A stretch of 64,000 nucleotides of DNA from the sequence record MT446414.1, one strand, 5' to 3'. This document shows positions 1 through 64,000 of this stretch, piece after piece. Positions within the stretch are counted from its first letter, which is position 1. Each line of letters starts with the position of its first letter. A program made the translations under genes and the position numbers. This DNA is from Escherichia virus TH43. Below the pieces are notes generated by a model. The model was not told where the DNA came from. It was given only the letters and a program-made list of their open reading frames with translations, and ran no database searches.

Positions 1-207
1 GGCTAACAAAGCTCTTGGTGGTGATTGTATTCAATTATTCAACACAAGACAAGAGGCTCGTCTTGCTAAGAAAACTATAAAAGCTACAAAAGCTTTAGGA
101 ATCGCTGAAAAGGTGGAGATTCATCGTTGGATTGAAAATATCCAGAACAGTGCTGGATTCATATCCAGCAAGGTTTATTACTAGTTGGTAGTAGATATGA
201 TAACTCT

Positions 208-230
208 CAAATGTATATACAGTATAAGAA
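208..230 (+). promoter_or_regulatory. candidate phage-specific promoter motif (AAATGTATATACAGTATAAG)
   Basis: member of the recurrent TAATGTA(T)ATA motif family; lies upstream of the first ORF. Confidence 0.35.
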
Positions 231-236
231 TATTGT

Positions 237-584
237 ATGAAACAGGAGAGAGTTATGTTAGATTTGAGTAAAGTGGCCCCGCCATCTGAAGAGATTAGCA
301 AAGCTAAAGTTATGCAGCAGTTCTATCATCGTGATATGCTTGGTCGTTATATCAAGAATCGTGATGTTGTTGCATGGTCTATTGGAAATCAAGGTTATCT
401 TCTCAAAGTGTTGCAAGTTACTGGCTCAACAGCCAAGCGTGTTAAGGTGTATGACCCTGAAATGGGGCGTTCTAAGTCTGTAGACCCACAGAACTGCATT
501 GTTATTACCCAGCAGGTCATGGACAACATTGCTCGTAACGTAGCCAATTCAACCAACTTAGAAGGAGAGACTCCTAATGCATAA
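237..584 (+). CDS. hypothetical protein (more likely start ATG 255 after RBS AGGAGAG)
   Basis: ORF track; RBS at 243-249. Confidence 0.5.
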   Translation: MKQERVMLDLSKVAPPSEEISKAKVMQQFYHRDMLGRYIKNRDVVAWSIGNQGYLLKVLQVTGSTAKRVKVYDPEMGRSKSVDPQNCIVITQQVMDNIARNVANSTNLEGETPNA

Positions 585-1143
585 TAATGTCTTCGACTTA
601 CCTGAACTAACACGAGTGGGTTCTAGTAACCCATTCTCTACAACTGACTCCTCTATCTCTCGTCTTGAGGGAATGAATAAACTGATCAGCGGTAACAGTC
701 TAGAGCACATCCTATGCGGTGTGCAGGCTAACCTTGAGCTTCTACACATCAAAGCAAAGAATTACCACTGGAACGTCTCTGGAGCTGGTTTCCAAGGTGT
801 TCATGGTATGTTCGATGAATTAGAAGACTATGCTCGTGAAACAGGAGACCGAGTAGCTGAGCGAATGCGTTATCACTGTATCAAAGTGGATGCAACAGCT
901 AGTAGCTATCTTAGTTGTGCTTGGTTCAGAGAAGGTAGTGCTGATCTCGACATGGACGGTATGCTTTCCGACATGTGCATGACTCTGATGTGTATCATTG
1001 AAAAGATGGACGAGTTTGATTCAGACTTGTGCACCTATCCAGTAGACCAGAGTATGCTTCAAGAAATTAATGAAGGTCTTGGCAAGTTCTGTTACTTCGT
1101 CAAGAGCAACATGTCCCACTCTAGTGGTGACGTGTCTTACTAA
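577..1143 (+). CDS. hypothetical protein
   Basis: ORF track; RBS GGAGAG upstream; start overlaps previous stop. Confidence 0.55.
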   Translation: MHNNVFDLPELTRVGSSNPFSTTDSSISRLEGMNKLISGNSLEHILCGVQANLELLHIKAKNYHWNVSGAGFQGVHGMFDELEDYARETGDRVAERMRYHCIKVDATASSYLSCAWFREGSADLDMDGMLSDMCMTLMCIIEKMDEFDSDLCTYPVDQSMLQEINEGLGKFCYFVKSNMSHSSGDVSY

Positions 1144-1164
1144 TCAAACCTCCGCCCTGTCTCT

Positions 1165-1386
1165 TTGTTTAAGAGGTGGGGCGAACTTCTTTATAAGGAT
1201 GTGAATATGTTTTCAGCAATCGTATGGTCTGTGTGGGCAATTCTTGTTGGTGGTATCGTTTATCTGGCTCAGAAACAGATGCTTAAAGAAAATCCGAATG
1301 ATGCTAAACCCATTAAACATGGCAGCATTGCTCTGGTAATTTTCTCTGTTGTCATTCCTTTCCTTCTCCACCTGTTGACTGCATAA
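1165..1386 (+). CDS. small membrane protein (alternative start 1207); paralog of the next ORF
   Basis: hydrophobic helices; RBS AAGGA before ATG 1207. Confidence 0.45.
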   Translation: MFKRWGELLYKDVNMFSAIVWSVWAILVGGIVYLAQKQMLKENPNDAKPIKHGSIALVIFSVVIPFLLHLLTA

Positions 1387-1395
1387 GGGTTTGAT

Positions 1396-1581
1396 ATGAT
1401 TTCACTGATTGTGTGGGCCGTGTGGTCGTTAATAGTTGGTACTGTTATATATAAAGCTCGAAATTTAGCAATTAAAGAAAACCCAGCAGAAGAGGATGTT
1501 AAAGCTATCAAGCTAGGTAGTGTTGTTCTGGTACATTTTGCTATAACACTACCTCTTGTTATTATTCTTTGTATGCTGTAA
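1396..1581 (+). CDS. small membrane protein; paralog of 1165..1386
   Basis: shared VW-x-W..LVGG..Y.A....KENP...K.IK.GS pattern. Confidence 0.45.
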   Translation: MISLIVWAVWSLIVGTVIYKARNLAIKENPAEEDVKAIKLGSVVLVHFAITLPLVIILCML

Positions 1582-1593
1582 GGAACCTGAAGA

Positions 1594-1770
1594 ATGAAAC
1601 TAAAACTCCCTGAAGAGTTGCAAGCACACGCCATTATTGTTAGTGGCTGTGTGATGGGTCTTGGTCAGACAAAGAAGATTGCTCATGACTTAGCAAAAGG
1701 TCAGTATAAATCTTTTATTGTTGTTCCTGCTACCCAGCGTCATATCAACCTGTTTATTAACAAGGAATAG
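1594..1770 (+). CDS. small hypothetical protein (58 aa, below track cutoff)
   Basis: manual translation; RBS AAGGAA 9 nt upstream. Confidence 0.35.
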   Translation: MKLKLPEELQAHAIIVSGCVMGLGQTKKIAHDLAKGQYKSFIVVPATQRHINLFINKE

Positions 1771-1771
1771 A

Positions 1772-2047
1772 ATGAGTAAAGTAATTAAGTTTTACAGTAA
1801 TTCATGTGCTCCGTGTGCAGCTATGGCTCCTGTGTTTAAGAAGGTTGTGGCTGACTACAGTGTAGAAGTTGAAGAAGTAAATATCTCTGAAGGTGATGGT
1901 CGAGAGCGAGCCATTGAATACGGTGTTCGCAGTATCCCAGCCTTTGTCGTCCCTGATAAGAATAGTGGTGCTCATTATAGTTTATCAGGTATGCAAACTG
2001 AATCTAATCTCCGTGCATTTTTAGACACGGCTCTGAAAGGTATTTAA
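1772..2047 (+). CDS. thioredoxin-fold redox protein (CxxC)
   Basis: N-terminal KFYSNSCAPCAAMAPVF motif; RBS AAGGAA. Confidence 0.6.
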   Translation: MSKVIKFYSNSCAPCAAMAPVFKKVVADYSVEVEEVNISEGDGRERAIEYGVRSIPAFVVPDKNSGAHYSLSGMQTESNLRAFLDTALKGI

Positions 2048-2048
2048 T

Positions 2049-2264
2049 ATGGAAAAGAAACCTTGGATTACTTTTTGGGTAGTTAAGTGGTTTAATTTTG
2101 ATAGCACAATCCCTAGTTTCTCCTCATATACAACACGGAGAGAGGCTCGCCGCTTTAAGCGAGCTTTAAAAATTGCTAACACTGGCGCTTCTAAGATTAC
2201 AATTCAGAAAGGGATTGAAACAGAAAGTGGAAGCAACATGATTTATAAAAAGATTCATTATTAA
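2049..2264 (+). CDS. hypothetical protein
   Basis: ORF track. Confidence 0.4.
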   Translation: MEKKPWITFWVVKWFNFDSTIPSFSSYTTRREARRFKRALKIANTGASKITIQKGIETESGSNMIYKKIHY

Positions 2265-2278
2265 GGAAGAGTTCAAGG

Positions 2279-2929
2279 ATGAATGAACAATTACAAGCAA
2301 CACTAATCGAAGCAATGGGTTCTGATAAATCTGTTGTTAATGCAGCTCGAGTTTCCTTTGGGGTTACTCGTGAAGGAGAGTTAAATGAACGAGATGAACG
2401 CCTTATCAAATTCCTTGCCAGAGAAAAGCATGTCACACCATTCCGTCATCCGACAATTAGCTTCCGATGCAAAGCGCCAATCGCAATTGCGAGACAGTTG
2501 GGCAAGCATCAAGTTGGATTCTCGTGGAACGAAATGTCCCGGCGGTATAAAGATGGAGCAGTTGAACTCTTCATCCCTAAAGAGATTTTTGAAAGACCTT
2601 CGGACCTCCATGCAGGTGCAGGGAATCTCCTCACCACAGGAGCACAAAACTCTGCACTAGTTCTGATTAATCGAGCATATGAAACAGCTCTTGAGTCGTA
2701 CGATGAATTGATTAAGTTCATTGCTCCAGAACAAGCTCGATTCGTATTACCTCAGGGTATGATCACTGAGTGGGTATGGACTGGTTCTCTATATGGTTGG
2801 TCAGAGTTGTGTCGTCAGAGATTGTCAGACCATGCTCAGTACGAAGTACGAGTGTTCGCATCAACAATTGATGAAGAGCTTCGTAAAATATACCCAATCT
2901 CTTGGGATGCATTACGTGAAGCCCACTAA
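2279..2929 (+). CDS. thyX: flavin-dependent thymidylate synthase ThyX-like protein
   Basis: AARVSF...TPFRH...FRCKAPIAIARQ...SWNEMSRRY resembles the ThyX core; canonical RHR appears as KHQ. Confidence 0.6.
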   Translation: MNEQLQATLIEAMGSDKSVVNAARVSFGVTREGELNERDERLIKFLAREKHVTPFRHPTISFRCKAPIAIARQLGKHQVGFSWNEMSRRYKDGAVELFIPKEIFERPSDLHAGAGNLLTTGAQNSALVLINRAYETALESYDELIKFIAPEQARFVLPQGMITEWVWTGSLYGWSELCRQRLSDHAQYEVRVFASTIDEELRKIYPISWDALREAH

Positions 2930-3101
2930 AGCATGTAGCTTCTGTCGAAAGCAGAAGCTTCTTATCAATTTCAAACTGAATGAGGAAACAGGTTTGGGTC
3001 ATGCTTTTTGTCATGATTGCAGGCACTACCTCGAACAGAAGCAATACATAAACTGGTTGCATTACTACAACCCTAACATCTATAATCACAAGGTTATCTA
3101 A
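2906..3101 (+). CDS. small zinc-ribbon protein (CxxC...CxxC); overlaps thyX 3' end; start uncertain
   Basis: ORF track 2793..3101; Cys pairs CSFC and CHDC. Confidence 0.35.
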
Positions 3102-3581
3102 ATGAAAGCTATTTTTGAAGGAAGGGAGTATGATGTTCCTGATTGGGTTAAATACATAGCCCGTGACTATGATAATCTGGTTTGGGCATATGGAGACGTA
3201 AGACCTGTGTTTAATGAAAACACTGGTAGTTGGTCTAACATGTCAAAATTGCCAGGATTTATTCGGGCACTTGGCTCTTCTAGTCGTCCTGTAGGTTTCG
3301 CTGCTGACTCACTTGTTGAGGTTGGTGTTGAAAAGGAAATAGACAAGCCAGAAACGATTTGGGTTTTATCTTCGAGTACCCCAATCAAAGGGAGTCGTGG
3401 GATTTCCTTCTATGTTGAACCGGTCGCTTACTTCAAAAATAAGCCAACCATCAACGCTCTGATGTTAAAGAACATTCCTTATTCACAAGTTGCTACTCTG
3501 TTAGATAATGGTACAGTGCTTGTTGAGAATAATGGGACAAATCAAATCTTTTATGATTTAGAAGAAAGGGTTTTGGAATGA
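3102..3581 (+). CDS. hypothetical protein
   Basis: ORF track. Confidence 0.5.
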   Translation: MKAIFEGREYDVPDWVKYIARDYDNLVWAYGDVRPVFNENTGSWSNMSKLPGFIRALGSSSRPVGFAADSLVEVGVEKEIDKPETIWVLSSSTPIKGSRGISFYVEPVAYFKNKPTINALMLKNIPYSQVATLLDNGTVLVENNGTNQIFYDLEERVLE

Positions 3582-3787
3582 GAATCTACAAATTAAGTCT
3601 ATGCTTTAGTGAATGGACTCACGACACAGAAGTAAAAGCAACTTATTACAAAGACCGTCCTACTCGTGGTCAGCTGATGCTAGATGGTATGGGTAGTGAT
3701 GCTTGTGATGTTGTTCTTCAATACGGAGCTGTTCAGGACTCTTCTCCCGGATATGTTTGGAAACTTGGGATTATTGAGGTTAAGTAA
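3578..3787 (+). CDS. hypothetical protein
   Basis: ORF track; ATGA overlap with previous gene. Confidence 0.45.
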   Translation: MRIYKLSLCFSEWTHDTEVKATYYKDRPTRGQLMLDGMGSDACDVVLQYGAVQDSSPGYVWKLGIIEVK

Positions 3788-4000
3788 ATGAAAGGTTTAG
3801 TATTAGGAAAACATCGATTTACTTTCCGTATCTCAGACAGGAATCCATACCCCACCAAGATTGAACCTTATGAGATTATCTCTGAAGTGTTTATCTGGCC
3901 TTGGCAAAGCATCTATGATGTTGCCCTTAAATCCAAGAAGAAGCTGATACCTGTTGGTATTTGGGCTGATGTTGATTTAATTAAAATCGAAAAGGTTTAA
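3788..4000 (+). CDS. hypothetical protein
   Basis: ORF track. Confidence 0.45.
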   Translation: MKGLVLGKHRFTFRISDRNPYPTKIEPYEIISEVFIWPWQSIYDVALKSKKKLIPVGIWADVDLIKIEKV

Positions 4001-4001
4001 A

Positions 4002-4322
4002 ATGATTAATGATAATACATTTAGGACTGGTAACGGAAACGAGATTAGTCCTGCTGAAGTGATTAAACGACACAGAACGCAGATGCTTATCCACTCCTAT
4101 TTGTATTATTGGTTGGATGACCCAATCTGGTCTGATGATAAATGGCAACAAGTGGCTGATGACTTAACCACTTTGCAAGAGATGTATCCTGAGCCTATTG
4201 GATTCTTTGATTCAGAGTTCAATGGGTGGAATGGCTCTACTGGTATGCATCTCCCTCATGACGAGCGTATTGCTTGTATGGCTACTGAAGTATATCGTTT
4301 ACATAAGGACAAATCTATCTGA
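4002..4322 (+). CDS. hypothetical protein with NAD-ligase domain Ia-like motif
   Basis: HSYLYYWLDDPIWSDDKW...LQEMYPE resembles the LigA N-terminal Ia domain (recalled). Confidence 0.45.
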   Translation: MINDNTFRTGNGNEISPAEVIKRHRTQMLIHSYLYYWLDDPIWSDDKWQQVADDLTTLQEMYPEPIGFFDSEFNGWNGSTGMHLPHDERIACMATEVYRLHKDKSI

Positions 4323-4500
4323 AATGTTTTAAATGTGAATCCACTCTTCTCCATCTGGACTCGAAAGTAATACGAGAGCTTGCTAAAGGCTCTCCGACGA
4401 AAGGGAAGAATAAGAAATTTGTCGAAGTTAAGGTTATAGGTACTCATTGTTCAGAGTGTAAATCCTGTAGCTACACGTATGAAGAACTTGGAGGTAGAAA

Positions 4501-5238
4501 ATGAATCGCAGAGAAACTCGTAGAGAAGCACGGAAAGCAGCTCGTCGTGGTGAACAGGTGACTAATAAAGGTAAACGTGAGTATCAAGAAGTTGTTCTTG
4601 CTAAGCCTGTAGTCCCTCAGAATCAGTTTCAATCCGAACTGCTCAATGCTATCAAGACTAAACAAGTAGTCTTTACGGATGCTCCTGCTGGCTGTGGTAA
4701 GACCTATGTTATCACAACAACAGTTATTGATGCTCTGAAAAGTGGAAAGATTCAAAAGATTATCCTAAGCCGGCCTGCTGTTGGTATGGGTAACTCACTT
4801 GGATTACTTCCCGGTGGATTGCGTGAGAAGTTCGAACCTTACCTGATGCCTATCGTTGATGTTATCACTCAGCGTTACGGTAAAGGCTTCTACGAGTGTC
4901 AAATTGGTAATGGTAACATAGAGTTCGTACCTCTGGAATACCTCCGTGGTCGTTCGTTCAATGATGCTATTGTGATTGTTGACGAGTTTCAGAACACCAC
5001 CCCTGATGAAGCATATTCTATTATGACTCGTCTTGGTGAAACCTCTCAGATGTTCTGTATGGGTGACACTAACCAGCACGACATGCGTGGTGAGAGTGGT
5101 TTGGAATGGGCTACTGACTTCATTGACAAGCACAACCTGTTTGAGTTTGCTGCTTTGGTTGATGGTGAGTCAGATGATATTGTTCGTTCAGGTTTCTGTA
5201 AAGCTATTGTTAAAGCAATGGAATCTGAAAAATCCTAA
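4501..5238 (+). CDS. phoH: PhoH-like ATPase
   Basis: Walker A GCGKTY; Walker B VIVDEFQN; PhoH-like LEYLRGRS block. Confidence 0.75.
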   Translation: MNRRETRREARKAARRGEQVTNKGKREYQEVVLAKPVVPQNQFQSELLNAIKTKQVVFTDAPAGCGKTYVITTTVIDALKSGKIQKIILSRPAVGMGNSLGLLPGGLREKFEPYLMPIVDVITQRYGKGFYECQIGNGNIEFVPLEYLRGRSFNDAIVIVDEFQNTTPDEAYSIMTRLGETSQMFCMGDTNQHDMRGESGLEWATDFIDKHNLFEFAALVDGESDDIVRSGFCKAIVKAMESEKS

Positions 5239-5239
5239 A

Positions 5240-5256
5240 CATAATGTATACTCCTT
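5240..5256 (+). promoter_or_regulatory. candidate phage-specific promoter motif (ATAATGTATACTCC)
   Basis: TAATGTATA-like motif 27 nt upstream of the 5283 gene. Confidence 0.35.
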
Positions 5257-5282
5257 AGTGTACACTGATATATTAAGGAGTT

Positions 5283-5600
5283 ATGATGACTGATAAGGCA
5301 AAACGTGATTATGCACAAGAACGAAGAACTGCAATCGCAAGGGGTGAAACCGGCGTTGGTAGCAAGAGCGGAGATGCTCAGCGCCACCGTGCACGTCGCA
5401 TCGTTGAAAAGCGCGATGGAAAAGCTGCTGTCCGAGGTAAAGATGTTGGACATAAACGATCAATCAAGTCGGGAGGTTCTAATGCGTCAAGTAACTTACG
5501 TGTTGAATCAGTCTCTGGAAATCGCTCGAACGGCGGCAAAAGTGGAGATCGTGCTGGAAAATCAGCAGGCGGTCGCAAAGGAGCTTTAAGCTCAAGTTAA
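5283..5600 (+). CDS. basic Gly/Ser/Arg-rich protein
   Basis: RBS AGGAG before ATG 5283; terminator follows. Confidence 0.5.
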   Translation: MMTDKAKRDYAQERRTAIARGETGVGSKSGDAQRHRARRIVEKRDGKAAVRGKDVGHKRSIKSGGSNASSNLRVESVSGNRSNGGKSGDRAGKSAGGRKGALSSS

Positions 5601-5604
5601 TATA

Positions 5605-5636
5605 AGGCTACCCATTTCGGGTGGCCTTTTCTTTTA
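5605..5636 (+). terminator. rho-independent terminator
   Basis: AGGCTACCC-ATTTC-GGGTGGCCT hairpin followed by a T-tract. Confidence 0.6.
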
Positions 5637-5656
5637 TATAATCTAAGGTAGTAAAT

Positions 5657-5908
5657 ATGTCTAAAGTAACTTATATCACTGTAACTGATTTCCTCCCTTC
5701 TCAGAATGTAACTGAGAGCTACACTTTTCCTGTAGAAAATGTTACAAGCTCTGTTGAAATGATTCAGTTTAACCCAACAACAGCTCGCACTAATGTAGCC
5801 CTTCGTGGTGCTAATGGTAAGTTCATCTCCTTCCGTGATAAGAGTGTTCCTAAGCGTATTGCTAAGTCTATTGAAAACCTGAAACCTTTCCCTAACTTTG
5901 GTGCATAA
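5657..5908 (+). CDS. hypothetical protein; paralog of the next ORF
   Basis: shared TARTNV.LRG..GKF.S.RD...NLKPFP. Confidence 0.5.
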   Translation: MSKVTYITVTDFLPSQNVTESYTFPVENVTSSVEMIQFNPTTARTNVALRGANGKFISFRDKSVPKRIAKSIENLKPFPNFGA

Positions 5909-6167
5909 TATGAAGATCAGCTTAATCCAAATCCGTGATCATCTTTTTAATGGTGATGCTCAGACTCATGATTACAAGGTTAATCAAGGACAACACCCTA
6001 CCAACCACCTGATTGGAGGGATTTCTTTATTGCCTAATAAAACAGCACGAACTAATGTAATGATTCGTGGTAAGGATGGAAAATTCCTTTCTTATCGTGA
6101 TCTTGAAATCTGTGCTGATGTTCGTACAGCTATGAACAATCTGAAACCTTTCCCGACAGTGGAGTAA
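5898..6167 (+). CDS. hypothetical protein; paralog of 5657..5908 (possible start 5910)
   Basis: shared TARTNV.IRG.DGKF.SYRD...NLKPFP. Confidence 0.5.
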   Translation: MVHNMKISLIQIRDHLFNGDAQTHDYKVNQGQHPTNHLIGGISLLPNKTARTNVMIRGKDGKFLSYRDLEICADVRTAMNNLKPFPTVE

Positions 6168-6170
6168 GTT

Positions 6171-6524
6171 ATGCCAGTACCTCAACGCCTAGAACGTCAC
6201 TGCGTTCTCAAATGGGACAATATTCATGACAACCTCTCCATTCAAGAGTTTCGTCAGTTTATTGAATTAACAGCGAAGATTAACCGAAACCAACCAGCTC
6301 GAAACTTTGTAGTGGTTAGTGATAAGTATCCTGAGTTGTATGAGCAGGTGTGGGGTATGAAACTTGCACAGGTTCAGAGAAACAGCAATGAACGAAGAGA
6401 AACTCGTAGACAGCGAGCAGAAGATATTCCAGCAGTCTTTTATGTGGATGAATTAACGGAATCCTATGAACAGTTAGATATTGTCGAGGATAACCAAGCG
6501 TTCACTGATTTAATATACCAATAA
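6171..6524 (+). CDS. hypothetical protein
   Basis: ORF track. Confidence 0.5.
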   Translation: MPVPQRLERHCVLKWDNIHDNLSIQEFRQFIELTAKINRNQPARNFVVVSDKYPELYEQVWGMKLAQVQRNSNERRETRRQRAEDIPAVFYVDELTESYEQLDIVEDNQAFTDLIYQ

Positions 6525-6537
6525 TTATAAGGAGTGG

Positions 6538-8385
6538 GTGATGGATAACCCTGATAAGTTACCTTTCATAACGGAGATGACAGTCGCTGATATAATCTCA
6601 AAGCAGGCGAAGCATGGCGTCAACTTCCACAGAAGAAACGCTCGGTGGTTTGTTCACCTTCTCAAAGAGATTATTGTCAATATTGATAAAGAACTGATTC
6701 CTCTCCTCCCCAAAATGCGGGTGGATGGTTCAACTTATTCGAAACCTTTTAAGAAGTCAGGTGCTTTACAGAAGTGGCCTCAGCTCTATTGTGACAGAGT
6801 TGGTCTTAAAAGAGAAGATATCGGTGGGGCGTTTACTTGCGTTGAGTATGTAGACTTCGACCCATCGAAAGATGCACGTATCAAAGAAGCCTTGATGGAC
6901 GAAGGCTTTATTCCTCCAGAGTGGAACACATCCAAGAAACCTTGGAATACTTACGAAATCCGTAAAGCGATGAAGAAGTATGGCACATATGCTGCTTGGT
7001 ATTCTGCTTGGATGCGGGGAAACGCTAAAGAAAAACAGACAGCTGAGATGATTGACGCTGACATTCGTCGGTTCTTGGATAAACACTTCCGTTATCACAC
7101 TGTCAATTACATGAAAGCGTACGTTAGTGGTTTAGGTTTGAATCCGAACAGGAAGAAGCCTGTAACCTTTGATGAAATTAAGAAAGCTTTAGCCATGTCA
7201 AACAAGTGGCCTACAGCTCCTACAAACCTCGAGGAGACGCTTGAAGAAGGTCTTGGGGGTGAGCTAGGGGGTGTGGGAGGTTTGCTTAAGAGACGTGTTG
7301 TAGCGGCTCACAGGCTTGGCTTGATTAATGGTCTTATAGACAAGGAACGAGAAGATGGTAAGTTGTCCGCCGAAGCTAATAGCTGCGCTACTCCGACATT
7401 TCGTTTTAAACACCGTATTGTTGTTAATATTCCTTCTCGCGGTTTGTTTGGTCACGAGTGCCGCAGTCTATTTCAGTCTGACTGTACCTCAAGTGATAGT
7501 AATCACAATCCTATCATCATTACCAACCATATCCCTGATGGGTGTTACGTACGAAAAGGTACAAACACTATCTACGAAGTGGGAAAACCGGGCAAGAAAG
7601 ACAAACCGATAGGTGCTCTGAAATATTACATACCTTCTGGTCATGAAGTATTTCTTGGTTATGATGGTTCAGGGTTAGAACTGCGTATGCTGGCTCACTA
7701 CCTTATTAAAGAGTGTCGTGAGATGTTGGCAGAGGCAGAACAAGAGAATAACCCAGCTAAGAAACGAGAAGCTGAACGCGGTTTAGCATCTGCCGTATTG
7801 TACAGAGATATTCTCTTACAGGGTGATATTCACTCCCATAACCAGAAACTTGCTGGCTTGCCTACCCGTGATAATGCTAAGACGTTTATCTACGCATTCA
7901 ACTACGGAGCTGGTGATGCTAAGCTAGGTAGTATTGTTGGTGGTGGGGCTGATGAAGGTTCTATAATGAGAGCTAGATTCTTAGCAGAGAACCCTTGTAT
8001 TGCAATCCTTATTGAACGTATGACAGAGAAAGCACAAAGTGGATACATCTACGGTGTTGACGGTCGTCGTATTACAATGAGACGTGACGGTACAGGAAAG
8101 GTCATGACACACAAAGCCTTAAATACGCTCTTACAGAGCGCTGGGGCGATTGTTATGAAGTATGCAATGCTATTCCTCAATAAATGGATTGAGCGTGATG
8201 GTGTTCGTTGTGCGAAGGTTATCGACATGCATGATGAAGGCCAGTTCACTGTACATCGTGAAGATGTTAACAAACTTCGTACTCTCACTGAAGAGTGTGT
8301 TCGTAAAGCGGGTGAATACCTCAAGATGGAATGTCCTCTTGCATCAGATTGTAAGATTGGGCTTAACTGGAATCATACTCACTAA
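6538..8385 (+). CDS. DNA polymerase, family A (Pol I-like)
   Basis: motif A DGSGLELRMLAH, motif B RDNAKTFIYAFNYGAG, motif C MHDE; RBS AGGAG. Confidence 0.85.
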   Translation: MMDNPDKLPFITEMTVADIISKQAKHGVNFHRRNARWFVHLLKEIIVNIDKELIPLLPKMRVDGSTYSKPFKKSGALQKWPQLYCDRVGLKREDIGGAFTCVEYVDFDPSKDARIKEALMDEGFIPPEWNTSKKPWNTYEIRKAMKKYGTYAAWYSAWMRGNAKEKQTAEMIDADIRRFLDKHFRYHTVNYMKAYVSGLGLNPNRKKPVTFDEIKKALAMSNKWPTAPTNLEETLEEGLGGELGGVGGLLKRRVVAAHRLGLINGLIDKEREDGKLSAEANSCATPTFRFKHRIVVNIPSRGLFGHECRSLFQSDCTSSDSNHNPIIITNHIPDGCYVRKGTNTIYEVGKPGKKDKPIGALKYYIPSGHEVFLGYDGSGLELRMLAHYLIKECREMLAEAEQENNPAKKREAERGLASAVLYRDILLQGDIHSHNQKLAGLPTRDNAKTFIYAFNYGAGDAKLGSIVGGGADEGSIMRARFLAENPCIAILIERMTEKAQSGYIYGVDGRRITMRRDGTGKVMTHKALNTLLQSAGAIVMKYAMLFLNKWIERDGVRCAKVIDMHDEGQFTVHREDVNKLRTLTEECVRKAGEYLKMECPLASDCKIGLNWNHTH

Positions 8386-8696
8386 TGATTGATATCAAAA
8401 CTGAAGTTAAATATAATCCCAAGCTCAATTTTGATGCTTGGGCAAAACGGATTCTTGATATACCTCTCCAAGATGTGGGTTACACACAAGTAACCTGCAC
8501 AGCAGAAATTCCTACTCATGGGTTACGTCCGTGGAAAGGCGTATCAGTTGTAGATGTGATAAAAGAGATGGTTAAAAGATGTGCCACTCAGTACGGAGGT
8601 GCATTAGAAGGTCGTCATTTCTACTACACCCGTAAGCAGGAGTCAACACAATACGAAACTTTCATTGAAGTTAACCTCTTTGTGGTGGAGAAGTAG
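8385..8696 (+). CDS. hypothetical protein
   Basis: ORF track; ATGA overlap with polymerase stop. Confidence 0.5.
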   Translation: MIDIKTEVKYNPKLNFDAWAKRILDIPLQDVGYTQVTCTAEIPTHGLRPWKGVSVVDVIKEMVKRCATQYGGALEGRHFYYTRKQESTQYETFIEVNLFVVEK

Positions 8697-8777
8697 TGAT
8701 TAGTTCAGTGGAAGAGTTGAATGGTATTACGAAATGAACTAGTCTTATTGATTAGTTCTTTTTAAGGAGACAAGGAA

Positions 8778-8912
8778 GTGGAAGAAGTAAAAAGTTCTGA
8801 ATGGTGCTTGAAGCAACAAAAGCTCGCACAGGATGAAGGTCGTTTTGAAGACGCTAAAGCTTATGGTGAATTATTTCAAACATGGGTAGAACGAGAGGAG
8901 AAAGCTAAATGA
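8778..8912 (+). CDS. small hypothetical protein (GTG start, 44 aa)
   Basis: manual translation; RBS AGGAGA upstream. Confidence 0.3.
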   Translation: MEEVKSSEWCLKQQKLAQDEGRFEDAKAYGELFQTWVEREEKAK

Positions 8913-9076
8913 TGGACCTGATTCGTAAACCCGCCCCAAAGTGGAACATCTATTACCAAGATTCCACTGGTAAATTTCATAACCAACTGGTTTATACTGA
9001 TGAAGAGCGAGATGAAGTCGTTGCTCAGATTGAAGCAGATGGTGGTACAGTTCTCAAAATCTACGAAAGGAATTAA
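8912..9076 (+). CDS. small hypothetical protein (54 aa)
   Basis: manual translation; TGATG overlap. Confidence 0.3.
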   Translation: MDLIRKPAPKWNIYYQDSTGKFHNQLVYTDEERDEVVAQIEADGGTVLKIYERN

Positions 9077-9078
9077 TA

Positions 9079-9321
9079 GTGACTCTAACCTCTAAAGAAT
9101 TAAAAGAAACTCTGGAAACAACCGAAGGTAAACAACATCTCCTTGCACAGATTCACTCTATGGGTAAGGATACCTTACGTCAAGCTTTGTATGAACTGAC
9201 TACTGCTGTTATCCAGATTGAAGCTAACGCTGAAGAAAGTTTGATTAAGTTAGAAGCTGCTGATGCAGAGATCAATGGATTGAAGGTTCGTATTGCCGAG
9301 CTGGAAACACAAAATAAATAA
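9079..9321 (+). CDS. coiled-coil protein (GTG start)
   Basis: ORF track; terminator directly downstream. Confidence 0.45.
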   Translation: MTLTSKELKETLETTEGKQHLLAQIHSMGKDTLRQALYELTTAVIQIEANAEESLIKLEAADAEINGLKVRIAELETQNK

Positions 9322-9345
9322 GCTACCTTCGGGTGGCTTTTCTTG
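9321..9345 (+). terminator. rho-independent terminator
   Basis: AGCTACC-TTCG-GGTGGCT hairpin plus T-tract. Confidence 0.6.
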
Positions 9346-9359
9346 TATAAGGGGCTGGT

Positions 9360-9752
9360 ATGAAGATTGGCTTAGATTATGACGACACTTTTACAGCGGA
9401 CAAAGAGATGTGGACACATATCATAGGACTTATGAAGTCCCGTGGTCATGATGTTCGTATCGTGACTTACCGATTCGCTGAACCTAATGGGTATACAAAT
9501 GAAGAACTACTGGCAGATGCTGCTAGTCTAGATATCCCGGTTATCTTTTGCAATGGTGTTCAGAAGGATTCTGTTACCCAGAGCTTAGGTTTCTTTGTGG
9601 ATGTTTGGATTGATGACTTCCCTGTTGGTATTCCTAAAATGGACCACCTAGAAGGGATGCTGAAGGGCGTAAGACTTAACGACCTTAGAGCAGCACCTCC
9701 AGTAGAAATAGCTTCTCCTGTGTACTCTGAAGAGCCTCTGGTGATACGATGA
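9360..9752 (+). CDS. HAD-superfamily phosphatase-like protein
   Basis: HAD motif I LDYDDTF and motif IV WIDDF. Confidence 0.5.
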   Translation: MKIGLDYDDTFTADKEMWTHIIGLMKSRGHDVRIVTYRFAEPNGYTNEELLADAASLDIPVIFCNGVQKDSVTQSLGFFVDVWIDDFPVGIPKMDHLEGMLKGVRLNDLRAAPPVEIASPVYSEEPLVIR

Positions 9753-9928
9753 AAAAGTTCCTATGCTGGTCTATTGCCATTGCTCTATTTCTTTGGGTGA
9801 TGGATGCTCTTGGAGATTACAGTAAAGAAGATTGCGAGACTCGAATCTCAAAAGAGTTTAAATCAGAGACCAAGTGGGTTGACGGTCGCTGTTACATCAA
9901 GGATTGGGGGAGAGTCTTATCAAGATGA
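9749..9928 (+). CDS. small secreted/membrane protein (59 aa)
   Basis: manual translation MKKFLCWSIAIALFLWVMDA...; ATGA overlaps. Confidence 0.35.
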   Translation: MKKFLCWSIAIALFLWVMDALGDYSKEDCETRISKEFKSETKWVDGRCYIKDWGRVLSR

Positions 9929-10104
9929 AGAAATACAGCGTATGGTTTAATGAAGAAGAAGAGGGTTTTGATGAAGTTGGTGGTTGGGTTAATATCCTAA
10001 ACACAGACGACATAGAAGAGGCCGAGAAATGCGCCCTAAACTACAACTCTGGATATTATGAAAGAAATTGGGAGCACGATGAAATACTACAAAGTAGTTT
10101 ATAA
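9925..10104 (+). CDS. small acidic protein; paralog of 10672..10839
   Basis: shared VW..E..E...GGW..IL.TDD.EEAE....NY.YYE. Confidence 0.45.
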   Translation: MKKYSVWFNEEEEGFDEVGGWVNILNTDDIEEAEKCALNYNSGYYERNWEHDEILQSSL

Positions 10105-10264
10105 GTTAAATTTATACCTTCGTGGAACAGGAAGTCTTGAAGTGTCAGGGTGTAAAGTTGTAGAAGAAGAAAACCCTATTAAAGCTGTTGAGAAGGTTGA
10201 AGAGATTATCAAACTTGAAGAAATAGGAAGTTTTGAATTAGTCGATATTGAGGAAGTTAAATGA
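10079..10264 (+). CDS. small acidic protein
   Basis: ORF track 10058..10264; internal ATG 10079. Confidence 0.4.
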   Translation: MKYYKVVYKLNLYLRGTGSLEVSGCKVVEEENPIKAVEKVEEIIKLEEIGSFELVDIEEVK

Positions 10265-10485
10265 TCTACGTTCACACTTACACGATTGGAAAGAAGACAG
10301 TTGACCGAGTTCATACTGATGAATCCGAAGCTCAGGCTTCTCTAGCGGTTCTAGGTGGCAAGGTTAAAAATTATGTAGAGGCTAGTAAACCAGCTAGTAG
10401 CCCACCTGTTCTAGAGTATCTCGGAACAAATAATCCAGTCACAGCGATGACTATCATCAATAATAAACAGAGGGAGTTGTTGTAA
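10261..10485 (+). CDS. hypothetical protein
   Basis: ORF track. Confidence 0.45.
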   Translation: MIYVHTYTIGKKTVDRVHTDESEAQASLAVLGGKVKNYVEASKPASSPPVLEYLGTNNPVTAMTIINNKQRELL

Positions 10486-10688
10486 TGTCTAATATTTACG
10501 TCACACAAACTGTAGGACATATCAGTGATTACAAATACCAAGTGATTGCTGATCGGCATGAACTACTGACTTTTGTTGACCTTATGGCTCTGAAAGAAGA
10601 GGTTGATAAGCTGGTGTCAGATGAACAATCCCGACTCTTACAAGAGTCTCTCAGCGGAGATTATATCTGCGATGGCTGTACTATCTAA
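10485..10688 (+). CDS. hypothetical protein
   Basis: ORF track. Confidence 0.45.
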   Translation: MSNIYVTQTVGHISDYKYQVIADRHELLTFVDLMALKEEVDKLVSDEQSRLLQESLSGDYICDGCTI

Positions 10689-10839
10689 AAGGTTTAAAGT
10701 CTGGCTAGACGAAGGGGCTGAATATCCTGAAGGTTTTGGCTGGAGAGTGATTCTGGAAACAGACGATAGGGAGGAGGCTGAAACGAAAGCCGAATCCTTC
10801 AACTACTCATATTACGAGGACACGTACGAGAATGGCTGA
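10672..10839 (+). CDS. small acidic protein; paralog of 9925..10104
   Basis: ORF track 10603..10839; internal ATG 10672. Confidence 0.4.
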   Translation: MAVLSKRFKVWLDEGAEYPEGFGWRVILETDDREEAETKAESFNYSYYEDTYENG

Positions 10840-11452
10840 AGTTTACTTTGCAGGTGATGGTCACCTAGGCCATCGTAACATCTGTAATTTTAGAAAGAAG
10901 TTTAGCAGTATTGAAGAACATGACAAAGCTATCCTAGCAGCTTTTGACCATGTTACTAAACGTGATAAAACTTTCTTTACAGGTGATTGGGTGTTTGAGA
11001 AATACGCACTTGATATTATCGCTGAAGTGAAAGGAGAGAAACATCTTGTCCTAGGAAACCATGACAGATTAGAACTTCTCCCTGATATGATGAAAGTCTT
11101 TAGACACATCAGTGGTGATTATAAGTACAAAGAGTTTTGGGTAACTCATATTCCTATTCACTCTGATGAAATGAGAGGGAAGTATAATATCTATGCTCAT
11201 ACTCATAATTCTACTATTAAAGATTGGAGATACTTTTGTACTTCTATGGAACAAATTGATTATAGAGCTGTATCTCTGCAAGAGATTAGAAAAGAACTAG
11301 AAAGTAGGAAAGAGTGGGTAGCTTCTTTATTACAAAAAGATTATCCAATTACCAGCGAAGTACAAGAGATGTTAAGTAAACAAGCTGAATCTAACTCACC
11401 TTTTCAGAGAACAGTAGAACAAACTAGCTTTAAAGGTCTTTTAGAATGGTAG
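10832..11452 (+). CDS. calcineurin-like metallophosphoesterase
   Basis: GDGHLGH and LVLGNHD metal-binding motifs. Confidence 0.65.
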   Translation: MAEVYFAGDGHLGHRNICNFRKKFSSIEEHDKAILAAFDHVTKRDKTFFTGDWVFEKYALDIIAEVKGEKHLVLGNHDRLELLPDMMKVFRHISGDYKYKEFWVTHIPIHSDEMRGKYNIYAHTHNSTIKDWRYFCTSMEQIDYRAVSLQEIRKELESRKEWVASLLQKDYPITSEVQEMLSKQAESNSPFQRTVEQTSFKGLLEW

Positions 11453-11724
11453 AAGTTCTTGTTTTTAAGTTAAGTTAATTAGTTTTCTTTTGATTTTAAT
11501 AGAGAATCAAAGTCCTAGGAGTCCTCAACCTAAATCAAGGATTTCCTTAATTCTCTATTTTTATCTCGCAGGTGTCTCCTGCCCTTCGGTACTTGCAAGG
11601 GTTACGATGATTGCCCAATATACAAGCCTGCAATAGCTTTACTAGCTATACCATATATACATTACTACTTACTGTTATCTACTACCAAAAAGGTTATAGT
11701 ATAATAGAACCTTATCTGTATAGG

Positions 11725-11745
11725 TGTAATGTATATAGTATACCA
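11725..11745 (+). promoter_or_regulatory. candidate phage-specific promoter motif (GTGTAATGTATATAGTATACC)
   Basis: best copy of the TAATGTATATA motif, 50 nt upstream of the SSB-like gene. Confidence 0.4.
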
Positions 11746-11794
11746 ACCGCTCAAAGAGAGCAACAATCTTAAATTTATATAAGGAAATATTAAT

Positions 11795-12535
11795 ATGTCT
11801 ATGATCCCTGAACTGTCTGTATCCCGTAAATCCAACTACGATGTAATCCCTGATGGCGAGTACGAAGCACGCATTGTTCGTGTAGTAGGTTTAGGTGTTC
11901 ACAATCGTGACCCTTGGATTGACCCTAAGACCAAAGCAGTTACTCCTAAGAACCCAGCTTTCCGTATGGACTTGGCATTTGAACTGATTGGCGTTGACGC
12001 GACTGGTACAGATAATGATGGTAAGGCATTGGACCCACGTCCGGCTTGTCAGTTTAAATCCTTCGATGTAAACCCACGAGCTAAGAACTCTGGTATTCTG
12101 AACCTAATTAAAATGATCGACCCAAGTGTTCAAGCACTGAAAGGTGATTTGGGTTGGTTCAAAGATATGCTGCTTGGTCAGCCTGTCAACATTCTGGTTA
12201 ACTCTTACACCAACAAAGCTGGTGAGAAGAAAAACTCTATCAAGAGCATCACCCCCATCCCAACTAAGTATCGCGATGCTGTAGGTGCTCCTCGTAGTGA
12301 GTTGATCTTCTTCGAACCGTATGCTGAAACTGACGCTAACTTGGCTGCTTATCAAGCTATGTTCCCATTCCAACGTAACCTTCTGACCCAAGCTAACGAT
12401 GCTAAAAACATTCCTCTGGCTGGTCGTGAGGTTACTCGCGCTTCTGACACTGAACAGAAAGACGCGACTCCAAGTATCCCTACTATTAATGAAGAGCCGC
12501 AATCTACCTTTGAAGAAGATGACAGCCCTTTCTAA
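11795..12535 (+). CDS. candidate single-stranded DNA-binding protein with acidic C-terminal tail
   Basis: C-terminus FEEDDSPF; strong RBS; sits after a 340 bp noncoding region. Confidence 0.5.
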   Translation: MSMIPELSVSRKSNYDVIPDGEYEARIVRVVGLGVHNRDPWIDPKTKAVTPKNPAFRMDLAFELIGVDATGTDNDGKALDPRPACQFKSFDVNPRAKNSGILNLIKMIDPSVQALKGDLGWFKDMLLGQPVNILVNSYTNKAGEKKNSIKSITPIPTKYRDAVGAPRSELIFFEPYAETDANLAAYQAMFPFQRNLLTQANDAKNIPLAGREVTRASDTEQKDATPSIPTINEEPQSTFEEDDSPF

Positions 12536-12557
12536 TGAATCTCTCCTTGTAATAGCT

Positions 12558-12583
12558 TAGCCACCTTCGGGTGGCTTTTTTCG
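12558..12583 (+). terminator. rho-independent terminator
   Basis: AGCCACC-TTCG-GGTGGCT perfect hairpin plus TTTTTT. Confidence 0.65.
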
Positions 12584-12594
12584 TTGGAGTTAAA

Positions 12595-12942
12595 ATGGAA
12601 AAGCTTCAAAACAATATCGGCTTCTTAGTCTTTACAGCCCTTGTATTCTTTGGTGGGATGAAGTTTGAGCAATATCGAAATGATAGTAACACTCTTGACC
12701 AAGAGAAGAAACAACAAGAGATTGAGATTGAGAGAGCTAAGGCTGCTGATGAAGTAGCTCAGAAAGTTCTTACCAGTATAACCAACTGGAAGAAGAACAC
12801 AGAAACTGTTTATAAAGAGATGCATTATGAGAAGACTAAGCCAGTTTTTTACAATGTGTGCGCTAGCGATGAGTATGTCAGCTTGTTCAACGAGCGACAA
12901 CAGCAGGCAGCTAATGCCCTTACCAACAAACCTAAAAGCTGA
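12595..12942 (+). CDS. i-spanin-like protein (N-terminal TM helix, periplasmic coiled coil)
   Basis: TM IGFLVFTALVFFGG then a charged coiled-coil region. Confidence 0.45.
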   Translation: MEKLQNNIGFLVFTALVFFGGMKFEQYRNDSNTLDQEKKQQEIEIERAKAADEVAQKVLTSITNWKKNTETVYKEMHYEKTKPVFYNVCASDEYVSLFNERQQQAANALTNKPKS

Positions 12943-13087
12943 GTGTGATGTTGATCTCCCTTTGCTTCAGAGTGCACAGGGAGTGGCATTTGCAACGACA
13001 TTAGAGTGGTATCAGGATAATTATACAACCTGTGCTGCTAATCATAATGGTTTACTGAAAGCTCTCAAGGAGAGAGGAATACAATGA
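12854..13087 (+). CDS. o-spanin-like secreted lipoprotein candidate
   Basis: signal peptide MCALAMSMSAC; Pro-rich with Cys residues; starts inside 12595..12942 in a different frame. Confidence 0.4.
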   Translation: MCALAMSMSACSTSDNSRQLMPLPTNLKAECDVDLPLLQSAQGVAFATTLEWYQDNYTTCAANHNGLLKALKERGIQ

Positions 13088-13308
13088 TCAGAGCGGAACT
13101 TACAATACCAGAAGGTGTTACTCAATTTCATGCAGTATGGGAACATAATAATCAGATTTGGGGACGAACATTCAAATTCTTCATCAACGATGGTGAGTCT
13201 TATTGGGCTTATTATATAGCAGAAGATGATGAATGGGATAGAATTAGGCAACCTAGTGATCACATCCCTTGTCCTGACACAGCAATGTATTTGTTCTGTG
13301 TAGTTTAA
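13084..13308 (+). CDS. hypothetical protein
   Basis: ORF track. Confidence 0.45.
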   Translation: MIRAELTIPEGVTQFHAVWEHNNQIWGRTFKFFINDGESYWAYYIAEDDEWDRIRQPSDHIPCPDTAMYLFCVV

Positions 13309-13332
13309 TATAAAATAAGTTAAGGACGACTT

Positions 13333-13983
13333 ATGAAGAAGAAGACAACACCCACACGCTATCGTATTCATGGCATTCCTATTAAATATTATCCAACCTT
13401 CGATGAATTCTATCGAGAGAACTGGAAAGTTGTGCATCGCTATTTCATGTATGACATTAAAGATTATCACGAAGCAGAGGATGTTGCTCAGGAAGTGTTA
13501 CTGAACGCTTGGCGTTTTGTGTTCGCAAAGCAAGAAGAACTTCTGCTCACTGATGAAAAAGATATTGAACACATGACCTATCGTGTTAAGAATATCATCT
13601 GGTCTATTCGTTCTAATCGTCAGACAGTTGGAGATCGACGTATCTATTCTATTCCAGAGGCTGATATGTTTAGACCTCCTGAGATGAACTCATGGGAAAG
13701 TCCTTTAGAGATTGCGATGGATAAGCATGACTCTACTGGAGACCCATTCTTGGAATCTAGAATCTTTTTCTTCTTCCAAGACTTAAGTGATATTATGGAT
13801 ACCAAGAAAATGGCAAGCATGTTCTCTATGCTCTTCCTTGGAATACCTCATGATCATATTCAGCAGCAGTTAGGAATTTCACACGGAACCTTCTATCGCC
13901 GATATGCAGAGAATCGTGATCTGTATGAAGCTGTAGTAGAGAAGCACTTTGATAAAGAAGATCTTCAAGGGATGATTCAATAA
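13333..13983 (+). CDS. phage-encoded sigma factor (sigma-70 family, ECF-like)
   Basis: region 2-like RYFMYD...[14 protein letters not shown]; region 4 HTH-like [21 protein letters not shown]. Confidence 0.65.
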
Positions 13984-14579
13984 TGAGTAAACCATTAGTA
14001 GTAATTCTGAATGGACCTCCGGGTTGTGGTAAAGACACAATCGCTAATGCTTGGCTAGAATTCACTAAAGAGAACATCGAATTTAAGCCACATATAAAGG
14101 CTTTTAAGGAGCCTATGTACCGAGTTGCTGCTGCTGCATTAGGTATTCCTATTGACGAGTTCATGGAGCTGTATAGCGACCGTGAGTGGAAAGAACGAAG
14201 CCGTCCTGAATGGGGCGGTAAGTCAGTTCGAGATTTAATGATTGCAACTAGTGAGAGCTACTTGAAGCCAATGTTTGGTGACACCTGTATGGGTAAATTG
14301 GCTGTTAGTAGTATCAAACAACAACTGTTAGGACAGAAAGATGTTATCGTCTTCTCTGATGGTGGATTCAAAGCAGAGGTTTCAGAACTGGAAGAACAAT
14401 TCCATGTTCAAGTAGTTCAGATTCTTCGTGATGGTTGCACTTTTGAAGGAGACTCTCGTTCTTACATCGAAGGCAGTCAGAGAAACACATATTACCTAGT
14501 AAACGATTCTACTGTAGAAGATGCAATAGACTATTTAAATTGGATTGTTGTACGGACACGGAGAGATCTCTATGTCTGA
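13983..14579 (+). CDS. P-loop kinase, deoxynucleoside monophosphate kinase-like
   Basis: Walker A GPPGCGKDT. Confidence 0.55.
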   Translation: MSKPLVVILNGPPGCGKDTIANAWLEFTKENIEFKPHIKAFKEPMYRVAAAALGIPIDEFMELYSDREWKERSRPEWGGKSVRDLMIATSESYLKPMFGDTCMGKLAVSSIKQQLLGQKDVIVFSDGGFKAEVSELEEQFHVQVVQILRDGCTFEGDSRSYIEGSQRNTYYLVNDSTVEDAIDYLNWIVVRTRRDLYV

Positions 14580-15393
14580 TGTAATTTATCCTGAAGTAGC
14601 AATTGTGGATGCAGATGTTCTGCGATATGAAGTCGGTGCTCTTACACAAGAGCATCCTTTTCTAGACACAGGTCGTGTTCCAGTTGATTATGGATTCTTG
14701 ATTGAACGACTTCAACATAAAATAGATGTAATCATTGCAAGGTCTGGTTGCGAGAAAACAATCTTTTACTTCAGCGAAGGTGGTAATTTTCGGTTTGATA
14801 TTGCTAAGCAGCAAGGTTATAAAGCTAATCGACCACCGGGAGAAAGACCTCACCACTGGCAAAATGTTAGTGATTACATTAAAGAGAATTATGAATTCGT
14901 TGAAGTTTTTGGGAGAGAGGCAGATGACGCCTTAGCTGAAAGACAGAGACGTGATAAGAACACTATCATTTGCACCCGTGATAAAGATTTGTTAATCACC
15001 CCCGGATGGCATTACCGTTGGGCTTGCGGGGAGAGACAGAAAGAAGTACCTCCTCACTATGTACCAGAGGAAGTAGCATGGCAGAACTTCTTCTATCAGA
15101 TGTTGATTGGGGACAGTACAGATAACATCCCCGGATGTGGTGAGAAAGTTGAAATGATGTGGGGCGGTAACTTAGTTATGCGTCGTAAGGGTATTGGTAG
15201 CAAAGCTGCTATCAAGCTTATTGAGAAGGTATTCGATAAGTGGACTCTTTATCATATTATACGAATGGAATACTATAAGAGGTTCGAGGAAGAAGCAGAA
15301 GCTAAGATGTTAGAAAATGCTCGATTGCTCTTCGTTGGACAAGCTGAAGGCGACCTCTTTGATTGGTCGTGGTTAGATAAATCTTGGGAATAA
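14572..15393 (+). CDS. 5'-3' exonuclease / flap endonuclease
   Basis: FEN motifs GYKANR, READDAL, TRDKDLL, GDSTDNIPG; RBS GGAGAG. Confidence 0.75.
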   Translation: MSDVIYPEVAIVDADVLRYEVGALTQEHPFLDTGRVPVDYGFLIERLQHKIDVIIARSGCEKTIFYFSEGGNFRFDIAKQQGYKANRPPGERPHHWQNVSDYIKENYEFVEVFGREADDALAERQRRDKNTIICTRDKDLLITPGWHYRWACGERQKEVPPHYVPEEVAWQNFFYQMLIGDSTDNIPGCGEKVEMMWGGNLVMRRKGIGSKAAIKLIEKVFDKWTLYHIIRMEYYKRFEEEAEAKMLENARLLFVGQAEGDLFDWSWLDKSWE

Positions 15394-15403
15394 GGATATT
15401 ATA

Positions 15404-15595
15404 ATGGGTAAATTTGACTATCGTTCGTATGATGAAAATTCCTCTAATCGTGAGTCTCGTAAAGACCAGAAGATTAAACATCAAGCATTTGATCGTCGTA
15501 CTGGACGTATCCCTCGTGCTGAAAAAGAATCACATCGTATTAACAAACGTATTTGGGAAGATGCTGATATGGATGTAGGTTATGGCGAAAGCTGA
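15404..15595 (+). CDS. small basic protein
   Basis: ORF track. Confidence 0.4.
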   Translation: MGKFDYRSYDENSSNRESRKDQKIKHQAFDRRTGRIPRAEKESHRINKRIWEDADMDVGYGES

Positions 15596-15986
15596 GAAAA
15601 CTAGATGCTCCGGTCAGTGGACTGAAGCACGATATAACTCCTTCATCAAATCAGGGATTCGTTCTCTGACTAGAAAATGGAAGCCTATGTTTGACTCTCT
15701 TAAAGAGGCTCAGACAGAGCGTAAGATCAACCCTAAAACTGGCAAGCTGGCAATGCACTATAAGTGTGCCTTGTGTGGTAATGACTCTCCTCTGAAAGAG
15801 GTAGCTGTCGACCATATAGAACCTATTGTTCCAGTGGACCATGAAGCTACTTGGGATGAAATTATCGAGAGAGCTTTGGTTGAAGTAGATGGCTTTCAAG
15901 TCTTGTGTAAAGAACCTTGTCATAAGATTAAAACTAAGGAAGAGAATGATGCAAGACGAGAATTTAAAAAATCTAGAGACTCCTGA
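15582..15986 (+). CDS. HNH endonuclease
   Basis: CALCG...VDHIEPIVPV...CHKIKTKEEN. Confidence 0.65.
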   Translation: MAKAEKTRCSGQWTEARYNSFIKSGIRSLTRKWKPMFDSLKEAQTERKINPKTGKLAMHYKCALCGNDSPLKEVAVDHIEPIVPVDHEATWDEIIERALVEVDGFQVLCKEPCHKIKTKEENDARREFKKSRDS

Positions 15987-16248
15987 AGAAAGAGAAGTCT
16001 TTGAATCTATGAATAAGGAAAACACCTATGATCAAGTATCTACGAAACAAGTTCTTCGCTTTAGCTATCGTAATTGGAGAGGTGAAATTGCAGACCGCTC
16101 CGTTGTTCCTATACGAACCTCAGTTGCTTCTTCCCGTTATCATAATGGGGGCAAACCTTGTTGGATAATGACCGCTTGGGACAACGATAAGAATGACATT
16201 AGAGAGTTTAAGCTCTCTGATATTATTAAGTATTATGATTTAATCTAG
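15946..16248 (+). CDS. hypothetical protein
   Basis: ORF track 15889..16248; internal ATG after RBS AAGGAAGAGA. Confidence 0.45.
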   Translation: MMQDENLKNLETPEEREVFESMNKENTYDQVSTKQVLRFSYRNWRGEIADRSVVPIRTSVASSRYHNGGKPCWIMTAWDNDKNDIREFKLSDIIKYYDLI

Positions 16249-16256
16249 GAGAACAA

Positions 16257-16523
16257 ATGGATTTTAGTTCAGCACTTGTTAAAGTAAAAGAAGGGAAAAA
16301 GATCACCCGCTCTGGTTGGAATGGTGCAAACCAGTTCGTCTTTAAAGCAGGTGGTTATGAAGTAGAGGAAGCTCGACCGGGTTCTCTTTATGAAAAAGCT
16401 GATATTGTAGGTCAATTCTATATTGCCCCTCATTTAGTTTTAAAGAATGCTCAAGGTATTATACAGCCCGGATGGGTTCCATCTCAAGGCGACCTGTTTG
16501 CAAACGATTGGGAGATTTTATGA
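16257..16523 (+). CDS. DUF2829-like small protein (candidate Tad2-like anti-Thoeris sponge)
   Basis: MDFSSALVKVKEGKKITRSGWNG...GW.PSQGDLFANDWEIL pattern, recalled as DUF2829-like. Confidence 0.45.
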   Translation: MDFSSALVKVKEGKKITRSGWNGANQFVFKAGGYEVEEARPGSLYEKADIVGQFYIAPHLVLKNAQGIIQPGWVPSQGDLFANDWEIL

Positions 16524-16718
16524 TTGACTTCGAAGAAGAAAATTGGGATGTATGATGAATTCGATGGATTCTAGTAGCCTTGGGTTTTCTCTTTGTTCTA
16601 ATAACTTCTATTAAGAGCAAGGACACACCCCTACTGTACAGTAGATATGGCAAGAGAAGTGGAAAAGGTTTGATATTTAAGTGTCGAATCTTTTCTTATT
16701 TATATCTAGAAATAAAGA

Positions 16719-16752
16719 AGCCCCCTTCCTTTTCAGGTTGGGGGCTTTTCTC
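16719..16752. terminator. bidirectional rho-independent terminator at the convergent junction
   Basis: AGCCCCC...GGGGGCT hairpin with T-tracts on both strands. Confidence 0.6.
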
Positions 16753-16754
16753 GT

Positions 16755-19700
16755 TTACTCTTTAGCTCGAACTCTAACCCGGAGTTTAGCTTGACGCTTA
16801 CTTCTCTCCAACTTGTCAGACAGAGAACCACGTTTGACTTTCAACTCTCCCTCGTCATTATACTTCTCCAAGAACTGTAAATACTCTTGTCGAGTAGTTG
16901 TCTTGTAAGAAGGAATCTTAACATCAGGATTCTCTTCAATCACACGTCTAATCTTCGCTACATCATCCCGCCCTAAAAGTTTCCCTTTAGCTTGTTCAGC
17001 AGTAGAACCAAAGATTTTCTCCAGTGCTCTAGATTTGTTACCACCCGCTGAAGCAGCACCAAGTTTCGCAATAGCAGAGTAATCGTCAGCACTAAACCAA
17101 GCCACTGGATTATCTCCATATTGTTTCTTGTTCTCCGCAGCAGTTTGTAAAGCACGCACAAAGCGACGGTTATTACCAGCTTTGTCAGCACCATGAACCC
17201 TATCTAGAACTTCTGCTACACTAGCCAGCTCCTGCAAGTCTTTCCCTTCGATAAAAGCTTTCTCTGCTTTGTTAGCAAAGTCATCTTCCTGCTTCTTAAT
17301 ACTTTCCAGTATATCAGAGGAGGCTTGAGACCTTTCATCTTCCGGCAACGCCGAACGAACTTTCTCCATTTCCAACTCTTCATCCTGAAGTTTCTTCAAC
17401 TCAGAATCTACCTTCCTAGCATCTTCGATAGCTTTCGAAGTATCTGCATCCACCTCTACCTTCCCATCCATATCACCAGTTGCCTTAGCAATATCTTTCT
17501 CGATTGGTGTCATCTTCTCAAAATCCTTAGCAAACTTTGAAATATCCGATTCAATACGAGAACGAGCATTCTGGTGCTCAGTAGGAGTCATAGGTTTCTC
17601 CAGAAGAGAGTAACGGTTATCCATATAAGAACCTGCAAAGATTTCTGCATCTTCTTTAGGAATCCCTTTATCCTCCATAGAACGCATCAGGCGCTTATGA
17701 ATGTCATCACGTTGGCGTTGTATTGCCATGCGATCGTTCTCTGCTTCCTGAGCTTCTTTGAGCTTCTTGTCACGTTGTACACGGGAATCAATGTCGTATT
17801 TACGGTTCATCTCTTCCGCCTGTTCGTACATCTTATTCCACTTAGCTTCTCGAGCATCTTCTTCCGCTTCAGTGAGACGACGCTTACGGTCAATGTAATC
17901 ACTTTCTGCGTTGTGGATACGTTCGATAATACTACGGAAACGCTCCGGTGGCACAGGAGAGTTCTTATCGTGGTGAGCTGCTAACTGTTTCAGTGTACGA
18001 CCTTCCTGAGACTCACGTACCGACTCTGGTAAATCTTTCAACAGGTTCTCCATCTCCGATTTCTGAGCCGCTATAGCTTCGAGAGACTGTCTTTCTGTCT
18101 CTACTGCTGCCTTGGCATCACTACGAGCTTTAGCCCTGTTACGGAGCGTCTCAAGACGTTCTTGACGTGCTTGCAAATGTTTAGCTGCTGCTTCGTACTG
18201 AGAGTTCTTATTAGCTTTGTTGAACATGTTAACTTCACGGTTATATGTGTTAATGAAGCCATCCCATATATCCTTCATCTGTCCCACTTCCAAAGCATCT
18301 TCCCTTCCAGCCTTCTCTGAAGCTTTAAACTTCCCATCTACAAAGTCTTCCATCAACTTACGCATAGCATCTTTTTGAGCTGGACGTAATGGCTCTGCAT
18401 CAAGAAGTAAATTGATTTCGCTGTGTAACTCTTTCTTCTGGTCAACCAGCTTAGGAGCATCAGCTTTATCAAGCTTCTTATTCTCTGCAAGAGCTTCTTC
18501 ATACATCCTATTAAATTCATCATCACGTTGTTTCTGATACAGACGTTCAGACCTACGCTTCAGTGAGTCTAGACTAGTCACGTTCCCACCAATACCTTTC
18601 TCCTCAGCACGTAATGCCTTGGTAGCAATATCAGAAGGTAGACCACGTTCCTTAACCCAATCAGCAAACGAAGAACGAACACGTTGTGACTTAGCAGCAG
18701 CAATACCCTGTTGAGAAGCAAGTTGGTTACGAGCCATCTCAGCATGACGTTCAGCATTGTTGGCTTGGTCTTCCTGACGGATACGACGCATCAACTCTTT
18801 CGGGTCACCTTTATAAGAAAGGAAGTTCTCAGCTGTGGCTTTAGCCTTAGCACCTGCCGTATACAGAGAACGAGCAAAGCGATCTGCACGATCTTTAGTA
18901 GCTTGACGGGCAGCACTTGACATAGCAGCCAGACGCTCTATTCCAGTAGCTGGTTTAACAGGCTCAGGCTCAACCTCAGGAGCTTTAGGAGCACGGGTAG
19001 GTAATGGCTCGGCTTGAACGATAGGCTCCTCAGGAACGCTCTCAGCAGCCTTGCTAGCCTCTTCTGCTTCTTGACGTTTACGAGCTTCTGCAACAGCACG
19101 ACGCTGAGCAACTAAATCCCTTGCGGTAGTAACTGGTTCTTGTGGAACTGGCTCTGGAGTTGGTTCTTCCTGAACCCTGTTAGCTTCGGCTTCTTGACGT
19201 CTAGCTTCAGCTTCCTTCAAAGCACGTCTCTGTGCGACCAAATCACGAGCAGTTAAAGGAGAGGTTTCTGGAGAGGAAATTTCTTCCGTCACAGTAGTAG
19301 CAGAAGGCTCCCGAACCGGTTCGATTTCCGTGTCATTTTGAGTCTTAAATTTAATGTCATCAACTTCAGGTTCTTTCTCCATCGCAGCACGGGCTTCATC
19401 AGCCTGAGCACGAGCACGAGTTACTTCCATATCACTACGAGCAAGAGAACGAATAGCTTCACTGTTAGCAGCCTGCTGGCTTTCACGTTGAGAGCGAGCA
19501 CGGTCAGAACGGAAACGGTTAAGAACATGCTTAGCAGCACCAAGAGGATTCTTAATCAGAACTGGAGGAGCAGCTTCTTTAAAACCATCAGCAGTCAGAG
19601 AAGTCCAACCACGGTCTTGGTTACTCATTAACTTAGCTGTGTTATTCAGAGTGAAAGCATCTTGGATTGGGTTGAAACCTTCAGGCATTCCTTTAAGTTT

Positions 19701-21173
19701 CTTCAAACCACCAATAGCAGTTTTCATTTCTGGAGATACATTATCAGCCAGTTTCTGAAGCTCTGTAGCTTTCTCTATGAAGTTATTAAAGTCTTCACCA
19801 TCACGAGCTTTGAATCGATTAGCTTCGTTATAGAAAGTTTTATAAGCATCAATGAAATCACGATCTGCTTGGGTACGATTCTTAATGTCCATAGCACTAC
19901 CAGTAAAATCACCACTGGCACGAGCAGCTGTTAATTCACGATCAAGGTTATCCAGAACATCAGACAAAGATTTAGTGTTGTCTTTTGTATAATCAGCCAT
20001 TGCATCTTTCATTGCCACAGCTTGTTTCTGGTTATGTTCGTTGTCTGCGTTAGCTTTACCTTGCTTCTTATTAGGAGCAGCAAGAGGATTTAAACCCGGA
20101 ACATTAGAACGATCTTCCAGAATAGTAGCAGCCTTCTCGGCACGACTTTGATCAGTATTAAGGATACGCTGAGCAGCAGGAGAGTCCATAGCCACAGCAT
20201 CAGTAACACGGAAACCGTTCTCATCGAGGAGATTAAGAGCAGAAGCTGTGTTAGCGTTATCAGCTTTAGAGTAAGCCTCTCTTAGTTCGTCTGCATTTTT
20301 AGCTGAGCGAATAGCTTCATCTTCAGCGGCAATGTCAGTCTTAACGTGTTCTGGAGTACGGTCAAAGACTTGAGGACTAGGACGACTTATCAATCCATGA
20401 ACCCCACCAATAGCCCCACCGTAAGCAGCACCCATCGCACCTTCTTCTACAGCACCTTCAATGATATTAGCAAGAGTAGTGTCATCACCATATTTGTTCT
20501 GTGCTTCAGCAGCACCTACAAGAGCACCACCTTTAGCACCAGCCACTGCGTTAGATGCTACACTCTGACCAACACGACCTAGGGTAGTAGAAGCAGTGCC
20601 TGTCATCCCCGGAAGAATCTTCTGAGCTGCAAAGTTAGCACCACCAACTAAACCAGCATCAAGAACAGACTTCTCTTCACCCTCTTCTGGAGTTTGGTCT
20701 GCATAAGCTCTACCTGTTTCACGAGCTGCAATAACAGCAGCAGCTACAGCTGGGTTAGCAACCGTAAGACCAATATCAGCGGCAACGCCAGCATACTGAC
20801 CTACAGATTTACCTACACCATCTTCGATTTGAGAGAGACGTTCTTCTAGTAAGTTTTTAGAGTTGTCTTGAATACGCTTACCGTAACTTGTCTGTGTACC
20901 AGCTAGATTTTCTCCAATCTCAACTAATCCACCAATACCTCTAGCAGCACTGGCTGCAATGTTTGCACCACCTGATTGAATAGCGTTGGACACACCTTGG
21001 GCAAAATCACCAACCAACCCCGGTTGCTCTTCTTGTTTAGGAGCTGGAGCAGCCTCAGGAATCGTTCCACCCGCTGCTTTATACTGTTCTCGCATCTGAG
21101 ACTGTTGCTCAGGGGAGGCATTCAAATACGCAGGGCTTTTAGAAGCTTCTTCCCACGGTTTTAAGTTCGCCAT
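16755..21173 (-). CDS. large virion structural protein (internal/ejection protein candidate), 1472 aa
   Basis: long charged coiled-coil regions with internal tandem repeat; last gene of late block. Confidence 0.55.
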   Translation of the reverse strand: MANLKPWEEASKSPAYLNASPEQQSQMREQYKAAGGTIPEAAPAPKQEEQPGLVGDFAQGVSNAIQSGGANIAASAARGIGGLVEIGENLAGTQTSYGKRIQDNSKNLLEERLSQIEDGVGKSVGQYAGVAADIGLTVANPAVAAAVIAARETGRAYADQTPEEGEEKSVLDAGLVGGANFAAQKILPGMTGTASTTLGRVGQSVASNAVAGAKGGALVGAAEAQNKYGDDTTLANIIEGAVEEGAMGAAYGGAIGGVHGLISRPSPQVFDRTPEHVKTDIAAEDEAIRSAKNADELREAYSKADNANTASALNLLDENGFRVTDAVAMDSPAAQRILNTDQSRAEKAATILEDRSNVPGLNPLAAPNKKQGKANADNEHNQKQAVAMKDAMADYTKDNTKSLSDVLDNLDRELTAARASGDFTGSAMDIKNRTQADRDFIDAYKTFYNEANRFKARDGEDFNNFIEKATELQKLADNVSPEMKTAIGGLKKLKGMPEGFNPIQDAFTLNNTAKLMSNQDRGWTSLTADGFKEAAPPVLIKNPLGAAKHVLNRFRSDRARSQRESQQAANSEAIRSLARSDMEVTRARAQADEARAAMEKEPEVDDIKFKTQNDTEIEPVREPSATTVTEEISSPETSPLTARDLVAQRRALKEAEARRQEAEANRVQEEPTPEPVPQEPVTTARDLVAQRRAVAEARKRQEAEEASKAAESVPEEPIVQAEPLPTRAPKAPEVEPEPVKPATGIERLAAMSSAARQATKDRADRFARSLYTAGAKAKATAENFLSYKGDPKELMRRIRQEDQANNAERHAEMARNQLASQQGIAAAKSQRVRSSFADWVKERGLPSDIATKALRAEEKGIGGNVTSLDSLKRRSERLYQKQRDDEFNRMYEEALAENKKLDKADAPKLVDQKKELHSEINLLLDAEPLRPAQKDAMRKLMEDFVDGKFKASEKAGREDALEVGQMKDIWDGFINTYNREVNMFNKANKNSQYEAAAKHLQARQERLETLRNRAKARSDAKAAVETERQSLEAIAAQKSEMENLLKDLPESVRESQEGRTLKQLAAHHDKNSPVPPERFRSIIERIHNAESDYIDRKRRLTEAEEDAREAKWNKMYEQAEEMNRKYDIDSRVQRDKKLKEAQEAENDRMAIQRQRDDIHKRLMRSMEDKGIPKEDAEIFAGSYMDNRYSLLEKPMTPTEHQNARSRIESDISKFAKDFEKMTPIEKDIAKATGDMDGKVEVDADTSKAIEDARKVDSELKKLQDEELEMEKVRSALPEDERSQASSDILESIKKQEDDFANKAEKAFIEGKDLQELASVAEVLDRVHGADKAGNNRRFVRALQTAAENKKQYGDNPVAWFSADDYSAIAKLGAASAGGNKSRALEKIFGSTAEQAKGKLLGRDDVAKIRRVIEENPDVKIPSYKTTTRQEYLQFLEKYNDEGELKVKRGSLSDKLERSKRQAKLRVRVRAKE

Positions 21174-21204
21174 AATTTCTCCTTATAAATAAAAATGTCC
21201 TACC

Positions 21205-21222
21205 TCCTATATACATTATAAG
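21205..21222 (-). promoter_or_regulatory. candidate phage-specific promoter motif (minus strand TATAATGTATATAGGAGG)
   Basis: TAATGTATATA motif ~35 nt upstream of ATG 21173. Confidence 0.35.
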
Positions 21223-21238
21223 AGATAGGACTTAGGTC

Positions 21239-22870
21239 TTACTGAGTCATCCAATCAGTGTTAGAAGACAAAGCACCGTTAAGTTTAGGATTGGTTGCTG
21301 AACCACCAACAGCTGCTTCAGACTCTGCTTCGAATACACCGAGAGGGTCATAGAAACCAGCAGAAGGAATAGCTCGGTTAACAAGAGCAGTTGCACGTTT
21401 CTTGTCCATACCAGAACCAACATAAGCTTCAATAGTTGCTTTCTTAGAATCTTTAACACCTTTCTCAGCAGAAGTAGCACCGACCGTCGCTTGTTTACGA
21501 GCATAAGACAGAGCAGCATCAGATGGACGATAACCAGCTTTAAGAGACCAAGTGTTACCTACCTTAACAAGAATGGATGGGTCTTCTGCGAAGTGTGACA
21601 AGTCATCAGCTTGCAGAGAACGGTTAGCTCCAATCTCAGCTCTTGCGGAGTTCATAATAGCCTGCATGTAAGCAGAACGAGCAGTCTGATAATCACCATC
21701 CTTAACTGCTTTGTCTGCCAAATCCAAATCTTTATGAGACTGGTTAAACAGTCCTGCCTTCTCTGCCCACTGTTTAGCAACCGTACCTTCAGCAGTGTTC
21801 TGAGCAAGACGAACTTCTTTCGGGTTAAAGTTAAAACTTTGAGCAGCTTGTTCTGCACGGTCTGCCTTAACTTGATCACGATAACCAATCAACTCTTTCT
21901 GTTTCTCAAACTGAGCATCAGCACGTTGTTCAGCAGCACGACGAGTTTCAGCAGCACGTTCCCGCATCGAATTCTCTTGAATCTGTTGACGTCTGTCCCA
22001 CTCTTGATTAGCACGAGCTTCGTCTTGAGCGGCTAGAGCCATCTTCTCTTGAGGACTAATCTGACGCATCTTCAGAAGAGAAGGATCACCAGCAGCTACA
22101 GCAGCAGCTACAGAATCCTGAGAGTAACCTTGTTCGATCAGGTTATCACGGTTCAGTTCTAATTGTTGTTTAGCTTCATCCTGAGATGCCATACCAGAGC
22201 CAATCTGGAATGCTTCAATCGGAGATTTACCAGACATAATAGAAAGACCCACACCCATCAATCCTGTATAGAAACTAGAGTTTTGATAGAAAGGTTGTTT
22301 CTGCATAGTCTTCCAAGCTTCTGCTGGATTCTTGGACTGTGCAACTTTAAGAATATCCTGATTCACACGTTCCTGATCAGCAGCACGAGTAGCACCACCC
22401 ATACCTTCACCCTGAGGAACACCAGAAGCGATAGTATTCATGACACCTTGGGCCTGTTGTACTTGCTCAGGGGCAAACTCTTTATCTGACTCTTCAATTG
22501 GTTTAGCAGGAGCTGTAACCGGAAGAGGGTTAGAAGCAGGAGCTACGTCAGCAGGCATCATAGAGCCTTCATCACCCGGATTAATGCCAGCATCAATACC
22601 AGCCAAACTAGTAGGAGTAGAAATACCCTGCTGTTCATAAAGACGTTGCTTGAATCCCGGATTCATCATAGCTTCTTGGTCAGCCTGTGCTTGTTCGACT
22701 GTAGCTCCTAAGACAGCAGGAAGAGCTGGACGCTGATACATAGATAAGTCAGCTGCTGGACCAGCAGGTCTGGACATGTAAGGAGAGGCCGTAACCCCTC
22801 TCTGACGATCACCATAAATCTGATTTCGCGGGTCTTGACTACGAAGATACGCGTAAGATGTTTGTTGCAT
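21239..22870 (-). CDS. virion structural protein (internal virion protein candidate)
   Basis: position in structural block; low-complexity regions. Confidence 0.5.
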   Translation of the reverse strand: MQQTSYAYLRSQDPRNQIYGDRQRGVTASPYMSRPAGPAADLSMYQRPALPAVLGATVEQAQADQEAMMNPGFKQRLYEQQGISTPTSLAGIDAGINPGDEGSMMPADVAPASNPLPVTAPAKPIEESDKEFAPEQVQQAQGVMNTIASGVPQGEGMGGATRAADQERVNQDILKVAQSKNPAEAWKTMQKQPFYQNSSFYTGLMGVGLSIMSGKSPIEAFQIGSGMASQDEAKQQLELNRDNLIEQGYSQDSVAAAVAAGDPSLLKMRQISPQEKMALAAQDEARANQEWDRRQQIQENSMRERAAETRRAAEQRADAQFEKQKELIGYRDQVKADRAEQAAQSFNFNPKEVRLAQNTAEGTVAKQWAEKAGLFNQSHKDLDLADKAVKDGDYQTARSAYMQAIMNSARAEIGANRSLQADDLSHFAEDPSILVKVGNTWSLKAGYRPSDAALSYARKQATVGATSAEKGVKDSKKATIEAYVGSGMDKKRATALVNRAIPSAGFYDPLGVFEAESEAAVGGSATNPKLNGALSSNTDWMTQ

Positions 22871-22884
22871 AATTAATCTCCTAA

Positions 22885-23853
22885 TTAAGAACTAGCCAAC
22901 CCACCGATAACCCCACCTGCTAACGCACCCCAAGGTCCGAAGGAAGAGCCTGCTGCTGCGCCACTCATAGCACCACCTAAGAAACCACTCCCACCACCTG
23001 AAACCTTATTAGTAGTTGTAGTACCTAAAGCACCGTTGAGAACACCAGCTGCACCGAGTTGGTTGTTAATGTCTTGCCAGCCCCAATTGGCTGCATTCTG
23101 AGCATTTGTATAAGCATTATCCAGACCAGCTTGTTGCTGTTGCTGTTGCTGCAAACCTGCTGCCCACTGATTCTGCATCTGCTGCTGGGATAGTTGACCT
23201 GCTTGGGTTCCTAGATTAGATAAAGAACTACCAATTCCAGAGAGTCCACTTAGAGCAGAAGCTTGAGATTGTCTATTACCTGACAGAATGCTTTGAGCTT
23301 GATTAAGAGCTGAATCATAAGCACTGTTGGTAATATTGGTTGCTGTGTTCTGCATCTGATTAAGAGCATCACCTTGAGCAAAAGATTTAGCCATTCTAGC
23401 ACCTGAACCTTGCTGTCCAGCATATTGCTGAGCCAACTGAGGTAGAGCATTACGAGCCAAATCCTGTTGTGTCTGTTCATTGTTAGCTGTAATAGCAGCC
23501 TGAACAGCTTCATCGTCATAGAGCTGACCAGCCAAGGCACCAATCTGTTCACCAGTAATTTGACCAGAGTTAGATAGGTTGTTATATCCTGAATTGGCTT
23601 GGTCGAGATACCCCAGACCAGATTGAGCAGCATCCATATATTGAGAAGACAGAGCACCAAGTGCTCCTGATTGAGAAAGGTTATTCAGAGCCTCAGTTTG
23701 GTTCTGATTGAAACCTACATTATCTCTATAAACATAATCGCCTGAACTTGTGTTATTCACCTGATTAACCAGTTGGTCAATATAGGATTGAATATATTCA
23801 GGTCTTGTCATTTTGGAAGTAGAAGAGCTACTCCCTCCACCGAATAAAGCCAT
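22885..23853 (-). CDS. Q/N/G/S-rich low-complexity virion protein; paralog of 23863..24912
   Basis: M-x-LFG N-terminus, Q/N-rich body, Gly-rich hydrophobic C-terminus. Confidence 0.5.
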   Translation of the reverse strand: MALFGGGSSSSTSKMTRPEYIQSYIDQLVNQVNNTSSGDYVYRDNVGFNQNQTEALNNLSQSGALGALSSQYMDAAQSGLGYLDQANSGYNNLSNSGQITGEQIGALAGQLYDDEAVQAAITANNEQTQQDLARNALPQLAQQYAGQQGSGARMAKSFAQGDALNQMQNTATNITNSAYDSALNQAQSILSGNRQSQASALSGLSGIGSSLSNLGTQAGQLSQQQMQNQWAAGLQQQQQQQAGLDNAYTNAQNAANWGWQDINNQLGAAGVLNGALGTTTTNKVSGGGSGFLGGAMSGAAAGSSFGPWGALAGGVIGGLASS

Positions 23854-23862
23854 AAACCCTCC

Positions 23863-24912
23863 TTAGTTTGCCCCGAAGGCACCTAGAACACCACCCAAAA
23901 TATTACTCCCAGCTGTAGACAACCAGTTATTCTGATTACTCTGATTGGACAGGTTAGACCCACCGATCATAGGACCAGCCATACCAGATTGACCACCCGA
24001 AGCATTATAAGAGTTCCAAGCATTCTGAGTTTGTTGACTAGGAGTGAAAGCACCCAATCTACCAGCAATACCTAGACCAGTCACTCCAGCACCGAGAATT
24101 TGCTGGGATGTGTTAGGAGAGGCTCCTTTATTAGTAATTGTATAACCAGCCATAGGGCTTACTGAGTTTAATACATTTAATTGGTTGTTGAGTTGATTCC
24201 ATCCGTACTGTTGACTACCAATAGCATTCTGCCAATTAAGGTCAGCTTGAGTCTGATCTTGCTGCTGCTGTAAGTTACCAGCAGTAAGTTGATTCTGGAT
24301 AGCCTGTTGAGCTGCCTGAGTGCCTTGAGAGCCGAGGTTAAGGTTTTGTCCAGCCAACCCTGTTTGTGCGTTCAGAAGGCCTTGCTGGAAGGAACTGTTA
24401 GACCTTAAAGCGTCAACACCTAAGTTCTTACCAGAGATAGTACGAGACAGGTTGGTATTAGCAGAATTCAAAGCAGCACCCTGAGCAGCAGCCCTACGAA
24501 GAGACCCTGAATCAGAACCATTACCAAGAGATACGTTAGATGCAGCCTTTCCTGTTGCCTGAGCCAGTGCAGAACTGTTTAGACCAGAACTGAACTTGTT
24601 AACATCACTAGCACTGATTGAACTATTAGCCAAGTCTTGATATCTCTGAGCCAAAGTGTTCATCTGATCCAGACCTTGTTGTGTCCGAGGAGTATACATA
24701 TTACTCAGTTGATTCAAGGTGGAAGAGTTAGCTAAGTTAGATAGAGCAGCTTGTTGGTTAGGGTTAAGGCCAGCTAGTTGCTGAGAAATAAATCCAGCAT
24801 CATTGCTGTTCATATTCTGAGCATTAGCCACAATCTGTTTTAACAGAGCATCAACCTGAGAGGATGGAGCCACTGTAGTTTTAGTCTTAGAAGCAGACCC
24901 GAATAAAGACAT
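23863..24912 (-). CDS. Q/N/G/S-rich low-complexity virion protein; paralog of 22885..23853
   Basis: same architecture as its neighbour. Confidence 0.5.
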   Translation of the reverse strand: MSLFGSASKTKTTVAPSSQVDALLKQIVANAQNMNSNDAGFISQQLAGLNPNQQAALSNLANSSTLNQLSNMYTPRTQQGLDQMNTLAQRYQDLANSSISASDVNKFSSGLNSSALAQATGKAASNVSLGNGSDSGSLRRAAAQGAALNSANTNLSRTISGKNLGVDALRSNSSFQQGLLNAQTGLAGQNLNLGSQGTQAAQQAIQNQLTAGNLQQQQDQTQADLNWQNAIGSQQYGWNQLNNQLNVLNSVSPMAGYTITNKGASPNTSQQILGAGVTGLGIAGRLGAFTPSQQTQNAWNSYNASGGQSGMAGPMIGGSNLSNQSNQNNWLSTAGSNILGGVLGAFGAN

Positions 24913-24924
24913 ACGTCCTCCTTA

Positions 24925-25719
24925 TTATTTAATAACACCAACACTTGCCAAACGTCTAAGAACGGCTTGTGTCTGTGGGCTGTATTGAGAACCTGCTTGA
25001 GTTGGTGCATGTGCTCTCTGAACTGTTTGAGACTTAGGAGCCTTTCCTGCTAACATCGCAGCAGCAGCTAGTGCAGCATTACCGAAGTTCTGTTGTGGTT
25101 TCTGATCTTCCCCAGCCTCTTCTGCATCGTCAGAATAGAACTCAGCAGGAGAACCTCCTAGAGCGCCTGTCTTAGCAGCAGCAATCTCAGCTTGAGTAGG
25201 AGCATTAGCAGCACCTTCTTTAGTAACCAACTCAGGAGAGAATTGGTTCACTGGCTGTGCTGATTGTAAAGCCCCAACAGGATTAGCCACCTGACCAGCA
25301 GCATCATTAGCTGTATAGAAAGGAAGGAAGTTCTTATTGTTCATAGAATCCAAGGCTTGAGGTGTAAACCCCTTCTTACCAGCGAACATTTGTTTTGCTC
25401 CACCAGTCCCTTCAGAGTATCCCACCATAGCTTTCTTCACATCACCATTAAAAGCTTTCAAATTATCACGAATATATCTAGCACCCATGTCAATGTTTTT
25501 GGCTGGGTCTAAACGATCTTCTAGTTTGTATCCATAGTCTTTAGCCAACCCTTTACTAATTTGCATTAAACCTACTGGCCCTGTACCTGATGCAACAGAA
25601 GGTCTACCACTAGACTCCCTCTGAATGACCGCATGGATAAGAGCAGCAGGAATGCCATACTTCTTAGAAGCTTGCTGGACCATAGGGTCAAGCTCGGACA
25701 CTCCCATGCGTATTGTCAT
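24925..25719 (-). CDS. lytic transglycosylase (SLT domain) virion protein
   Basis: SLT motif IQRESSGRP...GLMQIS...Y. Confidence 0.7.
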   Translation of the reverse strand: MTIRMGVSELDPMVQQASKKYGIPAALIHAVIQRESSGRPSVASGTGPVGLMQISKGLAKDYGYKLEDRLDPAKNIDMGARYIRDNLKAFNGDVKKAMVGYSEGTGGAKQMFAGKKGFTPQALDSMNNKNFLPFYTANDAAGQVANPVGALQSAQPVNQFSPELVTKEGAANAPTQAEIAAAKTGALGGSPAEFYSDDAEEAGEDQKPQQNFGNAALAAAAMLAGKAPKSQTVQRAHAPTQAGSQYSPQTQAVLRRLASVGVIK

Positions 25720-25731
25720 AAATCCTCCTTA

Positions 25732-26763
25732 TTATAGACCCGCAAAAACTTTAGCCGCATTTATTACCGGAATTGATATATTAATGGCAGAGTTAGAACC
25801 TAGGTCATAATTGGTAGACCACTGGAACATATACCTACCATAGCCAGTACCTATAGAAGATCCTGTCATTACATGAGATCTCATTTGCTGATAGTACCAA
25901 CCACTACCACTACCCCGAATAGCACCTACACCAGAGGAGAGTGGTATCATTGGGTATGCCATACCAGTATCACCTCCAGCAGAACCTACAAAATTATCAA
26001 CAGTAAAAGGTGTTCTATTAGTAGAGAACACACACTGAGTTGTTCCGGGAGAATAAATATTTAATCCACCATTGTGCTCAGGAACTCCTGCTCCATTACA
26101 GAATACTGCGACCCTAGCAAATACAGAACCGCCTTCGTTAGAGTTTCCGTTATTATAAGATCTGTTCTGATATACACGGATCACTCTATCTCCAGATGTA
26201 TAAGAAAGGCCAACCCCTCCGTCAGACCAGTTAGCAAAGACTACAGCATTAGGCATATAAAACCCACCAATGTCAGGAATCTGTAAAGCGCCGTTTATAG
26301 TCCCTTGCCAAGCCCAAATACACTGACCAACAACACCAGCATCAGAGATAGAGAAGTAATCAGCTGTATTAGAGAAGGTAATACCATAATTTCTGTCAGC
26401 TCTTGGGTAGATTTGGTAAACGTTAAACCCACAATCAAACAGGGGGTTACTTCCGGGATTCTGGTTTAAGTTAACTCTGAAAGAGGAGTTATTCTCTACA
26501 TAAATGTTATTAACACAATAAACATCAGGAACCAAGTTAGGAGGAACTTCCCACTGCCAGCACAGAGACCCAGTAGGGACGATAATTATCTGACCGCTAC
26601 CATCCCAACCATTAATAGGGAAAGATCTCCCACCCCCGTTAAAGTTGAAACTCCCACTAATAGAGTTCTTAATCTGAGGGAATGTACTCCCACTATCAAT
26701 AAACAAAGGAGCCGGAGAGGCTGGCCCCGGTCCTACAGGTTGACACCATATTCCATATGCCAT
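25732..26763 (-). CDS. tail protein (Gly/Asn-rich, beta-rich)
   Basis: position; composition. Confidence 0.45.
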   Translation of the reverse strand: MAYGIWCQPVGPGPASPAPLFIDSGSTFPQIKNSISGSFNFNGGGRSFPINGWDGSGQIIIVPTGSLCWQWEVPPNLVPDVYCVNNIYVENNSSFRVNLNQNPGSNPLFDCGFNVYQIYPRADRNYGITFSNTADYFSISDAGVVGQCIWAWQGTINGALQIPDIGGFYMPNAVVFANWSDGGVGLSYTSGDRVIRVYQNRSYNNGNSNEGGSVFARVAVFCNGAGVPEHNGGLNIYSPGTTQCVFSTNRTPFTVDNFVGSAGGDTGMAYPMIPLSSGVGAIRGSGSGWYYQQMRSHVMTGSSIGTGYGRYMFQWSTNYDLGSNSAINISIPVINAAKVFAGL

Positions 26764-26764
26764 A

Positions 26765-27787
26765 TTACCAACTCCCTATTCTAATTCTCAAAGCACCACC
26801 ACCGTCATAGAAATCAATCCTGTTACCATTCATCCACAGCTGTGCCCCACCTGTACCACCCATAACAAAATCCCCACCAACTGTAAGTCTCCAGTTAGAA
26901 CCACTCATAGAGCCAGCAGTAATCTTGTTAGCAGTAAGGTTAGCAATCTGTCCATCTTGAATCCACACGTTATCAATCTGAGCAAACTGGATTCGAGCAT
27001 TAGCAATCTGAGCAGTTGTAATGTTGACATTCTTGATATCAGCGAATTCCATTCTAGCTCTACCACCTTCAAAAACAAAAGGAGTATTACCAGAGTTGCC
27101 ATCACCAACAATAAACTTATTAGCCGTTACTTGGAATTGGCTGTTCGTGCCGTTGTTAGTTAGTTTAACACCAGCGTACTGACCATTAACAGAAGAGTTG
27201 ACACCCCATGTAGCTTCGTAACTATCTAGTCTCATGTATTGAGAAAGAGAGTTCTGTACAGTAGTAACCTTACCATCCACTTCGGCAATCTGAGTACCTT
27301 GAGCAGTAAGTTCTGTCTGAACTAAAGCAATCTCTTGTCCTTGTTCATTCACAATACCTTGTACTGTCTGAATCTTTAAATCATTACCTTCAATAGAAGT
27401 TTTGAAACCTGCAACTGTACCATCTAGTTTAGTCGGAGGGTTAGTGCTTCTATCCCAAATATCTTCAGTAGAAAGATTACCCATCTGTGTTTGGATATCA
27501 GCAATAGCTGTTTCAATCTCTGTAGTAATTCGGTTCTCAAGTTCATCAAACTGTAGGTTCATTGCATTAAGAGCTTTAATACGAACATCTATCTCTTCAT
27601 GAATCTCGTCGATTGCTTGGAACATCTGGTTAGTTGCTGTACTGACTTTCTGTAATTCATCATAAACTGCAACGTTGTATTTATCCGTATCCTCTACATT
27701 GTTTAGAAACCCAACGTTGTAGGGAAGTGTGGTGTTGTTTCTTCCAGTATTCTTACGAAAACCTCCAGCACCCATAAGTACCTCCAA
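26765..27787 (-). CDS. tail fibre-like protein
   Basis: N-terminal coiled coil then repetitive beta-rich region. Confidence 0.5.
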   Translation of the reverse strand: MEVLMGAGGFRKNTGRNNTTLPYNVGFLNNVEDTDKYNVAVYDELQKVSTATNQMFQAIDEIHEEIDVRIKALNAMNLQFDELENRITTEIETAIADIQTQMGNLSTEDIWDRSTNPPTKLDGTVAGFKTSIEGNDLKIQTVQGIVNEQGQEIALVQTELTAQGTQIAEVDGKVTTVQNSLSQYMRLDSYEATWGVNSSVNGQYAGVKLTNNGTNSQFQVTANKFIVGDGNSGNTPFVFEGGRARMEFADIKNVNITTAQIANARIQFAQIDNVWIQDGQIANLTANKITAGSMSGSNWRLTVGGDFVMGGTGGAQLWMNGNRIDFYDGGGALRIRIGSW

Positions 27788-27824
27788 TTATAAACAATAA
27801 AAGGGAGCCGAAGCTCCCTAGTTG

Positions 27825-30800
27825 TTATCTTCGACCGCCAACAGCAAACTCTATGGTTAAACCATTCATAGACGCATTACTGTTAACATCATTATCTATA
27901 ACATTATAGAATAGGTATGGATGGTTCAGTCTGACTGCTACGTGACGATCTACACCAACCCTAAACTCTTTAGTAGAATGGTTGTGTCCATACTCGTTAG
28001 AGAATTGACTACCACCTGCTTCAAAAGTATAAGTCCCTGTTCCTGTTACTTGAGGTCTAAATCGGTTAATGTGTTTCTGATTCCATTCATTAGTGACGTT
28101 ATCAAAATCAATCCCCGTTCTCTCTAGTCTCATTTCCAGAGGCTTCTCTATAACCACATCATTTGTTCTGTCATAGATATAATCCAAAGCTCCTATATCA
28201 ACTTGGTAGAATCCTTTCAAGAAAGAACCTATGATTGTAACTCTCTGACGGAAGTTAGTTGCATCTTTTCTCCACACCAGTTTGTCAATCGAAGGGTCAT
28301 CCCAAGTGATCTCTTGGAAATCAGCCCAGATAGGACCACGTTCCAGAACCGGAGGATCAACCAGACCAATACAGTAAGAGTAAGGAATCGTACGGAAAGA
28401 CCAAGTATCGAACTCATAATTCCATACTGCTGCTTTAGTACAGGCAAAACTTTCCTTAGGCTCACCCGGACCTACATAAAGAACCCATACTTCTTTCTTA
28501 TCCTGATGAAGATGAACTCGTGTAGCAATTGGGTTCACCAGACAAATCTCATTAATGAGCATGTTCTTCACTCGGTTAGAAGCAATAGATTTCTTAGAAG
28601 CACCATTGTGCAGAATGACGTCGTTCTGAGTTACCACAAAGTGACCACCTTCAACTTCCACCACACACTCAGGAGCAAGTATCCCTGAATCATTAAACAG
28701 CTTTTTAAACATCAAAGGCTGATATGTGTTGTTAGTAGGAGAGCCGATATAAGTTTCAAACTCAGTGTAAACGAACAGATAATCTTTCAGAGGAAGAACA
28801 TCTAACAAACTACCATTAGAGTCAGCCAAATCAATATATCCTGCATAACCATTCTCAAGAGCTTCTGTCTGTCCTACGATGTTAGCTGCTAGGTCAGAAC
28901 TCACTGCTCGGTCATATGCATAATCATCCCAAAGCTGAGGGGCTTTGTTTTCCTCTGCAAAGTTAGACCAACGCAAACGAAGAGGGTAGTGAGTAGTAAC
29001 ACCAGAGGCATTAGACTCTCTCATATTCAGAGCAAACAGTCTATTGTTAAAAGCTCTCACTCGTTCACATTTCCAGTTATACTTCTTAACAGAAGGATTA
29101 CCATCTGCATCAACAACCGTCTGCTCACCCCATCCCGGAAGGTCAGTGAAGTATTCAGAATCGAATTCCTTAACCTGAGGAGTTTCGTAGTGAGTAGTTG
29201 CTACTGCACAGTTAGAGATGATCGCATGATACCAAGGATAATCTTCAAACGCATCATAGTCTTTCTGAACCATCTGGCTTACAGTACAAGTCACTTTAAC
29301 CTCACCCTTACGAATAGCAGTAAGTTTCAAAGTTGAGTTAGTTGTAGAAGTAGTAGAAACATAACCACTCTTATCAACTGTCCACTTGTAAGTATAGCTT
29401 CCAGTAGGAGATGCTGTAGCTGTGATAACAATCTCTTCACCTACATCAAGAGAGGCATCAATAACATCAAGAGTAACTCCAGTCAAAGGTGGATCATTAG
29501 CAAGCATTGCTGCTCTACCAAAACCTTCCAAGTCCATGACGTTAGAGTAGTCGTAGAAGTTGTTTCCTTCCGCCATCCCTGTTGTATCAATGCCAATTGT
29601 ATCAGCGTCAAAATAAGTAACTTCTTCTGACTCAACAATTGGTTCTTCTACAGGAGCTTCTGTAGTGATAGTCATTGCTGACATAGCCCTACTTGCCAGA
29701 CGAGAAGATAAATCAACACGTACAGTACAAACTGCTGAACGACCTCCTTCCGCTGTAACTGCTGTAATCTCTGTATACCCCGCAAGCAATCCAGTTATTG
29801 TAGCTTCTGTACCTGTACCACTTACTGTAGCAATGTTGGTGTTAGAAGAAGTCCAAGTGATCGTTTGGTTGGGTGCGTTAGCTGGACTAACTGTTGCAGT
29901 TAAGATGTACTGAGTACCACGACTCATTTGAATATCTGTCTGACTTAATGTGATGCTATCAATTTGAGGTATTGCTGTTACTGTACAAGATGCAGTCTTT
30001 GTTCCATTATCAGCAGTTATAGTTACCTGTCCTTCTCCAAGAGCTGTAAGAACAACTGTCTTTGTATTAGCATTAGGAGAAACAGAAACTAAGGATGGGT
30101 TAGAGGAAGACCAAGTTACAGACGGTTTGCCTGTAATTGCTGTAAGGGTTGATGTACCACCTTTACGCACAGTCAAAGTGTCTTGGCTCAAATAGATACC
30201 TGAATCACTATCAAGGATGTTAACTGCAATCTGAGCTGAGATAGATTCATCAGATGTGCTCACTGTCACAACTAAATTACCTTCAACAGACTTAGAAGTT
30301 AGGGTAGCCTTCTTGGAGTCAGTAGGGTCAACTTCAATACTACCATAAGAAGAGTTGCTTACTTCCCAAACTAGATTAGCATTTTGAGCATCTGTAGGGG
30401 TGACTTCAACTTCGAGAATCTTGGTCTGGTTAAAATTCATAGATACAGAAGTCTCTTTAGGAACAATATTTGAGACTACTGGATAAATCTTAATTGTCGC
30501 TGATGCTTTCTTTGTCGCTGTAGCAACCTTACGGCTGATATCAGTTAAACTCTCGTCGGTAAGTTTATACAGTTTCTTATCTGTACCTACCACAAGAAAG
30601 CTATTACCTGCGCTATAATAATCGAAAGGCATTGAAAGGAATGAGAGAGGAGTCAGATCTTTATCTTCGTCTACATAAGAAAGAGGGGCATTGCCCCCCG
30701 TCTTAAAGACTCTCTGCTCAACAAACCGAGCATTAATAGCGTTAGTGAAAGCATTTGGTGCTAAGTCAGTAGGTGCTTGGTCAGCGATAACCCCAACTGC

Positions 30801-30830
30801 GCCTAGTGATTTAATTGGATAGAGAGCCAT
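27825..30830 (-). CDS. large tail protein with Ig-like (BIG2-type) domains, 1001 aa
   Basis: repeated Ig-like segments (VTV..TD..A......SSN...A.V...G). Confidence 0.55.
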   Translation of the reverse strand: MALYPIKSLGAVGVIADQAPTDLAPNAFTNAINARFVEQRVFKTGGNAPLSYVDEDKDLTPLSFLSMPFDYYSAGNSFLVVGTDKKLYKLTDESLTDISRKVATATKKASATIKIYPVVSNIVPKETSVSMNFNQTKILEVEVTPTDAQNANLVWEVSNSSYGSIEVDPTDSKKATLTSKSVEGNLVVTVSTSDESISAQIAVNILDSDSGIYLSQDTLTVRKGGTSTLTAITGKPSVTWSSSNPSLVSVSPNANTKTVVLTALGEGQVTITADNGTKTASCTVTAIPQIDSITLSQTDIQMSRGTQYILTATVSPANAPNQTITWTSSNTNIATVSGTGTEATITGLLAGYTEITAVTAEGGRSAVCTVRVDLSSRLASRAMSAMTITTEAPVEEPIVESEEVTYFDADTIGIDTTGMAEGNNFYDYSNVMDLEGFGRAAMLANDPPLTGVTLDVIDASLDVGEEIVITATASPTGSYTYKWTVDKSGYVSTTSTTNSTLKLTAIRKGEVKVTCTVSQMVQKDYDAFEDYPWYHAIISNCAVATTHYETPQVKEFDSEYFTDLPGWGEQTVVDADGNPSVKKYNWKCERVRAFNNRLFALNMRESNASGVTTHYPLRLRWSNFAEENKAPQLWDDYAYDRAVSSDLAANIVGQTEALENGYAGYIDLADSNGSLLDVLPLKDYLFVYTEFETYIGSPTNNTYQPLMFKKLFNDSGILAPECVVEVEGGHFVVTQNDVILHNGASKKSIASNRVKNMLINEICLVNPIATRVHLHQDKKEVWVLYVGPGEPKESFACTKAAVWNYEFDTWSFRTIPYSYCIGLVDPPVLERGPIWADFQEITWDDPSIDKLVWRKDATNFRQRVTIIGSFLKGFYQVDIGALDYIYDRTNDVVIEKPLEMRLERTGIDFDNVTNEWNQKHINRFRPQVTGTGTYTFEAGGSQFSNEYGHNHSTKEFRVGVDRHVAVRLNHPYLFYNVIDNDVNSNASMNGLTIEFAVGGRR

Positions 30831-30839
30831 GCTACCTCC

Positions 30840-31643
30840 TTAGCTAATACGTCTCCAAATATGTGCTGCTCGGAATGGCGGTAATGTGTTGATAGGCTGA
30901 CGAGAAATGTCATCATAACCAAAACTAACAGAACCTGAGATTGAGTGTGAGTGAGTGTTTGTGTCAGTTACTTGAGTATAACCACCACCCGGACTATACC
31001 AGTTAGGGCTGCTGTTATGACCACTAGCATCCCCTCGGCCCATCGTAATGTTATGTGCGTGAGAGTAGGAGCTAACTTGGAAACTAGAACCATTGATTGT
31101 AGTTAGAGGCATATTCTCAGTACGAACTGTATTAAACACACGACCACCTGTACCGCCTGCTTGGAACTCAACACGCTGGGCGTTAGGAACAGACCCATCG
31201 GGGTTGACAACACCAGTACCCATAACAACACCAGTAACTTTAGCCCAAGAGCCAAAGCCGAGAGAGCTAGAATCACCGGGGTTGATATCTTCTTCAGTGA
31301 TGTAGTAAGCACCAATACGATACAGCTTGTTCTGCATCCAATTCAACATGAAAGCTTCCATCTGACCTTTGGTTACAGCGTCTTTATCACCAGTGCCCGG
31401 AGTCAGGTTTTTAATCATCAGATTACCAACATCCATAGCATCGCCAGTAAAAGTGATTTTCTCTGACAAAGCCTTAAAAGATTCAGAAGAAAGGTTCACT
31501 GGTTCAGTAATGTTAGGGAATGTGTTAATCAAGACTTGTTTGATAAGGCGGAGTTGAGCCGCCCCTTCATAAATATAATCCCTGTCACGAGGGTACAGGG
31601 GGTTTAAATCGGTAGTGACTACCGCTGTAGTTTCAATAGCCAA
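30840..31643 (-). CDS. tail fibre-like protein with His-rich tip motifs
   Basis: HAHNITMG and HSHSISGS HxH motifs. Confidence 0.45.
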   Translation of the reverse strand: MAIETTAVVTTDLNPLYPRDRDYIYEGAAQLRLIKQVLINTFPNITEPVNLSSESFKALSEKITFTGDAMDVGNLMIKNLTPGTGDKDAVTKGQMEAFMLNWMQNKLYRIGAYYITEEDINPGDSSSLGFGSWAKVTGVVMGTGVVNPDGSVPNAQRVEFQAGGTGGRVFNTVRTENMPLTTINGSSFQVSSYSHAHNITMGRGDASGHNSSPNWYSPGGGYTQVTDTNTHSHSISGSVSFGYDDISRQPINTLPPFRAAHIWRRIS

Positions 31644-31655
31644 AAGGCACCTCCA

Positions 31656-32147
31656 TTAGTATTTACCTGTGGTGTATAGGTCTGCTTCTGCAACCCTTCG
31701 GTTGTGAAGTCCCGGACTCTGTTGTTTTACACCTCTGACTGTTATTTTATCCCAACGGAGGAATTCAGAATAAACATCACCCTTCACATCTCCGTTAATA
31801 ACTTTCCTAAGTTTAGAAGTTGATAAAGCCCCACCACCAACGTTGAAATTGAAAGAGGTGAGAGCATCAAACTCGTGGGTTAACAAAGGAACCCTAATAT
31901 TTTTCTGAGTAGCACGAACAGAGTCTTGTGTGTCTCTATCTAGCAGAGCTAGACAATCCTCTATAGAATACGTTAATCCCTGTCTAACTGGATACCCATT
32001 CATATCGCGCGTAGCCCCAACACATATCGTCCAGATACCTGCGGAATCTCGGTAAGCACGAGTTCTCATACCTTCATGCTTCATGATGAATTCCATCCCT
32101 TCTGGGCTTAAGCTCAGTTGTATCGGTGGCAATGCGACATTATCCAT
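31656..32147 (-). CDS. lysozyme (GH24, T4/lambda-type endolysin)
   Basis: EGMRTRAYRDSAGIWTICVGAT catalytic region. Confidence 0.75.
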   Translation of the reverse strand: MDNVALPPIQLSLSPEGMEFIMKHEGMRTRAYRDSAGIWTICVGATRDMNGYPVRQGLTYSIEDCLALLDRDTQDSVRATQKNIRVPLLTHEFDALTSFNFNVGGGALSTSKLRKVINGDVKGDVYSEFLRWDKITVRGVKQQSPGLHNRRVAEADLYTTGKY

Positions 32148-32177
32148 TTTTCACCTCCCTTTCCAGTCAGCCCTAAA

Positions 32178-32396
32178 TTACTGAAGCATATTTCTCAGAG
32201 CACTAGAATCAGAGTCCGGACAAATAACCACAAGATTATTTTGAATTGTACGCTGCTTACATAATGCACTCAATTTCTCAATTGGTGCAGGTTGTGTTAC
32301 CAGAGGATGCACTGCGTTAACAGGAACAGCCACTGACACAGCAAAACCGGTAGCAACACAAGCTAGCCCATAACTGATTTGTTTCATCATTTTCAT
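32178..32396 (-). CDS. small secreted protein (signal peptide)
   Basis: N-terminal signal-like MKMMKQISYGLACVATGFAVSVAVPVNA. Confidence 0.45.
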   Translation of the reverse strand: MKMMKQISYGLACVATGFAVSVAVPVNAVHPLVTQPAPIEKLSALCKQRTIQNNLVVICPDSDSSALRNMLQ

Positions 32397-32491
32397 CTTT
32401 GTATCTCCTATGTGTATTCCTTTTGTGATATAGTAGTTTCATTACTTCTTGAACATACTCACTACTAAAGCCCCCCGAAGGGGCTATTAGA

Positions 32492-34699
32492 TTACTTCTC
32501 TGCTAACTTAGCTTCCAACAACTCAATACGCTTAAGCAAATCTTGAACAACCTGCATGGTATCTAAAAGCATCGGAGTTGCATCCAACTCTTTCTGTTCC
32601 TGCTCTACCCCATCGTTGCCATGGAAGTTACGAGTCTTAACATAAAGAGGTTCAACTTTCTCTGCCTGTTGTGCAATGATACCACGACGAGTTCTTCCTT
32701 GTTCATCGTTGTTGTACACAAACGATTTGAAATCCAAACCTTTTATCGCACGAATTGCTTCATCAGGTGAGATATCTTGGATGTTATGTTTCAACCTTTC
32801 ATCAGATACAGGATTCATAGCAAGAGTATAAGTTCCAGCGGAACCGGGCTGCCATGTGTAATAGAAAATCTCATTTCTGTTTGGTCGAAGGGTTAAACGA
32901 CAACCGTACTTGTTGTCTTCATTCCCCGAAATATGCCAGCAGGAGTCAGCAAAAGTTCCATTATCATTATGAATCATACCAATGTGAGTTGAGGTTTTAT
33001 ACCCACCACTAGATGATTGAGCTGCACTCAGTATAGAATTGAAAGAGTAGGTATTTCCTATTGCTTGATTGTCTATAGAGAAGGTGCCTTTTTTGAATCC
33101 AGTCTCATTCCAACCCATCGATGTCCCAAACCGAGCAACATATCTATCAGAGTTCAGGGTTCCAGAATCGTCAAAAGCTAATTGCTTAGTAACTCCTTTG
33201 GTTTTATTATAAACATTGATAATCCCATAATAAGCTCCGTCGATATAAGCATCAGTTTGGAGCGTAGTAGAAGCCTCTACTTCTGAACCAATTTTATATT
33301 CAGCAACAACAGAACCACTAGAAGCTCTGGTTCCACCAGCAGGGCGATTTGCATCACTGTTAATAACACTCCAAGAAGTGTTAGCAGCAGTAAAACCGCC
33401 ATTAGCACGGATAGTCCAAACACCTATAAAGTTACGAGGTATTACGTTTGATGTAATTCCATATCTACCATAGGTAGGATCAGATTGATTAGCATCAAAA
33501 CGAATGTTAGTATAAAGACCAGCCCCTCCACTAACAGGCCATACACCTTGAGTTGATGTGGTTGAAGTGAAAGCTCCATCAGTTGCCACCTGTCCTTGAG
33601 AGCTCGCCGCTGTTAGCAGGGTATGTGCGGTATAGCCCACGATATTAGGAAGAGCTGCATCATACATCATACCGTTATTAGAAGAATTACCACCGTCGCC
33701 ACGGGCAAACAATTCTTTAAGAGACCCTGCTTGTACGCCGTTTCTATCCGGAACCCTGAAAGTGGTTGTACCATCACCAGTAGAGTATTTACCCCTCTGC
33801 TGTGCATCCGCCAACCAAGCAGCGTCACTGATTGGAGTTAAGAGTTGAGCATAAGCCCATAAATCTGGGTAGTCAGCGCGATTCAAAAGCTGTCCATCAG
33901 AGACTACCTCAAAAGCGGGGATGAAAGCACGACTGTCACGTAGGTGAAAATCACCAATACCAAAGTTAGAAATACCACTCATGGTAGGACCACCAGAACC
34001 ACCACTATTACGAAGCTGTCTCAAAGTTACTGCATCATAATCACCTACAGCATCTGCAACAGTTACTGGTTGAGTGAAGGTTACTTTCTGAGTCATCTGA
34101 GTTATATCAGAGTTAATGCCAGTACGAGTTACACCAATAGTGCGACCCTTGGAATCCTTAACATATGAACCAATAGCTGCAAAAGGGAGTTCATCAATCT
34201 CAGGACGATAGCGTTTGGAGTAGATAGGATATTTAGTTTCTACACCACCGTCATTCAAATCTACAACCTGAAGACGACCAGCAGTGTGAACTTCTACTCC
34301 CTGAACAGAAGAAGCGTAGCTACCGATTTTGATAGTGTTCTCTGGTGTAACTTTAATCATATCGACAGACTCTACACCATTAGCCCCAGCAGCGCGGAAT
34401 GGTACATCGTTAGCTACAAAAGGGTCAGATTTAAACAGAGCACCTTCCATAATAGGAGCAATAGAGTCTGCAACATAAACCTTAGTAGCACCTTCAGTTT
34501 TTGTCATATAGGTGTTTTCAGCTGCAGTCTTCTGTAAATATTTATTAGTTAGGTCGATAGCGCCAGCAACACCATCAACAGTTGAGACACCCACCACCGC
34601 AGCATCTCGGTTAATAACAACATGAGGCATCATTATGCCAGATTTGGGCATTAATTCTCTAGACATTAAAATCTCCTTAAAGCTCCCCGAAGGGAGCAT
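32492..34699 (-). CDS. tail fibre/tailspike with C-terminal S74 intramolecular chaperone domain
   Basis: C-terminal SDERLKHNIQDI...GLDFKSFVYNN and terminal coiled coil. Confidence 0.7.
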   Translation of the reverse strand: MLPSGSFKEILMSRELMPKSGIMMPHVVINRDAAVVGVSTVDGVAGAIDLTNKYLQKTAAENTYMTKTEGATKVYVADSIAPIMEGALFKSDPFVANDVPFRAAGANGVESVDMIKVTPENTIKIGSYASSVQGVEVHTAGRLQVVDLNDGGVETKYPIYSKRYRPEIDELPFAAIGSYVKDSKGRTIGVTRTGINSDITQMTQKVTFTQPVTVADAVGDYDAVTLRQLRNSGGSGGPTMSGISNFGIGDFHLRDSRAFIPAFEVVSDGQLLNRADYPDLWAYAQLLTPISDAAWLADAQQRGKYSTGDGTTTFRVPDRNGVQAGSLKELFARGDGGNSSNNGMMYDAALPNIVGYTAHTLLTAASSQGQVATDGAFTSTTSTQGVWPVSGGAGLYTNIRFDANQSDPTYGRYGITSNVIPRNFIGVWTIRANGGFTAANTSWSVINSDANRPAGGTRASSGSVVAEYKIGSEVEASTTLQTDAYIDGAYYGIINVYNKTKGVTKQLAFDDSGTLNSDRYVARFGTSMGWNETGFKKGTFSIDNQAIGNTYSFNSILSAAQSSSGGYKTSTHIGMIHNDNGTFADSCWHISGNEDNKYGCRLTLRPNRNEIFYYTWQPGSAGTYTLAMNPVSDERLKHNIQDISPDEAIRAIKGLDFKSFVYNNDEQGRTRRGIIAQQAEKVEPLYVKTRNFHGNDGVEQEQKELDATPMLLDTMQVVQDLLKRIELLEAKLAEK

Positions 34700-34706
34700 A
34701 TATTAT

Positions 34707-37484
34707 TTACTCGGTTGGCATCTCTACACGAAGATCTACCCAACGGCCCTCTGGAATGTCAACAGGTTCTCCATCAACAACCCCTTCTTTTTCATTACTA
34801 GCAAAAGAAGGAACCTCACTGTGAACTCTGTGGTAAGTCTTAAGGGTTATATCACCAATCTCATCCACTTCATAATCCACCCACAGTAAAGGGAGTCCAT
34901 TAGAGTTTTGAGGAATAGAGAATCCACCCCCATTACCACCCCAAGAAGGGTCGGAGTTAAAACCTAAGACTCCAGAGATCTTATAAACACCAACATCTAA
35001 TCTTTCTGTGATTACGCCTTGTGCTTGATCATTAACTTCAGAGGAGCCATCTGGTTTAAGCTTGACAATAGGGGATGCTATTTTAACAAAACCGTTAACA
35101 TCCACAGTTGTGTTTAAGTCTCTGACCAAGAAGTCTCTCCAGTTAGTAATCAAAGCTGGGTCATTAGTTCTTTGACGATACCGAGGAGCTTGGTTGGTGA
35201 TGGTAGAGAAACCAATCTGAGACCAATTCCCACCACGACCTCCTTCAGAGATGGTCATAATCTCTGCATAGGAGTAGGGTGCTCCATTACCCCCGGGGAA
35301 CGGGGAAACATCTTGACTGTAGAATCCAATACCTGTTGGCAAATCTTCACTACCATAAAAAGTCGATTGACCATACTGATAGTGCATAGCTCCTAGTTTT
35401 TCAGAACCCTCGGCTGGAGTCTTCCCTCCTGTACCACCACTTATTACCGGCAAAGCTATTCGAGAAGAATCGGAGTTATTGAAATACCCCCAATCTGCAT
35501 CTGTAATAAAGAAGGTGTGTTCTCCAGAACCGTCCAGAAGTTTTGTGTCTGTTGAACTTTGAACAAGCTTATCCACCTTCAGATTGACACGAGCAGCAGC
35601 TTCAGAGGTCGCTCCTGTACCTCCTTGAGCAATATTCAAAGCTACGGTCCCTTTTGATGCACTGTAACACCCCCAAGATACGTCATTGATATAGATGTAC
35701 GATCCGTAGTCAGGAGAAATAACTTTGGTTTCCCCAACCTCTTCCCTAAATCTCCCCAAACCTAAAGAAATACGGGCATCATAAGCAGAGGTAGCTCCTG
35801 TTCCACCGGAATCTAAAGAAACAGGCACTGTAGAGCCATCAGAAACTTTGATTACTTGAGCAATGCCAGAGTTATTCATCTTCCACGCATATTGTGTATT
35901 CGGGGAATGGAAACTATTATAACTCTCTGGTCCCGTCTGATCGTTACACTCTACACCTTGGACCAAGGTGGCCCTACGGAGTGCACCAATATCAGTAACA
36001 CCTGTACCTCCCTGAGCAACAGAAAGAGGGGTAGTCAATCCACTAAGGGATGTGATATCAGAGTTAGCGCCTGAAGATGCTGCCCCAACATTAGCTGCTG
36101 TTAGAATCACATTCCCGTTAGCATCATCAGGAGCTTTACCGTTAACTGTAACAATATAAGGAACCTGAGACAAAACACGACCTTTGTAGTTAGCATCTTT
36201 ATCAGAGTCAGGGGAGCGAATAGCTTCGCCACCTGTCCAATCAGGAAGTCTTATGTTAATAAAATTAGAAGAATCAGCATCAGTAATACCATCAGCCAAT
36301 TTACCCCAAGAAAAATATTGACGAGCACCAGCTTGCCACTCTGTTTCAGAAACTACAGGCAATTGACCACTGACTAAAGAGGGTCCAAGGTCTGCTGCGG
36401 TTGCTTTCGGAACAAGACGACCGTCCGCAGGAAGAACTCCCGGATATGAAACAGTTTTAGCTGGGTCATAAGGGAACATCACCATCTCACCTAGATATAA
36501 AGATGGGTTTCCTGTTGGAATGGTAATGTCGATGTTACCTGTTGAATCAGGAGCACGAGAGTTAACAGTTAGGATACGGCCTTCTGTTTTAACTGGAGTG
36601 AGGGTCTTATCCGCTGCAACAGTATAGAATTCATACTTCGTTGAGTCCCACACCAAAACCTTTTCCCCTACCTGTCGGTATTGAGCATCTAAATCAGCTT
36701 CAGCTTTCGATTGGTATGTTTTAGTTGTTTTATCAAACTTATCGTTAATCTCTTGGCGACTATACTGAGCCACGTTCAAAACATTACCAAGACCTACAGT
36801 TTCTTTGTTGATCGTAAGAGATACTTCACCGTCAAGTGTAGGGCCTCCGTTAACAGAAATAGAACGAACAGATGGTATCAAGTTGGCAATATCTTCGAGA
36901 GTTGTTTTGTGAACAGTATTATCATCTTTGTCAACATAGAAACCAATGTCCCCCAATTCTGGTGTACCGGTAGGAGCAGTAGATAGGTCAGTAACAGAAC
37001 CATCTGCACCTTTCTCACCTTCAGGAATACCAAGTTTGATTTCACCAGTTTGGTTATTGAAAGAACCAGTAGCTTCAGAACCCGGAGGAAGGGTAGTCAC
37101 TGTAACTTTCATAGCCAACAGGATATCAAGTTGCTGATCGACTTCAATCAGTTTTTGGTTAATCAAAGCAATAGAGTTGTTAGCATTAGCAACAGCTGCG
37201 TTAGTCTGTGCAATCAGTTGCATCAGTCGAGCATCTTGATCTTTAAAGTCCTGTTTCAGATCTTCAATATCTTGCTGTAATAGAATACCTTGCTTATAAA
37301 GTTTCTCCACTTCAGCAATAAGATCATCAACTGTACCAAACTTAGACTCAGCTAAAAGTGCCCAATATTTAGAATCAGCAGCATACTCAGCTGCTTGTTT
37401 ATAGGCTCCGATAGAGCCTTCTGTTGCACCAAATTGGCCTACATTATTTACTGTAGTAGGTTCTTGGTTGTTATAAACGATCAT
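34707..37484 (-). CDS. tail fibre protein, 925 aa
   Basis: N-terminal tail-fibre-like region and coiled coil; long beta-rich body. Confidence 0.55.
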   Translation of the reverse strand: MIVYNNQEPTTVNNVGQFGATEGSIGAYKQAAEYAADSKYWALLAESKFGTVDDLIAEVEKLYKQGILLQQDIEDLKQDFKDQDARLMQLIAQTNAAVANANNSIALINQKLIEVDQQLDILLAMKVTVTTLPPGSEATGSFNNQTGEIKLGIPEGEKGADGSVTDLSTAPTGTPELGDIGFYVDKDDNTVHKTTLEDIANLIPSVRSISVNGGPTLDGEVSLTINKETVGLGNVLNVAQYSRQEINDKFDKTTKTYQSKAEADLDAQYRQVGEKVLVWDSTKYEFYTVAADKTLTPVKTEGRILTVNSRAPDSTGNIDITIPTGNPSLYLGEMVMFPYDPAKTVSYPGVLPADGRLVPKATAADLGPSLVSGQLPVVSETEWQAGARQYFSWGKLADGITDADSSNFINIRLPDWTGGEAIRSPDSDKDANYKGRVLSQVPYIVTVNGKAPDDANGNVILTAANVGAASSGANSDITSLSGLTTPLSVAQGGTGVTDIGALRRATLVQGVECNDQTGPESYNSFHSPNTQYAWKMNNSGIAQVIKVSDGSTVPVSLDSGGTGATSAYDARISLGLGRFREEVGETKVISPDYGSYIYINDVSWGCYSASKGTVALNIAQGGTGATSEAAARVNLKVDKLVQSSTDTKLLDGSGEHTFFITDADWGYFNNSDSSRIALPVISGGTGGKTPAEGSEKLGAMHYQYGQSTFYGSEDLPTGIGFYSQDVSPFPGGNGAPYSYAEIMTISEGGRGGNWSQIGFSTITNQAPRYRQRTNDPALITNWRDFLVRDLNTTVDVNGFVKIASPIVKLKPDGSSEVNDQAQGVITERLDVGVYKISGVLGFNSDPSWGGNGGGFSIPQNSNGLPLLWVDYEVDEIGDITLKTYHRVHSEVPSFASNEKEGVVDGEPVDIPEGRWVDLRVEMPTE

Positions 37485-37493
37485 ATGTTCTCC

Positions 37494-38240
37494 TTATCTG
37501 TATCTACGAATGCCGTACACTTCTCGTGAGCTATTAAGACGGCTAATAGTATTAGGGATTACTAGAGGGGAACCTGAGTATTCTGCTTTCTTACTCTGCT
37601 CCACAATCTCGTCAAGGATTGCTTTACCAAGTGCTGACCACTTTTGAACTCCATTATCATCTTGAACGAATAAAGAAGCATGACGCAGCGTAAAATATAG
37701 AAGCAGCTCAGGAGCAATAGTTAGAATAGCACTGGTATCTTCATCAGAGTGGAACTCCGGTGGGTCTGCATAATAACTTAAAACTACAGCATTCTCAGCA
37801 GGGATTTCAGGTGCTCCATCATCAGGATAAACAGGAGTATCTGCATCAATTAGAGGGTAGAACATAAACCGACTACCTAAACGAGCAAAAACAACTTCCC
37901 CTTGATTCCAATTGGATGGGTTGACTGAGTTATTTCTCTTCAACCAGTCAAGTTCTTCAGGAGAGGTTACTCTGAACATCATCCCATTTGAAGCTCTCAT
38001 AATCCATTGTGCTTCTAAAAAGTCAGGAGGGATAAAAGCAATACCATCCTTGATATCTAAATATACTTCTTTTTCCAGAGGAGGAATTCGTAAGTTACGA
38101 TAAATTTCCTTCTCTGCAAAGTTGATGAAATTTGGAATTTGATTAACAAATTCGTCGTCATCCCTATCGGCCCAGAGTGACACAGCCTTTTTAAGCCAGC
38201 CATAGGTGTTGATAGGATACTGAACTTCAGGCATTGCCAT
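37494..38240 (-). CDS. virion structural protein (head-tail adaptor candidate)
   Basis: position directly downstream of capsid; RBS AGGAGG. Confidence 0.45.
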   Translation of the reverse strand: MAMPEVQYPINTYGWLKKAVSLWADRDDDEFVNQIPNFINFAEKEIYRNLRIPPLEKEVYLDIKDGIAFIPPDFLEAQWIMRASNGMMFRVTSPEELDWLKRNNSVNPSNWNQGEVVFARLGSRFMFYPLIDADTPVYPDDGAPEIPAENAVVLSYYADPPEFHSDEDTSAILTIAPELLLYFTLRHASLFVQDDNGVQKWSALGKAILDEIVEQSKKAEYSGSPLVIPNTISRLNSSREVYGIRRYR

Positions 38241-38270
38241 AGTGTGTCCTCCTAATTATGTATAGACAAA

Positions 38271-38287
38271 GAGAGTACATTACATAT
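38271..38287 (-). promoter_or_regulatory. candidate phage-specific promoter motif (minus strand ATATGTAATGTACTCTC)
   Basis: TAATGTA motif between capsid terminator and next gene. Confidence 0.3.
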
Positions 38288-38304
38288 CTCCTTATAAGGG
38301 TCTT

Positions 38305-38337
38305 AAAATGAGAAAAGGCCACCCGAAGGCAGCCTTA
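38305..38337 (-). terminator. rho-independent terminator after the capsid/Ig ORF
   Basis: minus strand GGCTGCC-TTCG-GGTGGCC hairpin then TTTTCTCATTTT. Confidence 0.55.
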
Positions 38338-38340
38338 GTT

Positions 38341-39459
38341 TTAAGCACCAGATTTAACGGTGTAGGTTTTGAACACTGTAGAACCTGGGTCAGTTCTCAG
38401 GGTTACTTTAGTATCTTCACTAGTGATAGCACCAGAGAGCGTAATTGTTAAAGCATCACCAGAAATGGTAATACTCAATTTGTCTGCATCTGTGCCTTCT
38501 ACATCATATACGATAGTTCCTAGTGGAGCACCTTGAGGAACAGAAGCTATGTTAAAAACTCCTGGTTGGCTTGGGTCTGAGATTGTCAAAGTATCACCAG
38601 CTACTGACCCATCAGACACTGCTGAAACAACTAAACCAGTAAGTTTAGGTATTACGTCTTCTATGGTAGAAGTTGCAGTTACTGAAGTCTGGGTTTTATG
38701 AGTAGCCTTAACAGTTACATTGTCATTCGCTGTATCTGACAAGGTTAACAAGCCAGAGGTAGCATTAACAGAACCGGCAGCAGTAGGGGTTACTACAAAA
38801 TTATAGTCACTAGCAGCTGAGCGTTGAACAGTAAACATATCTGTAAAAGCGACACTGTCTCCACCAGATTTTCCAGTAATAGCAGCTTTAGCCGCGATAG
38901 TTGGAGGCTGAGGGTTGACAACAACGTTAATCACTTTAGTGACAGAAGGTTTAGTAGAAGATTTAACTGTAAGAGTAGTACTACCTGCTGCAACAGCAGT
39001 TACACGACCAGCAGTTGTTACCGTAGCCTTAGTCGGATCTGCAATTTCCCAAGTAACACCTTGAGGTGCACCAGCAGGAGATACAGAAGCAGTCAGATTG
39101 GTAGCATCTGGAACAGTTATGGTAAGAGTATCACCAGTTAGACCACCACCAGTTACAGCAATGGAAGCTGGGTCAGGGATTGGAGCTTTAATTTCCGAGA
39201 TAACGGCAGTACCTGATACATCTTTAAGAGTAGCAGTCACTGTAATATCAGCGGTTTGAGGCGAACCCGGAGCAGTGAACAGTCCAGAAACAGAAATGGC
39301 CCCACCACCGGCTACTGACCAATCGAAGCCTGTAGTAGATGTGGAGCCATCGCTTAGTTCTGCTTCAGCTGTAAACTGTTGGGTAGCCCCGGTCAGCAGA
39401 CTAGCCACTGACGCGGGACTAACAGTTACGCTGTCAACTGTTACGCCCCCGCCTTTCCC
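38341..39459 (-). CDS. Ig-like domain C-terminal extension of capsid, reached by -1 frameshift (minor capsid fusion)
   Basis: ORF in -1 frame overlapping the capsid 3' end; slippery GGGAAAG; BIG2-like repeats. Confidence 0.5.
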   Translation of the reverse strand, partial: GKGGGVTVDSVTVSPASVASLLTGATQQFTAEAELSDGSTSTTGFDWSVAGGGAISVSGLFTAPGSPQTADITVTATLKDVSGTAVISEIKAPIPDPASIAVTGGGLTGDTLTITVPDATNLTASVSPAGAPQGVTWEIADPTKATVTTAGRVTAVAAGSTTLTVKSSTKPSVTKVINVVVNPQPPTIAAKAAITGKSGGDSVAFTDMFTVQRSAASDYNFVVTPTAAGSVNATSGLLTLSDTANDNVTVKATHKTQTSVTATSTIEDVIPKLTGLVVSAVSDGSVAGDTLTISDPSQPGVFNIASVPQGAPLGTIVYDVEGTDADKLSITISGDALTITLSGAITSEDTKVTLRTDPGSTVFKTYTVKSGA

Positions 39460-40499
39460 GCAGCGGTGAACAGTACACCAGAAGCATACGGGTTGCGGTG
39501 ACGCAGACCAACTTCCATTTCGATCATCCACTTCTCGTAAGAACCATCTTTAGCCAGTTCAGTACGCTTCGGAGCACGAAGGACCATCTGAGTCCAGTCA
39601 GAGCTGCGGAAGAAGTAAACTGCATCAGTAGGCATCCAACGGTTAACGATGATTTTATAGCTCTGACCCAGCGGGTCGGTGATGCTGTTAACTTCGTAGA
39701 TGAATTGTTTAGTGTTCTCAAAGATACGCTGACGAGAACCAACAGAGTTTTCCTGCAGCTTAGCAAAAATGCTAGCGTGAGCAGGGTTAATCATGATGAT
39801 ATCAGCTTCAGAACCTGCGGTATACAGCTGAAGAGTCATATCAAAGATATCTGCTTCATCAAAGCCTACGTTAGTGGTAGGGTTAGATGCGTTCTGTGCA
39901 ACTTTAACAGTTACTGCACCGGTATCCGGGTCAGCAGGGCCGTTCTTAGTCTTATCAACAACGCTACCAGACAGACCACCATGAGCACACAGGAACTGGA
40001 AAGCACCAGTCTTACGAGCTGCATGAGTATCATTCAGACCAGCCAGAGCAGGATCAGCTGCTGAGTTAGTCAGATACTGGTCAGCCAGAACGTCGGTACG
40101 AGCCTGACCGGACAGCAAGATTTTCTCGAGATCACGTTTAATCTCTTTACCTTTCTTCTCCAGCTGATACATCAGTTCACGACCACGACCGTAGTTAGCG
40201 GTGGTGTTAGCAGTATCAGAAACACGAACTACTTTACGCAGGATCTGAGTTACGTTAGATTTGATAACAGTCGGTTGCATTTCACCGTCATCAGCGCGAG
40301 AGCCTTCAACGTGTGCGTTGTTAGCATCAACACTTGCCAGTGCATCGGTCTGCCAGCTGAAAATAGTCTGGTTGATAGACTCTTTACCAGTCATAGACAC
40401 AAACGGAGTATCTTGCGGAGAGAGGACAGAAATCCAGTTAGCAAAAGAAAGTTTTTTACCGTTCTGGTCGTAAGATACAAATAAAGTTGGATTTGCCAT
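39441..40499 (-). CDS. major capsid protein
   Basis: follows portal and acidic scaffold; strong RBS; frameshift into Ig extension; terminator downstream. Confidence 0.6.
   Translation of the reverse strand: MANPTLFVSYDQNGKKLSFANWISVLSPQDTPFVSMTGKESINQTIFSWQTDALASVDANNAHVEGSRADDGEMQPTVIKSNVTQILRKVVRVSDTANTTANYGRGRELMYQLEKKGKEIKRDLEKILLSGQARTDVLADQYLTNSAADPALAGLNDTHAARKTGAFQFLCAHGGLSGSVVDKTKNGPADPDTGAVTVKVAQNASNPTTNVGFDEADIFDMTLQLYTAGSEADIIMINPAHASIFAKLQENSVGSRQRIFENTKQFIYEVNSITDPLGQSYKIIVNRWMPTDAVYFFRSSDWTQMVLRAPKRTELAKDGSYEKWMIEMEVGLRHRNPYASGVLFTAAGKAGA
39453..39459 (-). other. slippery heptanucleotide G_GGA_AAG for -1 programmed frameshift
   Basis: X_XXY_YYZ pattern 4 codons before the capsid stop; stem-loop follows. 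Confidence 0.5.
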
Positions 40500-40539
40500 G
40501 TTATGTTAGCTCCTATACTATTTAAAAATAATTTGTCGA

Positions 40540-41619
40540 TTAATCTACGAGATACTTAAATGCATCTTCGTGACGAATGCGACCCTCTGAAAATGCCTTG
40601 GCAACCTTAGCGTTGTCTGGCGTATTGGAAGTACGAGACTTAGAAGAGTCGGACTTCACAACCTTACGTGGAGAACCCGGACGTTTAATCTTAGCCATTA
40701 CCTGTTGCTTACCTTTATCGAATTGGTATGCTTTGTGCAAAGCTAGGAAAATAGACGGACGATTCTCTTTCAAGACTTCTTCTTCTGTAGCACCGAGATC
40801 AATTGCATATTGCATCAGATTCTGATAAACACTGTCATCCCAATTAGGAATTTCACGTTTCAATACATTAACACATTCGGTACATTTAGCTTGGAAGGCT
40901 TGCTGTTCTTTTGCTGCTGCATCTTGCTTGATCTTAACTTGCGCTTGTTCAAGCTGCTGACGACGAGCAGTGTACTTCTCTAAAAAGCGTTTGTTTTCAA
41001 CATAGGCTTGTGGATCTTCAACTGCTAGCTTGTCCCAATCAAAACCGTTATAATCTTCAATTACTCGGTCTGCTTCTAAGGACGCTAATTCTAATACATC
41101 CGCTAAACCACCTACACGCTCTTCAAAAGCTTCAACATGACGCTGAAGAACAGCTTCCCGTTCAGTCATATCGGAGCCAGTAACATAGCCATTTGATAAC
41201 TCTTCAATAGTCATCTCACGACCATCAGGAAGGGTGATAACAGTTTCATAATCTACGTCGAAAGCATCACCTTCTTCGTATTCACTGTCAGTAGAATCAT
41301 CGTGATCTACATCACTTGGTTCTTCATCTTCAACAACTTCATCAGAGTCGTCGTCTGAATCACCTTCATCGTCTTCTCCTTCCTCTTCTGAATCATCCCA
41401 TCCTTCTTCATCTTCGAACGTGAGTTCATCACCCTTACCGAGAAGGTCGGAATCAAAGTCAAAGTTATCTCCAGTATCTTCTGGAAACTCACTGTCAATG
41501 TCCACTTCTGGTTCTTGTTCAGATTCTAATCGACTTAGGTCTTCTTTAAAAGATCCTTTCAAGTCATCAAGTTGGAGGAATGATTTAAAATCGTTTGGGT
41601 CTAAAAATTCATTTGCCAT
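40540..41619 (-). CDS. scaffolding protein (highly acidic N-terminus, coiled coil)
   Basis: D/E-rich N-terminal region; position between portal and capsid. Confidence 0.55.
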   Translation of the reverse strand: MANEFLDPNDFKSFLQLDDLKGSFKEDLSRLESEQEPEVDIDSEFPEDTGDNFDFDSDLLGKGDELTFEDEEGWDDSEEEGEDDEGDSDDDSDEVVEDEEPSDVDHDDSTDSEYEEGDAFDVDYETVITLPDGREMTIEELSNGYVTGSDMTEREAVLQRHVEAFEERVGGLADVLELASLEADRVIEDYNGFDWDKLAVEDPQAYVENKRFLEKYTARRQQLEQAQVKIKQDAAAKEQQAFQAKCTECVNVLKREIPNWDDSVYQNLMQYAIDLGATEEEVLKENRPSIFLALHKAYQFDKGKQQVMAKIKRPGSPRKVVKSDSSKSRTSNTPDNAKVAKAFSEGRIRHEDAFKYLVD

Positions 41620-41855
41620 TAGGAATTATCTCCTGCACTATTGATAGCAGCTTTTATGACCTCTTTTAAGCTACCAACCATTTTATACTTTTGATAACAC
41701 TCTTCGCGTTTCTTTGACTCATGCACATCAGTTAAAACTATGTCTTTCATGAGGGTTTCTTTTAATGCCTCTAATGCTGCGTCAAGAATGCCGTTATGAT
41801 TGAGAGCCGCCAAAGCGGCGGCATGCTCTTTATTGAATTGTTGTCTAGTATTCAT
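41619..41855 (-). CDS. small hypothetical protein
   Basis: ORF track. Confidence 0.4.
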   Translation of the reverse strand: MNTRQQFNKEHAAALAALNHNGILDAALEALKETLMKDIVLTDVHESKKREECYQKYKMVGSLKEVIKAAINSAGDNS

Positions 41856-41864
41856 TTAGTGTCC

Positions 41865-44108
41865 TTATTTTCTACTACCAAGCTTTCTATTAGGAATCCT
41901 AGAATCTTTGAGAGAACTCTGTTGTTCTTTCTTAGTTTCATTTGCTTCTTTCTTTTGGAGTTCCAAAGTCTTATCTTGAATTTTAGCTTGCTGGTCTACC
42001 TTCTCAAGATCAACCTGATGATTCATGGTCATCTGAAGTTCTTTCAGTATAGATTCATATTGACGAACCTGTTGCTGAAGGAGAGAAAGCTTATGCTTAG
42101 CTTGTTCAAGAGTAGCTGAGTTATCTTCCTTACGATTTTCAAGAGTCATCTGATCAGCAGCATTCTCTTGCTTGAATTGCAATTCTTCTTGACGTAAGCT
42201 GAACTCGTCCGCAGCTTTCTGCTGTTCAAACGTAGTACGTTCACGCTGGTCGAATGCATCAGCAATCATCTTCTGAGAAGAAGCCTGTACGTTCTCAACC
42301 TGAGCTTTAGTCATCTCGAGCTGGAGGATTTCCATCGGAGAAGGCTGAGGAGGTTGATACTGTTCAAGAGGCATAAGATATTTATGAGTGTCTTTAATAC
42401 CCATCAACTCAAAGATCTGTGCAGTCATATAACGATCTTGCTCCAGAGTAAAGAGAGGTGCAAGCTGAGCATCAGCAGCAATCAATTGCTTCAGGCTAAT
42501 CAGTTTCTGTGCACGTTCTGATTTCTCAGTAGGAGAGATAGCTACAACAACTTGTAAATTATGACGAGCTGGTAATTGTTTAGGATTTACTTCAACCATA
42601 CCACGAGGGGTTTGAACCTGTAAAGGAACTTCACCATTTTCTCTGATAAGGTTGTAAATACCACGCATTAATTCAACCATACCATTATGAGCAATGTTAC
42701 GACAGACCATACGGAGACGGTTCTGTGCAGCATTCATCATTAGACCTACGGTTGCATATGCGTTATCATTCTTAAATACATCAGGGTTAATACCCATACC
42801 AAGTTTAGTAACACCTGTACGAGTTTCTTTCAACTCTTCAGACATTCCTAACAGACCATCAATACCTTGAGGTAGATTGTGGTAAGGGAAGAGATCAATC
42901 GCATCCTGACGCTCCATTTCAACTACACCACCCGGACGGTTGTCTAGTAAAGAACGACGGTCATAGGCTCCTACAATGGCTTTATATCGACCATAGTTTG
43001 CGTTGTTAACGTTATCAATGTAACCACGGACAAGTGCTGTACGTAGGTCTTGAATATCTTTAGTAATGTCATACACGGATTGACCATAGAAGGAACCCGG
43101 AATAGGATAAGGACAGAAAGTAACAAACGGAATGCTAGTTACTTCTTCACAAGAGAGAATATGCTCACCTGCTTGGATTACTTGATAGAGTTTAGATTCT
43201 TTGTTATTATCCAATACACCTGTACGGATGTAATGCTCATAAACCCAAACCATGCAAGCCACATCTTCAGTGTCCACACCAATGTCTGCATCAATGTCCT
43301 GTCTCCAGTCAGTACGTGACCAAGCAACTGTAGACTGAGTGGTGTCCATTGTATCAGTCCAGTCGTTAAACGCTTCGATCTCGTCTTTAGGGAAGCCCAT
43401 TGCTAATAAATCATCTTTAGATTTACGTGTGCGATGACAGAAATACTGAGCATCTGCAAAAGAGGTAGCATGTTCATCAACAAAGATTTGCTCTGAAGGA
43501 ACATATTCTACTTTAACACGTTTTACTGTTTGTTTGTAAGTTACTTTAACATCCACTGTTCCATCATCGTTTTCAGTGGTAAAAATTTCTAAATCTTGAA
43601 GTCCGCCTGCTTCCATACCTTGTACGTATGCAGCCAAAGCTTCTGGAGGTACGCCCTCAGCCTCTTCTGTTTGAGTGGAGGTTTGTTCATCCCAATAGTA
43701 TTTGATAAAAGAGTTACGTGTAACCAAACATTCCTGAGCCGCTGAGGAAATGATGTTATATCCCGGATTATCACGAAGCAAAATTTGGTTTACCAGCTTA
43801 GTTGCTACATCAGCTGCATCAGAATCTGCTTGGTTGTCCGCAACAAACGTCACCGCTTCATCGCCTGAACAGAATACGTTAATGATATCTTGGAGAGTTC
43901 CGTTAACAGACTCCCATACTGTACGGTCTACCCAACTAGAGCTTCCAGCAGTTACTGGAGCTGGTAAGTTTCCGTAGAAATATTCCCATGCTTCACGAGA
44001 ATAGCCTTTTACAGCGAGGTCTACATAACCTTGTGCATAATTGAATCGACGTTGAAGGTCAACGCGTAATTCATCCAAAATATCTTCACTAAATTTCTTC
44101 TTAGCCAT
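41865..44108 (-). CDS. portal protein
   Basis: 747 aa ORF directly downstream of terminase large subunit; C-terminal coiled coil. Confidence 0.65.
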   Translation of the reverse strand: MAKKKFSEDILDELRVDLQRRFNYAQGYVDLAVKGYSREAWEYFYGNLPAPVTAGSSSWVDRTVWESVNGTLQDIINVFCSGDEAVTFVADNQADSDAADVATKLVNQILLRDNPGYNIISSAAQECLVTRNSFIKYYWDEQTSTQTEEAEGVPPEALAAYVQGMEAGGLQDLEIFTTENDDGTVDVKVTYKQTVKRVKVEYVPSEQIFVDEHATSFADAQYFCHRTRKSKDDLLAMGFPKDEIEAFNDWTDTMDTTQSTVAWSRTDWRQDIDADIGVDTEDVACMVWVYEHYIRTGVLDNNKESKLYQVIQAGEHILSCEEVTSIPFVTFCPYPIPGSFYGQSVYDITKDIQDLRTALVRGYIDNVNNANYGRYKAIVGAYDRRSLLDNRPGGVVEMERQDAIDLFPYHNLPQGIDGLLGMSEELKETRTGVTKLGMGINPDVFKNDNAYATVGLMMNAAQNRLRMVCRNIAHNGMVELMRGIYNLIRENGEVPLQVQTPRGMVEVNPKQLPARHNLQVVVAISPTEKSERAQKLISLKQLIAADAQLAPLFTLEQDRYMTAQIFELMGIKDTHKYLMPLEQYQPPQPSPMEILQLEMTKAQVENVQASSQKMIADAFDQRERTTFEQQKAADEFSLRQEELQFKQENAADQMTLENRKEDNSATLEQAKHKLSLLQQQVRQYESILKELQMTMNHQVDLEKVDQQAKIQDKTLELQKKEANETKKEQQSSLKDSRIPNRKLGSRK

Positions 44109-44175
44109 CTAATCTCTCCCTCGGTTGATAGCTTGGAGTAAACTACTAAAGGGAGGACTAGCCTCCCCACTATAT

Positions 44176-45717
44176 TTAGTAGCTTTGATTCCATCTGTTA
44201 ATATTTTCTTGATAAAGCGACGAGCTACCATAGCTAGCGTCATGCTTAGACCGACCTCTGTGTGTAACAGAACAAGCTGAATATCGCATTGCGTCCATAA
44301 GGTCATCATGTTCTTTAATAATCTTACCAACTTTTCGATGGTAACGTGCTTTCTCTTCAAAGAGCTTAGCACATGCGGTAGTATTAAAGACTTTGAATCG
44401 ACCTGACATCATACGCTCACGAATATCAGTAATTCCTGGCTCCACAAAGAAGTTCTTCTTACCATCCATTCCGATCTTGTTATGGAAGGTATCATTTTGT
44501 ACGTTTACTCCTGCATTTTTATAGAATTGTGCTACAGAAGCACCACTTCCCTTCTCAATGTTATCAGCATCGTGAGGAAGAATGACTGGAATCCACTGAC
44601 CACGACCATTAATAGCTGGTGCATGATACACTGGAGTAAAGCCACTTTCTTTATAGCAGTCATAAATGTAGATTGTATCGGTGTTAGCATCATAAGCTGA
44701 CCATACAGCTGCCGTCGGGTGATCAATACCAATATCAATGGCACAAACACGTTTCCACGTATCAGGAATTTCAAACGGGTCACACTTAATTGAATCATCA
44801 GATACATCATAAATCAAACCTGAACCCAACAGAGGCATACCTTTAGAGCGCATCTCTAGCTGCCATGCCGGAATACCTTCTGTCATATCCTTTATGTCTT
44901 GGTCAGAGATGTGACCACCTAGGTCCACATGAGCATCCCACCAAGAAGCATTTTGGAAATATAGAGAACCTGTGTTCTCGTCCCCTTCACCTTTCATAAA
45001 CTTGTCCACCAGCTCTGTTAATCCGTTCTCTGGTGTAGCTGTAATCGTAACTAAACCTTTAGTAGTAAGTGTACGTGTTACGCACTGAGAGAAGATTGCC
45101 ATACTTTCATAAGGATCTTCTTCGTCCAGCCAAATGTAATCCACTGTAGCACCCATTAATGTGTGTTCACCCTGTTGGGTAGAACGAAACTCTAACGTAC
45201 TCAGCCCATCAAATTCGCCTCTAGCATTTTGGTGCTTGATTTGTACGATCTGTAATTTGTTTCCATCTCGTTCTATCGTGTCAATGACGATAGCGTCACG
45301 AGGAATAACACCCGTCCCTAATAAGTTTGTATCCTTTCCGATAGGTGTTCCAAATAATTCCTTTTGCAATACCTTTCTTGTAGAGTCCCCTGTAATCCCT
45401 ACTGCCCAAGCCAATATGGGTCGATTAAATCTATATCCTGTCCACCAAGTTGGGTAGCGACCTGTGACATGACAAGCAAACTCGTATGCCTCGCTGTAAG
45501 ATTTACCAACACGGTTAGCTGCACACAGGAATCTAAAGCGATGCTTCAGTCCCGCTGCATAAAAGTCTTTCTGAAACTGGTATGCTTTAAAAGAAAGAAT
45601 CCTATTATACTTTCTCCATTGATCTCTATCCTTCAGCATTTCAAGCAGAGCCTTCTTCTCCTCTACCGATAGCTTGTCTCCAGTTAGTGCTTCATATATT
45701 TCTTTATCTAATGACAT
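44176..45717 (-). CDS. terminase large subunit
   Basis: Walker A CAANRVGKS, Walker B IWLDEE, C-terminal nuclease-like region. Confidence 0.8.
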   Translation of the reverse strand: MSLDKEIYEALTGDKLSVEEKKALLEMLKDRDQWRKYNRILSFKAYQFQKDFYAAGLKHRFRFLCAANRVGKSYSEAYEFACHVTGRYPTWWTGYRFNRPILAWAVGITGDSTRKVLQKELFGTPIGKDTNLLGTGVIPRDAIVIDTIERDGNKLQIVQIKHQNARGEFDGLSTLEFRSTQQGEHTLMGATVDYIWLDEEDPYESMAIFSQCVTRTLTTKGLVTITATPENGLTELVDKFMKGEGDENTGSLYFQNASWWDAHVDLGGHISDQDIKDMTEGIPAWQLEMRSKGMPLLGSGLIYDVSDDSIKCDPFEIPDTWKRVCAIDIGIDHPTAAVWSAYDANTDTIYIYDCYKESGFTPVYHAPAINGRGQWIPVILPHDADNIEKGSGASVAQFYKNAGVNVQNDTFHNKIGMDGKKNFFVEPGITDIRERMMSGRFKVFNTTACAKLFEEKARYHRKVGKIIKEHDDLMDAMRYSACSVTHRGRSKHDASYGSSSLYQENINRWNQSY

Positions 45718-45783
45718 GTTTCCTCCAATTAAAACAGAAAAGGGAGAGATCCCTCGCGAAAAGAACCCTCCCCTTTATTCCTA

Positions 45784-46251
45784 TTAACTCTCGTCCGCTT
45801 CCTCCTCCTTTTCAGCGTCCTCAGAGTCCTCTGGAGGTAGCACATCTGCACCTAATGCTCCAGCCAAGAAGTCCTTGATTTGTGCGTTCAATGAATCTTC
45901 ATTAATTACATTCTCTTCCTCAATCTTAATCTCAACAGAAGCTGCCTTCGGATATACCAGATCTGCAACTTTACTTGCAGCCTTGAATCTAAGATCAGGT
46001 GGAATATTTGGATCTTCATAAATTTGAATCAACACTTCATCAGGGGACAGATGACTTGAAGCAACTCGGTCCAACATGAGCTGTGTCAACTTACCTCTAC
46101 TACCTTTGGGTCGTCCGAACTTATTTCCCTTTTGGAACTTCCCTGTGCTTGGCTCCATACCACGGTTTTCCAATTCATCAGTTACACCGGGCAATCTTCC
46201 TGTAACCTCAGCTACCTGTGCAGGCGTGAGTTCTCCTTTTTCTCCAAACAT
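45784..46251 (-). CDS. terminase small subunit candidate
   Basis: small basic/acidic protein directly upstream of TerL with HTH-like GNKFGRPKGSRGKLT. Confidence 0.5.
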   Translation of the reverse strand: MFGEKGELTPAQVAEVTGRLPGVTDELENRGMEPSTGKFQKGNKFGRPKGSRGKLTQLMLDRVASSHLSPDEVLIQIYEDPNIPPDLRFKAASKVADLVYPKAASVEIKIEEENVINEDSLNAQIKDFLAGALGADVLPPEDSEDAEKEEEADES

Positions 46252-46260
46252 CTTATACTC

Positions 46261-46275
46261 CTTCTACATTATCGT
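46261..46275 (-). promoter_or_regulatory. candidate phage-specific promoter motif (minus strand ATAATGTAGAAGGAGTATAAG)
   Basis: TAATGTA motif immediately upstream of the terminase small subunit. Confidence 0.3.
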
Positions 46276-46279
46276 TATA

Positions 46280-46306
46280 ACAAAAAGCCTCCCACTAGAG
46301 GAGGCA
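46280..46306 (-). terminator. rho-independent terminator
   Basis: minus strand GCCTCC-TCTAGT-GGGAGGC hairpin then TTTTTG. Confidence 0.55.
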
Positions 46307-46316
46307 ACACTTTTTA

Positions 46317-47003
46317 TTAATCTACATTACCTACGTGCAGGTTGAACAAAGTCTGGAGAGCTACGGTTTCACCTTCCCAAGTCACTGGAACAGATTTGTC
46401 ATTCTCTACATCAAAAGAAGAGGACGCCAAAAATTTTTTGTATTCTTCAAGCTCGGGGTCCAGAGCTTGTTCACTAGCATGTACCCACGTAACTACTTCA
46501 TTACCTTCTTCATCAATTACTACATTACGTGACCATTGATCTTTTGAATTTAAATAATTATTCAGAGCCTCATACTCGGCTTCTTCAATCATCTCAATCA
46601 TCTCACGGGCATAATCCGGTAGGTGTGCATGTTTGTCAGCTACATACGGAACAACTTCTAAATTGGATGGACACTTACGTTTAACTTCTTTTGCTACAGT
46701 GAAATAGTCTTTCACATCTTTAGCTTCTGTACGAGGAATCAAACCTTCCCATAGTTCACGGGTTGAAGGAGCGTGACCATACACAGAACCATGAGCCAAT
46801 TGTTTTACCATCTCAACTCGGGATTTACCTCCAGTGGTTTCATGAACACGATTCAGATAGAGAGTGTCCTCTGATAAAGGACGGAGATTACCATTGTAAA
46901 CAACCTCACCTTTACATCCCATGTTCTCGTAGATTGCGTTCAGTGTACTAGTTCCTGTCATATTGTTATTCATCATTCTCTCCTTCAGTGTCAGTGTTAT
47001 CAC
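46317..47003 (-). CDS. hypothetical protein
   Basis: ORF track. Confidence 0.5.
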   Translation of the reverse strand: MITLTLKERMMNNNMTGTSTLNAIYENMGCKGEVVYNGNLRPLSEDTLYLNRVHETTGGKSRVEMVKQLAHGSVYGHAPSTRELWEGLIPRTEAKDVKDYFTVAKEVKRKCPSNLEVVPYVADKHAHLPDYAREMIEMIEEAEYEALNNYLNSKDQWSRNVVIDEEGNEVVTWVHASEQALDPELEEYKKFLASSSFDVENDKSVPVTWEGETVALQTLFNLHVGNVD

Positions 47004-47232
47004 TATAACGATAGTCTTTATAAGTCTCAGCTTTGTAGGTTACAAAGCATCTCATGTACAACCAGCCCAATGAACTCAGGTCTATTGTAACATCAAAATC
47101 TTCATCATCGTCTAGGTCTACTAATCTACCCAAACAAGTTATTACTTCAGTGTCCCCAACTTCTTCAACTTTAAATGCACATTTTTCAGTGCGGAAGTAA
47201 GGAATCAACTCTGATAAAAAGTCTAGAATCAT
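46966..47232 (-). CDS. hypothetical protein
   Basis: ORF track. Confidence 0.4.
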   Translation of the reverse strand: MILDFLSELIPYFRTEKCAFKVEEVGDTEVITCLGRLVDLDDDEDFDVTIDLSSLGWLYMRCFVTYKAETYKDYRYSDNTDTEGENDE

Positions 47233-47264
47233 TTTTATATCTCCTCTGATAAACGAGAGTGGCT

Positions 47265-47361
47265 AACCCATAAAGGCGTATTCATCTAAAGGCCCACCCA
47301 TGTATGAACCCATGTACGCTGATGTAAAGGGGACTCTATAAAGGCATACCCATAAAGGCCA
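47265..47361. repeat. cluster of ACCCAT(AAAGGC / GTA) direct repeats
   Basis: ACCCATAAAGGC twice, ACCCATGTA twice, ACCCATGAG once. Confidence 0.5.
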
Positions 47362-47454
47362 TGTCACATTAAGGCCACCTCATACCCATGAGCATGTCTC
47401 CACTCTACTTCATAATCCTCTTCGGTGAAGCTACCGTAGTCTTCTTCAGTCATG

Positions 47455-47646
47455 TTAAGGCCTATCCACCCATTTACTATTCCTCACCTTACCACAGTCT
47501 GCACATCTCCATGTACTCTTGTAATAAGCGTGTAATCGTTCATCACCTCTTGATATCCGGATTGGATAGTACTCGTGATTACATTTGAATTGCTTAACTA
47601 GTAACTTAATCTTCCACATAAAGTTGTTCCTCACTCTTAAATCCAC
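47455..47646 (-). CDS. small zinc-finger protein
   Basis: CNHEY...CADCGK Cys/His pattern. Confidence 0.4.
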   Translation of the reverse strand: MDLRVRNNFMWKIKLLVKQFKCNHEYYPIRISRGDERLHAYYKSTWRCADCGKVRNSKWVDRP

Positions 47647-47819
47647 AACTAACGTTGGGGCATATAGTTATATATAAGGGTTTTAAATTCTGATTTGACC
47701 GAGTGGACCTAGCCCCTCCGAGCGCGTTTCCTAAAAAGGGGGAGTCCTCATTTAAAAAAGGGTTATTACCAATGCAATTGCCTTTAGGAAATCAATCAGC
47801 CTTTAAGCTCTAAGCCTTG

Positions 47820-48395
47820 CCCTACCTGCTATCAGTGGCATGCCTACCCATAAATACCCTACCCATTAATATAAGCCATCTATTTAATACCCATGTATAT
47901 CTAACCAGTGATTTCCTACCCGTATTTCTCTTACTCATATTGAGAAGGGATGAAAGGCTAGACTCTGATGCACTGTTAAGGGGTTATAATAAGAGGGCTA
48001 ATAGTAAGGGCTATTATAGTAAGGTTAGTGATGGTAACACCATGCAATTATATCAATCCTCACACTACCCCACGTTTAATAGTAATAACCTATGTTAATG
48101 TTTCATGAGTGGATTATTGATGTATGTATCATTAGACTGGAAGTAATAACTTTCTTTTATTATTCTCTTTTAATCTTTTCTTTTTCAGCGTGCTGTTGGT
48201 CTTTTTCTTTTGTTGTTTGAGTAAATTATTTGACTGGTAATTAACTCCCGCATGGTCTGGTCTGTCATCTGTAACTAACTTACATTATACCCTACCCGTT
48301 TCCCCTTCCTCGTTAGGCTTCTTACCCATTGGCTAACCTATGCGGCACGTTCTACCCATCTGTCGTTGCCGTTGGTCTGCTACCCGTTCTATAAG
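47820..48395. repeat. dispersed YTACCC(A/G)T repeats plus TAAG(A/G)GGCTA direct repeats in ORF-free region
   Basis: about 8 CTACCC(A/G)T copies; AATAAGAGGGCTAATAGTAAGGGCTATTATAGTAAGG at 47981-48020. Confidence 0.5.
48100..48240. other. AT-rich segment (candidate DNA-unwinding element)
   Basis: long AT-rich stretch between repeat clusters. Confidence 0.3.
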
Positions 48396-48504
48396 TGTTA
48401 TAAAGTAACATTCTGTTAGTAAGCTGTACCTCTGAGTAAGAAAGTTTAGTAAATTAAATTCCTTTTAGATTCAATGAGTTATGAAATAGTTTGAAAATAA
48501 GTGG

Positions 48505-48532
48505 TTGACATGTTTTTCCTTTAATATATAGT
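48505..48532 (+). promoter_or_regulatory. sigma70-type promoter (TTGACA-16-TATAGT)
   Basis: consensus -35 and near-consensus -10; ~40 nt upstream of gene at 48571. Confidence 0.6.
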
Positions 48533-48570
48533 TGCGACTGTAGTTCACATCAACCGAAAGGATTAATGAA

Positions 48571-49434
48571 ATGTCAAAGTTAGCAATTAAATACTTGAAT
48601 CAGGCAAATGATGTACTTTCTCTGTTAGGTCTTTCCGTTGGTGTGCCTTCTCAATGGATGGATAACCAGCAAGCTCGTACCAGCTTTAAAAACTCTGTCA
48701 TTCTGGCTTGTCTTATCATAGATTCCGCTGCGAACGCCTTACAGTGTGAAGATGAGCAGTCAATGAAAGAGAATGGTTTTACAGATATGCAAGATGCTAT
48801 CAACTGTTACATTCAGGCTAATTTAGATAGTTGGACTCAGAATGATTGGCCTGAATCTTGCCGCGATGTTAACGCAGTATTATCCCGCTTGTCTGCTATG
48901 GTTGAAGCTGTTCAGAACAAGAAGAAGAAAGATAGCAAGCCTTCTATTGCAAGTAAGATTATGAAGTCTGTCAACCTTGCAAGTTATGCACTGGTTGCAG
49001 CTATCGGTGTCAGTGCTATCGCTCCCAATGTGCAGGCAAAAGACTCTCTTTCTACTGGTCTGCAATCCTTTGTTAGCACGTTTAAGAATGCTCCTGATAT
49101 GGCTTGCCGTGACGTTGGCAGTGATGGTAATGATTCATTCTGGAAGGTGCATTTTAACTCTGTAACCGTAAAAGATGTGCGTGTCACTCTTACCCCGTTA
49201 GGTGAGAAATCAGGCATTCAGTCGGTTATTAATTTAAAGCGTGCTGACAGTGATCATGATATGGTTACTTATTCTCTATATCAGAAGATTGAGAAAGAGA
49301 AATTACAGTTTGTAACTAATCTCGTTAGTTATGGTGATGTGAGTGAAACTGTACTCGCTACCACTGCTTACAATGACGGTGTAGCAGTTTATACAACCTT
49401 TATTAACTTTGCTAATTGCGAGGCTATCCAGTGA
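48571..49434 (+). CDS. hypothetical membrane protein (one TM helix)
   Basis: RBS AAAGGA; TM segment LASYALVAAIGVSAIAP. Confidence 0.5.
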   Translation: MSKLAIKYLNQANDVLSLLGLSVGVPSQWMDNQQARTSFKNSVILACLIIDSAANALQCEDEQSMKENGFTDMQDAINCYIQANLDSWTQNDWPESCRDVNAVLSRLSAMVEAVQNKKKKDSKPSIASKIMKSVNLASYALVAAIGVSAIAPNVQAKDSLSTGLQSFVSTFKNAPDMACRDVGSDGNDSFWKVHFNSVTVKDVRVTLTPLGEKSGIQSVINLKRADSDHDMVTYSLYQKIEKEKLQFVTNLVSYGDVSETVLATTAYNDGVAVYTTFINFANCEAIQ

Positions 49435-49679
49435 ACGAATCATTTGCAACCGTAATAAACTCTCATATGTGCATTCAGCATGGTGATTTGGTTATCAGCG
49501 GTAAATATGGGCTTGTACTGATCCCTATCCGTGCGCTAGTGTCTTTATCTTCATTGCGTGCACGCATGACCATCGCTCAGTTGTCCGGCCTTGATCCGAT
49601 GGATGCTAACGAATATCGTGATTTGCTGGTTAAATCTGGTCTATCGCTGGAAGAATTACTAACCATTGAGGATAATTAA
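49431..49679 (+). CDS. hypothetical protein (GTG start; track ORF begins 49416)
   Basis: ORF track. Confidence 0.4.
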   Translation: MNESFATVINSHMCIQHGDLVISGKYGLVLIPIRALVSLSSLRARMTIAQLSGLDPMDANEYRDLLVKSGLSLEELLTIEDN

Positions 49680-49681
49680 CG

Positions 49682-49954
49682 ATGGAAACTATTGCCATTA
49701 TTGAAACACATAATTACGGCGTAGGCATTACACTGAATTATGATGCTATGGCTGACGTTGGTAATTTGTTATTGATCACCCCTAGCGATATGAAAATTAT
49801 TGCCTTCACTGGTATTATGCTTATTGGTGCGGATTATCTTGAGCTAGCCCAATTCTTTGCCCGTAATGGCCTACTATTGGACGTTGACGAGGTGCAAGCC
49901 ATTTGTGAAACCTTTGATAACTATCTAGATAAGGTAGTAAGTGGTGAGCAATGA
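49682..49954 (+). CDS. small acidic protein
   Basis: ORF track. Confidence 0.45.
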   Translation: METIAIIETHNYGVGITLNYDAMADVGNLLLITPSDMKIIAFTGIMLIGADYLELAQFFARNGLLLDVDEVQAICETFDNYLDKVVSGEQ

Positions 49955-50053
49955 TTCATAAATATTTCTTGCATTGCCTGATTGCTTTCTGTATCATGTT
50001 ATTTACCTATGACATGATTTCTTATGTTGCACGTTCCTTGTAAGGGTTGGATT

Positions 50054-50380
50054 ATGAAAATTAAATTAGCTGTATGTGCTGCCTTGTTCGCTGTTTCTTC
50101 CGTGTCACATGCTGCCGTATTCAATGAGGCTAGCCTTGATGGTCTGCAATGCACCTATCTAATGGAAAATTACGACACTGGCAAAAAGTCTAGCAAGGTA
50201 GTATTGATTGACCTGAATGATTATGATCATCGTGTCGTTGATGGCAAGCATGCAATGCTAGTCAATGAAACTACAGGCAAGCAAATTACTATTGATCACA
50301 TGATGCGGTCTAGCATGACGTTGTTCGATGAGTCGATGAACGAAATAGCATCAGGTAACGGCACTTGCACCAATCCGTAA
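50054..50380 (+). CDS. secreted protein (signal peptide)
   Basis: MKIKLAVCAALFAVSSVSHA signal peptide; RBS AAGGG. Confidence 0.5.
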   Translation: MKIKLAVCAALFAVSSVSHAAVFNEASLDGLQCTYLMENYDTGKKSSKVVLIDLNDYDHRVVDGKHAMLVNETTGKQITIDHMMRSSMTLFDESMNEIASGNGTCTNP

Positions 50381-50400
50381 CCAACCCGTAAGACTCTCTA

Positions 50401-50426
50401 AGCGCCCTTTTGAGGCGCTTTTTTCA
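50401..50426 (+). terminator. rho-independent terminator
   Basis: AGCGCC...GGCGCT hairpin plus TTTTTT. Confidence 0.55.
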
Positions 50427-50586
50427 TTTCTAAGGTGATTGCACATCTTGCCCCTGTTTATCTCGTTAGAACGCCTCCTACATGCCTAGCTTTTGATTAT
50501 AATGCTTGTTTTCTTCCTCCCTTGATGTTATTCGTGCGCGTGCTCATCTATACCTAAAAGAAAGTGAAATTATTTTAGAAAAAGGT

Positions 50587-50615
50587 ATTGCTTTCTTTGC
50601 TTGATAGATTTATAT
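50587..50615 (+). promoter_or_regulatory. sigma70-like promoter (TTGCTT-17-TATATT), weaker
   Basis: sequence match only. Confidence 0.3.
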
Positions 50616-50675
50616 TTGAATCTCAGGTTTAGTTATGCAGTCGGTAGCAAGCCTGATAGGCTAGACTTTTAGCCT

Positions 50676-50688
50676 TGCTCTTTAAAAA
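50676..50688 (+). promoter_or_regulatory. boxA-like antitermination element (TGCTCTTTAAAAA)
   Basis: matches rrn/lambda boxA consensus; preceded by short hairpin. Confidence 0.5.
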
Positions 50689-50742
50689 CTCGATTAGTGT
50701 ATCTTGATAAACTCCCAACCATGCCATAATGAGGATTTATCA

Positions 50743-50943
50743 ATGAACATCTATACCTTCTCAAGCAAAGACACACAAATCACTTGCACTAGCATTAACG
50801 TTACTAACATGATTATGAGAATAGTCGGTAGTACATTACAGCAAGCGAAAGAAATGGTAGCCGATGCCGATAAAGGTAAAGCTATCGCGGTCTTATCGCT
50901 GGTAAGTACAGATAAAGATTTAACCTTTAAACGTATGAACTAG
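50743..50943 (+). CDS. small hypothetical protein
   Basis: ORF track 50704..50943; ATG 50743 after RBS TGAGGA. Confidence 0.45.
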   Translation: MNIYTFSSKDTQITCTSINVTNMIMRIVGSTLQQAKEMVADADKGKAIAVLSLVSTDKDLTFKRMN

Positions 50944-51010
50944 GGTAAGGTAAGGTTAGCGGCCTTAATGGTCGCTAGTTTATCAAGATGCATTAATCGA
51001 AAAATAGTTG

Positions 51011-51038
51011 TTGACACGTCGAATCGTTATGATAAGAT
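51011..51038 (+). promoter_or_regulatory. sigma70 promoter (TTGACA-16-TAAGAT)
   Basis: consensus -35; -10 TAAGAT. Confidence 0.55.
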
Positions 51039-51084
51039 GTGCACATGGTCAGCGATGACATAAAACATCCGGCACTAAGTGCCC

Positions 51085-51097
51085 CGCTCTTTAATAA
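51085..51097 (+). promoter_or_regulatory. boxA-like antitermination element (CGCTCTTTAATAA)
   Basis: preceded by hairpin GGCACTAAGTGCC; followed by TTTATC as in rrn leaders. Confidence 0.55.
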
Positions 51098-51172
51098 TTT
51101 ATCGTCTTGCCCTTTCGCAAAGATTCACGCGAGATAAGGGAAGAGAACAAAAAGAAGACGATAAAAAAAGAG

Positions 51173-51200
51173 TTGACAAGGTGAAACGTTCTGATAGAAT
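51173..51200 (+). promoter_or_regulatory. sigma70 promoter (TTGACA-16-TAGAAT) with A-rich UP-like element
   Basis: consensus -35, strong -10, A-tract upstream. Confidence 0.65.
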
Positions 51201-51223
51201 GTTCACTAAGCAGTAAGAAACAC

Positions 51224-51236
51224 CGCTCTTTAAAAA
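51224..51236 (+). promoter_or_regulatory. boxA-like antitermination element (CGCTCTTTAAAAA)
   Basis: ~25 nt downstream of promoter at 51173. Confidence 0.5.
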
Positions 51237-51340
51237 TATGAATCAGAAAGTTAAGCGCAACCGCTTACAATCTTGTTAATCCAATACGTGATTAACTGGT
51301 CATTCGAAAGAATAGACGAGAAAAAGATTTAAAAAAGTGG

Positions 51341-51369
51341 TTGACACGCTAAACAGGATGATTCATAAT
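51341..51369 (+). promoter_or_regulatory. sigma70 promoter (TTGACA-17-CATAAT) with A-rich UP-like element
   Basis: consensus -35, good -10, A-tract upstream. Confidence 0.65.
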
Positions 51370-51458
51370 GAGCACTCACTAAGCAAATCACCGCGAAGTG
51401 AACAGCGTAACAACGGCTAACAGTTGCATAGTGTGAGAAAGCACACTGATAGATTTAC

Positions 51459-51472
51459 CGCTCTTTAACAAT
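51459..51472 (+). promoter_or_regulatory. boxA-like antitermination element (CGCTCTTTAACAATTTA)
   Basis: near-identical to E. coli rrn leader boxA; preceded by hairpin GTGTGAGAAAGCACAC. Confidence 0.6.
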
Positions 51473-52285
51473 TTAAACATTCTCCTATATCGGTTGAATA
51501 TGCTAGATGATAATAACCATCGGATAGCATACCAGATAAAACGGTGTAAGATTCTCTAAGTTATCAGAGTAAACAATCTCACAATCCCTTACTGGAAACG
51601 TCACCACTGATAAGCAGATTCATCGAGTGCACGCAAAGACTTAAGCTAATCGCCCACGGTTAAGGGTAGCGGCGGTCATCGCTAACAAGGCGCTACGGTG
51701 AAAGAAGTTAATCAGGGTAGACAAGCCCGACTAATTAACGCTCAATTGAGAGCGGCGGGGAGTGGTTAAAAAGTGGCAAATTGCTATTTAACAATAAGGT
51801 TTAGTGTGAACGTTTACGAAGTGAATGATTTGAGGCCACTATTGATGGCGTACATAATCAGTTTATGTAGTAAACCTGCTGAAAGATATAAAACGTCAAT
51901 GTATCAGGCGGCTAATGACTCTTTCGCAATAACCTCCCGTAGTGGGCGATGGTTAGCGATTGAGAGTTGGTATAAAAGGATAGGCGGGAGCGAAAGCAAA
52001 GTAAACGATATTACCGACGGTTACAATAAAGTAACTAATTAGAGTCGGGCACACTGCCTTATTGTGATGATTGATCATCGCTATCAGGTCGGCTTCGTTT
52101 ATAGCGACTAATTAAAGATACCAGATGAAACATCACGGATAATGGGGCGGCTAGGTTAACTCCTGATAAGACCGCCCCACTTACCTATAACTACTTAATA
52201 ACGAGCGGTTATAGTTAAGTCATTGTGACTTGAATAGCTCATAGAGAGCGGCGCATAGAGCGTTTCAATTAAAAGGTAAATTATC

Positions 52286-53188
52286 ATGGCTAAATCTTTC
52301 AATCTGGTTAACGAATCTGGCTTTAACGCACTGGCTAACAACATTCGTAGCAACAACGCAGCGATTAAGCAAGATGTTTCTAACTTCCTGTTAGGTCACT
52401 TACAGCACTTCCGTGCTAACGGTAAGAAGTTAGATGTATTGCAGGCGGCAGTAGACTTCCTGTTAACCGAGCGTTACCGTGATTTAGATGTGATTGCGGT
52501 TGCAATCTCTTTCCTCACTCCTATCAAGTACAACAGCGACGGGGCGAACGGTAAAAAGAAATGGATTAATCTGGAAGGTGAAGCGAAAGCGAAAGAAGAC
52601 GCTAAGCCGGAACAAGTTAAGGCCAAAATGGAACAAAACCGTGCCCGCTGGTCTAACTCCTTTGAACGCTTTGCGAAAGGTGAAGACGTGCAGGTTGATA
52701 ATCCAGCTTTCTATAAAGGTTGCAATGACAACGTGCCAGTTGCCAACCAAATCAACCAGAAAGTTGGCGAAAACTTCAGCCAGGATATTTACGCCTTAAC
52801 TGATCGTTTGGCTGCAATCCGTATTGAAGCGGCCTTACTGGCTGATGAGCGCAACGGTGCATCTTCTGATAACACTATCGCATTGAGTGAAGAGGTAGGC
52901 AAAGTTAAGAAAACTTTTGATTCACTCCTTAAGAAAGTAACCGCATCAACTGTATCTATCAGCGATGACTATCTGATCAATGCCTCAGCCAAAGAGCTTG
53001 AATCTCTGGATTCATACGCTGATGAAATGGAGAAAGCGATCAACGAAATGACTGAAAAATTGTCTAACCTTCGCGGTCGTATCTCAAATGCTTCAACTGT
53101 CAAAGCGAACGAGAAGGCGGCGGCAGATGAGGAAGAAGTATTGCGCAAAGCTGCCGCAATCATGGCAGCACGCCAACAAGCTGCATAA
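52286..53188 (+). CDS. hypothetical protein (300 aa), first gene downstream of the tandem early promoters
   Basis: ORF track; terminator downstream. Confidence 0.55.
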   Translation: MAKSFNLVNESGFNALANNIRSNNAAIKQDVSNFLLGHLQHFRANGKKLDVLQAAVDFLLTERYRDLDVIAVAISFLTPIKYNSDGANGKKKWINLEGEAKAKEDAKPEQVKAKMEQNRARWSNSFERFAKGEDVQVDNPAFYKGCNDNVPVANQINQKVGENFSQDIYALTDRLAAIRIEAALLADERNGASSDNTIALSEEVGKVKKTFDSLLKKVTASTVSISDDYLINASAKELESLDSYADEMEKAINEMTEKLSNLRGRISNASTVKANEKAAADEEEVLRKAAAIMAARQQAA

Positions 53189-53208
53189 CTTACAATAAAG
53201 AACATATA

Positions 53209-53242
53209 AGGCGCTATTCGAAAGGGTAGCGCCTTTTCTTTT
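53209..53242 (+). terminator. rho-independent terminator
   Basis: GGCGCTA-TTCGAAAGGG-TAGCGCC hairpin plus T-tract. Confidence 0.6.
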
Positions 53243-53296
53243 ACTAGTGCATTGATTCAGTGTACTAATCAAAGAAGCTAAAAAGAGATAAACACC

Positions 53297-53521
53297 ATGC
53301 CAAAATTGAAAACAGAAGTTAAGATGTATCGTAATATCTTAAACAACATGACCTATCGTAAAACCGATAAGTATGGAATCGAGTGTAAATGCATCCTTAC
53401 CGGTGAATGGTATCCGTCACCGATTCAAGAACAAGCATTGATTGAAAACTCTGTTACTTACACCATCACGCAGGAAACTAAGCTAGGCCGATTCCTTCGT
53501 AAGTTAGGGCTACGCAAATGA
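53297..53521 (+). CDS. hypothetical protein
   Basis: ORF track. Confidence 0.45.
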   Translation: MPKLKTEVKMYRNILNNMTYRKTDKYGIECKCILTGEWYPSPIQEQALIENSVTYTITQETKLGRFLRKLGLRK

Positions 53522-53739
53522 TCTTAACTCAATCCCACCTTTGCCCTATCTGTAAGAAAGCGCGTGCTAATAACAACCATCGCAAGTGTAGTAGAATCTT
53601 ACAACGACGTCGTAATGATGCCGAGATGGATAAGCTGCACAAAAATCAGCATGAGCACGAAAGAAAACAAGCGGCGATTAGTGCATCTTCTGTAATGTAT
53701 CGTCGTGTAAGATCACTCCAATATAGGGAGGTTATTTAA
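53518..53739 (+). CDS. small basic protein with CxxC
   Basis: ORF track. Confidence 0.45.
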   Translation: MILTQSHLCPICKKARANNNHRKCSRILQRRRNDAEMDKLHKNQHEHERKQAAISASSVMYRRVRSLQYREVI

Positions 53740-53948
53740 TGACCAGCTTAAGCACGTTAGAGAAGAAAGCTACTCGTTTGTTAGGGCGTCGTGTCCGCTA
53801 TCACTACCTGAATAAAGGCAAGGCATTAACCGGACGTATTACCACGGTATCCAGTTGTCGCGGTAAACTGATCTCTGTAAGTGTTCTCTTTGATGGCGAA
53901 CGGGTAGCAATTACGCGTAGCTGGAAGTCGTTTAGTTTGATTGATTAA
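53739..53948 (+). CDS. hypothetical protein
   Basis: ORF track. Confidence 0.45.
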   Translation: MTSLSTLEKKATRLLGRRVRYHYLNKGKALTGRITTVSSCRGKLISVSVLFDGERVAITRSWKSFSLID

Positions 53949-54018
53949 GTTATTTGGTTAAGCCTTGCTATGTGGTAAGGCTTGCACGATATAATTTATC
54001 AGCGAAAGGAATAAAGCA

Positions 54019-54462
54019 ATGGCTAAATCTAAAATCAGCATGAAAGGCGGGCGTGTGTTCTCGATGAGTGAACTGGAAAAAGATAAGCCAGTCGCCACTA
54101 ACCACGTTAGCAAACGTAGCCTTAAACGTAGAGCTATCAAACAAGCCGCTCAAGAACATAAACCGTCTACCGTAGCAAAGGTGTTAGGGCGTCGTGTTCA
54201 CCGTGCTGATGCGCTTCTTCTTGCTGATCATAAGCGTTCCTTGTTAACCAACGGTGCAGCGAAAACAGAAGAAGAGAAACGTTTAGAAATCTTCTGTAAT
54301 GGTCGCACTAAGGGTAAGCAAAAGAATAAAGGTAGCACTAAGCCACCGAAAGCTTTCCCTACTACCAGCCAATGTGCACCTGATGTTTTCTACGCTGACA
54401 GTCAGCATAAATGGGGAGTCGAAAAATACATCGACCCCATCAAGGAAGCGAGAGTGAAGTAA
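54019..54462 (+). CDS. basic hypothetical protein
   Basis: ORF track; RBS AAAGGA. Confidence 0.5.
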   Translation: MAKSKISMKGGRVFSMSELEKDKPVATNHVSKRSLKRRAIKQAAQEHKPSTVAKVLGRRVHRADALLLADHKRSLLTNGAAKTEEEKRLEIFCNGRTKGKQKNKGSTKPPKAFPTTSQCAPDVFYADSQHKWGVEKYIDPIKEARVK

Positions 54463-54494
54463 GCCTCTTCTCTGTACCAGTAGTCAACTACTAT

Positions 54495-54547
54495 GACGCT
54501 CTTCTTGAGCGTCTTTGTGTCTGCCGCCTTTGTGCGGCTTTTTGCGT
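54495..54547 (+). terminator. two tandem rho-independent terminator hairpins
   Basis: GACGCTC...GAGCGTC then GCCGC...GCGGC, each followed by T-tract. Confidence 0.5.
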
Positions 54548-54703
54548 AGCTAGTGATGCCTAAAGGGAAAGCCCTTTGTGAATCATTGGCATGGTTCAAT
54601 CCCTATTGGATGGTCATTTGACCGGGCCTTTAACGAGGCCGCTTTTTTAAGAGTCTTTACGAGGATTCTTAAATGAGTGAGGTCATGTTCACTCTTTCAG
54701 GTC

Positions 54704-54730
54704 GCCCCGTCTTCGGATGGGGCTTTTTTA
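54704..54730 (+). terminator. rho-independent terminator
   Basis: GCCCCGTC-TTCG-GATGGGGC hairpin plus TTTTTT. Confidence 0.6.
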
Positions 54731-54781
54731 TGCCCGTAAAACAGGAGGTAGTAAGTTCTGATAACGACAGCCCAGCTACTT

Positions 54782-55168
54782 TTGACATTGACTATTTATT
54801 ATGAGGCAGGGAATCAGCCAACCGCTTGCAAAGCATTAGTAGCGGATACCGTAATAAACAGAATGTCACAACGAAAACTGACTGCCGAGCAGGTTATAAA
54901 CCAACGAAACCAGTTCGAGTGGATACCCGTCTTATTAAAGAAGGAGAAACCTTTCAAACGTTATGTAAAGCTAATTCGTGATGATAACCCTCTGACGAAG
55001 AAGTCAATCAGGGAGAGCGAGCAGCTTGCAAGACGTGCACTGAAGAAAAGTTATGTGCCTTTGTATAGCGGTACATACTTTCAGAGTAAGAGCGAAGGGG
55101 TGCCAAAGTGGTATACCAATCCAATGTATTGTGGTGATTTAGTGTTCAATAATAGTGCCCGTGACTGA
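54782..55168 (+). CDS. cell wall hydrolase SleB/CwlJ-like (Hydrolase_2-like) protein; start codon uncertain (no ATG)
   Basis: IYYEAGNQP...VADTVINRMSQRK...VINQRNQFEW resembles the SleB-type domain; AGGAGG at 54744. Confidence 0.45.
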   Translation: MTLTIYYEAGNQPTACKALVADTVINRMSQRKLTAEQVINQRNQFEWIPVLLKKEKPFKRYVKLIRDDNPLTKKSIRESEQLARRALKKSYVPLYSGTYFQSKSEGVPKWYTNPMYCGDLVFNNSARD

Positions 55169-55369
55169 TTCATAGGTGCCAAGATTGACAAACTAAATTC
55201 CCTTATAAATCACCTACTTATGATTTTCTCTGCAAAAAGTGGTAGTGATTCGGAACCAGAGGTAATGACTGTATATAGACCTCTGAAAATTATTGATAGA
55301 AATTAAGTTTAGAAATAATAAATTCTAAATAATATTTCTTATAATATCTTACTTTAAGAGGATAAAGAT

Positions 55370-55675
55370 ATGACTTTAGAGGTTTATAAGCTCCTTCTCG
55401 TACTCACTGTAACGATTTCTACTCTAGGATTTATTGCTTTAAGTAATAAGTCAGCAAGCTGGAAGCGTCGTTATGAGTTCCTTCTTAAGCAAGAGGAAGT
55501 CTTTAATGCTGATATTCGTTCCAAGTTGGTCAAGATGCAGGAGCAAATTGAAGCACGTAATGATCGTTTGGCTTCTTTGGGTTGGGAGATTAAGCGTATT
55601 CAAGATCTCAATAAGCAACTCACTGAAGAAATTAAACGCCAGAATGAGGAAACAGAGGATGCGCTCAAGGGTTAA
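55370..55675 (+). CDS. membrane-anchored coiled-coil protein
   Basis: N-terminal TM helix; coiled-coil C-terminus. Confidence 0.5.
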   Translation: MTLEVYKLLLVLTVTISTLGFIALSNKSASWKRRYEFLLKQEEVFNADIRSKLVKMQEQIEARNDRLASLGWEIKRIQDLNKQLTEEIKRQNEETEDALKG

Positions 55676-55835
55676 GTTCACCACTGGTCACACTGTTCGC
55701 CTTGTTGGCGGTACTCAAACAGGTGTTATTCGTCGGAGAACAACGATTGATGGTGTTCTCTGTTATCTTGTTCAGTGGAATGGTGAATCCTCTCCTTCCT
55801 TCGAACGTCGTACTGATTTGGTGTTAATCAAATGA
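55644..55835 (+). CDS. small basic beta-rich protein
   Basis: ORF track 55473..55835; internal ATG. Confidence 0.4.
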   Translation: MRKQRMRSRVKFTTGHTVRLVGGTQTGVIRRRTTIDGVLCYLVQWNGESSPSFERRTDLVLIK

Positions 55836-56062
55836 AAATTAATCTCCCATCTTTAGTTGTTACTAAAAAGCTCAGCGATCTACGTCCGGGTGATGTATTC
55901 CGTCTACCAACTAACTCTGAACACCTCTATCTAAAGACAGACACCTGCCTGAATGATATGCATCGTGTGGTTGGTCTTCGTCAGGGAACACTATTCCAGT
56001 TACAGGAACATCATGAAGTTATCCCTGTATTTGATGTTCAAGTGACTAATATTGGTGGTTAA
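55832..56062 (+). CDS. small protein, PGDxF paralog family
   Basis: LSDLRPGDVFRL motif. Confidence 0.5.
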   Translation: MKINLPSLVVTKKLSDLRPGDVFRLPTNSEHLYLKTDTCLNDMHRVVGLRQGTLFQLQEHHEVIPVFDVQVTNIGG

Positions 56063-56287
56063 ATGAAGATTGACATTGATAGTACGCCAGAGGTTGTAAC
56101 TCTCGGAGACCTAAATCCGGGTGAAGTCTTCCAGTTTAACTACAATGAAACTCAATACTACATGCGTACTGCGTGTTATGGTGAAAACAAAAGTTATTTT
56201 GTTAACCTTTATACAGGTAAGCGTGATTCTGAGTGTAAATCGACTGTAGTCAGACCTGTACCTAACGCACAACTAACCAACAAGTAA
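56063..56287 (+). CDS. small protein, PGDxF paralog family
   Basis: LGDLNPGEVFQF motif. Confidence 0.5.
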   Translation: MKIDIDSTPEVVTLGDLNPGEVFQFNYNETQYYMRTACYGENKSYFVNLYTGKRDSECKSTVVRPVPNAQLTNK

Positions 56288-56296
56288 CATCGACTT

Positions 56297-56324
56297 ATAG
56301 CCCTTGTGCTTATCAGAGGGCTAT
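56297..56324 (+). repeat. conserved hairpin ATAGCCCT-N12-AGGGCTAT (copy 1 of 2)
   Basis: near-identical copy at 62206..62233. Confidence 0.6.
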
Positions 56325-56589
56325 GTGAGGATGTTCCTCAATTAACTATAATCTCAATGCCATATGGCTCACCGCTAGGGCGAGACTTGTCTCAAACATC
56401 CGGTGATAGACTAAAACCTGTTAATTTTCGAATGGCATTCCGATATGTAGGGGTATGTATCGGTTTGGGATAGAGAACAATCTAGGGGTAGAAAGTTCTC
56501 GACAGTTTGTACAAGCGGAAGCCTTAACGTGTAGGGCTTCCCTTTATATTAACTGGCAATCCTGCCTCCATTAACAAAGAGAGAACGTT

Positions 56590-56730
56590 ATGAAAAAGAC
56601 AACCAAACGTATGAACCGTCCTGAACGTATGGATGCAGTAGCAAATGGTGCTCTGAAGATTGAGTCTGCCATGCTCCGTCTGACAACTAACATCCGTAAA
56701 CGTCAGGGTGATTGGTTCTATGGCGGCTGA
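56590..56730 (+). CDS. small basic protein (46 aa)
   Basis: manual translation; RBS AAAGAGAGAA. Confidence 0.3.
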   Translation: MKKTTKRMNRPERMDAVANGALKIESAMLRLTTNIRKRQGDWFYGG

Positions 56731-56923
56731 GCATGACATTGGTATTCGTGAGATTATTCGTCTTGCGATAATTGACCATCCTAATAGTCGTGATGGTTTG
56801 TTGTTACAGATCTCTAAATGTCTCAATTGCGATCGGGATGTAGCAAAAGAGTTGTTCTATGCATTCCTGTATAATGCAGAAGATCGCTTCTTGAATAACA
56901 AACTGCGTAGTGCTTGCACTTAA
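56720..56923 (+). CDS. hypothetical protein
   Basis: ORF track 56708..56923; internal ATG. Confidence 0.45.
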   Translation: MAAEHDIGIREIIRLAIIDHPNSRDGLLLQISKCLNCDRDVAKELFYAFLYNAEDRFLNNKLRSACT

Positions 56924-56928
56924 ATAAG

Positions 56929-56960
56929 AGGCTGCCCTTCGGGGTGGCCTTTGTTGTTTT
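56929..56960 (+). terminator. rho-independent terminator
   Basis: GGCTGCCC-TTCG-GGGTGGCC hairpin plus T-rich tail. Confidence 0.55.
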
Positions 56961-57003
56961 AATTAAGGGGCAACTCTTACTTAAACTAACAAGAGAGGTT
57001 GGT

Positions 57004-57213
57004 ATGAACATTCGTTTAGTTCGTAAACAAGATGGCAGACAGGTTGTGCTAGGTGAGATTGTTTGTGCTGCACACAACCTACTCCCTGAAAAAGATGAAA
57101 CTATCTGGTTTGATGGAGAACAGCGCCGAGTATTATCGGTTGTTAAATCCTTTGAGCCAAAACGCAACAATGAAAAAGCTCTTACCTGTTGGTTTGAGGT
57201 TGACATTACATAA
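57004..57213 (+). CDS. small hypothetical protein
   Basis: same frame as track ORF 56914..57213; RBS AGAGAGG. Confidence 0.45.
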   Translation: MNIRLVRKQDGRQVVLGEIVCAAHNLLPEKDETIWFDGEQRRVLSVVKSFEPKRNNEKALTCWFEVDIT

Positions 57214-57222
57214 GGGGTTGAT

Positions 57223-57474
57223 GTGTTCAATCGTTTATTTGACCGTAAAGGTCGCACTGACATACTGATACCTTCTATCGGTGTGCCAGCTAAGTTCGGT
57301 GAGATACGTGCTGGTGACTTCTTCATGGAATCAGGTCGTCTTCATCTGAAGATCAACCTCGATCACGCTGTTGAAATCCTCAGTGATGATAAGCCAATCA
57401 TCGGCACTTCGGTGTACAGTGCAAACCATACTGTATTTGTTGTCAATGTTCAGATTGAGATTAAATCACCATGA
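57223..57474 (+). CDS. small protein, PGDxF paralog family (GTG start)
   Basis: FGEIRAGDFFM motif. Confidence 0.45.
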   Translation: MFNRLFDRKGRTDILIPSIGVPAKFGEIRAGDFFMESGRLHLKINLDHAVEILSDDKPIIGTSVYSANHTVFVVNVQIEIKSP

Positions 57475-57728
57475 AGACAAACTTCCGAGCAGCAGTTATT
57501 ACGAAAGTAATAGCAGTTGGCGATGTAATGATGCAGGTTCCTCTGAACACTCGTTACATTGCCATTGACCGAATGGGTTATGTGTGGGCTTGGAAGTGGA
57601 AGCCTACTTATAACGAACTGTTCGACGAATACCAGTGCGCTGGACCTTACATGCCAACCTTAATCGGTGTGTATGAAGATGGTCCTTGTCGTACTCCTCA
57701 GTTAATCGAACTACCGGCGTGTGCTTAA
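57471..57728 (+). CDS. hypothetical protein
   Basis: ORF track. Confidence 0.45.
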   Translation: MKTNFRAAVITKVIAVGDVMMQVPLNTRYIAIDRMGYVWAWKWKPTYNELFDEYQCAGPYMPTLIGVYEDGPCRTPQLIELPACA

Positions 57729-57729
57729 T

Positions 57730-57891
57730 ATGATTAAGTGGCTAAAGCGTGTCTTCCATTGTCATGATTGGAAGATTATTAACACCCGTCCTCTGGTCTA
57801 TACAGATTCAGATGGGAACAATGACAAGGGCACACGTTACGTTATTCAGTGTAAGGTGTGTGGTGATGTTAGTCATCGTGATGTAATCTAA
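57730..57891 (+). CDS. small zinc-ribbon protein, tandem paralog A (53 aa)
   Basis: manual translation MIKWLKRVFHCHDW...CKVCG. Confidence 0.4.
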   Translation: MIKWLKRVFHCHDWKIINTRPLVYTDSDGNNDKGTRYVIQCKVCGDVSHRDVI

Positions 57892-57900
57892 GGAATCATT

Positions 57901-58065
57901 ATGATTAAATGGTTCAAACGTCTATTTCATTTCCATGAGTGGGAAGATCTTTCTACTTATGAACTGACGATCACAAATAAACTTACTGACAGAGAGCGAC
58001 AAGGGTTGCGTATCTACTCTCGCTGTAAAGTGTGTGGTCTGCACAAGAAAACAGACCTGATTTAA
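57901..58065 (+). CDS. small zinc-ribbon protein, tandem paralog B (54 aa)
   Basis: manual translation MIKWFKRLFHFHEW...CKVCG. Confidence 0.4.
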   Translation: MIKWFKRLFHFHEWEDLSTYELTITNKLTDRERQGLRIYSRCKVCGLHKKTDLI

Positions 58066-58073
58066 GGGGTGTT

Positions 58074-58283
58074 ATGTTCTTTCGTAAGAAAAAGCCCGAA
58101 GATTCTGGATGTAAACACGAGTGGGTGATCACTGAAAACCTTCAAATCACTCACGCTAAAGACACTCCAGTCGAGAGAAAAGAGTCTCGTGTATCTCGTA
58201 TCTGTAAACGCTGTTTGAAAATAGAACAGCATAAAGTTCCCGGTCATATCGGTCACGATGTGGCCTTGCGTATCTTCAGTTAA
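58074..58283 (+). CDS. small zinc-ribbon protein, tandem paralog C
   Basis: CKHEW...CKRC; same frame as track ORF 58032..58283. Confidence 0.4.
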   Translation: MFFRKKKPEDSGCKHEWVITENLQITHAKDTPVERKESRVSRICKRCLKIEQHKVPGHIGHDVALRIFS

Positions 58284-58317
58284 ACAAACTCAGCATCCTT
58301 AGCTCAATGGAGGGGTT

Positions 58318-58740
58318 TTGAAGATAGAGTTAGAATACCCCTTCGTTAATGACTGGCGATTGGGCTACTTAAGAACAAGCAGAGACGGTAGGAAGCGTGT
58401 TGATTTGTATAATACCGACACGGAGAGGACAACCATTTCTTACGCAAGATATTTAATGTCTTGTCACATAGGCAGGTACCTAACTGAAGACGAGGAGGTT
58501 GATCATATTGACAGAAATAAAACTAATGATGACATATCTAATCTTCAGATACTTTCCATAGAAAATCACAGAAAGAAGTCAACATTAGAAGCAACTACTG
58601 GAAGAACAATGATTTCAGTTGTTTGCTCTTATTGTGGAAGATCTTTTGAAAAAGAAAAGCGAAATGTTAAATATGCAAATTCTTTTTGTAACAGATCATG
58701 TGCAGGTAAGTATAACGGTTTCAAATCTATCGGGGCGTAG
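58318..58740 (+). CDS. HNH homing-endonuclease-like protein
   Basis: EEVDHIDRNKTNDDISNLQILSIENHRKK HNH motif. Confidence 0.55.
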   Translation: MKIELEYPFVNDWRLGYLRTSRDGRKRVDLYNTDTERTTISYARYLMSCHIGRYLTEDEEVDHIDRNKTNDDISNLQILSIENHRKKSTLEATTGRTMISVVCSYCGRSFEKEKRNVKYANSFCNRSCAGKYNGFKSIGA

Positions 58741-58806
58741 TCTAGTGGAACAGGCAGCGAGCTTCTAACTCGCCTTACGAGGGTTCGAATCCTTCCGTCC
58801 CGACCA
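58731..58806 (+). tRNA. tRNA-Arg (anticodon TCT)
   Basis: hand-folded 76 nt cloverleaf: 7 bp acceptor, D-loop with GG, anticodon loop CTTCTAA, T-loop TTCGAAT, encoded CCA. Confidence 0.8.
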
Positions 58807-58951
58807 ATTTTAAACAAGGGCTAGTATGGGTACGGCACCAGAGTTAGTGTATCCCTGTTGAGGCAAGTGCTTTTATAACAGTGGGAATTGCTTTCTTAGT
58901 GAGCTTCTGGTTCGATTCCAGATAGTCCACCAAATCAAATAGGAGGTGCTT

Positions 58952-59278
58952 ATGAGTTGGGGTGGTGTAATTACCTTAACCTGTATCTTTATCGCCTGTG
59001 TAGCTCTTACAGGCTGCGTACAGCATCGTCCTGATGGATGGTGTGCATTATCGGTAGAAGGTGTCTGTGTTTCCCGTTGGCATAGCGGGGAGAAGATTCC
59101 TAGTGGTGAAATTGATATGCGTTATGCTGGTGCTTCTTGTTCCAATGGCGGTGCTGTTGACGAGAAGGCTTATGCAAAGCGTGATATGGCTACCCAAGGT
59201 GATTGGTCACGTTATGACTTCATCTCCCGTGGTGAGCTGTGTGGTGGCTCTGTGACAACAACAGGTAAGGAGTGGTGA
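58952..59278 (+). CDS. lipoprotein (lipobox LTGC), Cys-rich
   Basis: signal peptide with lipobox ALTGC; RBS AGGAGG 5 nt upstream. Confidence 0.5.
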   Translation: MSWGGVITLTCIFIACVALTGCVQHRPDGWCALSVEGVCVSRWHSGEKIPSGEIDMRYAGASCSNGGAVDEKAYAKRDMATQGDWSRYDFISRGELCGGSVTTTGKEW

Positions 59279-59279
59279 T

Positions 59280-59534
59280 ATGTCCGGTCATTATTCTGAT
59301 ACGAAAGCTCTACTTGAAACAGCGGCTCAAACTTCATGCCAACAGCAAGTAAAAATGCTGTTGGTTGATATCCGTAATCTTCGTTGGCTTATTAAAGAAG
59401 GTCATCTCGGTAACGCTGCCTATTACAACGTTAAAGATATCCTTCGCCGCCAGCACTTTCTTATCCACGGAAACGTGGTAACTCGCAACTATCAATGGAA
59501 CGGTGAATGGTTACAGCAGCGTATGTCCTCCTGA
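59280..59534 (+). CDS. hypothetical protein
   Basis: ORF track. Confidence 0.45.
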   Translation: MSGHYSDTKALLETAAQTSCQQQVKMLLVDIRNLRWLIKEGHLGNAAYYNVKDILRRQHFLIHGNVVTRNYQWNGEWLQQRMSS

Positions 59535-59761
59535 TTTATGTTATTGGTTGGTGGTTGGCAGCCATTGTAGTTAAATGGTGCTTCAAAACCAATACACTCT
59601 ACAACTTCTTCCATTCCTCATGGAGTGGTAAGCCTGATGAATACTCTATTTGGACGGTGATATTCTTCTGGCCTTTTATGCTGATCTTTATCCTCTTCTT
59701 ACCTTTACTTATGTTGATAGGCTGGGTAATGGATAAGGTGACAGTCTTTATTACTAAGTAA
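59507..59761 (+). CDS. small membrane protein (2-3 TM helices)
   Basis: hydrophobic segments. Confidence 0.45.
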   Translation: MVTAAYVLLIYVIGWWLAAIVVKWCFKTNTLYNFFHSSWSGKPDEYSIWTVIFFWPFMLIFILFLPLLMLIGWVMDKVTVFITK

Positions 59762-59780
59762 TATCATCCTTGGAGTTTTT

Positions 59781-60029
59781 ATGTCTTCTAAAAAGAAAGA
59801 ACTGTTCAACAAACGCCTTTCTGATGCCCTTCAGTGGCGTCGTGATGTTGCTAATGGCTGCGTAAAAGCAAGCTATGAAACATTCAGTGGGTTTGATGAA
59901 ACCTATGCAGGGTTCAAAGGAAGCATCTCCTGTGATGATCTCGATAAGATTTGTGAAAAGTCTTATGAGATGGAAGATAATCTTTGTATTGGCTGGAGCA
60001 TGGGGGAGCTTCGTCCCAACACTAAGTAA
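59781..60029 (+). CDS. hypothetical protein
   Basis: ORF track. Confidence 0.45.
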   Translation: MSSKKKELFNKRLSDALQWRRDVANGCVKASYETFSGFDETYAGFKGSISCDDLDKICEKSYEMEDNLCIGWSMGELRPNTK

Positions 60030-60305
60030 TATCGTGAAGGATTCTTACGAGAGTCCTTTGAGATAGGACTTCAGATCTCCTATCAACTAACCGCTCAATG
60101 TTGAGCATTTTAATCACATAAGCCCCTCATGGGCTGGGTTTAATGCCGGTAAGCGTTTTATGCTATCCACTACAGCATCGGATTGTTAGGTCTTACATGC
60201 AACATTAATTAATAGGATATGGGAGGATTCGTCCCCTCCCCCTATTTATGAAAGCATTCTTCCGAGAGTTCTCTCATAAATTGGTCCATAACTAAAGGTG
60301 GTAAA

Positions 60306-60560
60306 ATGAAAGTTAACATGCCAGCAGGTAAAAATTCAATACCCCTCAGTGCTTTGCGACTTGGGGATTGCTTCATGTACCCTAACAGTGAAGATGGTGA
60401 TTTGTACATCTTACTGTCTACCGAGTTCTCAACTCGCTTGTGCATTAAGGGTGCGGACGAGCACAGACTTGTAGCCTGTCTTAACACAGGCCGAGCGACA
60501 GCGCCTCGTAAAGATGTTGCTGTTATTCCTATTAAAGCTGAAGCAATTATTAAGGAATAA
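60306..60560 (+). CDS. small protein, PGDxF paralog family
   Basis: LSALRLGDCFMY motif. Confidence 0.5.
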   Translation: MKVNMPAGKNSIPLSALRLGDCFMYPNSEDGDLYILLSTEFSTRLCIKGADEHRLVACLNTGRATAPRKDVAVIPIKAEAIIKE

Positions 60561-60563
60561 GCA

Positions 60564-60830
60564 ATGACAGTTCTTACTATCAATAAGACTCGTGTTGCAG
60601 ATATCCCTCTGACTGTTCAGGGGATTCTTCCCGGCTCTTTCTTTACCCTTAAAGAAGATAAAGAACAAACCCTTTACATGAAGGTAAACAAAAGCTCTAA
60701 CGGTTCTGAATACTCTCGAGCCGTGTCTATGCAGAGTGGGTACGTTCGTAATATGGCACCTAATATGCCAGTTGGTGTTGTATTTGAATCAGCAACTCTG
60801 GATTTAGTGGAGAAGGTTAGTGAAACGTAA
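60564..60830 (+). CDS. small protein, PGDxF paralog family (divergent)
   Basis: GILPGSFFTL motif. Confidence 0.45.
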   Translation: MTVLTINKTRVADIPLTVQGILPGSFFTLKEDKEQTLYMKVNKSSNGSEYSRAVSMQSGYVRNMAPNMPVGVVFESATLDLVEKVSET

Positions 60831-61092
60831 AGATCATCCAAAATATGTGTCACTATTGGATGCAGCCCTTCTCTGCACATATTGGCTCCTCATTGTTGTT
60901 GGTGTCGTGCTAATAATATGTGGTGTCGTACAGTTCTTTATGTATCTGCAAAGCGTGTTAGATATCACATTAGCTAACACTATAATCCTTGCAATTCTCG
61001 GTATTATTGCTTTCTGTGTGATTGTCTTCTTCGTTTGGTTATCTATGAACGACGACTCTACACACCTTCTATTGACAGGAGAAAATCAGTGA
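60820..61092 (+). CDS. small membrane protein (2 TM helices)
   Basis: hydrophobic segments. Confidence 0.45.
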   Translation: MKRKDHPKYVSLLDAALLCTYWLLIVVGVVLIICGVVQFFMYLQSVLDITLANTIILAILGIIAFCVIVFFVWLSMNDDSTHLLLTGENQ

Positions 61093-61273
61093 GAAAACGT
61101 GCCTACTCTGAAGAAGAAATGGTTAACCTGAAAGGCTTTGGTCAGCGACAGCCTGATGGCTCAGTTATCTGGTACATTAACGGACAGAAAAAGGCAAGTA
61201 AATAAGCCCTCTTCTCTCCTCCCTTTAGCTACTATGACGCCTCTCTTTTCGGCGCTGTTTTGGAGCTTCAAAA

Positions 61274-61687
61274 ATGGCTGGGAAACTCCCCAACGTAAGC
61301 AAGAAATTGGCCTACCTCACGTATAAAGAAAACATTGATCTTCTGGTCAAGCTTTATCCGGCTTCATTCAACAAGCAATTCCCTCTTCCTTTGGAGCTTA
61401 ACATCCATAAGGAAATAGCCCGTAAGACCGGTTGGTCAGCGGAGAAAACAAGCATGGTGCTCAACATCTGGACTACTCGTATGGAGTATGTGATGATGGC
61501 CTGTAGCACTGGTAAACGCTTCAAGCTGCACTCTGTAGCTATGAAGATTCGTAGTCCTATTGACCCTGAGCCAATGGCTGGGTTCAGCAGCCGTCTGAAA
61601 TCTTTCCGTGATCGTGGTCGTGTAGTGAAGTTTAAGCACGACTTCTCTTATAAGTTTGGATACGAAGCGTTCCAATTCGTTGTTTAA
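61274..61687 (+). CDS. ProQ/FinO-domain RNA-binding protein candidate
   Basis: LVKLYPASF...PLPLELNIHKEIARKTGWSAEKTSMVLNIWTTRMEY...GKRFKLH resembles the ProQ N-terminal domain (recalled). Confidence 0.5.
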   Translation: MAGKLPNVSKKLAYLTYKENIDLLVKLYPASFNKQFPLPLELNIHKEIARKTGWSAEKTSMVLNIWTTRMEYVMMACSTGKRFKLHSVAMKIRSPIDPEPMAGFSSRLKSFRDRGRVVKFKHDFSYKFGYEAFQFVV

Positions 61688-61715
61688 TCTCTCTTTAATA
61701 TAAGGTAATAGAAAC

Positions 61716-61949
61716 ATGTCTAAAGTTAGCGCAATTGATGCCATCCGCCAGCCGTTCCAGTTCCAGTCCAAATCAACCCAAACCTTCAGCGAACCTCGCC
61801 AGATTCGTCTGGGCGGCACAGAGAAATCTGTGTTTGATATTGCGAAAAATAAAAGCGTGACCATCGTCGAAGGTGGTGAGCTGGTTAATGTTTCCCATCG
61901 TATCCGCACTGGTAAAACTGCCAAAGATCGTGCTAAGAAAGGTCTGTAA
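61716..61949 (+). CDS. hypothetical protein
   Basis: ORF track. Confidence 0.45.
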   Translation: MSKVSAIDAIRQPFQFQSKSTQTFSEPRQIRLGGTEKSVFDIAKNKSVTIVEGGELVNVSHRIRTGKTAKDRAKKGL

Positions 61950-62200
61950 TGCAAATTGCTAATAAAACCCCTCCTGAATCAATTATCCAAGTAAAGGATA
62001 TGTCACCGGGAGATGTATTTCGTGCAACGGAATATCCGGGGGATTTCTTTATTCGAATCCCCTCAGCATCTGTTGGTGGTATCGCTAAACCGGTAACAGC
62101 AGTTCAGCTAAGTACGGGTCATCTCTTCCGTTTAGAGATTGATATGATTGTGATTCCTGTTCCAACAGCAATCCTCCGCTTCGACGGAGCCACAGAGTAA
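61949..62200 (+). CDS. small protein, PGDxF paralog family
   Basis: KDMSPGDVFRA motif. Confidence 0.5.
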   Translation: MQIANKTPPESIIQVKDMSPGDVFRATEYPGDFFIRIPSASVGGIAKPVTAVQLSTGHLFRLEIDMIVIPVPTAILRFDGATE

Positions 62201-62205
62201 CATCT

Positions 62206-62233
62206 ATAGCCCTTGTGAGTATCAGAGGGCTAT
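62206..62233 (+). repeat. conserved hairpin ATAGCCCT-N12-AGGGCTAT (copy 2 of 2)
   Basis: near-identical to 56297..56324. Confidence 0.6.
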
Positions 62234-62441
62234 GTGAGCTATTCTGGCTCAACTAACCTAAACTTAATTTAATCTTACCCGTATGGGGCCGATGCTAGGG
62301 AGAGGAACAGTCCTCGAACATCCGTCGGATAGAATATTTTAAGAGCAGGTTATCCACAGATATTGGGTGATATCTATTTAATTGGCCTTAAAGCTTGGCT
62401 CTCTTAGGAGAGTCCTTTTTTAAGTTCAAAGAAGAGGTTGT

Positions 62442-62609
62442 ATGGATAATAAGTTGAAAGTTAAGTTCTTATTGGCAGCAATCTTTATTTGCTTAGCCAC
62501 CGTGGGGTTTGCCCGTGTGACTTCCTTTGTATCTTGTGAATTAAGCAAGAACAACAGAGGGTCTTATAACTGGCTTACCAATCAATGTGATAAACAGGAG
62601 AAGTTATGA
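62442..62609 (+). CDS. small secreted protein (55 aa)
   Basis: manual translation MDNKLKVKFLLAAIFICLATVGFA...; RBS GAAGAGG. Confidence 0.4.
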   Translation: MDNKLKVKFLLAAIFICLATVGFARVTSFVSCELSKNNRGSYNWLTNQCDKQEKL

Positions 62610-62968
62610 ACCTACGCCCCATCAAAGGCCATGTGAACCTGTCTACGCTGCATAAAGTAGCAAATGATTTGGGTGGCATGGACGAGAATGATTTGGAGCA
62701 GCAATTGCTCTGGATTGCTCATGGCATCAAGGCGGCAAAGGCCAAAATGGCTCGTGCACAAAGCAAGTTAAAGGCGAATAAATATCTTATTCGTCGTCGT
62801 AATACCTTACCTCAGGATGTGGTGAGTTTGGCTGTGGCAGGATACAATGCAGCAGAGGTAGAACTTCAGGAAGCAGAATTCGAAAAAATGCGCTTCCAAG
62901 AAAACTACCGAAACTTCCGTAGCATTGCCTACATTCGCAAATCTCTGGGCCTTCTGGTAGCAGAGTAA
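62606..62968 (+). CDS. hypothetical protein
   Basis: ORF track. Confidence 0.5.
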   Translation: MNLRPIKGHVNLSTLHKVANDLGGMDENDLEQQLLWIAHGIKAAKAKMARAQSKLKANKYLIRRRNTLPQDVVSLAVAGYNAAEVELQEAEFEKMRFQENYRNFRSIAYIRKSLGLLVAE

Positions 62969-62979
62969 AGAGGTAAAAG

Positions 62980-64000
62980 ATGTTCCCTGTAACACTTCAA
63001 AGCTGGAAAGAATCAGAAGATGTTGTAACCGTCTGGCCTCCTTGTTATGGTTTCCTTAAAGCAGGTTACTATCAGGGTGGTGATTATGATGAAGATGATG
63101 AAGACGGTGATCCTGACTACTACAACACGTATGACAGCAACTACGGCTGGAATATCCGCATCAAGGTGTGGAGTACAAATATGATGGTTCGTCAAGGCAC
63201 TGCTGAAGAGAATGTTCTTGAGAATATGTTGCCTATGTCTGAAATCAAGTATATCTGGAACTCCGGAACACATCTTCCAGCTCACGGTGTAAGACGTTAT
63301 GGTGATACTGAATATATCGCTACTCAGTATTTCCGTGAAGGGTTAGAAAATGAAGACCCTCGTCCTCCTTCTCATGTAGAAACATGGGCAGAAGAAAACA
63401 ACCGTCCTGACATCACTGATCGTGTTGTTATGGAAACCTTTGCAGCATTTATGGACAAAGACTCTGACTCATGTCTGGTGTGGCATGAAGTGGGGTTCAT
63501 GGGTGTTTGCACTGATGGCTGTCCCGCTGATCGTGCTCTGTTCTATCTGATGTTGAATCGCACATTCTATACAGATGATGAAAAATCTGCTGTGTATGAA
63601 ATGTTGAACAAGATGTATAAGAAGGGCTGGTCTCCTTTAGCCTCTCTTGCATTCAGCCGACTGATCAACTCTTCAGTGGATGTGTTCGGTAACGAACGTG
63701 TTGCTTTAACAGGGAATGATTACGATTCCTGTATCTTCCAAGCATCTCTGTATACAGTGGGTGTTGGTAGTACAATGGTTGAGCCTCGCCAGACCAAATG
63801 GCGACAGTGTGAATACACTGAAGGTGAAGGTCATCTTCGTGATGAAGACTTCTCCAGTCTGATCTATCGCAGTGAAGGTGTTCGTGATTGTCGAGTGAAC
63901 AACTCGATGTTCTTGCCAATCCTTTTGCCTCAATATTGCCATCTGTCGGAAGATACCCGCCCAATCATCACAGAAAAGTCACTCTTGGTTGAATTTATCC
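62980..64000 (+). CDS. hypothetical Cys-rich protein, 5' partial (open to window end)
   Basis: manual translation from ATG 62980 after RBS AAGAGG; no stop before 64000. Confidence 0.5.
   Translation, partial: MFPVTLQSWKESEDVVTVWPPCYGFLKAGYYQGGDYDEDDEDGDPDYYNTYDSNYGWNIRIKVWSTNMMVRQGTAEENVLENMLPMSEIKYIWNSGTHLPAHGVRRYGDTEYIATQYFREGLENEDPRPPSHVETWAEENNRPDITDRVVMETFAAFMDKDSDSCLVWHEVGFMGVCTDGCPADRALFYLMLNRTFYTDDEKSAVYEMLNKMYKKGWSPLASLAFSRLINSSVDVFGNERVALTGNDYDSCIFQASLYTVGVGSTMVEPRQTKWRQCEYTEGEGHLRDEDFSSLIYRSEGVRDCRVNNSMFLPILLPQYCHLSEDTRPIITEKSLLVEFI

Follow-up and report, generated by a model that had tools for sequence, protein, structure and literature searches.

The gene at positions 2279-2929 (plus strand) of the window, by which we mean the whole stretch of 64,000 nucleotides analysed here, very likely has a functional flavin-dependent thymidylate synthase (ThyX/FDTS, EC 2.1.1.148) as its product, which would convert dUMP to dTMP. 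The K-H-Q tripeptide that its product carries at the place of the R-H-R motif is a clade signature rather than a lesion or a one-off, and it marks a large subfamily with the signature [K/R]-H-[Q/K/T]-X8-S-R-R-Y, compared with R-H-R-X7-S-x-R-Y elsewhere. An earlier note on this DNA had left the choice between a divergent thymidylate synthase and a ThyX fold put to another nucleotide-modifying use. The first of these is supported by family profiles, fold, conserved residues and chromosomal thyX genes, whereas positive support for the second is absent.

Family assignment of the gene product

The open reading frame, stop codon included, corresponds to a product of 216 amino acids which contains ARQLGKHQVGFSWNEMSRRY, and IAIARQLGKHQVGFSWNEMSRRY is likewise part of its translation. 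A Shine-Dalgarno-like AAGGAAG (2263..2269, plus strand), read from the sequence, lies 9 nt before the ATG of thyX and overlaps the TAA stop codon (2262-2264) of the small ORF preceding it, and is the putative ribosome-binding site of the gene.

The good alignment with the ThyX core which the earlier note had reported was confirmed by profile searches as well as by the predicted fold. In detail, the Pfam profile PF02511 (Thy1) matches the product with an E-value of 5.1e-43 and 147.5 bits, far above its curated threshold of 24.8, and the match spans positions 1-190 of the 191 profile positions, i.e. its full length. The score with the NCBIfam equivalog TIGR02170 (thyX), 123.2 bits, exceeds its trusted cut-off (87.9), an E-value of 3e-61 was obtained with PHROG 85 (thymidylate synthase), and the best sequence matches in the PDB are ThyX proteins throughout (6j61 at 6.5e-29, T. 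maritima 1kq4 at 4e-26). An AlphaFold2 model, computed from a 40-sequence alignment as a monomer without ligands, reached a mean pLDDT of 95.8 and a pTM of 0.89 and has the ThyX fold: T. maritima ThyX accounts for each of the top 50 Foldseek matches listed for the PDB, at TM-scores in the range 0.80-0.84 (0.83 for both 8reo and 1o26).

The fold, at this TM-score of 0.83, is shared with the T. maritima enzyme (TM0449; 1kq4, 1o26, 8reo) and with Thermus ThyX (6j61), and the identity to T. maritima ThyX is about 33% over the full length. The ThyX of PBCV-1 (A674R; 2cfa, 4fzb) is likewise virus-encoded, has about 217 amino acids and is a homologue at E = 1.3e-8, but is far more distant from the phage protein than the T. 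maritima enzyme. The length of the phage product is canonical and extra loops are absent. Phage vB_EcoP_HC-25922 has a protein of 100% identity, annotated as 'thymidylate synthase', and over 90 related phage genomes carry this annotation for the gene, which is of a known and already annotated kind.

The variant motif and its distribution

The variant motif, K76-H77-Q78-V-G-F-S-W-N-E-M-S87-R88-R89-Y90, is encoded at 2504..2548 (plus strand), with the codons AAG CAT CAA for K76-H77-Q78 at 2504-2512, and was located in the sequence and by HMMER alignment with 1kq4 and 6j61. Its T. maritima equivalents are R78-H79-R80 ... S88-G89-R90-Y91, the phage form having one inserted residue. HMMER aligns K-H-Q with R78-H79-R80 and puts the extra residue before the equivalent of Ser83, i.e. 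between positions 82 and 83, the RHRX7S of T. maritima thereby reading KHQX8S in the phage protein, and in the MAFFT alignment the insertion has the same position. The translation and both alignments thus agree with the earlier statement that KHQ occupies the RHR position.

The literal R-H-R-X7-S motif is therefore not present in the phage protein, which reads K-H-Q-X8-S. Of the four residues named in that motif, His and Ser are kept, the replacement of Arg78 by Lys is conservative and only Arg80 is truly lost. To speak of a 'divergent active-site motif', as had been done, overstates the difference, because the positive charge at position 78 and His79 are kept and because the loss of Arg80 co-varies with the gain of an arginine at position 89.

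K-H-Q is read in 119 of the 120 closest homologues, which were drawn from 5.8 billion proteins and have identities of about 52% or more, and K-S-Q in the remaining one, while S-R-R-Y is kept by all 120. Among representatives of 50%-identity clusters, the phage protein has 6928 matches with E <= 1e-3, of which 345 reach E <= 1e-30. RHR is absent from the best 150 of the 6928, which read [K/R]-[H/S]-[Q/K/T/H/E...] and then S-R-R-Y, the spacing being X8 in most of them. In contrast, a canonical set from the Thermotoga/Thermus side of the family showed RHR with X7 in 119 of 119 sequences. RHR is also found in every PDB sequence match whose motif could be inspected; a solved KHQ/SRRY member was not found among them, nor was a published assay of a KHQ/SRRY-type ThyX found in the searchable literature, which is why the activity of the phage product is deduced here from homology.

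Phage ThyX proteins that read KHQ or KHK ... SRRY are found in kuraviruses, in phiEcoM-GJ1 (Chaseviridae), in SeKF_80 (Grimontviridae) and in Siovirus ICBM1, the last of which combines KHK with X7 spacing. Their identity to the query ranges from 100% down to 43%, and their genes, which carry the annotation 'thymidylate synthase', belong to modules for replication or nucleotide metabolism. To our knowledge, none of these phage proteins has been tested biochemically.

The subfamily is not confined to phages. One genome per bacterial and archaeal species was scanned with two branch-specific peptide patterns, built from 11 sequences, which gave at least 61 loci, a lower bound because only these two patterns were used. 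Many of these loci were not counted as cellular, since they resemble prophages or phage contigs binned into MAGs, with small unidirectional ORFs (for example the Prochlorococcus single-cell contig L029 with 39% GC), and the cellular evidence was limited to loci with non-phage scanned neighbours and a gene order conserved between MAGs. By this measure, four bacterial lineages carry a KHQ-type thyX amid ordinary cellular genes. In the Spirochaetia chromosome OZ251568, thyX adjoins pyrD (dihydroorotate dehydrogenase) and a pyrF/pyrE fusion (OMP-decarboxylase/phosphoribosyltransferase), and a second MAG keeps this synteny. In Nitrospinaceae (4 MAGs) the gene lies between genes for an AcrB-type transporter, IspH/LytB and MlaA, and in Poribacteria it has non-phage neighbours in 3 MAGs. 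In Chloroflexota/Dehalococcoidia (5 MAGs) it is always found beside a 2-oxoacid dehydrogenase operon, with identities of 63-98% between the ThyX proteins and of 48-90% between the neighbours. The bacterial KHQ-type proteins also score above the TIGR02170 cut-off, and such a chromosomally inherited gene is most simply taken as the putative thymidylate synthase of those cells.

The R-H-R-X7-S signature was derived from early sequences and, as the 'ThyX motif', goes back to Myllykallio 2002 in the form quoted by PMC2826268. In that evolutionary survey of thymidylate synthases, sequences with more than two dissimilar residues relative to RHRX7S were discarded (PMC2826268), and this may be the reason why the present branch has been little discussed. 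As a whole subfamily, including chromosomal bacterial thyX genes, fails the signature, RHRX7S is an incomplete descriptor of the family and no ground for exclusion.

Active-site residues and the arginine at position 89

146 subfamily sequences were aligned with the T. maritima and Thermus enzymes, and residues were counted at the functional positions of the T. maritima enzyme, whose numbering is used in the following unless phage residues are named. H53 is found in 144 sequences, Q75 in 142, E86 in 143, S88 in 145, R90 and Y91 in 144 each, and E144, R147, R174 and Q180 in all 146. Position 78 is positively charged in 145 of 146 (K 124, R 21) and H79 is kept in 130 of 146. The phage protein has the consensus residue of the subfamily at each position counted, and H53, Q75, H79, E86, S88, R90, Y91, E144, R147, R174 and Q180 are common to the phage, T. 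maritima and Thermus enzymes. In detail, S88, R90, Y91, R147, R174, Q75 and E86 are present in the phage protein as S87, R89, Y90, R154, R181, Q73 and E85, respectively, its H51 and E151 correspond to H53 and E144 at the folate/NADPH site, and the positive charge at flavin N1 is a lysine. E144 is presumably a folate-site residue of T. maritima ThyX, and E144R folate-complex structures do exist among the Foldseek matches.

According to published work, the N1/C2=O side of the reduced flavin has R78 opposite to it (PMC11940539, which also covers the role of H53), dUMP is hydrogen-bonded by R78, R80, S88 and R90 (PMC3498832), methylene transfer is assisted by S88, R90 and Y91, and dUMP is activated by R174 (PMC8316439). 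As judged from the alignment, all catalytic, dUMP-contacting or folate-site residues named in these papers are conserved in the phage protein, with the exception of Arg80. A lysine at position 78 can supply the charge of Arg78.

The near-invariance of the catalytic positions in the 146 sequences, at identities as low as about 40%, and the conservation of the variant motif itself point to purifying selection on the active site. That a broken RHR has left a relic without catalysis, or a protein with nothing but a regulatory or structural role, is for this reason extremely improbable, and we rejected the pseudo-enzyme reading; it could appeal only to the literal failure of RHRX7S, a signature used as inclusion filter in PMC2826268. 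In some homologues, in addition, HNH-inteins are inserted exactly in the motif loop, which again speaks against a relic. Inteins tend towards functionally critical sites of proteins.

The contact of Arg80 to dUMP is lost in the phage protein, which has Gln78 there; in the 146 sequences position 80 is mostly occupied by Q (89), K (18) or T (15), with R in only 3. Position 89, on the other hand, is an arginine in 142 of the 146 (Arg88 of the phage protein), compared with G 81, Q 22, L 10, A 5 and R 1 in the canonical Thermotoga/Thermus-side set (n=119). In PBCV-1 ThyX the side chain of residue 89, a glutamine, can occupy the dUMP phosphate pocket (PMC3498832), and the phage protein has an arginine at this place. 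The phosphate-binding arginine may thus have been relocated from position 80 to position 89, across the subunit interface, a suggestion drawn from co-variation between two clades, which possibly reflects a single evolutionary event, and from the one structural remark on the PBCV-1 enzyme (PMC3498832).

Relative to T. maritima ThyX, the phage protein accordingly shows the changes R78 to K, R80 to Q and G89 to R, as well as N163 to S; neither E58 nor R165 is conserved. The positions E58, N163 and R165, which we take to be contacts to the ADP part of FAD, differ in the 146-sequence alignment of the subfamily, and flavin binding may therefore be rebuilt in detail. The subfamily as a whole may be an FDTS type with a modified mechanism, its phosphate-binding arginine shifted from position 80 to position 89 in the adjacent subunit and its contacts to the ADP part of FAD rearranged.

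The rearranged phosphate-binding region (R80 lost, R89 gained, one insertion) could also be read as the mark of a flavin/folate-dependent C5-methylase which acts on UMP or dCMP instead of dUMP. ThyX homologues with altered substrates do exist: PolB of polyoxin biosynthesis is a ThyX-like UMP C5-methylase, i.e. a ThyX fold with a different nucleotide substrate. The phage protein, which nothing found here connects with PolB, passes the trusted cut-off of the thyX equivalog TIGR02170 and has the canonical length and residues, without extra loops. In addition, R174, Q75, E86 and R147 on the uracil and phosphate side are invariant or nearly so, and in the Spirochaetia lineage the KHQ-type gene lies with pyrimidine-synthesis genes. 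We therefore regard a methylase for another substrate as very improbable.

As a thymidylate synthase, and by homology with ThyX, the phage protein would be a homotetrameric FAD enzyme, with three subunits contributing to each active site and with NADPH as the third substrate. Its reduced flavin would take the methylene group from CH2-H4folate, transfer it to C5 of dUMP and reduce it there, giving dTMP and H4folate. Lys76 would keep the positive charge of Arg78 near flavin N1/C2=O, His77 would correspond to His79, and the arginine gained at the Gly/Gln89 position would reach over from the neighbouring subunit and take up the contact with the phosphate pocket of dUMP.

Genome context, nucleotide supply and restriction resistance

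The source is a phiEco32-like podophage of E. coli (Kuravirus / Gordonclarkvirinae). Bases 1500-6500 of the window are 98.8% identical to Escherichia phage StefiGeyer_Bas88 (Bas88), and 98 phage records match. The nearest upstream neighbour of thyX with an annotated function encodes a thioredoxin-fold protein (1772..2047, plus strand; Pfam Thioredoxin 1.5e-12; PHROG 22; 'thioredoxin domain' in Bas88), as the earlier note had stated. The dNMP-kinase-like gene named there is real as well (13983..14579, plus strand), matching PHROG 139 'deoxynucleoside monophosphate kinase' at 4.3e-40 and annotated as dNMP kinase in Bas88, although its product has no match in Pfam or NCBIfam and the gene lies about 11 kb downstream of thyX, i.e. 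it is not tightly clustered with it. The 'two phosphatases' had to be corrected to one PhoH-like protein (4501-5238; PhoH in Pfam, AAA and helicase NTPase domains scoring less well) and a calcineurin-like phosphoesterase at 10832-11452, which like the kinase do not cluster tightly with thyX.

In Bas88, a dCTP deaminase (TIGR02274, 104.8 bits with a cut-off of 92.8) is encoded by a gene which ends about 430 bp upstream of the equivalent of the window start. ThyX is the sole annotated thymidylate synthase in the whole Bas88 genome, and neither a dUTPase nor a ribonucleotide reductase is annotated there. The grouping of thioredoxin, PhoH, dCTP deaminase and thyX recurs in Salmonella phage SeKF_80, while in phiEcoM-GJ1 and the SIO1-like Siovirus ICBM1, which belong to unrelated phage families and are without the kuravirus-specific genes, the subfamily ThyX sits in the replication module, with primase/helicase and DNA polymerase genes.

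These genes suggest a coherent and ordinary route from dCTP via dUTP, dUMP and dTMP to dTTP. The phage dCTP deaminase would convert dCTP to dUTP, a host dUTPase would yield dUMP, ThyX would form dTMP, and the phage dNMP kinase (dTMP to dTDP) together with the host NDP kinase would lead to dTTP. The window has a GC content of 42.1%, compared with about 51% in E. coli, and such a route would top up dTTP for a 42% GC genome by shifting the pool of its host towards T.

Members of the Gordonclarkvirinae have been described as remarkably resistant to restriction-modification systems, without any modification pathway being known for them, and dU-DNA has been speculated upon with reference to the dCTP deaminase and a nucleotidyltransferase (BASEL, PMC11990801). 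In the literature on kuravirus DNA modification and restriction digests, this remark was the only relevant statement found. A simple replacement of dT by dU is argued against by the conservation of ThyX in the Gordonclarkvirinae. There is, in addition, only a slight chance that the KHQ/SRRY ThyX and the dCTP deaminase together lead to a modified dUMP derivative in the virion DNA which underlies this resistance.

Equally improbable in our view is the more general form of this idea, in which a repurposed ThyX fold would produce a non-canonical pyrimidine nucleotide that is then incorporated and perhaps decorated, e.g. 5-hydroxymethyl-dUMP, formed if the exocyclic-methylene intermediate were released to water. 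If true, such a repurposed ThyX would account for the restriction resistance of these phages, and the published resistance is its one, indirect support (PMC11990801). The loss of Arg80 and the motif loop that is longer by one residue would fit with a changed chemistry, and Bas88 carries an unexplained nucleotidyltransferase and an amidoligase/GATase/ATP-grasp/GGCT cluster beside its replication genes. However, the residues for methylene transfer and dUMP activation (S88, R90, Y91, R174, H53) are intact, and the KHQ/SRRY form is also found in the chromosomal thyX of four bacterial lineages and in phages without those extra genes. Neither a DNA kinase nor a glycosyltransferase nor another known hypermodification enzyme is annotated in Bas88. 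In contrast to what would be expected of hypermodification enzymes of the dUMP/dCMP hydroxymethylase type, which have a thymidylate-synthase-like fold, the KHQ variant is restricted neither to genomes with modification genes nor to phages with modified DNA.

The restriction sites in the window bear on the same question. GATC occurs 133 times with 296 expected (z = -9.9), CCWGG 5 times with 100 expected (z = -9.6), and many 6-bp palindromes are depleted, an avoidance which would be needless if the bases were globally masked and which points to a DNA that sequence-specific enzymes treat as ordinary. The sites of EcoRI, EcoRV, EcoKI and EcoP1I, on the other hand, are present in roughly the expected numbers. 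Site avoidance as the cause of the resistance was rejected for this reason, and the resistance therefore still wants an explanation, a point that stands in favour of a repurposed fold.

With thyX read as an ordinary thymidylate synthase gene, the cause of the restriction resistance of the Gordonclarkvirinae should be sought outside thyX, for example in the nucleotidyltransferase or the amidoligase cluster. The annotation of the gene as thymidylate synthase is very probably right. For the ThyX family, the finding means that RHRX7S fails for a large branch (mostly from phages, in part cellular) which motif-based filters such as that of PMC2826268 would miss, and that inhibitor and mechanism work on the enzymes of T. 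maritima, M. tuberculosis and PBCV-1 may not transfer to the phosphate-binding region of this branch.

Inteins and cellular records among KHQ-type ThyX homologues

Outside the window, several ThyX homologues of the same KHQ/SRRY subfamily (P0121, P0132, P0225 and P0265) carry an HNH-endonuclease intein inside the ThyX-motif loop, as identified by the Pfam models Intein_splicing and HNH. The intein insert ends in ...VVHN and is followed immediately by S-W-N-E-x-S-R-R-Y. The insertion point maps to the F81/S82 junction of the TH43 protein (window ~2519-2522).

Many of the "bacterial" or "archaeal" genome records with a KHQ-type ThyX among the 61 loci of the genome scan resemble phage contigs that were binned with their hosts. 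Such loci in metagenome-assembled genomes show small unidirectional ORFs, and a contig of a Prochlorococcus single-cell assembly (L029, 39% GC) looks phage-like as well. Counts of cellular carriers derived from such records would be inflated.

Additional genes of the TH43 window

The 3' end of thyX (2279-2929, + strand) overlaps by 14 nt with a small ORF on the same strand (2916-3101, +), which is hypothetical in the annotation of the 98.8%-identical phage Bas88, and the two genes appear to be translationally coupled. The two Cys pairs within the predicted product (CSFCRKQ...CHDCRHY) are suggestive of a zinc ribbon.

Further downstream, the gene at 4002-4322 (+) encodes a stand-alone protein of 106 aa that corresponds to the Ia (NAD+-binding) domain at the N terminus of NAD-dependent DNA ligases (Pfam PF22745, 1e-33; PHROG "DNA ligase"). 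As this product consists of the Ia domain alone and lacks the adenylation and OB domains, it cannot act as a ligase on its own; it may modulate the LigA of the host. A protein of 188 aa with a ferritin/Dps-like domain is encoded at 577-1143 (+), with its Pfam Ferritin match (2e-7) limited to residues 56-99, and it also matches PHROG 3636, "DNA binding protein" (5e-53). A ProQ/FinO RNA-chaperone domain was assigned to the 137 aa product of 61274-61687 (+) by a match to PF04352 (4e-6) which lies right at the gathering threshold.

Restriction sites and candidate genes for possible unusual chemistry

Throughout the window (1-64000), site counts show that GATC (133 observed versus ~296 expected, z = -9.9) and CCWGG (5 versus ~100, z = -9.6) are strongly counter-selected. 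Among the 6-bp palindromes, several hardly occur (BamHI 0, KpnI 1, SacI 1, NcoI 1, PstI 2 and ScaI 2), and sites for EcoRI (13), EcoRV (21), EcoKI (9) and EcoP1I (119) are close to expectation. This pattern is consistent with the phage having lost sites and thereby evading certain restriction-modification, Dam- or Dcm-linked systems. It leaves unexplained the broad resistance to restriction that has been reported for the Gordonclarkvirinae.

A group of genes with unusual products adjoins the replication genes of Bas88 (1-10070 of locus L001, directly upstream of the window start; also 125-2664 of locus L064). It comprises a dCTP deaminase, a class-II glutamine amidotransferase, a RimK-like ATP-grasp protein (weak match), a gamma-glutamyl cyclotransferase, two amidoligase/COOH-NH2 ligase genes and a "nucleotidyltransferase" of 478 aa, which is assigned by PHROG 12715 only and gave no Pfam or NCBIfam matches. 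Should these phages have some unusual chemistry, the genes of this group are better candidates for it than thyX.

Follow-up and report, generated by a model that had tools for sequence, protein, structure and literature searches.

The stretch between positions 4002 and 4504 of the window (the 64,000 nucleotides of Escherichia virus TH43, MT446414.1, that were analysed here) probably contains two separate small genes of an early/middle operon: a gene for a solo Nlig-Ia domain and, directly after it, a gene for a functional 61-aa protein with four cysteines (Cys4), whose translation would be started at a CUG codon. The finding is a well-supported instance of a known phenomenon together with an annotation correction; it is no new class of mechanism.

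The window derives from a phiEco32-like E. coli podophage (Gordonclarkvirinae). Over bases 3000-6500 it shares 98.9% identity with Escherichia phage StefiGeyer_Bas88 and 85-97% with TH42, TH34, 4E8, ECBP2, IME267, and SU7, all of them phiEco32-like podophages of the Gordonclarkvirinae. The locus is a densely packed + strand operon, in which genes for Dps, thioredoxin, and ThyX are followed by small ORFs, ORF 4002..4322, an apparent gap of 178 nt, and phoH (4501..5238); downstream of phoH there are further small ORFs and then DNA polymerase. In the annotation of Bas88, nothing is called in the stretch of the second, zinc-ribbon, gene. The features discussed below are:

4002..4322, + strand: solo Nlig-Ia gene, 106 aa (Pfam PF22745, phrog_6466, LigA profile match, AF2/Foldseek; PMC9503650).
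4304..4309, + strand: Shine-Dalgarno-like UAAGGA within the 3' end of the Nlig-Ia gene, 9 nt before the CTG (anti-SD duplex -5.9 kcal/mol).
4319..4321, + strand: CTG, predicted start of the zinc-ribbon gene, overlapping the Nlig-Ia TGA (4320-4322) as CTGA (orthologous start position).
4319..4504, + strand: predicted zinc-ribbon gene, 61 aa including the initiator, Cys4 (phrog_14369, orthology to phiEco32 gp61, dN/dS).
4484..4489, + strand: GGAGGT, strong Shine-Dalgarno of phoH, within the final zinc-ribbon codons (duplex -10.6 kcal/mol).
4501..5238, + strand: phoH-like ATPase gene, 245 aa (Pfam PF02562 PhoH, E 3.4e-57); its ATG overlaps the zinc-ribbon stop as ATGA.

An earlier, sequence-only reading of this DNA had noticed that ORF 4002..4322, which starts with ATG, stops with the TGA at 4320-4322, and contains HSYLYYWLDDPIWSDDKW...LQEMYPE, carries a motif resembling the NAD-binding Ia domain of bacterial NAD-dependent DNA ligase (LigA), and this resemblance is borne out by profile, fold, and family searches. 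The product matches Pfam PF22745 (Nlig-Ia, described there as 'DNA ligase-like, N-terminal NAD+-binding domain') at E 1e-33 and 116.3 bits (cut-off 27), covering profile positions 1-91 of 92, and it matches phrog_6466 at E 4.4e-38. Its orthologues are phiEco32 gp62 and ECBP2_0056, of which the latter shares 97% identity with it. Single-sequence phmmer against the PDB gives LigA only at E ~0.2, with spurious STN1 matches ranked higher, and consequently a profile search was needed. When a profile made from 37 Nlig-Ia homologues is used, E. coli LigA ranks first (5tt5, 4glx, 2owo; E 0.0025-0.009), and the alignment covers LigA residues 3-53, that is, domain Ia. The AF2 model of the protein (pLDDT 90) has three long helices, and the best 19 matches of this model in a Foldseek search of the PDB are all LigA (probability up to 0.99). 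Five of these 19 superpose with an rmsd of 0.6-0.9 A across 47 residues; the short length of the domain keeps the Foldseek E-values weak (0.25-1.5).

The conserved motif of the Nlig-Ia family, HSYLYY..D.P..SD..W, is kept by the window protein, and in the profile search its hsYLYYvlDdPiisDdkW aligns with hEYLYHVMDAPEIPDAEY of LigA. The residues of E. coli LigA domain Ia that contact NMN are reportedly Tyr22, His23, Asp32, Tyr35, and Asp36. The positions of the window protein that align with these are Tyr35 (identical to Tyr22), Tyr36 (for His23), Asp45 (identical to Asp32), Trp48 (for Tyr35), and Gln49 (for Asp36), so that identity or an aromatic-conservative exchange is seen at three of them and the substitution of an acidic residue at one; in the alignment of the 37 homologues, all five positions are invariant among the solo Nlig-Ia proteins. 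The two-helix core of LigA domain Ia (E. coli LigA residues 1-70; PDB 2owo, 4glx, 5tt5) superposes with the window protein. Unlike LigA, however, the window protein has Trp and Gln at the positions of Tyr35 and Asp36, an extra invariant F.DW.GSTGMHLP motif, and the third long helix, and it is without the adenylation, OB, Zn-finger, HhH, and BRCT domains.

In particular, a Pfam search of the 106-aa protein finds no domain besides Nlig-Ia, and neither an adenylation (KxDG) nor an OB domain; in bases 1-50,000 of Bas88 (98.9% identical to the window), no other ligase is annotated. Since there is nothing beyond domain Ia, the possibility that 4002..4322 encodes a DNA ligase enzyme was rejected. The predicted product is a solo Nlig-Ia domain of the NAD+/NMN-binding type, and it belongs to a family that is already known: solo Nlig-Ia was published, with ECBP2_0056 as the example, by Iyer, Burroughs, Anantharaman & Aravind (2022, Viruses 14:1977; PMC9503650), who report that phages with it are without the ligase catalytic module and propose that it functions in NAD+ sensing or shielding. 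The window protein is nearly the same protein (PF22745, ECBP2_0056), with no difference of substance. Its annotation should therefore read solo Nlig-Ia NAD+-binding domain, not DNA ligase. (It should be noted that in many GenBank records this protein is mislabelled as 'DNA ligase' or 'NAD-dependent DNA ligase'.)

The second gene occupies a frame that is -1 relative to the Nlig-Ia ORF. The open part of this frame begins at 4307 and runs for 65 sense codons up to the TGA at 4502-4504 (translation GQIYLKCFKCESTLLHLDSKVIRELAKGSPTKGKNKKFVEVKVIGTHCSECKSCSYTYEELGGRK). When all codons of 4307..4504 are scanned, no ATG, GTG, or TTG is found in this frame. Its cysteines lie in the motifs KCFKC and HCSEC, plus a third Cys in CSECKSC, and its TGA overlaps the phoH ATG (4501-4503) as ATGA. 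The sequence-only reading had described just such a -1 frame, with two CxxC pairs, no ATG, and an ATGA overlap with phoH, and all of this is confirmed; the frame itself is real, but the end given for it, 4502, is only where the stop codon begins, and the stop extends to 4504. The openness of the frame alone is no evidence for a gene, as start-less frames that long are not rare in the window: there are eight stop-to-stop frames of at least 60 codons without a canonical start. Unlike the two others on the + strand, which lie antisense within large genes, the frame 4307..4504 fills the 178-nt gap between two genes and has clear homologues.

These homologues identify the gene. The zinc-ribbon peptide matches phrog_14369 at E 2.6e-25, and other homologues are found at E 3e-30 to 9e-15. 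Residues 1-60 of the peptide align with profile positions 2-61 of phrog_14369, and thus the Met at profile position 1 falls on the CTG at 4319-4321; the predicted product from this CTG is M-KCFKCESTLLHLDSKVIRELAKGSPTKGKNKKFVEVKVIGTHCSECKSCSYTYEELGGRK. In phiEco32 itself, phi32_61 (ABY52862.1) is a 61-aa CDS located between the Nlig-Ia gene and phoH, with the sequence MKCSRCEGTNLHLSNKVIRELAKGSPTKGKNKRFTNVRVYTAICKDCLTTECHYEEIGERK. It shares with the window peptide its length, four invariant Cys, and the invariant core IRELAKGSP.KGKNK, and across the alignment of the zinc-ribbon family C2, C5, C43, and C46 (CxxC...CxxC) are invariant. As judged by these alignments, the ATG-less frame is an orthologue of phiEco32 gp61 (phrog_14369) and a conserved gene; in phages of the Bas88 and ECBP2 type, the apparent 178-nt gap that precedes phoH should accordingly be annotated as a conserved 61-aa zinc-ribbon gene. 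As in the window, gp61 is a Cys4 protein whose gene adjoins phoH on its 5' side and overlaps it as ATGA, but the two genes begin differently. The phiEco32 gene has an ATG, a 14-nt overlap with the Nlig-Ia gene, a +1 frame relative to it, and almost no SD; its counterpart in the window has a CTG, the 4-nt CTGA overlap, a -1 frame, and the UAAGGA SD.

To read the codon before K-C-x-x-C (the residue preceding C-x-x-C is K, N, or A across lineages), the frame was extracted from 20 related loci. The orthologous start is ATG in phiEco32, SU7, SU10, and the IMG/VR contigs L005 (a copy of phiEco32) and L006; it is GTG in Bas89, KBNP1711, Bas93, Bas94, EP335, LAMP, Paul, and contig L007; and it is CTG in the window, Bas88, TH34, TH42, ECBP2, Bas87, 4E8, and UKE3. 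More distant metagenomic relatives have ATG (L021-L024), GTG (L038), or TTG (L039 and L040). Hence one orthologous start position carries all four NTG codons across lineages, and the sequence-only reading's suggestion of a non-canonical start gains support from the homologous locus, since the codon that is CTG in the window is canonical in its relatives. Given that the distant relatives examined all have a canonical start (ATG, GTG, or TTG), the CTG is best read as derived in the window's clade.

Twenty GenBank records cover nearly all of window positions 4290-4510 with an identity of at least 90%, and about 20 appear to share the CTG form. Beyond the window, the CTG was read directly in nine sequences of phages or assemblies, and the exact CTG junction is also present in three independent metagenome contigs; with these nine sequences, the three contigs, and the 20 matching records, a sequencing error was rejected as the source of the CTG. 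In each of the CTG-type sequences read, the CTGA at the end of Nlig-Ia and the ATGA at phoH are present, and the 61-codon frame is unbroken. A 61-aa CDS starting at the CTG has been called in two independent depositions, WJJ57341.1 (phage 4E8) and EFV9058482.1, the latter from a 76.5-kb phage contig filed as Shigella sonnei. In most GenBank records the frame is unannotated or truncated; because of the CTG start, gene callers that are limited to ATG, GTG, and TTG usually miss or truncate the gene.

Selection on the frame was tested by comparing the window with ECBP2, both of which are CTG lineages. The zinc-ribbon frame exhibits dS 0.40, dN 0.052, and omega 0.13, calculated from about 19 substitutions (binomial P for an excess of synonymous change, 5e-4). 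For Nlig-Ia the corresponding values are dS 0.16, dN 0.016, and omega 0.10 (P 1.3e-4), and for phoH they are dS 0.84, dN 0.063, and omega 0.08 (P 3e-28), so that within the CTG clade the omega of the zinc-ribbon frame is similar to those of its neighbour genes. This pattern of substitution indicates that the frame is under purifying selection and that the gene is maintained. Moreover, in the first 12 zinc-ribbon codons, a segment that contains the first CxxC, two synonymous changes are all that separates the window from ECBP2. Both patterns argue against a pseudogene and against a truncated product of 49 aa. The sole difference just 5' of the CTG, T/A at 4316, is synonymous in the Nlig-Ia frame and changes Tyr to Asn in the zinc-ribbon frame, which fits translation starting at the CTG.

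The comparison also bears on whether translation could start elsewhere in the frame, at ATC 4313, at CTG 4355 (TTG in the ECBP2 sub-clade), or at ATA 4370. These codons are present in frame, and Bas87 and UKE3 are annotated with a 49-aa product that starts at the downstream TTG equivalent to 4355. Such a start is nevertheless quite improbable: ATC 4313 is positioned just 3 nt past the SD, and the codon between it and CTG 4319 is the one that differs as Tyr/Asn between the sub-clades, while a start at 4355, a codon which in the window is also merely CTG, would remove the first CxxC, invariant family-wide, from a segment of 12 codons that vary by synonymous changes alone. There is similarly only a slim chance that the gene is decaying, with its start lost and its frame a pseudogene yet to degrade, an option which the sequence-only reading had raised. 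The absence of a canonical start codon throughout the frame would be expected of such a gene, and its missing or truncated annotation in most records would agree with it, but the two CTG sub-clades stand at dS 0.40 with omega 0.13, no copy that was read has a stop or indel, all four Cys are retained, and the SD exceeds in strength those of the compared relatives with a canonical start. With a dN/dS of 0.13 and a frame intact in every copy read, the pseudogene was rejected. The second frameshift site that had also been suggested is barely credible: although the zinc-ribbon frame is -1 to Nlig-Ia and open four codons before the CTG, so that a programmed -1 frameshift in the 16-nt overlap 4307..4322 would yield an Nlig-Ia-zinc-ribbon fusion of ~166 aa, and although a metagenomic relative (P0012) naturally fuses Nlig-Ia to a different zinc ribbon (one without visible sequence similarity to the window's, as judged by eye), this fusion was rejected because no slippery heptamer (X XXY YYZ) is found in 4290..4322 and because the frame relation is inconsistent among clades, the phiEco32 zinc-ribbon frame being +1 to Nlig-Ia with its own ATG and many relatives having genes between the two (gp61.1, an ExoX-like_C protein, NrdD).

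The preferred reading, two separate genes with a CUG start for the second, is in keeping with the translation signals. The anti-SD duplex at the zinc-ribbon start of the CTG clade (UAAGGA) is, at -5.9 kcal/mol, the strongest of the contexts compared. At the same site the duplex is -0.9 kcal/mol in phiEco32 and SU7, which start with ATG, -2.2 and -2.4 kcal/mol in two ATG-start metagenomic relatives, and -2.8 and -3.0 kcal/mol in two GTG-start relatives. The SD is stronger in the CTG clade because the synonymous Nlig-Ia codons AAG GAC replace AAA GAT/GAC. The predicted hairpin around the SD and the CTG is no better than those of shuffled sequences (z -1.2), and RNA structure occluding these two elements was rejected on this ground. 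The zinc-ribbon start thus exhibits the pattern of a CUG start: a position that is canonical in orthologues, an SD 9 nt upstream, and a 4-nt stop-start overlap. Together with the orthology, we infer from this pattern that CUG 4319 is the initiation codon. As in documented cases of 4-nt-overlap coupling and of near-cognate initiation, the SD of the window lies in the upstream gene and the start is an NUG codon; to our knowledge, the natural cases of coupling by 4-nt overlap are ATGA, GTGA, or TTGA, and CTGA is no recognised class.

Previous work provides a measure of how such a start might perform. In E. coli reporters, initiation at CUG is ~1-2% of that at AUG (10.1101/063800); switches from AUG to CUG are very rare (2/61,358), and a stronger SD tends to accompany weak start codons (PMC5622118). 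Termination-reinitiation is supported by -4 nt overlaps, which are enriched among the subunits of complexes (PMC10666635), and such coupling probably aids the CUG start here. However, IF3 proofreading persists during reinitiation (PMC2268962), and consequently coupling may rescue the CUG only a little.

In the mechanism proposed, the start codon of the zinc-ribbon gene would have changed from ATG to the near-cognate CTG in the window's clade, and initiator tRNA most likely still begins translation at CUG 4319. The strengthened SD, UAAGGA, 9 nt upstream would support this initiation, and ribosomes that terminate at the overlapping Nlig-Ia stop (CTGA) would reinitiate at the CUG. The zinc-ribbon gene would then pass translation on to phoH through the ATGA overlap, and the zinc-ribbon protein would be made at low abundance. 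The locus offers a small natural test case for measuring to what extent a near-cognate start is offset by SD strength and coupling.

The AF2 model of the zinc-ribbon protein (pLDDT 87.5) has three long beta strands with both CxxC knuckles at the same end, and the protein presumably binds zinc. The most conserved segment is a basic loop, IRELAKGSP.KGKNK. A Foldseek search of the PDB with the model gives no match under E 0.4, and in a Pfam search of the peptide no family passes the threshold, the best being the generic Zn_ribbon_3CxxC at E 0.02. An HMM search of 1.84 billion representatives finds only four clusters (50% identity) of the family and no remote homologue with a known function. Kinship with the zinc finger of LigA was rejected, as there is no Pfam match to the ligase zinc-binding domain. 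Kinship with the NrdR zinc ribbon, an idea prompted by weak Foldseek matches and by the NrdD/NrdG neighbours of distant homologues, was also rejected (hhalign probability 0.5%).

In close relatives the constant neighbour of the zinc-ribbon gene is phoH, not Nlig-Ia, and the 4-nt ATGA overlap between the two is present at all phiEco32-like loci examined, which would fit a partner of PhoH. In contrast, the three most distant homologues have no adjoining phoH; they lie beside NrdD/NrdG or glutaredoxin genes, or amid thioredoxin and ThyX genes. This weakens the partnership with PhoH, which is only a hypothesis, and the product may be described as a small Cys4 protein from a cluster of genes for nucleotide metabolism and replication. 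A bolder combination, in which selection has favoured the CUG as an attenuated start that depends entirely on reinitiation from Nlig-Ia, and in which the zinc ribbon serves the PhoH ATPase as a phage-specific accessory subunit, is unlikely. If the CUG were attenuated in this way, zinc-ribbon synthesis would be tied to the translation of a putative NAD+ sensor, at a low fixed ratio, and there would be a natural family in which all four NUG codons start one gene. Finally, phoH has its own signal within the zinc-ribbon gene: pairing of its SD, GGAGGT, ends 4 nt before the ATG. ECBP2-type phages and the relatives L022-L026 and L038-L040 retain this GGAGGT, whereas phiEco32-type phages have GGAGAG.

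The CTG codon from which the 61-aa zinc-ribbon protein probably starts, together with the Shine-Dalgarno-like sequence UAAGGA upstream of it, lies inside a predicted RNA hairpin (4297-4340, + strand). Such an enclosure would be expected if the site has to be opened by upstream translation; the predicted energy of the hairpin is no better than that of shuffled controls (z -1.2).

GenBank records disagree on this same gene (window 4323-4500). It is left without annotation in Bas88 (PQ850628), is cut to 49 aa with a TTG start in Bas87 (PQ850594) and UKE3 (MZ234017), and is full-length with a CTG start in 4E8 (OQ689734) and in a phage contig filed as Shigella sonnei. The neighboring gene for the solo NAD+-binding ligase domain (Nlig-Ia) commonly carries the wrong label 'DNA ligase'.

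A natural fusion of Nlig-Ia with a C-terminal compact CxxC...CxxC zinc ribbon, PCPSCKHNSLVYDPVEDFHVCWSCF, is seen in P0012, a 167-aa protein of a metagenomic phiEco32-like relative (L027 3001-3504 and L028 1732-2235). Its Nlig-Ia domain is recognized by Pfam (E 1.5e-27), and its C-terminal tail gives a weak TFIIB-type match (E 0.033); comparison by eye revealed no likeness between this zinc ribbon and that of the window.

In more distant relatives (L022 311-3438, L035 1-4009, L036 440-1456), the zinc-ribbon gene is found between or close to genes for anaerobic ribonucleotide reductase, namely those for NrdD or a Gly_radical protein and for the radical-SAM activase NrdG. The gene that it overlaps in L036 is nrdG, not phoH. 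In L034 it is surrounded by thioredoxin and ThyX genes, and phoH does not adjoin it.

Other small or start-less frames of the window are as follows.

1165-1386 and 1396-1581, +, adjacent small hydrophobic ORFs of 73 and 61 aa
2793-3101, +, ORF for a small Cys4 protein of 102 aa, overlapping the thyX 3' end
5657-5908 and 5898-6167, +, adjacent ORFs of 83 and 89 aa
17389-17613, +, start-less open frame of 74 codons, antisense within the large - strand ORF 16755..21173
29337-29630, +, start-less open frame of 97 codons, antisense within the large - strand ORF 27825..30830

The two start-less frames are most likely chance open frames. ORF 2793-3101 adds a further small Cys4 protein to the operon that holds the zinc-ribbon gene; its CSFC...CHDC resembles phiEco32 phi32_63 (CSFCKKEK...CHSCRIYLE), and its counterpart in Bas88 is annotated only as a 61-aa version. 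Both adjacent pairs look like tandem paralogues: ORFs 5657-5908 and 5898-6167 share ...ARTNV..RG..GKF.S.RD...NLKPFP, and ORFs 1165-1386 and 1396-1581, which would encode a two-helix membrane protein, share the motif W.VW..VG...Y.A....KENP.

Follow-up and report, generated by a model that had tools for sequence, protein, structure and literature searches.

The AATGTA motif of a phiEco32-like coliphage as a known phage sigma factor promoter element, with a candidate antisense copy

Introduction

A short motif of the form TAATGTA(T)ATA recurs upstream of genes on both strands of Escherichia virus TH43 (MT446414.1), and one of its copies lies at 11725-11745 of the 64,000-nucleotide stretch of DNA that was analyzed here and that is called the window. 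This locus raises the question of whether the copies are promoters for a sigma factor encoded by the phage itself, as the original prediction proposed. In phiEco32, six promoters dependent on the sigma factor gp36 were mapped, at genes 6, 13, 26, 40, 58, and 68 (Lavysh et al. 2022, PMC8948821). These promoters have one conserved element in common, tAATGTAtA, with the core AATGTA centered at -11.5, and transcription starts 6-8 bp downstream of it (PMC8948821); the same consensus is also quoted in PMC4331800 and PMC4281155. In Supplementary Table S3 of PMC8948821, P6 reads TAATGTAgA, P13, P26, P40, and P58 read TAATGTATA, and P68 reads aAATGTATA, and the same six promoters were found in NJ01, ECBP2, KBNP1711, SU10, and 172-1 (PMC8948821). 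The original prediction had pointed to a AATGTATA-type element of phiEco32-like phages, and this agrees with the published consensus (PMC8948821).

Results

The window and its relatives

The window was found to come from a phiEco32-like coliphage, with TH34 and Bas88 as the closest relatives (~94% identity). The 5-kb piece around the flagged site matched 98 genomes of phiEco32-group coliphages (Gordonclarkvirinae). The identity was 90-94% to Suseptimavirus-like phages and ~75-83% at the DNA level to phiEco32, with which synteny was complete; in the stretch of ECBP2 that was compared, the flanks of three sites were 90-99% identical to those of the window. The relatives were drawn from the GenBank phage collection, and IMG/VR yielded 5 related loci. 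The window is oriented as the reverse complement of the phiEco32 map, and synteny with phiEco32 divided it into three regions:

1-16765, plus strand, middle genes 68 down to 27
16755-47232, minus strand, late genes 26 down to 4
47388-64000, plus strand, early genes from the other genome end

Genes 69 to ~99, gene 79 among them, fall outside the window. The A+T content of the genome was 58%, and the non-coding fraction of the window was roughly 14% on a coding map for which open reading frames had to reach 55 aa. The window spans the point where the two ends of the phiEco32 genome meet: its segments 47233-47760 and 48371-49016 matched the left end (positions 144-423) and the right end (~76.4-77.0 kb) of phiEco32. 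The source record must therefore be circularly permuted or joined with respect to the linear phiEco32 map. The early region also carries a tRNA-Arg with the anticodon TCT at 58731-58806 (plus strand), which is present in phiEco32 as well. It was the only match of the window to Rfam at gathering thresholds (58731-58803).

Occurrence, placement, and conservation of the motif

All seven strings in which the recurrent motif had originally been seen were present in the window, offset by 1-3 nt from the positions first assigned to them. Recurrence was borne out by six of the seven; the remaining site, at 55262, was not a canonical match. The consensus W-AATGTA-K-A was matched exactly at five of these sites, of which 209 reads AAATGTATA, 5242, 11727, and 21210 (minus strand) read TAATGTATA, and 46263 (minus strand) reads TAATGTAGA. 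The sixth, at 38274-38282 on the minus strand, reads TAATGTAct, in which the core AATGTA is whole and the last two bases are off consensus. An additional exact TAATGTATA that the original list did not contain was found on the minus strand at 11656-11664. The core was intact in the six listed sites and in this additional one, and their 9-mers showed 0-2 mismatches.

The exact 9-mer TAATGTATA was observed 4 times against 0.71 expected, a count reached by none of 100 dinucleotide shuffles. The degenerate form WAATGTAKA was observed 8 times against 3.4 expected, and 4 of 100 shuffles reached this number. The bare hexamer AATGTA, with 40 copies, was not enriched in non-coding DNA, so the raw frequency of the motif by itself was only modest evidence. 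The comparison of motif frequency with base composition, which had been proposed together with the original prediction, thus turned out in favor of the exact 9-mer, which exceeded expectation, and not of the bare hexamer. All four exact 9-mers (binomial P = 4e-4) and six of the eight WAATGTAKA matches (binomial P = 2e-4) were located in non-coding DNA, and the six canonical sites faced the same way as the genes downstream of them. Across Kuravirus, Suseptimavirus, and Nieuwekanaalvirus (up to 18 genomes), the 9-mer was invariant while its flanks diverged; departures were confined to the P13-type element, in the window and in Bas88, and to the P6-type element, in EP335. Placement and conservation outweighed the counts and were the decisive evidence for the motif.

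Several other matches were rejected. A second TAATGTAGA at 46321-46329 (minus strand), in the end of the upstream open reading frame and ahead of a terminator, was a chance match; it was not conserved, with TGATGTAGA in SU7 and a different sequence in phiEco32. A promoter-like arrangement, TGGTAGTAG-N14-AAATGAATA, was present at ~41880 (minus strand) at the junction of the portal gene and gene 9 and was rejected as chance because it overlaps the start codon and only Bas88 among five genomes shares the sequence. The intergenic TAATGTA copies at 48281 and 61173 (both minus strand) had neither the rest of the motif nor a -35 box.

Six sites at the positions of mapped phiEco32 promoters

Comparison of the upstream regions revealed that the six canonical sites were positional orthologs of P68, P58, P40, P26, P13, and P6. 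The distances from motif to start codon were equal or near-equal in the window and phiEco32; in both, 59 nt separate the motif from the ATG at P40, 33 nt at P13, and 11 nt at P6. When AATG was set at -14 to -11, the 9-mer occupied -15 to -7 and the start fell 7 nt past the 9-mer. The predicted +1 was a purine at every site. The promoters were assigned as follows:

209-217, plus strand, P68-type middle promoter, AAATGTATA, predicted start ~224, gene 255-584
186-197, plus strand, P68-type -35 box, TGGTAGTAGATA; 9-mer and box invariant in 6 genomes
5242-5250, plus strand, P58-type middle promoter, TAATGTATA, predicted start ~5257, gene 5283-5600
11727-11735, plus strand, P40-type middle promoter, TAATGTATA, predicted start ~11742, gene 11795-12535
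21210-21218, minus strand, P26-type late promoter, TAATGTATA, predicted start ~21203, gene 16755-21173 (1472 aa)
38274-38282, minus strand, P13-type late promoter, TAATGTAct, predicted start ~38267, gene 37494-38240
46263-46271, minus strand, P6-type late promoter, TAATGTAGA, predicted start ~46256, 9-mer identical to that of phiEco32 P6

Among the window and 8 related genomes, the P58-type 9-mer and the 21 nt downstream of it hardly varied, whereas the sequence upstream was unrelated between lineages. The P40-type element, which was invariant in 18 genomes, is predicted to give gene 11795-12535 a 52-nt leader. The P13-type element reads TAATGTATA in phiEco32 and TAATGTATT in Bas88, and the gene behind it, 37494-38240, belongs to the SU10-adaptor family (Pfam PF24175). 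Searches of Pfam, PHROGs, and PDB sequences assigned no function to the genes downstream of P40, P6, P58, and P68, nor specifically to 11795-12535 and 45784-46251, and the labels “SSB-like” and “terminase small subunit” used originally were unsupported. The P6-type element ends 11 nt ahead of the ATG at 46251, and its predicted start, ~5 nt before the ATG, falls past the AGGAG ribosome-binding site, a geometry equal to that in phiEco32. With a start after the ribosome-binding site, the P6 transcripts would be nearly leaderless for the downstream gene.

The phage sigma factor and its co-factor

The prediction that an ECF-like sigma factor is encoded in the window was confirmed by the following gene, the product of which showed a weak match to Pfam Sigma70_r2:

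13333-13983, plus strand, phage sigma gene (gp36 homolog), 81% identity to gp36 / PDB 9M7Y chain F

Contact of gp36 with A-14 and A-13 involves N95 and S91, that with the base paired to T-12 involves S94, and that with G-11 involves E79 and H80 (PMC12276001). W90 and Y83 stack at the fork, and R84 binds the backbone (PMC12276001). On P68, cryo-EM revealed in 2025 that R187 and Y186 of the C-terminal domain reach G-37 and the base paired to A-34 (PMC12276001). Mutation of the base-specific contacts between gp36 and AATG abolishes transcription (PMC12276001). Residues E79, H80, Y83, R84, W90, S91, S94, N95, Y186, and R187 were all identical in the window protein. Since all contact residues are kept, an equal promoter specificity is expected. 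The proposal that the motif copies serve as promoters for the phage sigma factor was thus upheld both by the location of six sites at mapped gp36-promoter positions and by the conserved contact residues of the sigma factor. Judged from its sequence, the motif is the gp36 promoter element already described for phiEco32-like coliphages, and the original finding appears correct, not new.

Sigma-70 is inhibited by the co-factor gp79, which raises transcription from gp36 promoters 3-4 fold. No homolog of gp79 was present in the window; homologs were found in 97 relatives, including Bas88 with 80% identity, in a genome segment that lies outside the window.

The -35 regions and the terminator-like hairpins

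Bases upstream of the motif were compared in the six canonical sites, in 11656-11664 (minus strand, the antisense site), and in 55263. A-34 was present in all eight sites, and T-38 was present in six of seven. At position -37, five sites had G (P68, P58, P6, the antisense site, and 55263), whereas P26 and P13 had A and P40 had T. At the P68-type site, G-37 and A-34 agree with the cryo-EM contacts on P68, the one promoter for which -35 contacts are published. The box TAAGACC at -38 to -32 was common to P26 (21235-21241, minus strand) and P13 (38299-38305, minus strand), and the TGGTAGTAGATA box was common to P68 and the antisense site. The P68 and P26/P13 boxes were invariant between genera except for one base in NJ01, whose P26 has TAATACC. 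P6 draws its -35 region from a terminator hairpin, of which it uses the 3' arm (TGGGAGG), and the -35 regions of the P58- and P40-type promoters were not conserved between lineages. Because the C-terminal domain of gp36 reads the -35 region (PMC12276001), gp36 promoters are not strictly single-element, and the older “single-element” label is only partly right. The two shared -35 boxes suggest a sequence basis for the promoter classes, of which no discussion was found in the papers examined.

A terminator-like hairpin was coupled to each late promoter:

38315-38336, minus strand, terminator-like hairpin just upstream of P13
46287-46305, minus strand, terminator-like hairpin overlapping the P6 -35 region
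21197-21231, minus strand, terminator-like hairpin of 35 nt, then ATTTTTATTT (T-run), enclosing the P26 -10 element

With its -10 element inside the hairpin, P26 would initiate a transcript without the 5' arm of the hairpin, and transcripts arriving from upstream could end at 21197-21231.

The composite site at 55262

The one listed site that departs from the consensus lies in an early-region spacer between the homologs of gene 117 and gene 116:

55240-55279, plus strand, non-canonical composite site, TGGTAGT, 16 nt, TAATG-ACTG-TATATAG

Positions 55263-55271 read TAATGACTG, and the contiguous 9-mer was not matched. The site resembles the motif only when 3-4 nt are looped out, as TAATG, a gap, and TGTATATAG. 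In 9 genomes, neither GGTAATG nor CTGTATATAGACC varied, and the stretch between the two differed by a 1-nt indel. When TAATG is placed at -15 to -11, a TGGWAG box lies at a -35-like distance, and the site has AATG, G-37, and A-34, which are all the bases with a published specific contact; it is without T-10 and A-9, both of which are invariant in the six mapped promoters. The element is located in the loop of a hairpin (CAGAGGT/ACCTCTG), the stem of which showed one compensatory change between lineages. The site may act as a weak promoter for gp36, as a hairpin in RNA or DNA, or in some other way, and it is not to be counted as a canonical instance of the motif. A conserved TTGACA is present ~55 nt upstream of the 55240-55292 element.

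An antisense copy of the motif beside P40

The additional exact 9-mer is accompanied by a -35 box of the P68 type:

11656-11664, minus strand, candidate antisense/non-coding RNA promoter, TAATGTATA, predicted start ~11649
11676-11687, minus strand, antisense-site -35 box, TGGTAGTAGATA (TTGGTAGTAGATA), the P68 box at P68 spacing

This site is 62 bp from the P40 element, to which it is divergent, within the 343-bp spacer 11453-11794. It points away from gene 40 and is antisense to the upstream middle genes. The mean identities of its parts among 18 genomes (14 distinct sequences) were as follows:

-10 stretch, TAATGTATATA (11 nt), 100%
-35 box, 96%
spacer between -10 and -35, of constant length, 58%
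sequence upstream of the -35 box, 63%

Such a pattern of conservation in the alignment is the footprint expected of a two-element promoter. The antisense copy also occurs in phiEco32, at +36704, where it brings the number of exact TAATGTATA copies in the 77.5-kb genome to five. The published set of six gp36 promoters does not include it in any of the papers examined, and by location it falls outside the canonical set, as it faces away from gene 40. Literature searches on a seventh or antisense promoter, and on transcriptomes of Kuravirus, yielded no relevant paper. The 11656-11664 site is probably an antisense or non-coding RNA promoter that has gone unreported, and we consider it reasonably likely that this promoter is functional.

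The conserved non-coding block 11498-11653

The DNA that such a promoter would transcribe is itself conserved:

11498-11653, minus strand, highly conserved non-coding block, first ~150 nt of the predicted antisense transcript

The identity of this block to phiEco32 was 92%, compared with 82% for the gene 40 coding sequence, 77% for the sigma coding sequence, and 73% for the DNA between the two promoters, and it was the most conserved non-coding stretch of the neighborhood. No Rfam family was matched by the block; within 11350-11850, all hits had E-values of at least ~0.9 and scores far under the gathering thresholds. The consensus fold had an energy of -40.1 kcal/mol on the minus strand (structure conservation index 0.86) versus -29.4 kcal/mol on the plus strand (0.77). 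A hairpin starting from the predicted +1 was kept by compensatory changes across lineages, with the arms AUAGCU/AGCUAU, AUAGUU/AACUAU, AUAGA/UCUAU, and AGAGUUA/UAACUCU. The common phiEco32 type of this hairpin contains a G-U pair, in place of which the other strand would have a C-A mismatch. Covariation was assessed for this first hairpin only, the rest of the block being invariant.

On the plus strand, a hairpin followed by TTTTTAT is present at the far end of the block (~11498-11570). This arrangement is plausibly the terminator of the upstream operon; the hairpin was not called by the terminator scan, having too few G-C pairs. If it does terminate transcription, 11570-11650 lies between the terminator and P40 and would be transcribed from the minus strand only. 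The central module of the block was different in ECBP2, MN05, myPSH2311, and one IMG/VR contig, so the element is a mosaic. In the more distant phages 7-11 and J3S, the spacer is short and the divergent arrangement is missing.

One possibility, to which we give slightly less than an even chance, is that 11656-11664 is a seventh gp36-dependent promoter, conserved in all phiEco32-subgroup phages, from which the spacer of genes 41 and 40 is transcribed into a structured non-coding RNA with a length of ~150-170 nt. A discrete functional non-coding RNA from the block is a similarly tentative proposal. If it exists, this RNA would be complementary to the hairpin and T-run that close the upstream operon, and its possible roles would include regulation of upstream transcript 3' ends or of transcription across the junction, or the priming of replication. 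The antisense copy beside the conserved non-coding stretch may be the only potentially unreported part of these observations.

Discussion

The motif very probably serves the middle and late promoters of a phiEco32-like phage as their -10-like element. The window itself contributes to this reading the identity of the motif, its orthologous positions, its conservation, and the contact residues of the sigma factor. In the proposed mechanism, the core of the host RNA polymerase would carry the phage sigma factor encoded at 13333-13983. The N-terminal domain of the sigma factor would read A-14, A-13, T-12, and G-11 of (T)AATGTA(TA) and open the DNA from -11, and its C-terminal domain would touch a weak -35 region at about -38 to -34 with the sequence T-R-R-N-A. 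Transcription would start ~7 nt past the 9-mer. The P68, P58, and P40 types would drive the middle genes, on the plus strand here, and the P26, P13, and P6 types would drive the late virion genes, on the minus strand here, with each late promoter restarting transcription inside a terminator-like hairpin or directly behind one. A gp79-type co-factor, encoded outside the window in relatives, would shut off sigma-70 and stabilize the gp36 holoenzyme. For the sigma dependence, start sites, timing, and effect of gp79, this scheme draws on the work on phiEco32.

Three other explanations were weighed against it. The copies might be chance A+T-rich words in A+T-rich intergenic DNA, without a common function. 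The A+T content of 58%, the 40 unenriched copies of AATGTA, and the 4 of 100 shuffles that reached the WAATGTAKA count are all in keeping with this explanation, and some copies are clearly of this kind (46321-46329 and the 41880 region). However, none of 100 shuffles reached four exact 9-mers, the exact copies were all intergenic (P = 4e-4), the six canonical sites were co-oriented with their genes, and the motif was invariant in up to 18 genomes in which its neighbors vary. The orthologous sites of phiEco32, moreover, were mapped experimentally (PMC8948821), and coincidence is thus a very improbable source of the set as a whole. A structural role, in which the motif is mainly part of a hairpin (a terminator or processing site) or the binding site of another phage protein, would fit the P26-type element inside its terminator-like hairpin, the self-complementary TATATA, and the 55262 element in a hairpin loop with its one compensatory change between lineages. 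It does not fit P58, P40, P13, and P6, where no conserved hairpin encloses the motif, and it is at odds with the base-specific contacts of gp36 with AATG, the mutation of which abolishes transcription (PMC12276001); we regard this role as equally improbable.

The sites could also be promoters of the host sigma-70, or dual sigma-70 and phage promoters, in which the motif would be a -10 box in extended or variant form. An overlap of sigma-70 promoters with some middle promoters was proposed in the SU10 genome paper (PMC4281155), and two weak 9/12 pairs were found near the 5242 site. These two were the only such matches, and the original remark that none of the sites resembles a sigma-70 pair therefore stands; at six of the seven sites, no TTGACA/TATAAT-like pair of at least 9/12 was found at a spacing of 16-18 bp. 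AATGTA, in addition, is without the final T of TATAAT, and dependence on gp36 in vitro and the inhibition of sigma-70 by gp79 have been published (PMC8948821). Recognition by sigma-70 is accordingly very unlikely, if marginally less so than the other two explanations, and the phage sigma factor is preferred as the reader of the motif.

The gp36 promoters of phiEco32 and those of the window are alike in the 9-mers TAATGTATA, AAATGTATA, and TAATGTAGA, in the six orthologous positions, in the sigma family and its DNA-contact residues, and in the P68 -35 box with G-37 and A-34. They differ in the P13-type element, TAATGTAct in the window, and the window belongs to a lineage closest to Bas88, TH34, and SU7. 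The late promoters of Salmonella phage 7-11 and GAP52 depend on the sigma factor SaPh711_gp47 and have the consensus GTAAtg-N16-aCTA (PMC8948821). Like the window, these phages encode an ECF-like sigma factor and have promoters at equivalent genome positions, and one of the 7-11 promoters precedes gene 48 of that phage, the homolog of gene 40. Unlike the window, they use a different, bipartite consensus, have no gp79 homolog and no middle class, and are without a long conserved spacer or a divergent promoter upstream of the gene 40 homolog. GTAAtg-N16-aCTA had one chance match in the window, at 44066 inside a gene, and none at the candidate sites. In the middle promoters of T4 (AsiA/MotA), a phage factor likewise disables region 4 of sigma-70 and a second factor supplies specificity (PMC12276001); there, the host sigma-70 is kept and an activator is bound to the MotA box at -30, whereas here the sigma factor is replaced.

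The transcription scheme of phiEco32 thus carries over unchanged. The leads beyond the known promoter set are the antisense promoter and its block, the -35 box classes, and the 55262 element. If the antisense promoter and its transcript are real, a non-coding RNA and a divergent promoter pair would be added to a model system of sigma replacement. For annotation, the value lies in the placement of six sigma-dependent promoters, with predicted starts, on a lineage in which the SU7 genome paper saw neither these promoters nor the sigma factor. The “promoter” features of the SU7 record (MZ342906.1) are BPROM/PhagePromoter predictions and do not overlap gp36-type elements; according to the SU7 paper, no alternative sigma factor had been identified, yet ORF 29 of SU7 is the homolog of gp36.

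Follow-up and report, generated by a model that had tools for sequence, protein, structure and literature searches.

A probable two-component spanin of overlapped architecture in a phiEco32-like coliphage

Whether the two overlapping reading frames at 12595..13087 of Escherichia virus TH43 encode the two halves of a spanin, and how such a pair would be expressed and used at a distance from the endolysin gene, is the question raised by this locus. The window, meaning the whole stretch of DNA that was analysed, comprises 64,000 nt (record MT446414.1). A first-pass annotation, made from the letters and a list of open reading frames, had called the two frames an overlapping spanin-like pair. That identification has held up: the first protein matches PHROG 1152, both are 77–98 % identical to curated pairs, and remote homologues of both are found in lysis cassettes. 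Judged by the definitions of Summer et al. 2007 and Kongari et al. 2018, the locus very probably specifies a two-component spanin with ‘overlapped’ gene architecture, belonging to a phiEco32-like coliphage. The spanin function assigned to the pair rests on homology, signals and gene context.

Between positions 11500 and 14000 the window is 97 % identical to Escherichia phages StefiGeyer_Bas88 (Bas88), TH34 and TH42, and 91–95 % identical to ECBP2, SU7, IME267 and further phiEco32-like podophages. It is best placed as a phiEco32-like (Gordonclarkvirinae) podophage of E. coli. In phiEco32 itself, ORF 12595..12942 corresponds to phi32_39, and the frame that overlaps it and ends at 13087 corresponds to phi32_38. 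The features of the region are collected in Table 1. The phi32_40 homologue is the first gene past the promoter motif and lies 5′ of the spanin pair. Sequence searches of the PDB with its product and with the i-spanin gave nothing relevant, and Rfam gave no matches over 11400..13400.

Table 1. Positions, strands and supporting matches of the features discussed
Feature	Position	Strand	Details
gp36-sigma promoter motif	11727..11735	+	exact match to the TAATGTATA consensus
phi32_40 homologue	11795..12535	+	246 aa, unknown function; phrog_6599, E 4e-109; comparison with phiEco32 record
Terminator-like hairpin	12559..12581	+	AGCCACC-TTCG-GGTGGCT, then T run
Probable i-spanin gene	12595..12942	+	115 aa; phrog_1152 match, TM core
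Probable o-spanin gene	12827..13087	+	86 aa, +1 frame relative to i-spanin; PS51257-like lipobox; phrog_2425
Dual-coding overlap	12827..12942	+	116 nt; last 38 codons and stop of i-spanin; signal and first mature residues of o-spanin
Equivalent of sigma factor phi32_36	ORF 13333..13983		comparison with phiEco32 record
GH24 (T4-type) endolysin	31656..32147	-	PF00959, E 3.9e-31; phrog_7, E 7.9e-46
Holin-annotated ORF	32178..32396	-	72 aa; phrog_11161 ‘holin’, E 8e-46; holin in Bas88 annotation

The i-spanin reading frame opens with an ATG that is preceded, at a distance of 5 nt, by the SD sequence GGAG (12586..12589). A GTG at 12571 was considered as its start and rejected; this codon lies inside the hairpin and is without an SD sequence. 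The N-terminus of the protein contains a hydrophobic core, IGFLVFTALVFFGGM, at residues 8–22 (12616..12660), with a Kyte–Doolittle mean of 2.23 over the 15 residues, and beyond these residues the hydropathy scan shows no second hydrophobic segment. The core is short at 15 residues, and the best 19-residue mean is merely 1.41. By hydropathy the protein has the single N-terminal TM segment of a two-component spanin, and its phiEco32-group orthologues have been accepted as OIS. The TM helix of the first-pass annotation is thus retained in the form of this core. The periplasmic coiled coil claimed alongside it is weakly supported: an AlphaFold2 model is helical at low confidence (pLDDT 60; helices at residues 2–79 and 92–110, with the conserved Cys held in a linker at 80–91), and the tables of Kongari et al. 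2018 give the phiEco32 i-spanin 61 % helix with no coiled coil predicted (PMC6139136). Aligned with PHROG 1152, ‘Rz-like spanin’, residues 2–115 cover positions 6–127 of the 127 in the profile (E 6.8e-36). The single periplasmic Cys, Cys89 (12859..12861), falls within a conserved N-V-C-A-S-D motif, which opens the conserved C-terminal stretch N-V-C-A-S-D-E-Y..L-F-N. Cys89 and its flanking motif are invariant in 14 sequences, and the i-spanins of the compared phages retain one Cys inside P-V-F-x-N-x-C-[ALV]-[ST]-[DP]. Pfam (E up to 0.1) and NCBIfam scans of both proteins of the pair returned no meaningful match, and the Rz/Rz1 models were absent from the results.

The overlapping frame encodes a predicted lipoprotein. 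Its N-terminus reads MRRLSQFFTMCALAMSMSA followed by C, with the lipobox Cys as residue 20. The signal is composed as MRR-LSQFFTMCALAMS-MSA-C20-S-T-S, which matches a PROSITE PS51257-like pattern. Residues 1–19 (12827..12883) form the predicted signal peptide, the lipobox is M-S-A-C, and Cys20 (12884..12886) is the residue predicted to be lipidated. Met at position -3 of the lipobox is permitted by PROSITE, though it is not the commonest residue there. A charged n-region, a hydrophobic core, the lipobox Cys and a Ser (not Asp) at +2 together make up the signal predicted for an outer-membrane lipoprotein. The mature part would comprise 67 aa and carries further conserved Cys residues at 40 and 69. 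Against PHROG 2425, an unnamed family, the E value is 5.6e-24, and there is a weak match to phrog_456, Rz-like spanin (E 0.004). A signal peptide with a Cys directly after its hydrophobic region, as originally described for this frame, is borne out by the PS51257-like match. The Pro-rich segment also described is an overstatement, since the 67 residues of the mature protein hold three Pro.

The start of the frame had been placed at ATG 12854, and ATG 12827, 27 nt upstream of it, is the better choice. It is preferred because it results in a canonical lipoprotein precursor with a lipobox and has AAAGAG 7 nt upstream (an SD-like motif, if a weak one), because a start at 12854 gives an n-region without charge, and because it is kept in every relative and curated for the orthologues. 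ATG 12854 is in frame and ahead of the hydrophobic stretch, yet that the o-spanin starts there, as a 77-aa precursor, is most improbable: the Cys would follow after 10 residues, with no positive charge in the n-region, and there is no SD-like sequence upstream. The codon after the Met at 12854 specifies Ser or Phe, not Cys, in phiEco32, NJ01 and others, and the upstream MR(R/K)L start is retained in all orthologues compared. With ATG 12827 as the start, the overlap between the two genes is 116 nt, and the o-spanin gene runs 145 nt past the end of the i-spanin gene. An o-spanin gene that overlaps the i-spanin gene in the +1 frame in this way belongs to the ‘overlapped’ class.

For the conservation of the overlapping frame, a search of a large protein database with the o-spanin was of no use, as it gave only five clusters, mostly truncated calls of 57 aa, and it was replaced by tblastn on phage genomes. 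With the 86-aa protein as the query, tblastn detects the frame in 168 phage records, of which only about 100 come from coliphages of the phiEco32-like group; the others, at 31–40 % identity, belong to phages of Erwinia, Salmonella, Proteus, Pectobacterium, Yersinia and further hosts. An IMG/VR scan gave six loci. A conservation set of 15 sequences was assembled from the window and 14 fetched loci, one phage having been fetched twice. Every one of the 15 keeps the lipobox Cys, within MSAC, LSAC, MSSC, TSSC, LMAC, ISAC, IAGC or MSGC, and the +2 residue is Ser or Thr across the same set. The two further Cys residues and a C-terminal C-A-x-x-H-N-[GQ]-L motif (C-A-A-N-H-N-G-L in the window) are likewise kept in the compared phages.

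Over nine close relatives, variable sites make up 24 of the 116 positions in the overlap (0.21), compared with 67/208 in the flank that encodes i-spanin only (0.32) and 61/145 in the flank that encodes o-spanin only (0.42). Substitutions that change both proteins are under-represented in the overlap: 16 of the 47 that are observed do so, whereas 206 of the 339 that are possible would. On these counts the overlap is judged to be under dual constraint. The number of phage records, the invariant lipobox Cys, the less variable overlap and the scarcity of double-changing substitutions indicate that the pair of frames is more than a product of chance.

Many GenBank records call only a fragment of 41–57 aa for the second gene (phi32_38, Bas88_0028, 4E8 g034c), the entries for the o-spanin in the protein database searched are mostly the 57-aa truncated calls, and the SD-like motif ahead of 12827 is weak. 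These points would fit a locus in which only the i-spanin-like ORF is real, the overlapping frame being fortuitous or translated just in its C-terminal 41–57 codons. Such a reading is scarcely credible given that the 86-codon frame, with its Met and two basic residues, hydrophobic core and lipobox Cys, is conserved down to 32 % identity, that the overlap substitution pattern points to constraint on both frames, and that phages with an HNH insertion have a new lipobox signal peptide fused to the same mature o-spanin sequence. Gene callers are known, moreover, to miss the starts of overlapped o-spanins (PMC6139136). With two genuine genes as the preferred reading, the annotation of the group can be corrected: its o-spanin, predicted here at 86 aa, stands truncated in many public records, at 41–57 aa and without the lipoprotein signal.

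In the phages with an HNH insertion, which include SU7, E20-1, Bas86 and Bas87, the gene for the homing endonuclease lies within the former overlap. Two of the HNH proteins are 65 % identical and therefore belong to one endonuclease family. In the split phages the C-terminus of the upstream i-spanin has been recoded and ends in ...ALKLKN or ...VLKSKE, and a frame read from the old o-spanin start now meets a stop codon. Part of the sequence that once encoded the i-spanin C-terminus persists downstream, within the o-spanin gene. The o-spanin there has gained a new signal peptide from another frame of the 3′ end of the HNH gene, with LMAC or LSAC as its lipobox. Through the insertion, a spanin pair of the ‘overlapped’ class becomes ‘separated’, and the arrangement shows that the lipoprotein signal has been preserved by selection.

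The pair is already known as a spanin: it was catalogued in 2018 and is annotated for this phage group. In the classification of Kongari et al. 2018, phiEco32, ECBP2, NJ01 and KBNP1711 belong, with Felix O1-like phages, to the i-spanin family ‘JH2’, and their o-spanins form a four-member family of their own (PMC6139136). For these four phages the supplementary material of that study gives the architecture as ‘ovl’ with a 116 nt overlap, i-spanins of 115–116 aa and, as OOS, o-spanins of 86 aa, of which 19 aa are signal and the 67 aa of the mature part begin with CST (PMC6139136). The window proteins belong with both families. The i-spanin is 77–98 % and the o-spanin 80–98 % identical in pairwise comparison to the phiEco32/ECBP2/NJ01/KBNP1711 proteins; measured against the four o-spanin family members over all 86 residues, identity is 80–93 %, and the i-spanin falls within PHROG 1152 and the ‘JH2’ family. 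RefSeq entries of the relatives read ‘Rz-like spanin’, and the SU7 record reads ‘O-spanin’. A 2026 paper on the kuravirus ZCEC16 likewise describes overlapping i- and o-spanin ORFs, 35 and 36, with a TMD and a lipobox (PMC13417854). A literature search found no experimental study on any member of the phiEco32-group spanin family.

Two further lines of evidence bear on function. Firstly, gene context gives independent support: tblastn finds remote homologues of both proteins (32–40 % identity) within canonical lysis cassettes of other phages. Yersinia phage vB_YenM_324 has genes for holin, metallopeptidase, I-spanin and O-spanin in this order; the cassette of Salmonella phage Sergei runs holin, endolysin, holin, i-spanin, o-spanin and has an SPII site annotated at 19–20; and in Morganella phage Henu15 the homologous pair follows a holin and a TIGR02594 protein. 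Secondly, at least one periplasmic Cys is the rule in spanins, for intermolecular disulfides (PMC6139136), and here the periplasmic Cys are C89 of the i-spanin and C40 and C69 of the o-spanin, all conserved.

The mechanism proposed for the pair follows the lambda, T4 and P2 paradigms. The 115-aa i-spanin would be tethered to the inner membrane through its N-terminal helix, with a largely helical domain reaching into the periplasm. The 86-aa o-spanin would be exported, cut before Cys20 by signal peptidase II, lipidated and, with Ser at +2, sorted to the outer membrane. The C-terminal domains of the two proteins would then bind one another across the periplasm, through the peptidoglycan mesh, in complexes that may be stabilized by disulfides via the conserved Cys. 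Once the holin–endolysin system had removed the peptidoglycan, the complexes would fuse or disrupt the outer membrane and so complete lysis.

Homology to phiEco32 and SU10 assigns the block around the spanin pair to the ‘middle’ class, the temporal class of genes 38 and 39 being taken from secondary accounts (PMC8948821, PMC4281155), in agreement with the early/middle position noted in the first-pass annotation. For phiEco32 the gp36 promoter consensus is given as tAATGTAtA, with gp36-dependent promoters mapped upstream of genes 6, 13, 26, 40, 58 and 68 (PMC8948821). The motif at 11727..11735 is the counterpart of the promoter mapped ahead of gene 40, and the motif is conserved 865–872 nt upstream of the i-spanin ATG in the 10 sequences that reach that far, except in one distant relative. 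The transcript covering the spanin genes is likely to start at 11727..11735. Sigma-70-like hexamers inside the pair (e.g. 12827..12855, matching at 9 of 12) were also considered and were put down to chance, there being 19 in the region for a shuffle mean of 12.0 (sd 3.1).

Between the gene-40 homologue and the i-spanin gene lies the terminator-like hairpin. Its stem is 7 bp long with 5 GC pairs, and it ends 4 nt ahead of the i-spanin SD sequence. The hairpin is present in the centroid fold, with a z-score of just -1.58 in a 65-nt context. Hairpin and T run are kept in 11 of the 12 sequences compared, the loop being TTCG or TCCG, and in phage 4E8 the hairpin is annotated as a terminator. The spanins are probably expressed from the middle promoter by read-through of this hairpin. 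Transcription would begin at the gp36-sigma promoter upstream of the gene-40 homologue and would continue past the hairpin at an attenuated level. Alternatively, the hairpin may serve as an RNA end or as a stabilizer. Spanins made in this way would accumulate harmlessly before the late holin–endolysin pair fires; such early synthesis would be tolerated on the accepted model, in which spanins stay inert for as long as the peptidoglycan is in place.

The same position raises the possibility that the two proteins form a middle-expressed envelope complex with spanin-like anatomy and a role other than lysis, for example superinfection exclusion, masking of a receptor by a lipoprotein (as with T5 Llp) or remodelling of the envelope during infection. 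The pair has the sigma factor and nucleotide-metabolism genes of the middle block as neighbours, is 18.6 kb away from the endolysin gene and lies downstream of a middle-type promoter motif. A non-lysis role is nevertheless improbable. Homologues of both proteins fill the spanin slot of canonical cassettes in unrelated phages, an overlapped pair of genes and conserved periplasmic Cys are hallmarks of spanins, and the annotation of the 46.1 kb examined in the Bas88 record contains no further spanin candidate. The T4 spanins are likewise unlinked from holin and endolysin (PMC6139136).

A place in the lysis cassette is usual for spanins and does not define them, and T4 shows that spanins can do without it (PMC6139136). 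Here the pair lies 18.6 kb from the endolysin and the holin-annotated gene, on the opposite strand, close to the distance of about 19 kb first estimated for the GH24 lysozyme. The endolysin is located among the late genes. A hydropathy scan detected no hydrophobic N-terminal segment in it, and it is therefore not considered a SAR endolysin. No holin had been noticed beside the endolysin, which has to be revised: the ORF 30 nt upstream of it matches the ‘holin’ family PHROG 11161 (Table 1) and is a candidate for that role. The Privateer and SU10 papers also place a holin and an endolysin among the late genes of kuraviruses. The holin-annotated gene and the endolysin gene adjoin one another within the late structural block, so that the displacement concerns the spanins alone and not all of the lysis genes. 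The view that the lysis genes of this phage are dispersed is thus upheld for the spanins and not for the other two, which lie together.

As a holin, the 72-aa ORF is plausible on its profile match and position. Its product has one N-terminal hydrophobic segment (approximately residues 7–29) followed by V-N-A|V, and for its ZCEC16 homologue a signal peptide only, with no TMD, is reported (PMC13417854). If the protein were secreted and not embedded in the membrane, the true holin could be one of the early ORFs 1165..1386, 1396..1581, 59507..59761 or 60820..61092. These small ORFs had been put forward for a holin search. All four are indeed hydrophobic two-segment early-region proteins, and functional annotation is lacking for each: 1165..1386 and 1396..1581 are paralogues in PHROG 9296, and 59507..59761 and 60820..61092 are without a PHROG match. 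That kuravirus lysis departs from the textbook cassette altogether, with middle-operon spanins made through terminator read-through, a ‘holin’ with a cleavable-signal-like segment beside a non-SAR GH24 endolysin, and the true holin encoded elsewhere, is a speculative and rather unlikely proposition.

The closest known systems are the orthologous pairs of phiEco32, ECBP2, NJ01 and KBNP1711 (phi32_39/38 in phiEco32), which have the same ‘ovl’ architecture, overlap and lengths. phi32_39/38 occupies the same slot between the gene-40 homologue and the sigma-factor gene, and only point substitutions separate the phiEco32-group pairs from the pair of the window. The slot just downstream of the pair differs, holding a 74-aa ORF in the window and a 146-aa macro-domain protein in phiEco32.

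T4 PseT.3/PseT.2 resembles the window pair in the size of its i-spanin (approximately 117 aa) and o-spanin (approximately 83 aa) and in its location away from holin and endolysin (PMC6139136). In both phages the o-spanin is larger than lambda Rz1, with a predicted C-terminal helix and conserved periplasmic Cys (PMC6139136). Unlike the window genes, those of T4 are ‘separated’ and belong to a different Kongari sequence family; T4 spanin function is supported experimentally, that of the window pair being assigned from homology, signals and gene context. With spanin genes that are unlinked from holin and endolysin and probably expressed earlier, the window adds another example to a situation already known from T4.

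In P2, the o-spanin gene lysC likewise starts inside the i-spanin gene lysB in another frame and runs past its end. LysB/LysC differ from the window pair in being part of a lysis cassette, where their genes directly follow those for holin Y and endolysin K and lysA, and no sequence similarity was found between the two systems (no alignment of the o-spanin with LysC; E 0.09 over 39 residues for the i-spanin with LysB).

Lambda Rz1 is fully embedded in Rz, short and very proline-rich. The o-spanin of the window is unlike it, extending 145 nt beyond the i-spanin gene and having three Pro, and the Rz/Rz1 genes are the last of their lysis cassette, unlike the pair described here. The basic design is the same in the two phages: a type II inner-membrane protein and an outer-membrane lipoprotein, the latter specified by the same DNA when read in the +1 frame (PMC6139136).

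In several relatives, a gene for an HNH homing endonuclease sits within the overlap of the i-spanin and o-spanin genes. In these HNH-bearing relatives, the C-terminus of the i-spanin has been recoded, and reading from the original o-spanin start runs into a stop codon. Their o-spanin carries a replacement lipoprotein signal peptide, supplied from another frame of the 3′ end of the HNH gene. Together, the insertion, the recoded i-spanin end and the replacement signal have turned an overlapped pair into a separated pair. A literature search found no published description of an HNH insertion within a spanin overlap.

In many public records, the o-spanin is cut to 41–57 aa, begun at an internal Met and missing its signal peptide; its entries in a large protein database are mostly 57-aa versions.

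Features of the window and of loci from related phages (L numbers)
Feature	Sequence	Position	Strand
HNH homing-endonuclease insertion	L001 (SU7)	2599..3636	
HNH homing-endonuclease insertion	L011 (E20-1)	688..1725	
o-spanin gene	Window	12827..13087	
Truncated o-spanin call phi32_38 (phiEco32 gene)	L016	1888..2061	
Truncated o-spanin call Bas88_0028 (Bas88 gene)	L002	2963..3088	
Truncated o-spanin call	L004	2917..3090	
gp36-sigma promoter motif, exact (TAATGTATA)	Window	11656..11664	-
gp36-sigma promoter motif, exact (TAATGTATA)	Window	11727..11735	+

The annotated ‘holin’ of 72 aa (32178..32396, minus strand), which adjoins the endolysin gene, has only one hydrophobic segment, at its N-terminus, and a sequence (VNA|V) that signal peptidase I may cleave. 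The N-terminus of the endolysin is not SAR-like. On both counts, which protein serves as the holin in this phage group looks unsettled. Elsewhere, 1165..1386 and 1396..1581 are tandem small paralogous ORFs with two hydrophobic segments apiece, both assigned to PHROG 9296, a family without an assigned function.

A non-coding stretch at 11497..11600 is nearly invariant, its conservation exceeding that of the neighbouring genes. Within it, an extended imperfect hairpin (AATAGAGAAT...ATTCTCTATT) precedes TTTTTAT, after which comes a second hairpin (GCAGGTGTCTCCTGC); the stretch has no match in Rfam. It may terminate transcription of the operon upstream, act as an RNA element or be a feature of an origin. 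The two exact motifs for the phage sigma factor gp36 form a divergent pair with starts 71–72 nt apart, an arrangement kept in nine of ten relatives. The minus-strand motif would be predicted to fire antisense to the middle genes, and the region toward which it points contains no ORF.

The homologue of phi32_40 (11795..12535, 246 aa), the phiEco32 ORF upstream of the spanin pair, had no match in Pfam or PDB sequence searches. Its acidic C-terminal tail (...FEEDDSPF) is similar to the C-terminal tips of single-stranded-DNA-binding proteins. The slot directly 3′ of the o-spanin varies in gene content among phages. In the window (13084..13308) it holds a 74-aa ORF of PHROG 30479, the start of which overlaps the o-spanin stop (ATGA); E20-1 and EP335 carry different ORFs there, and phiEco32 a 146-aa Appr-1-p processing (macro-domain) protein.
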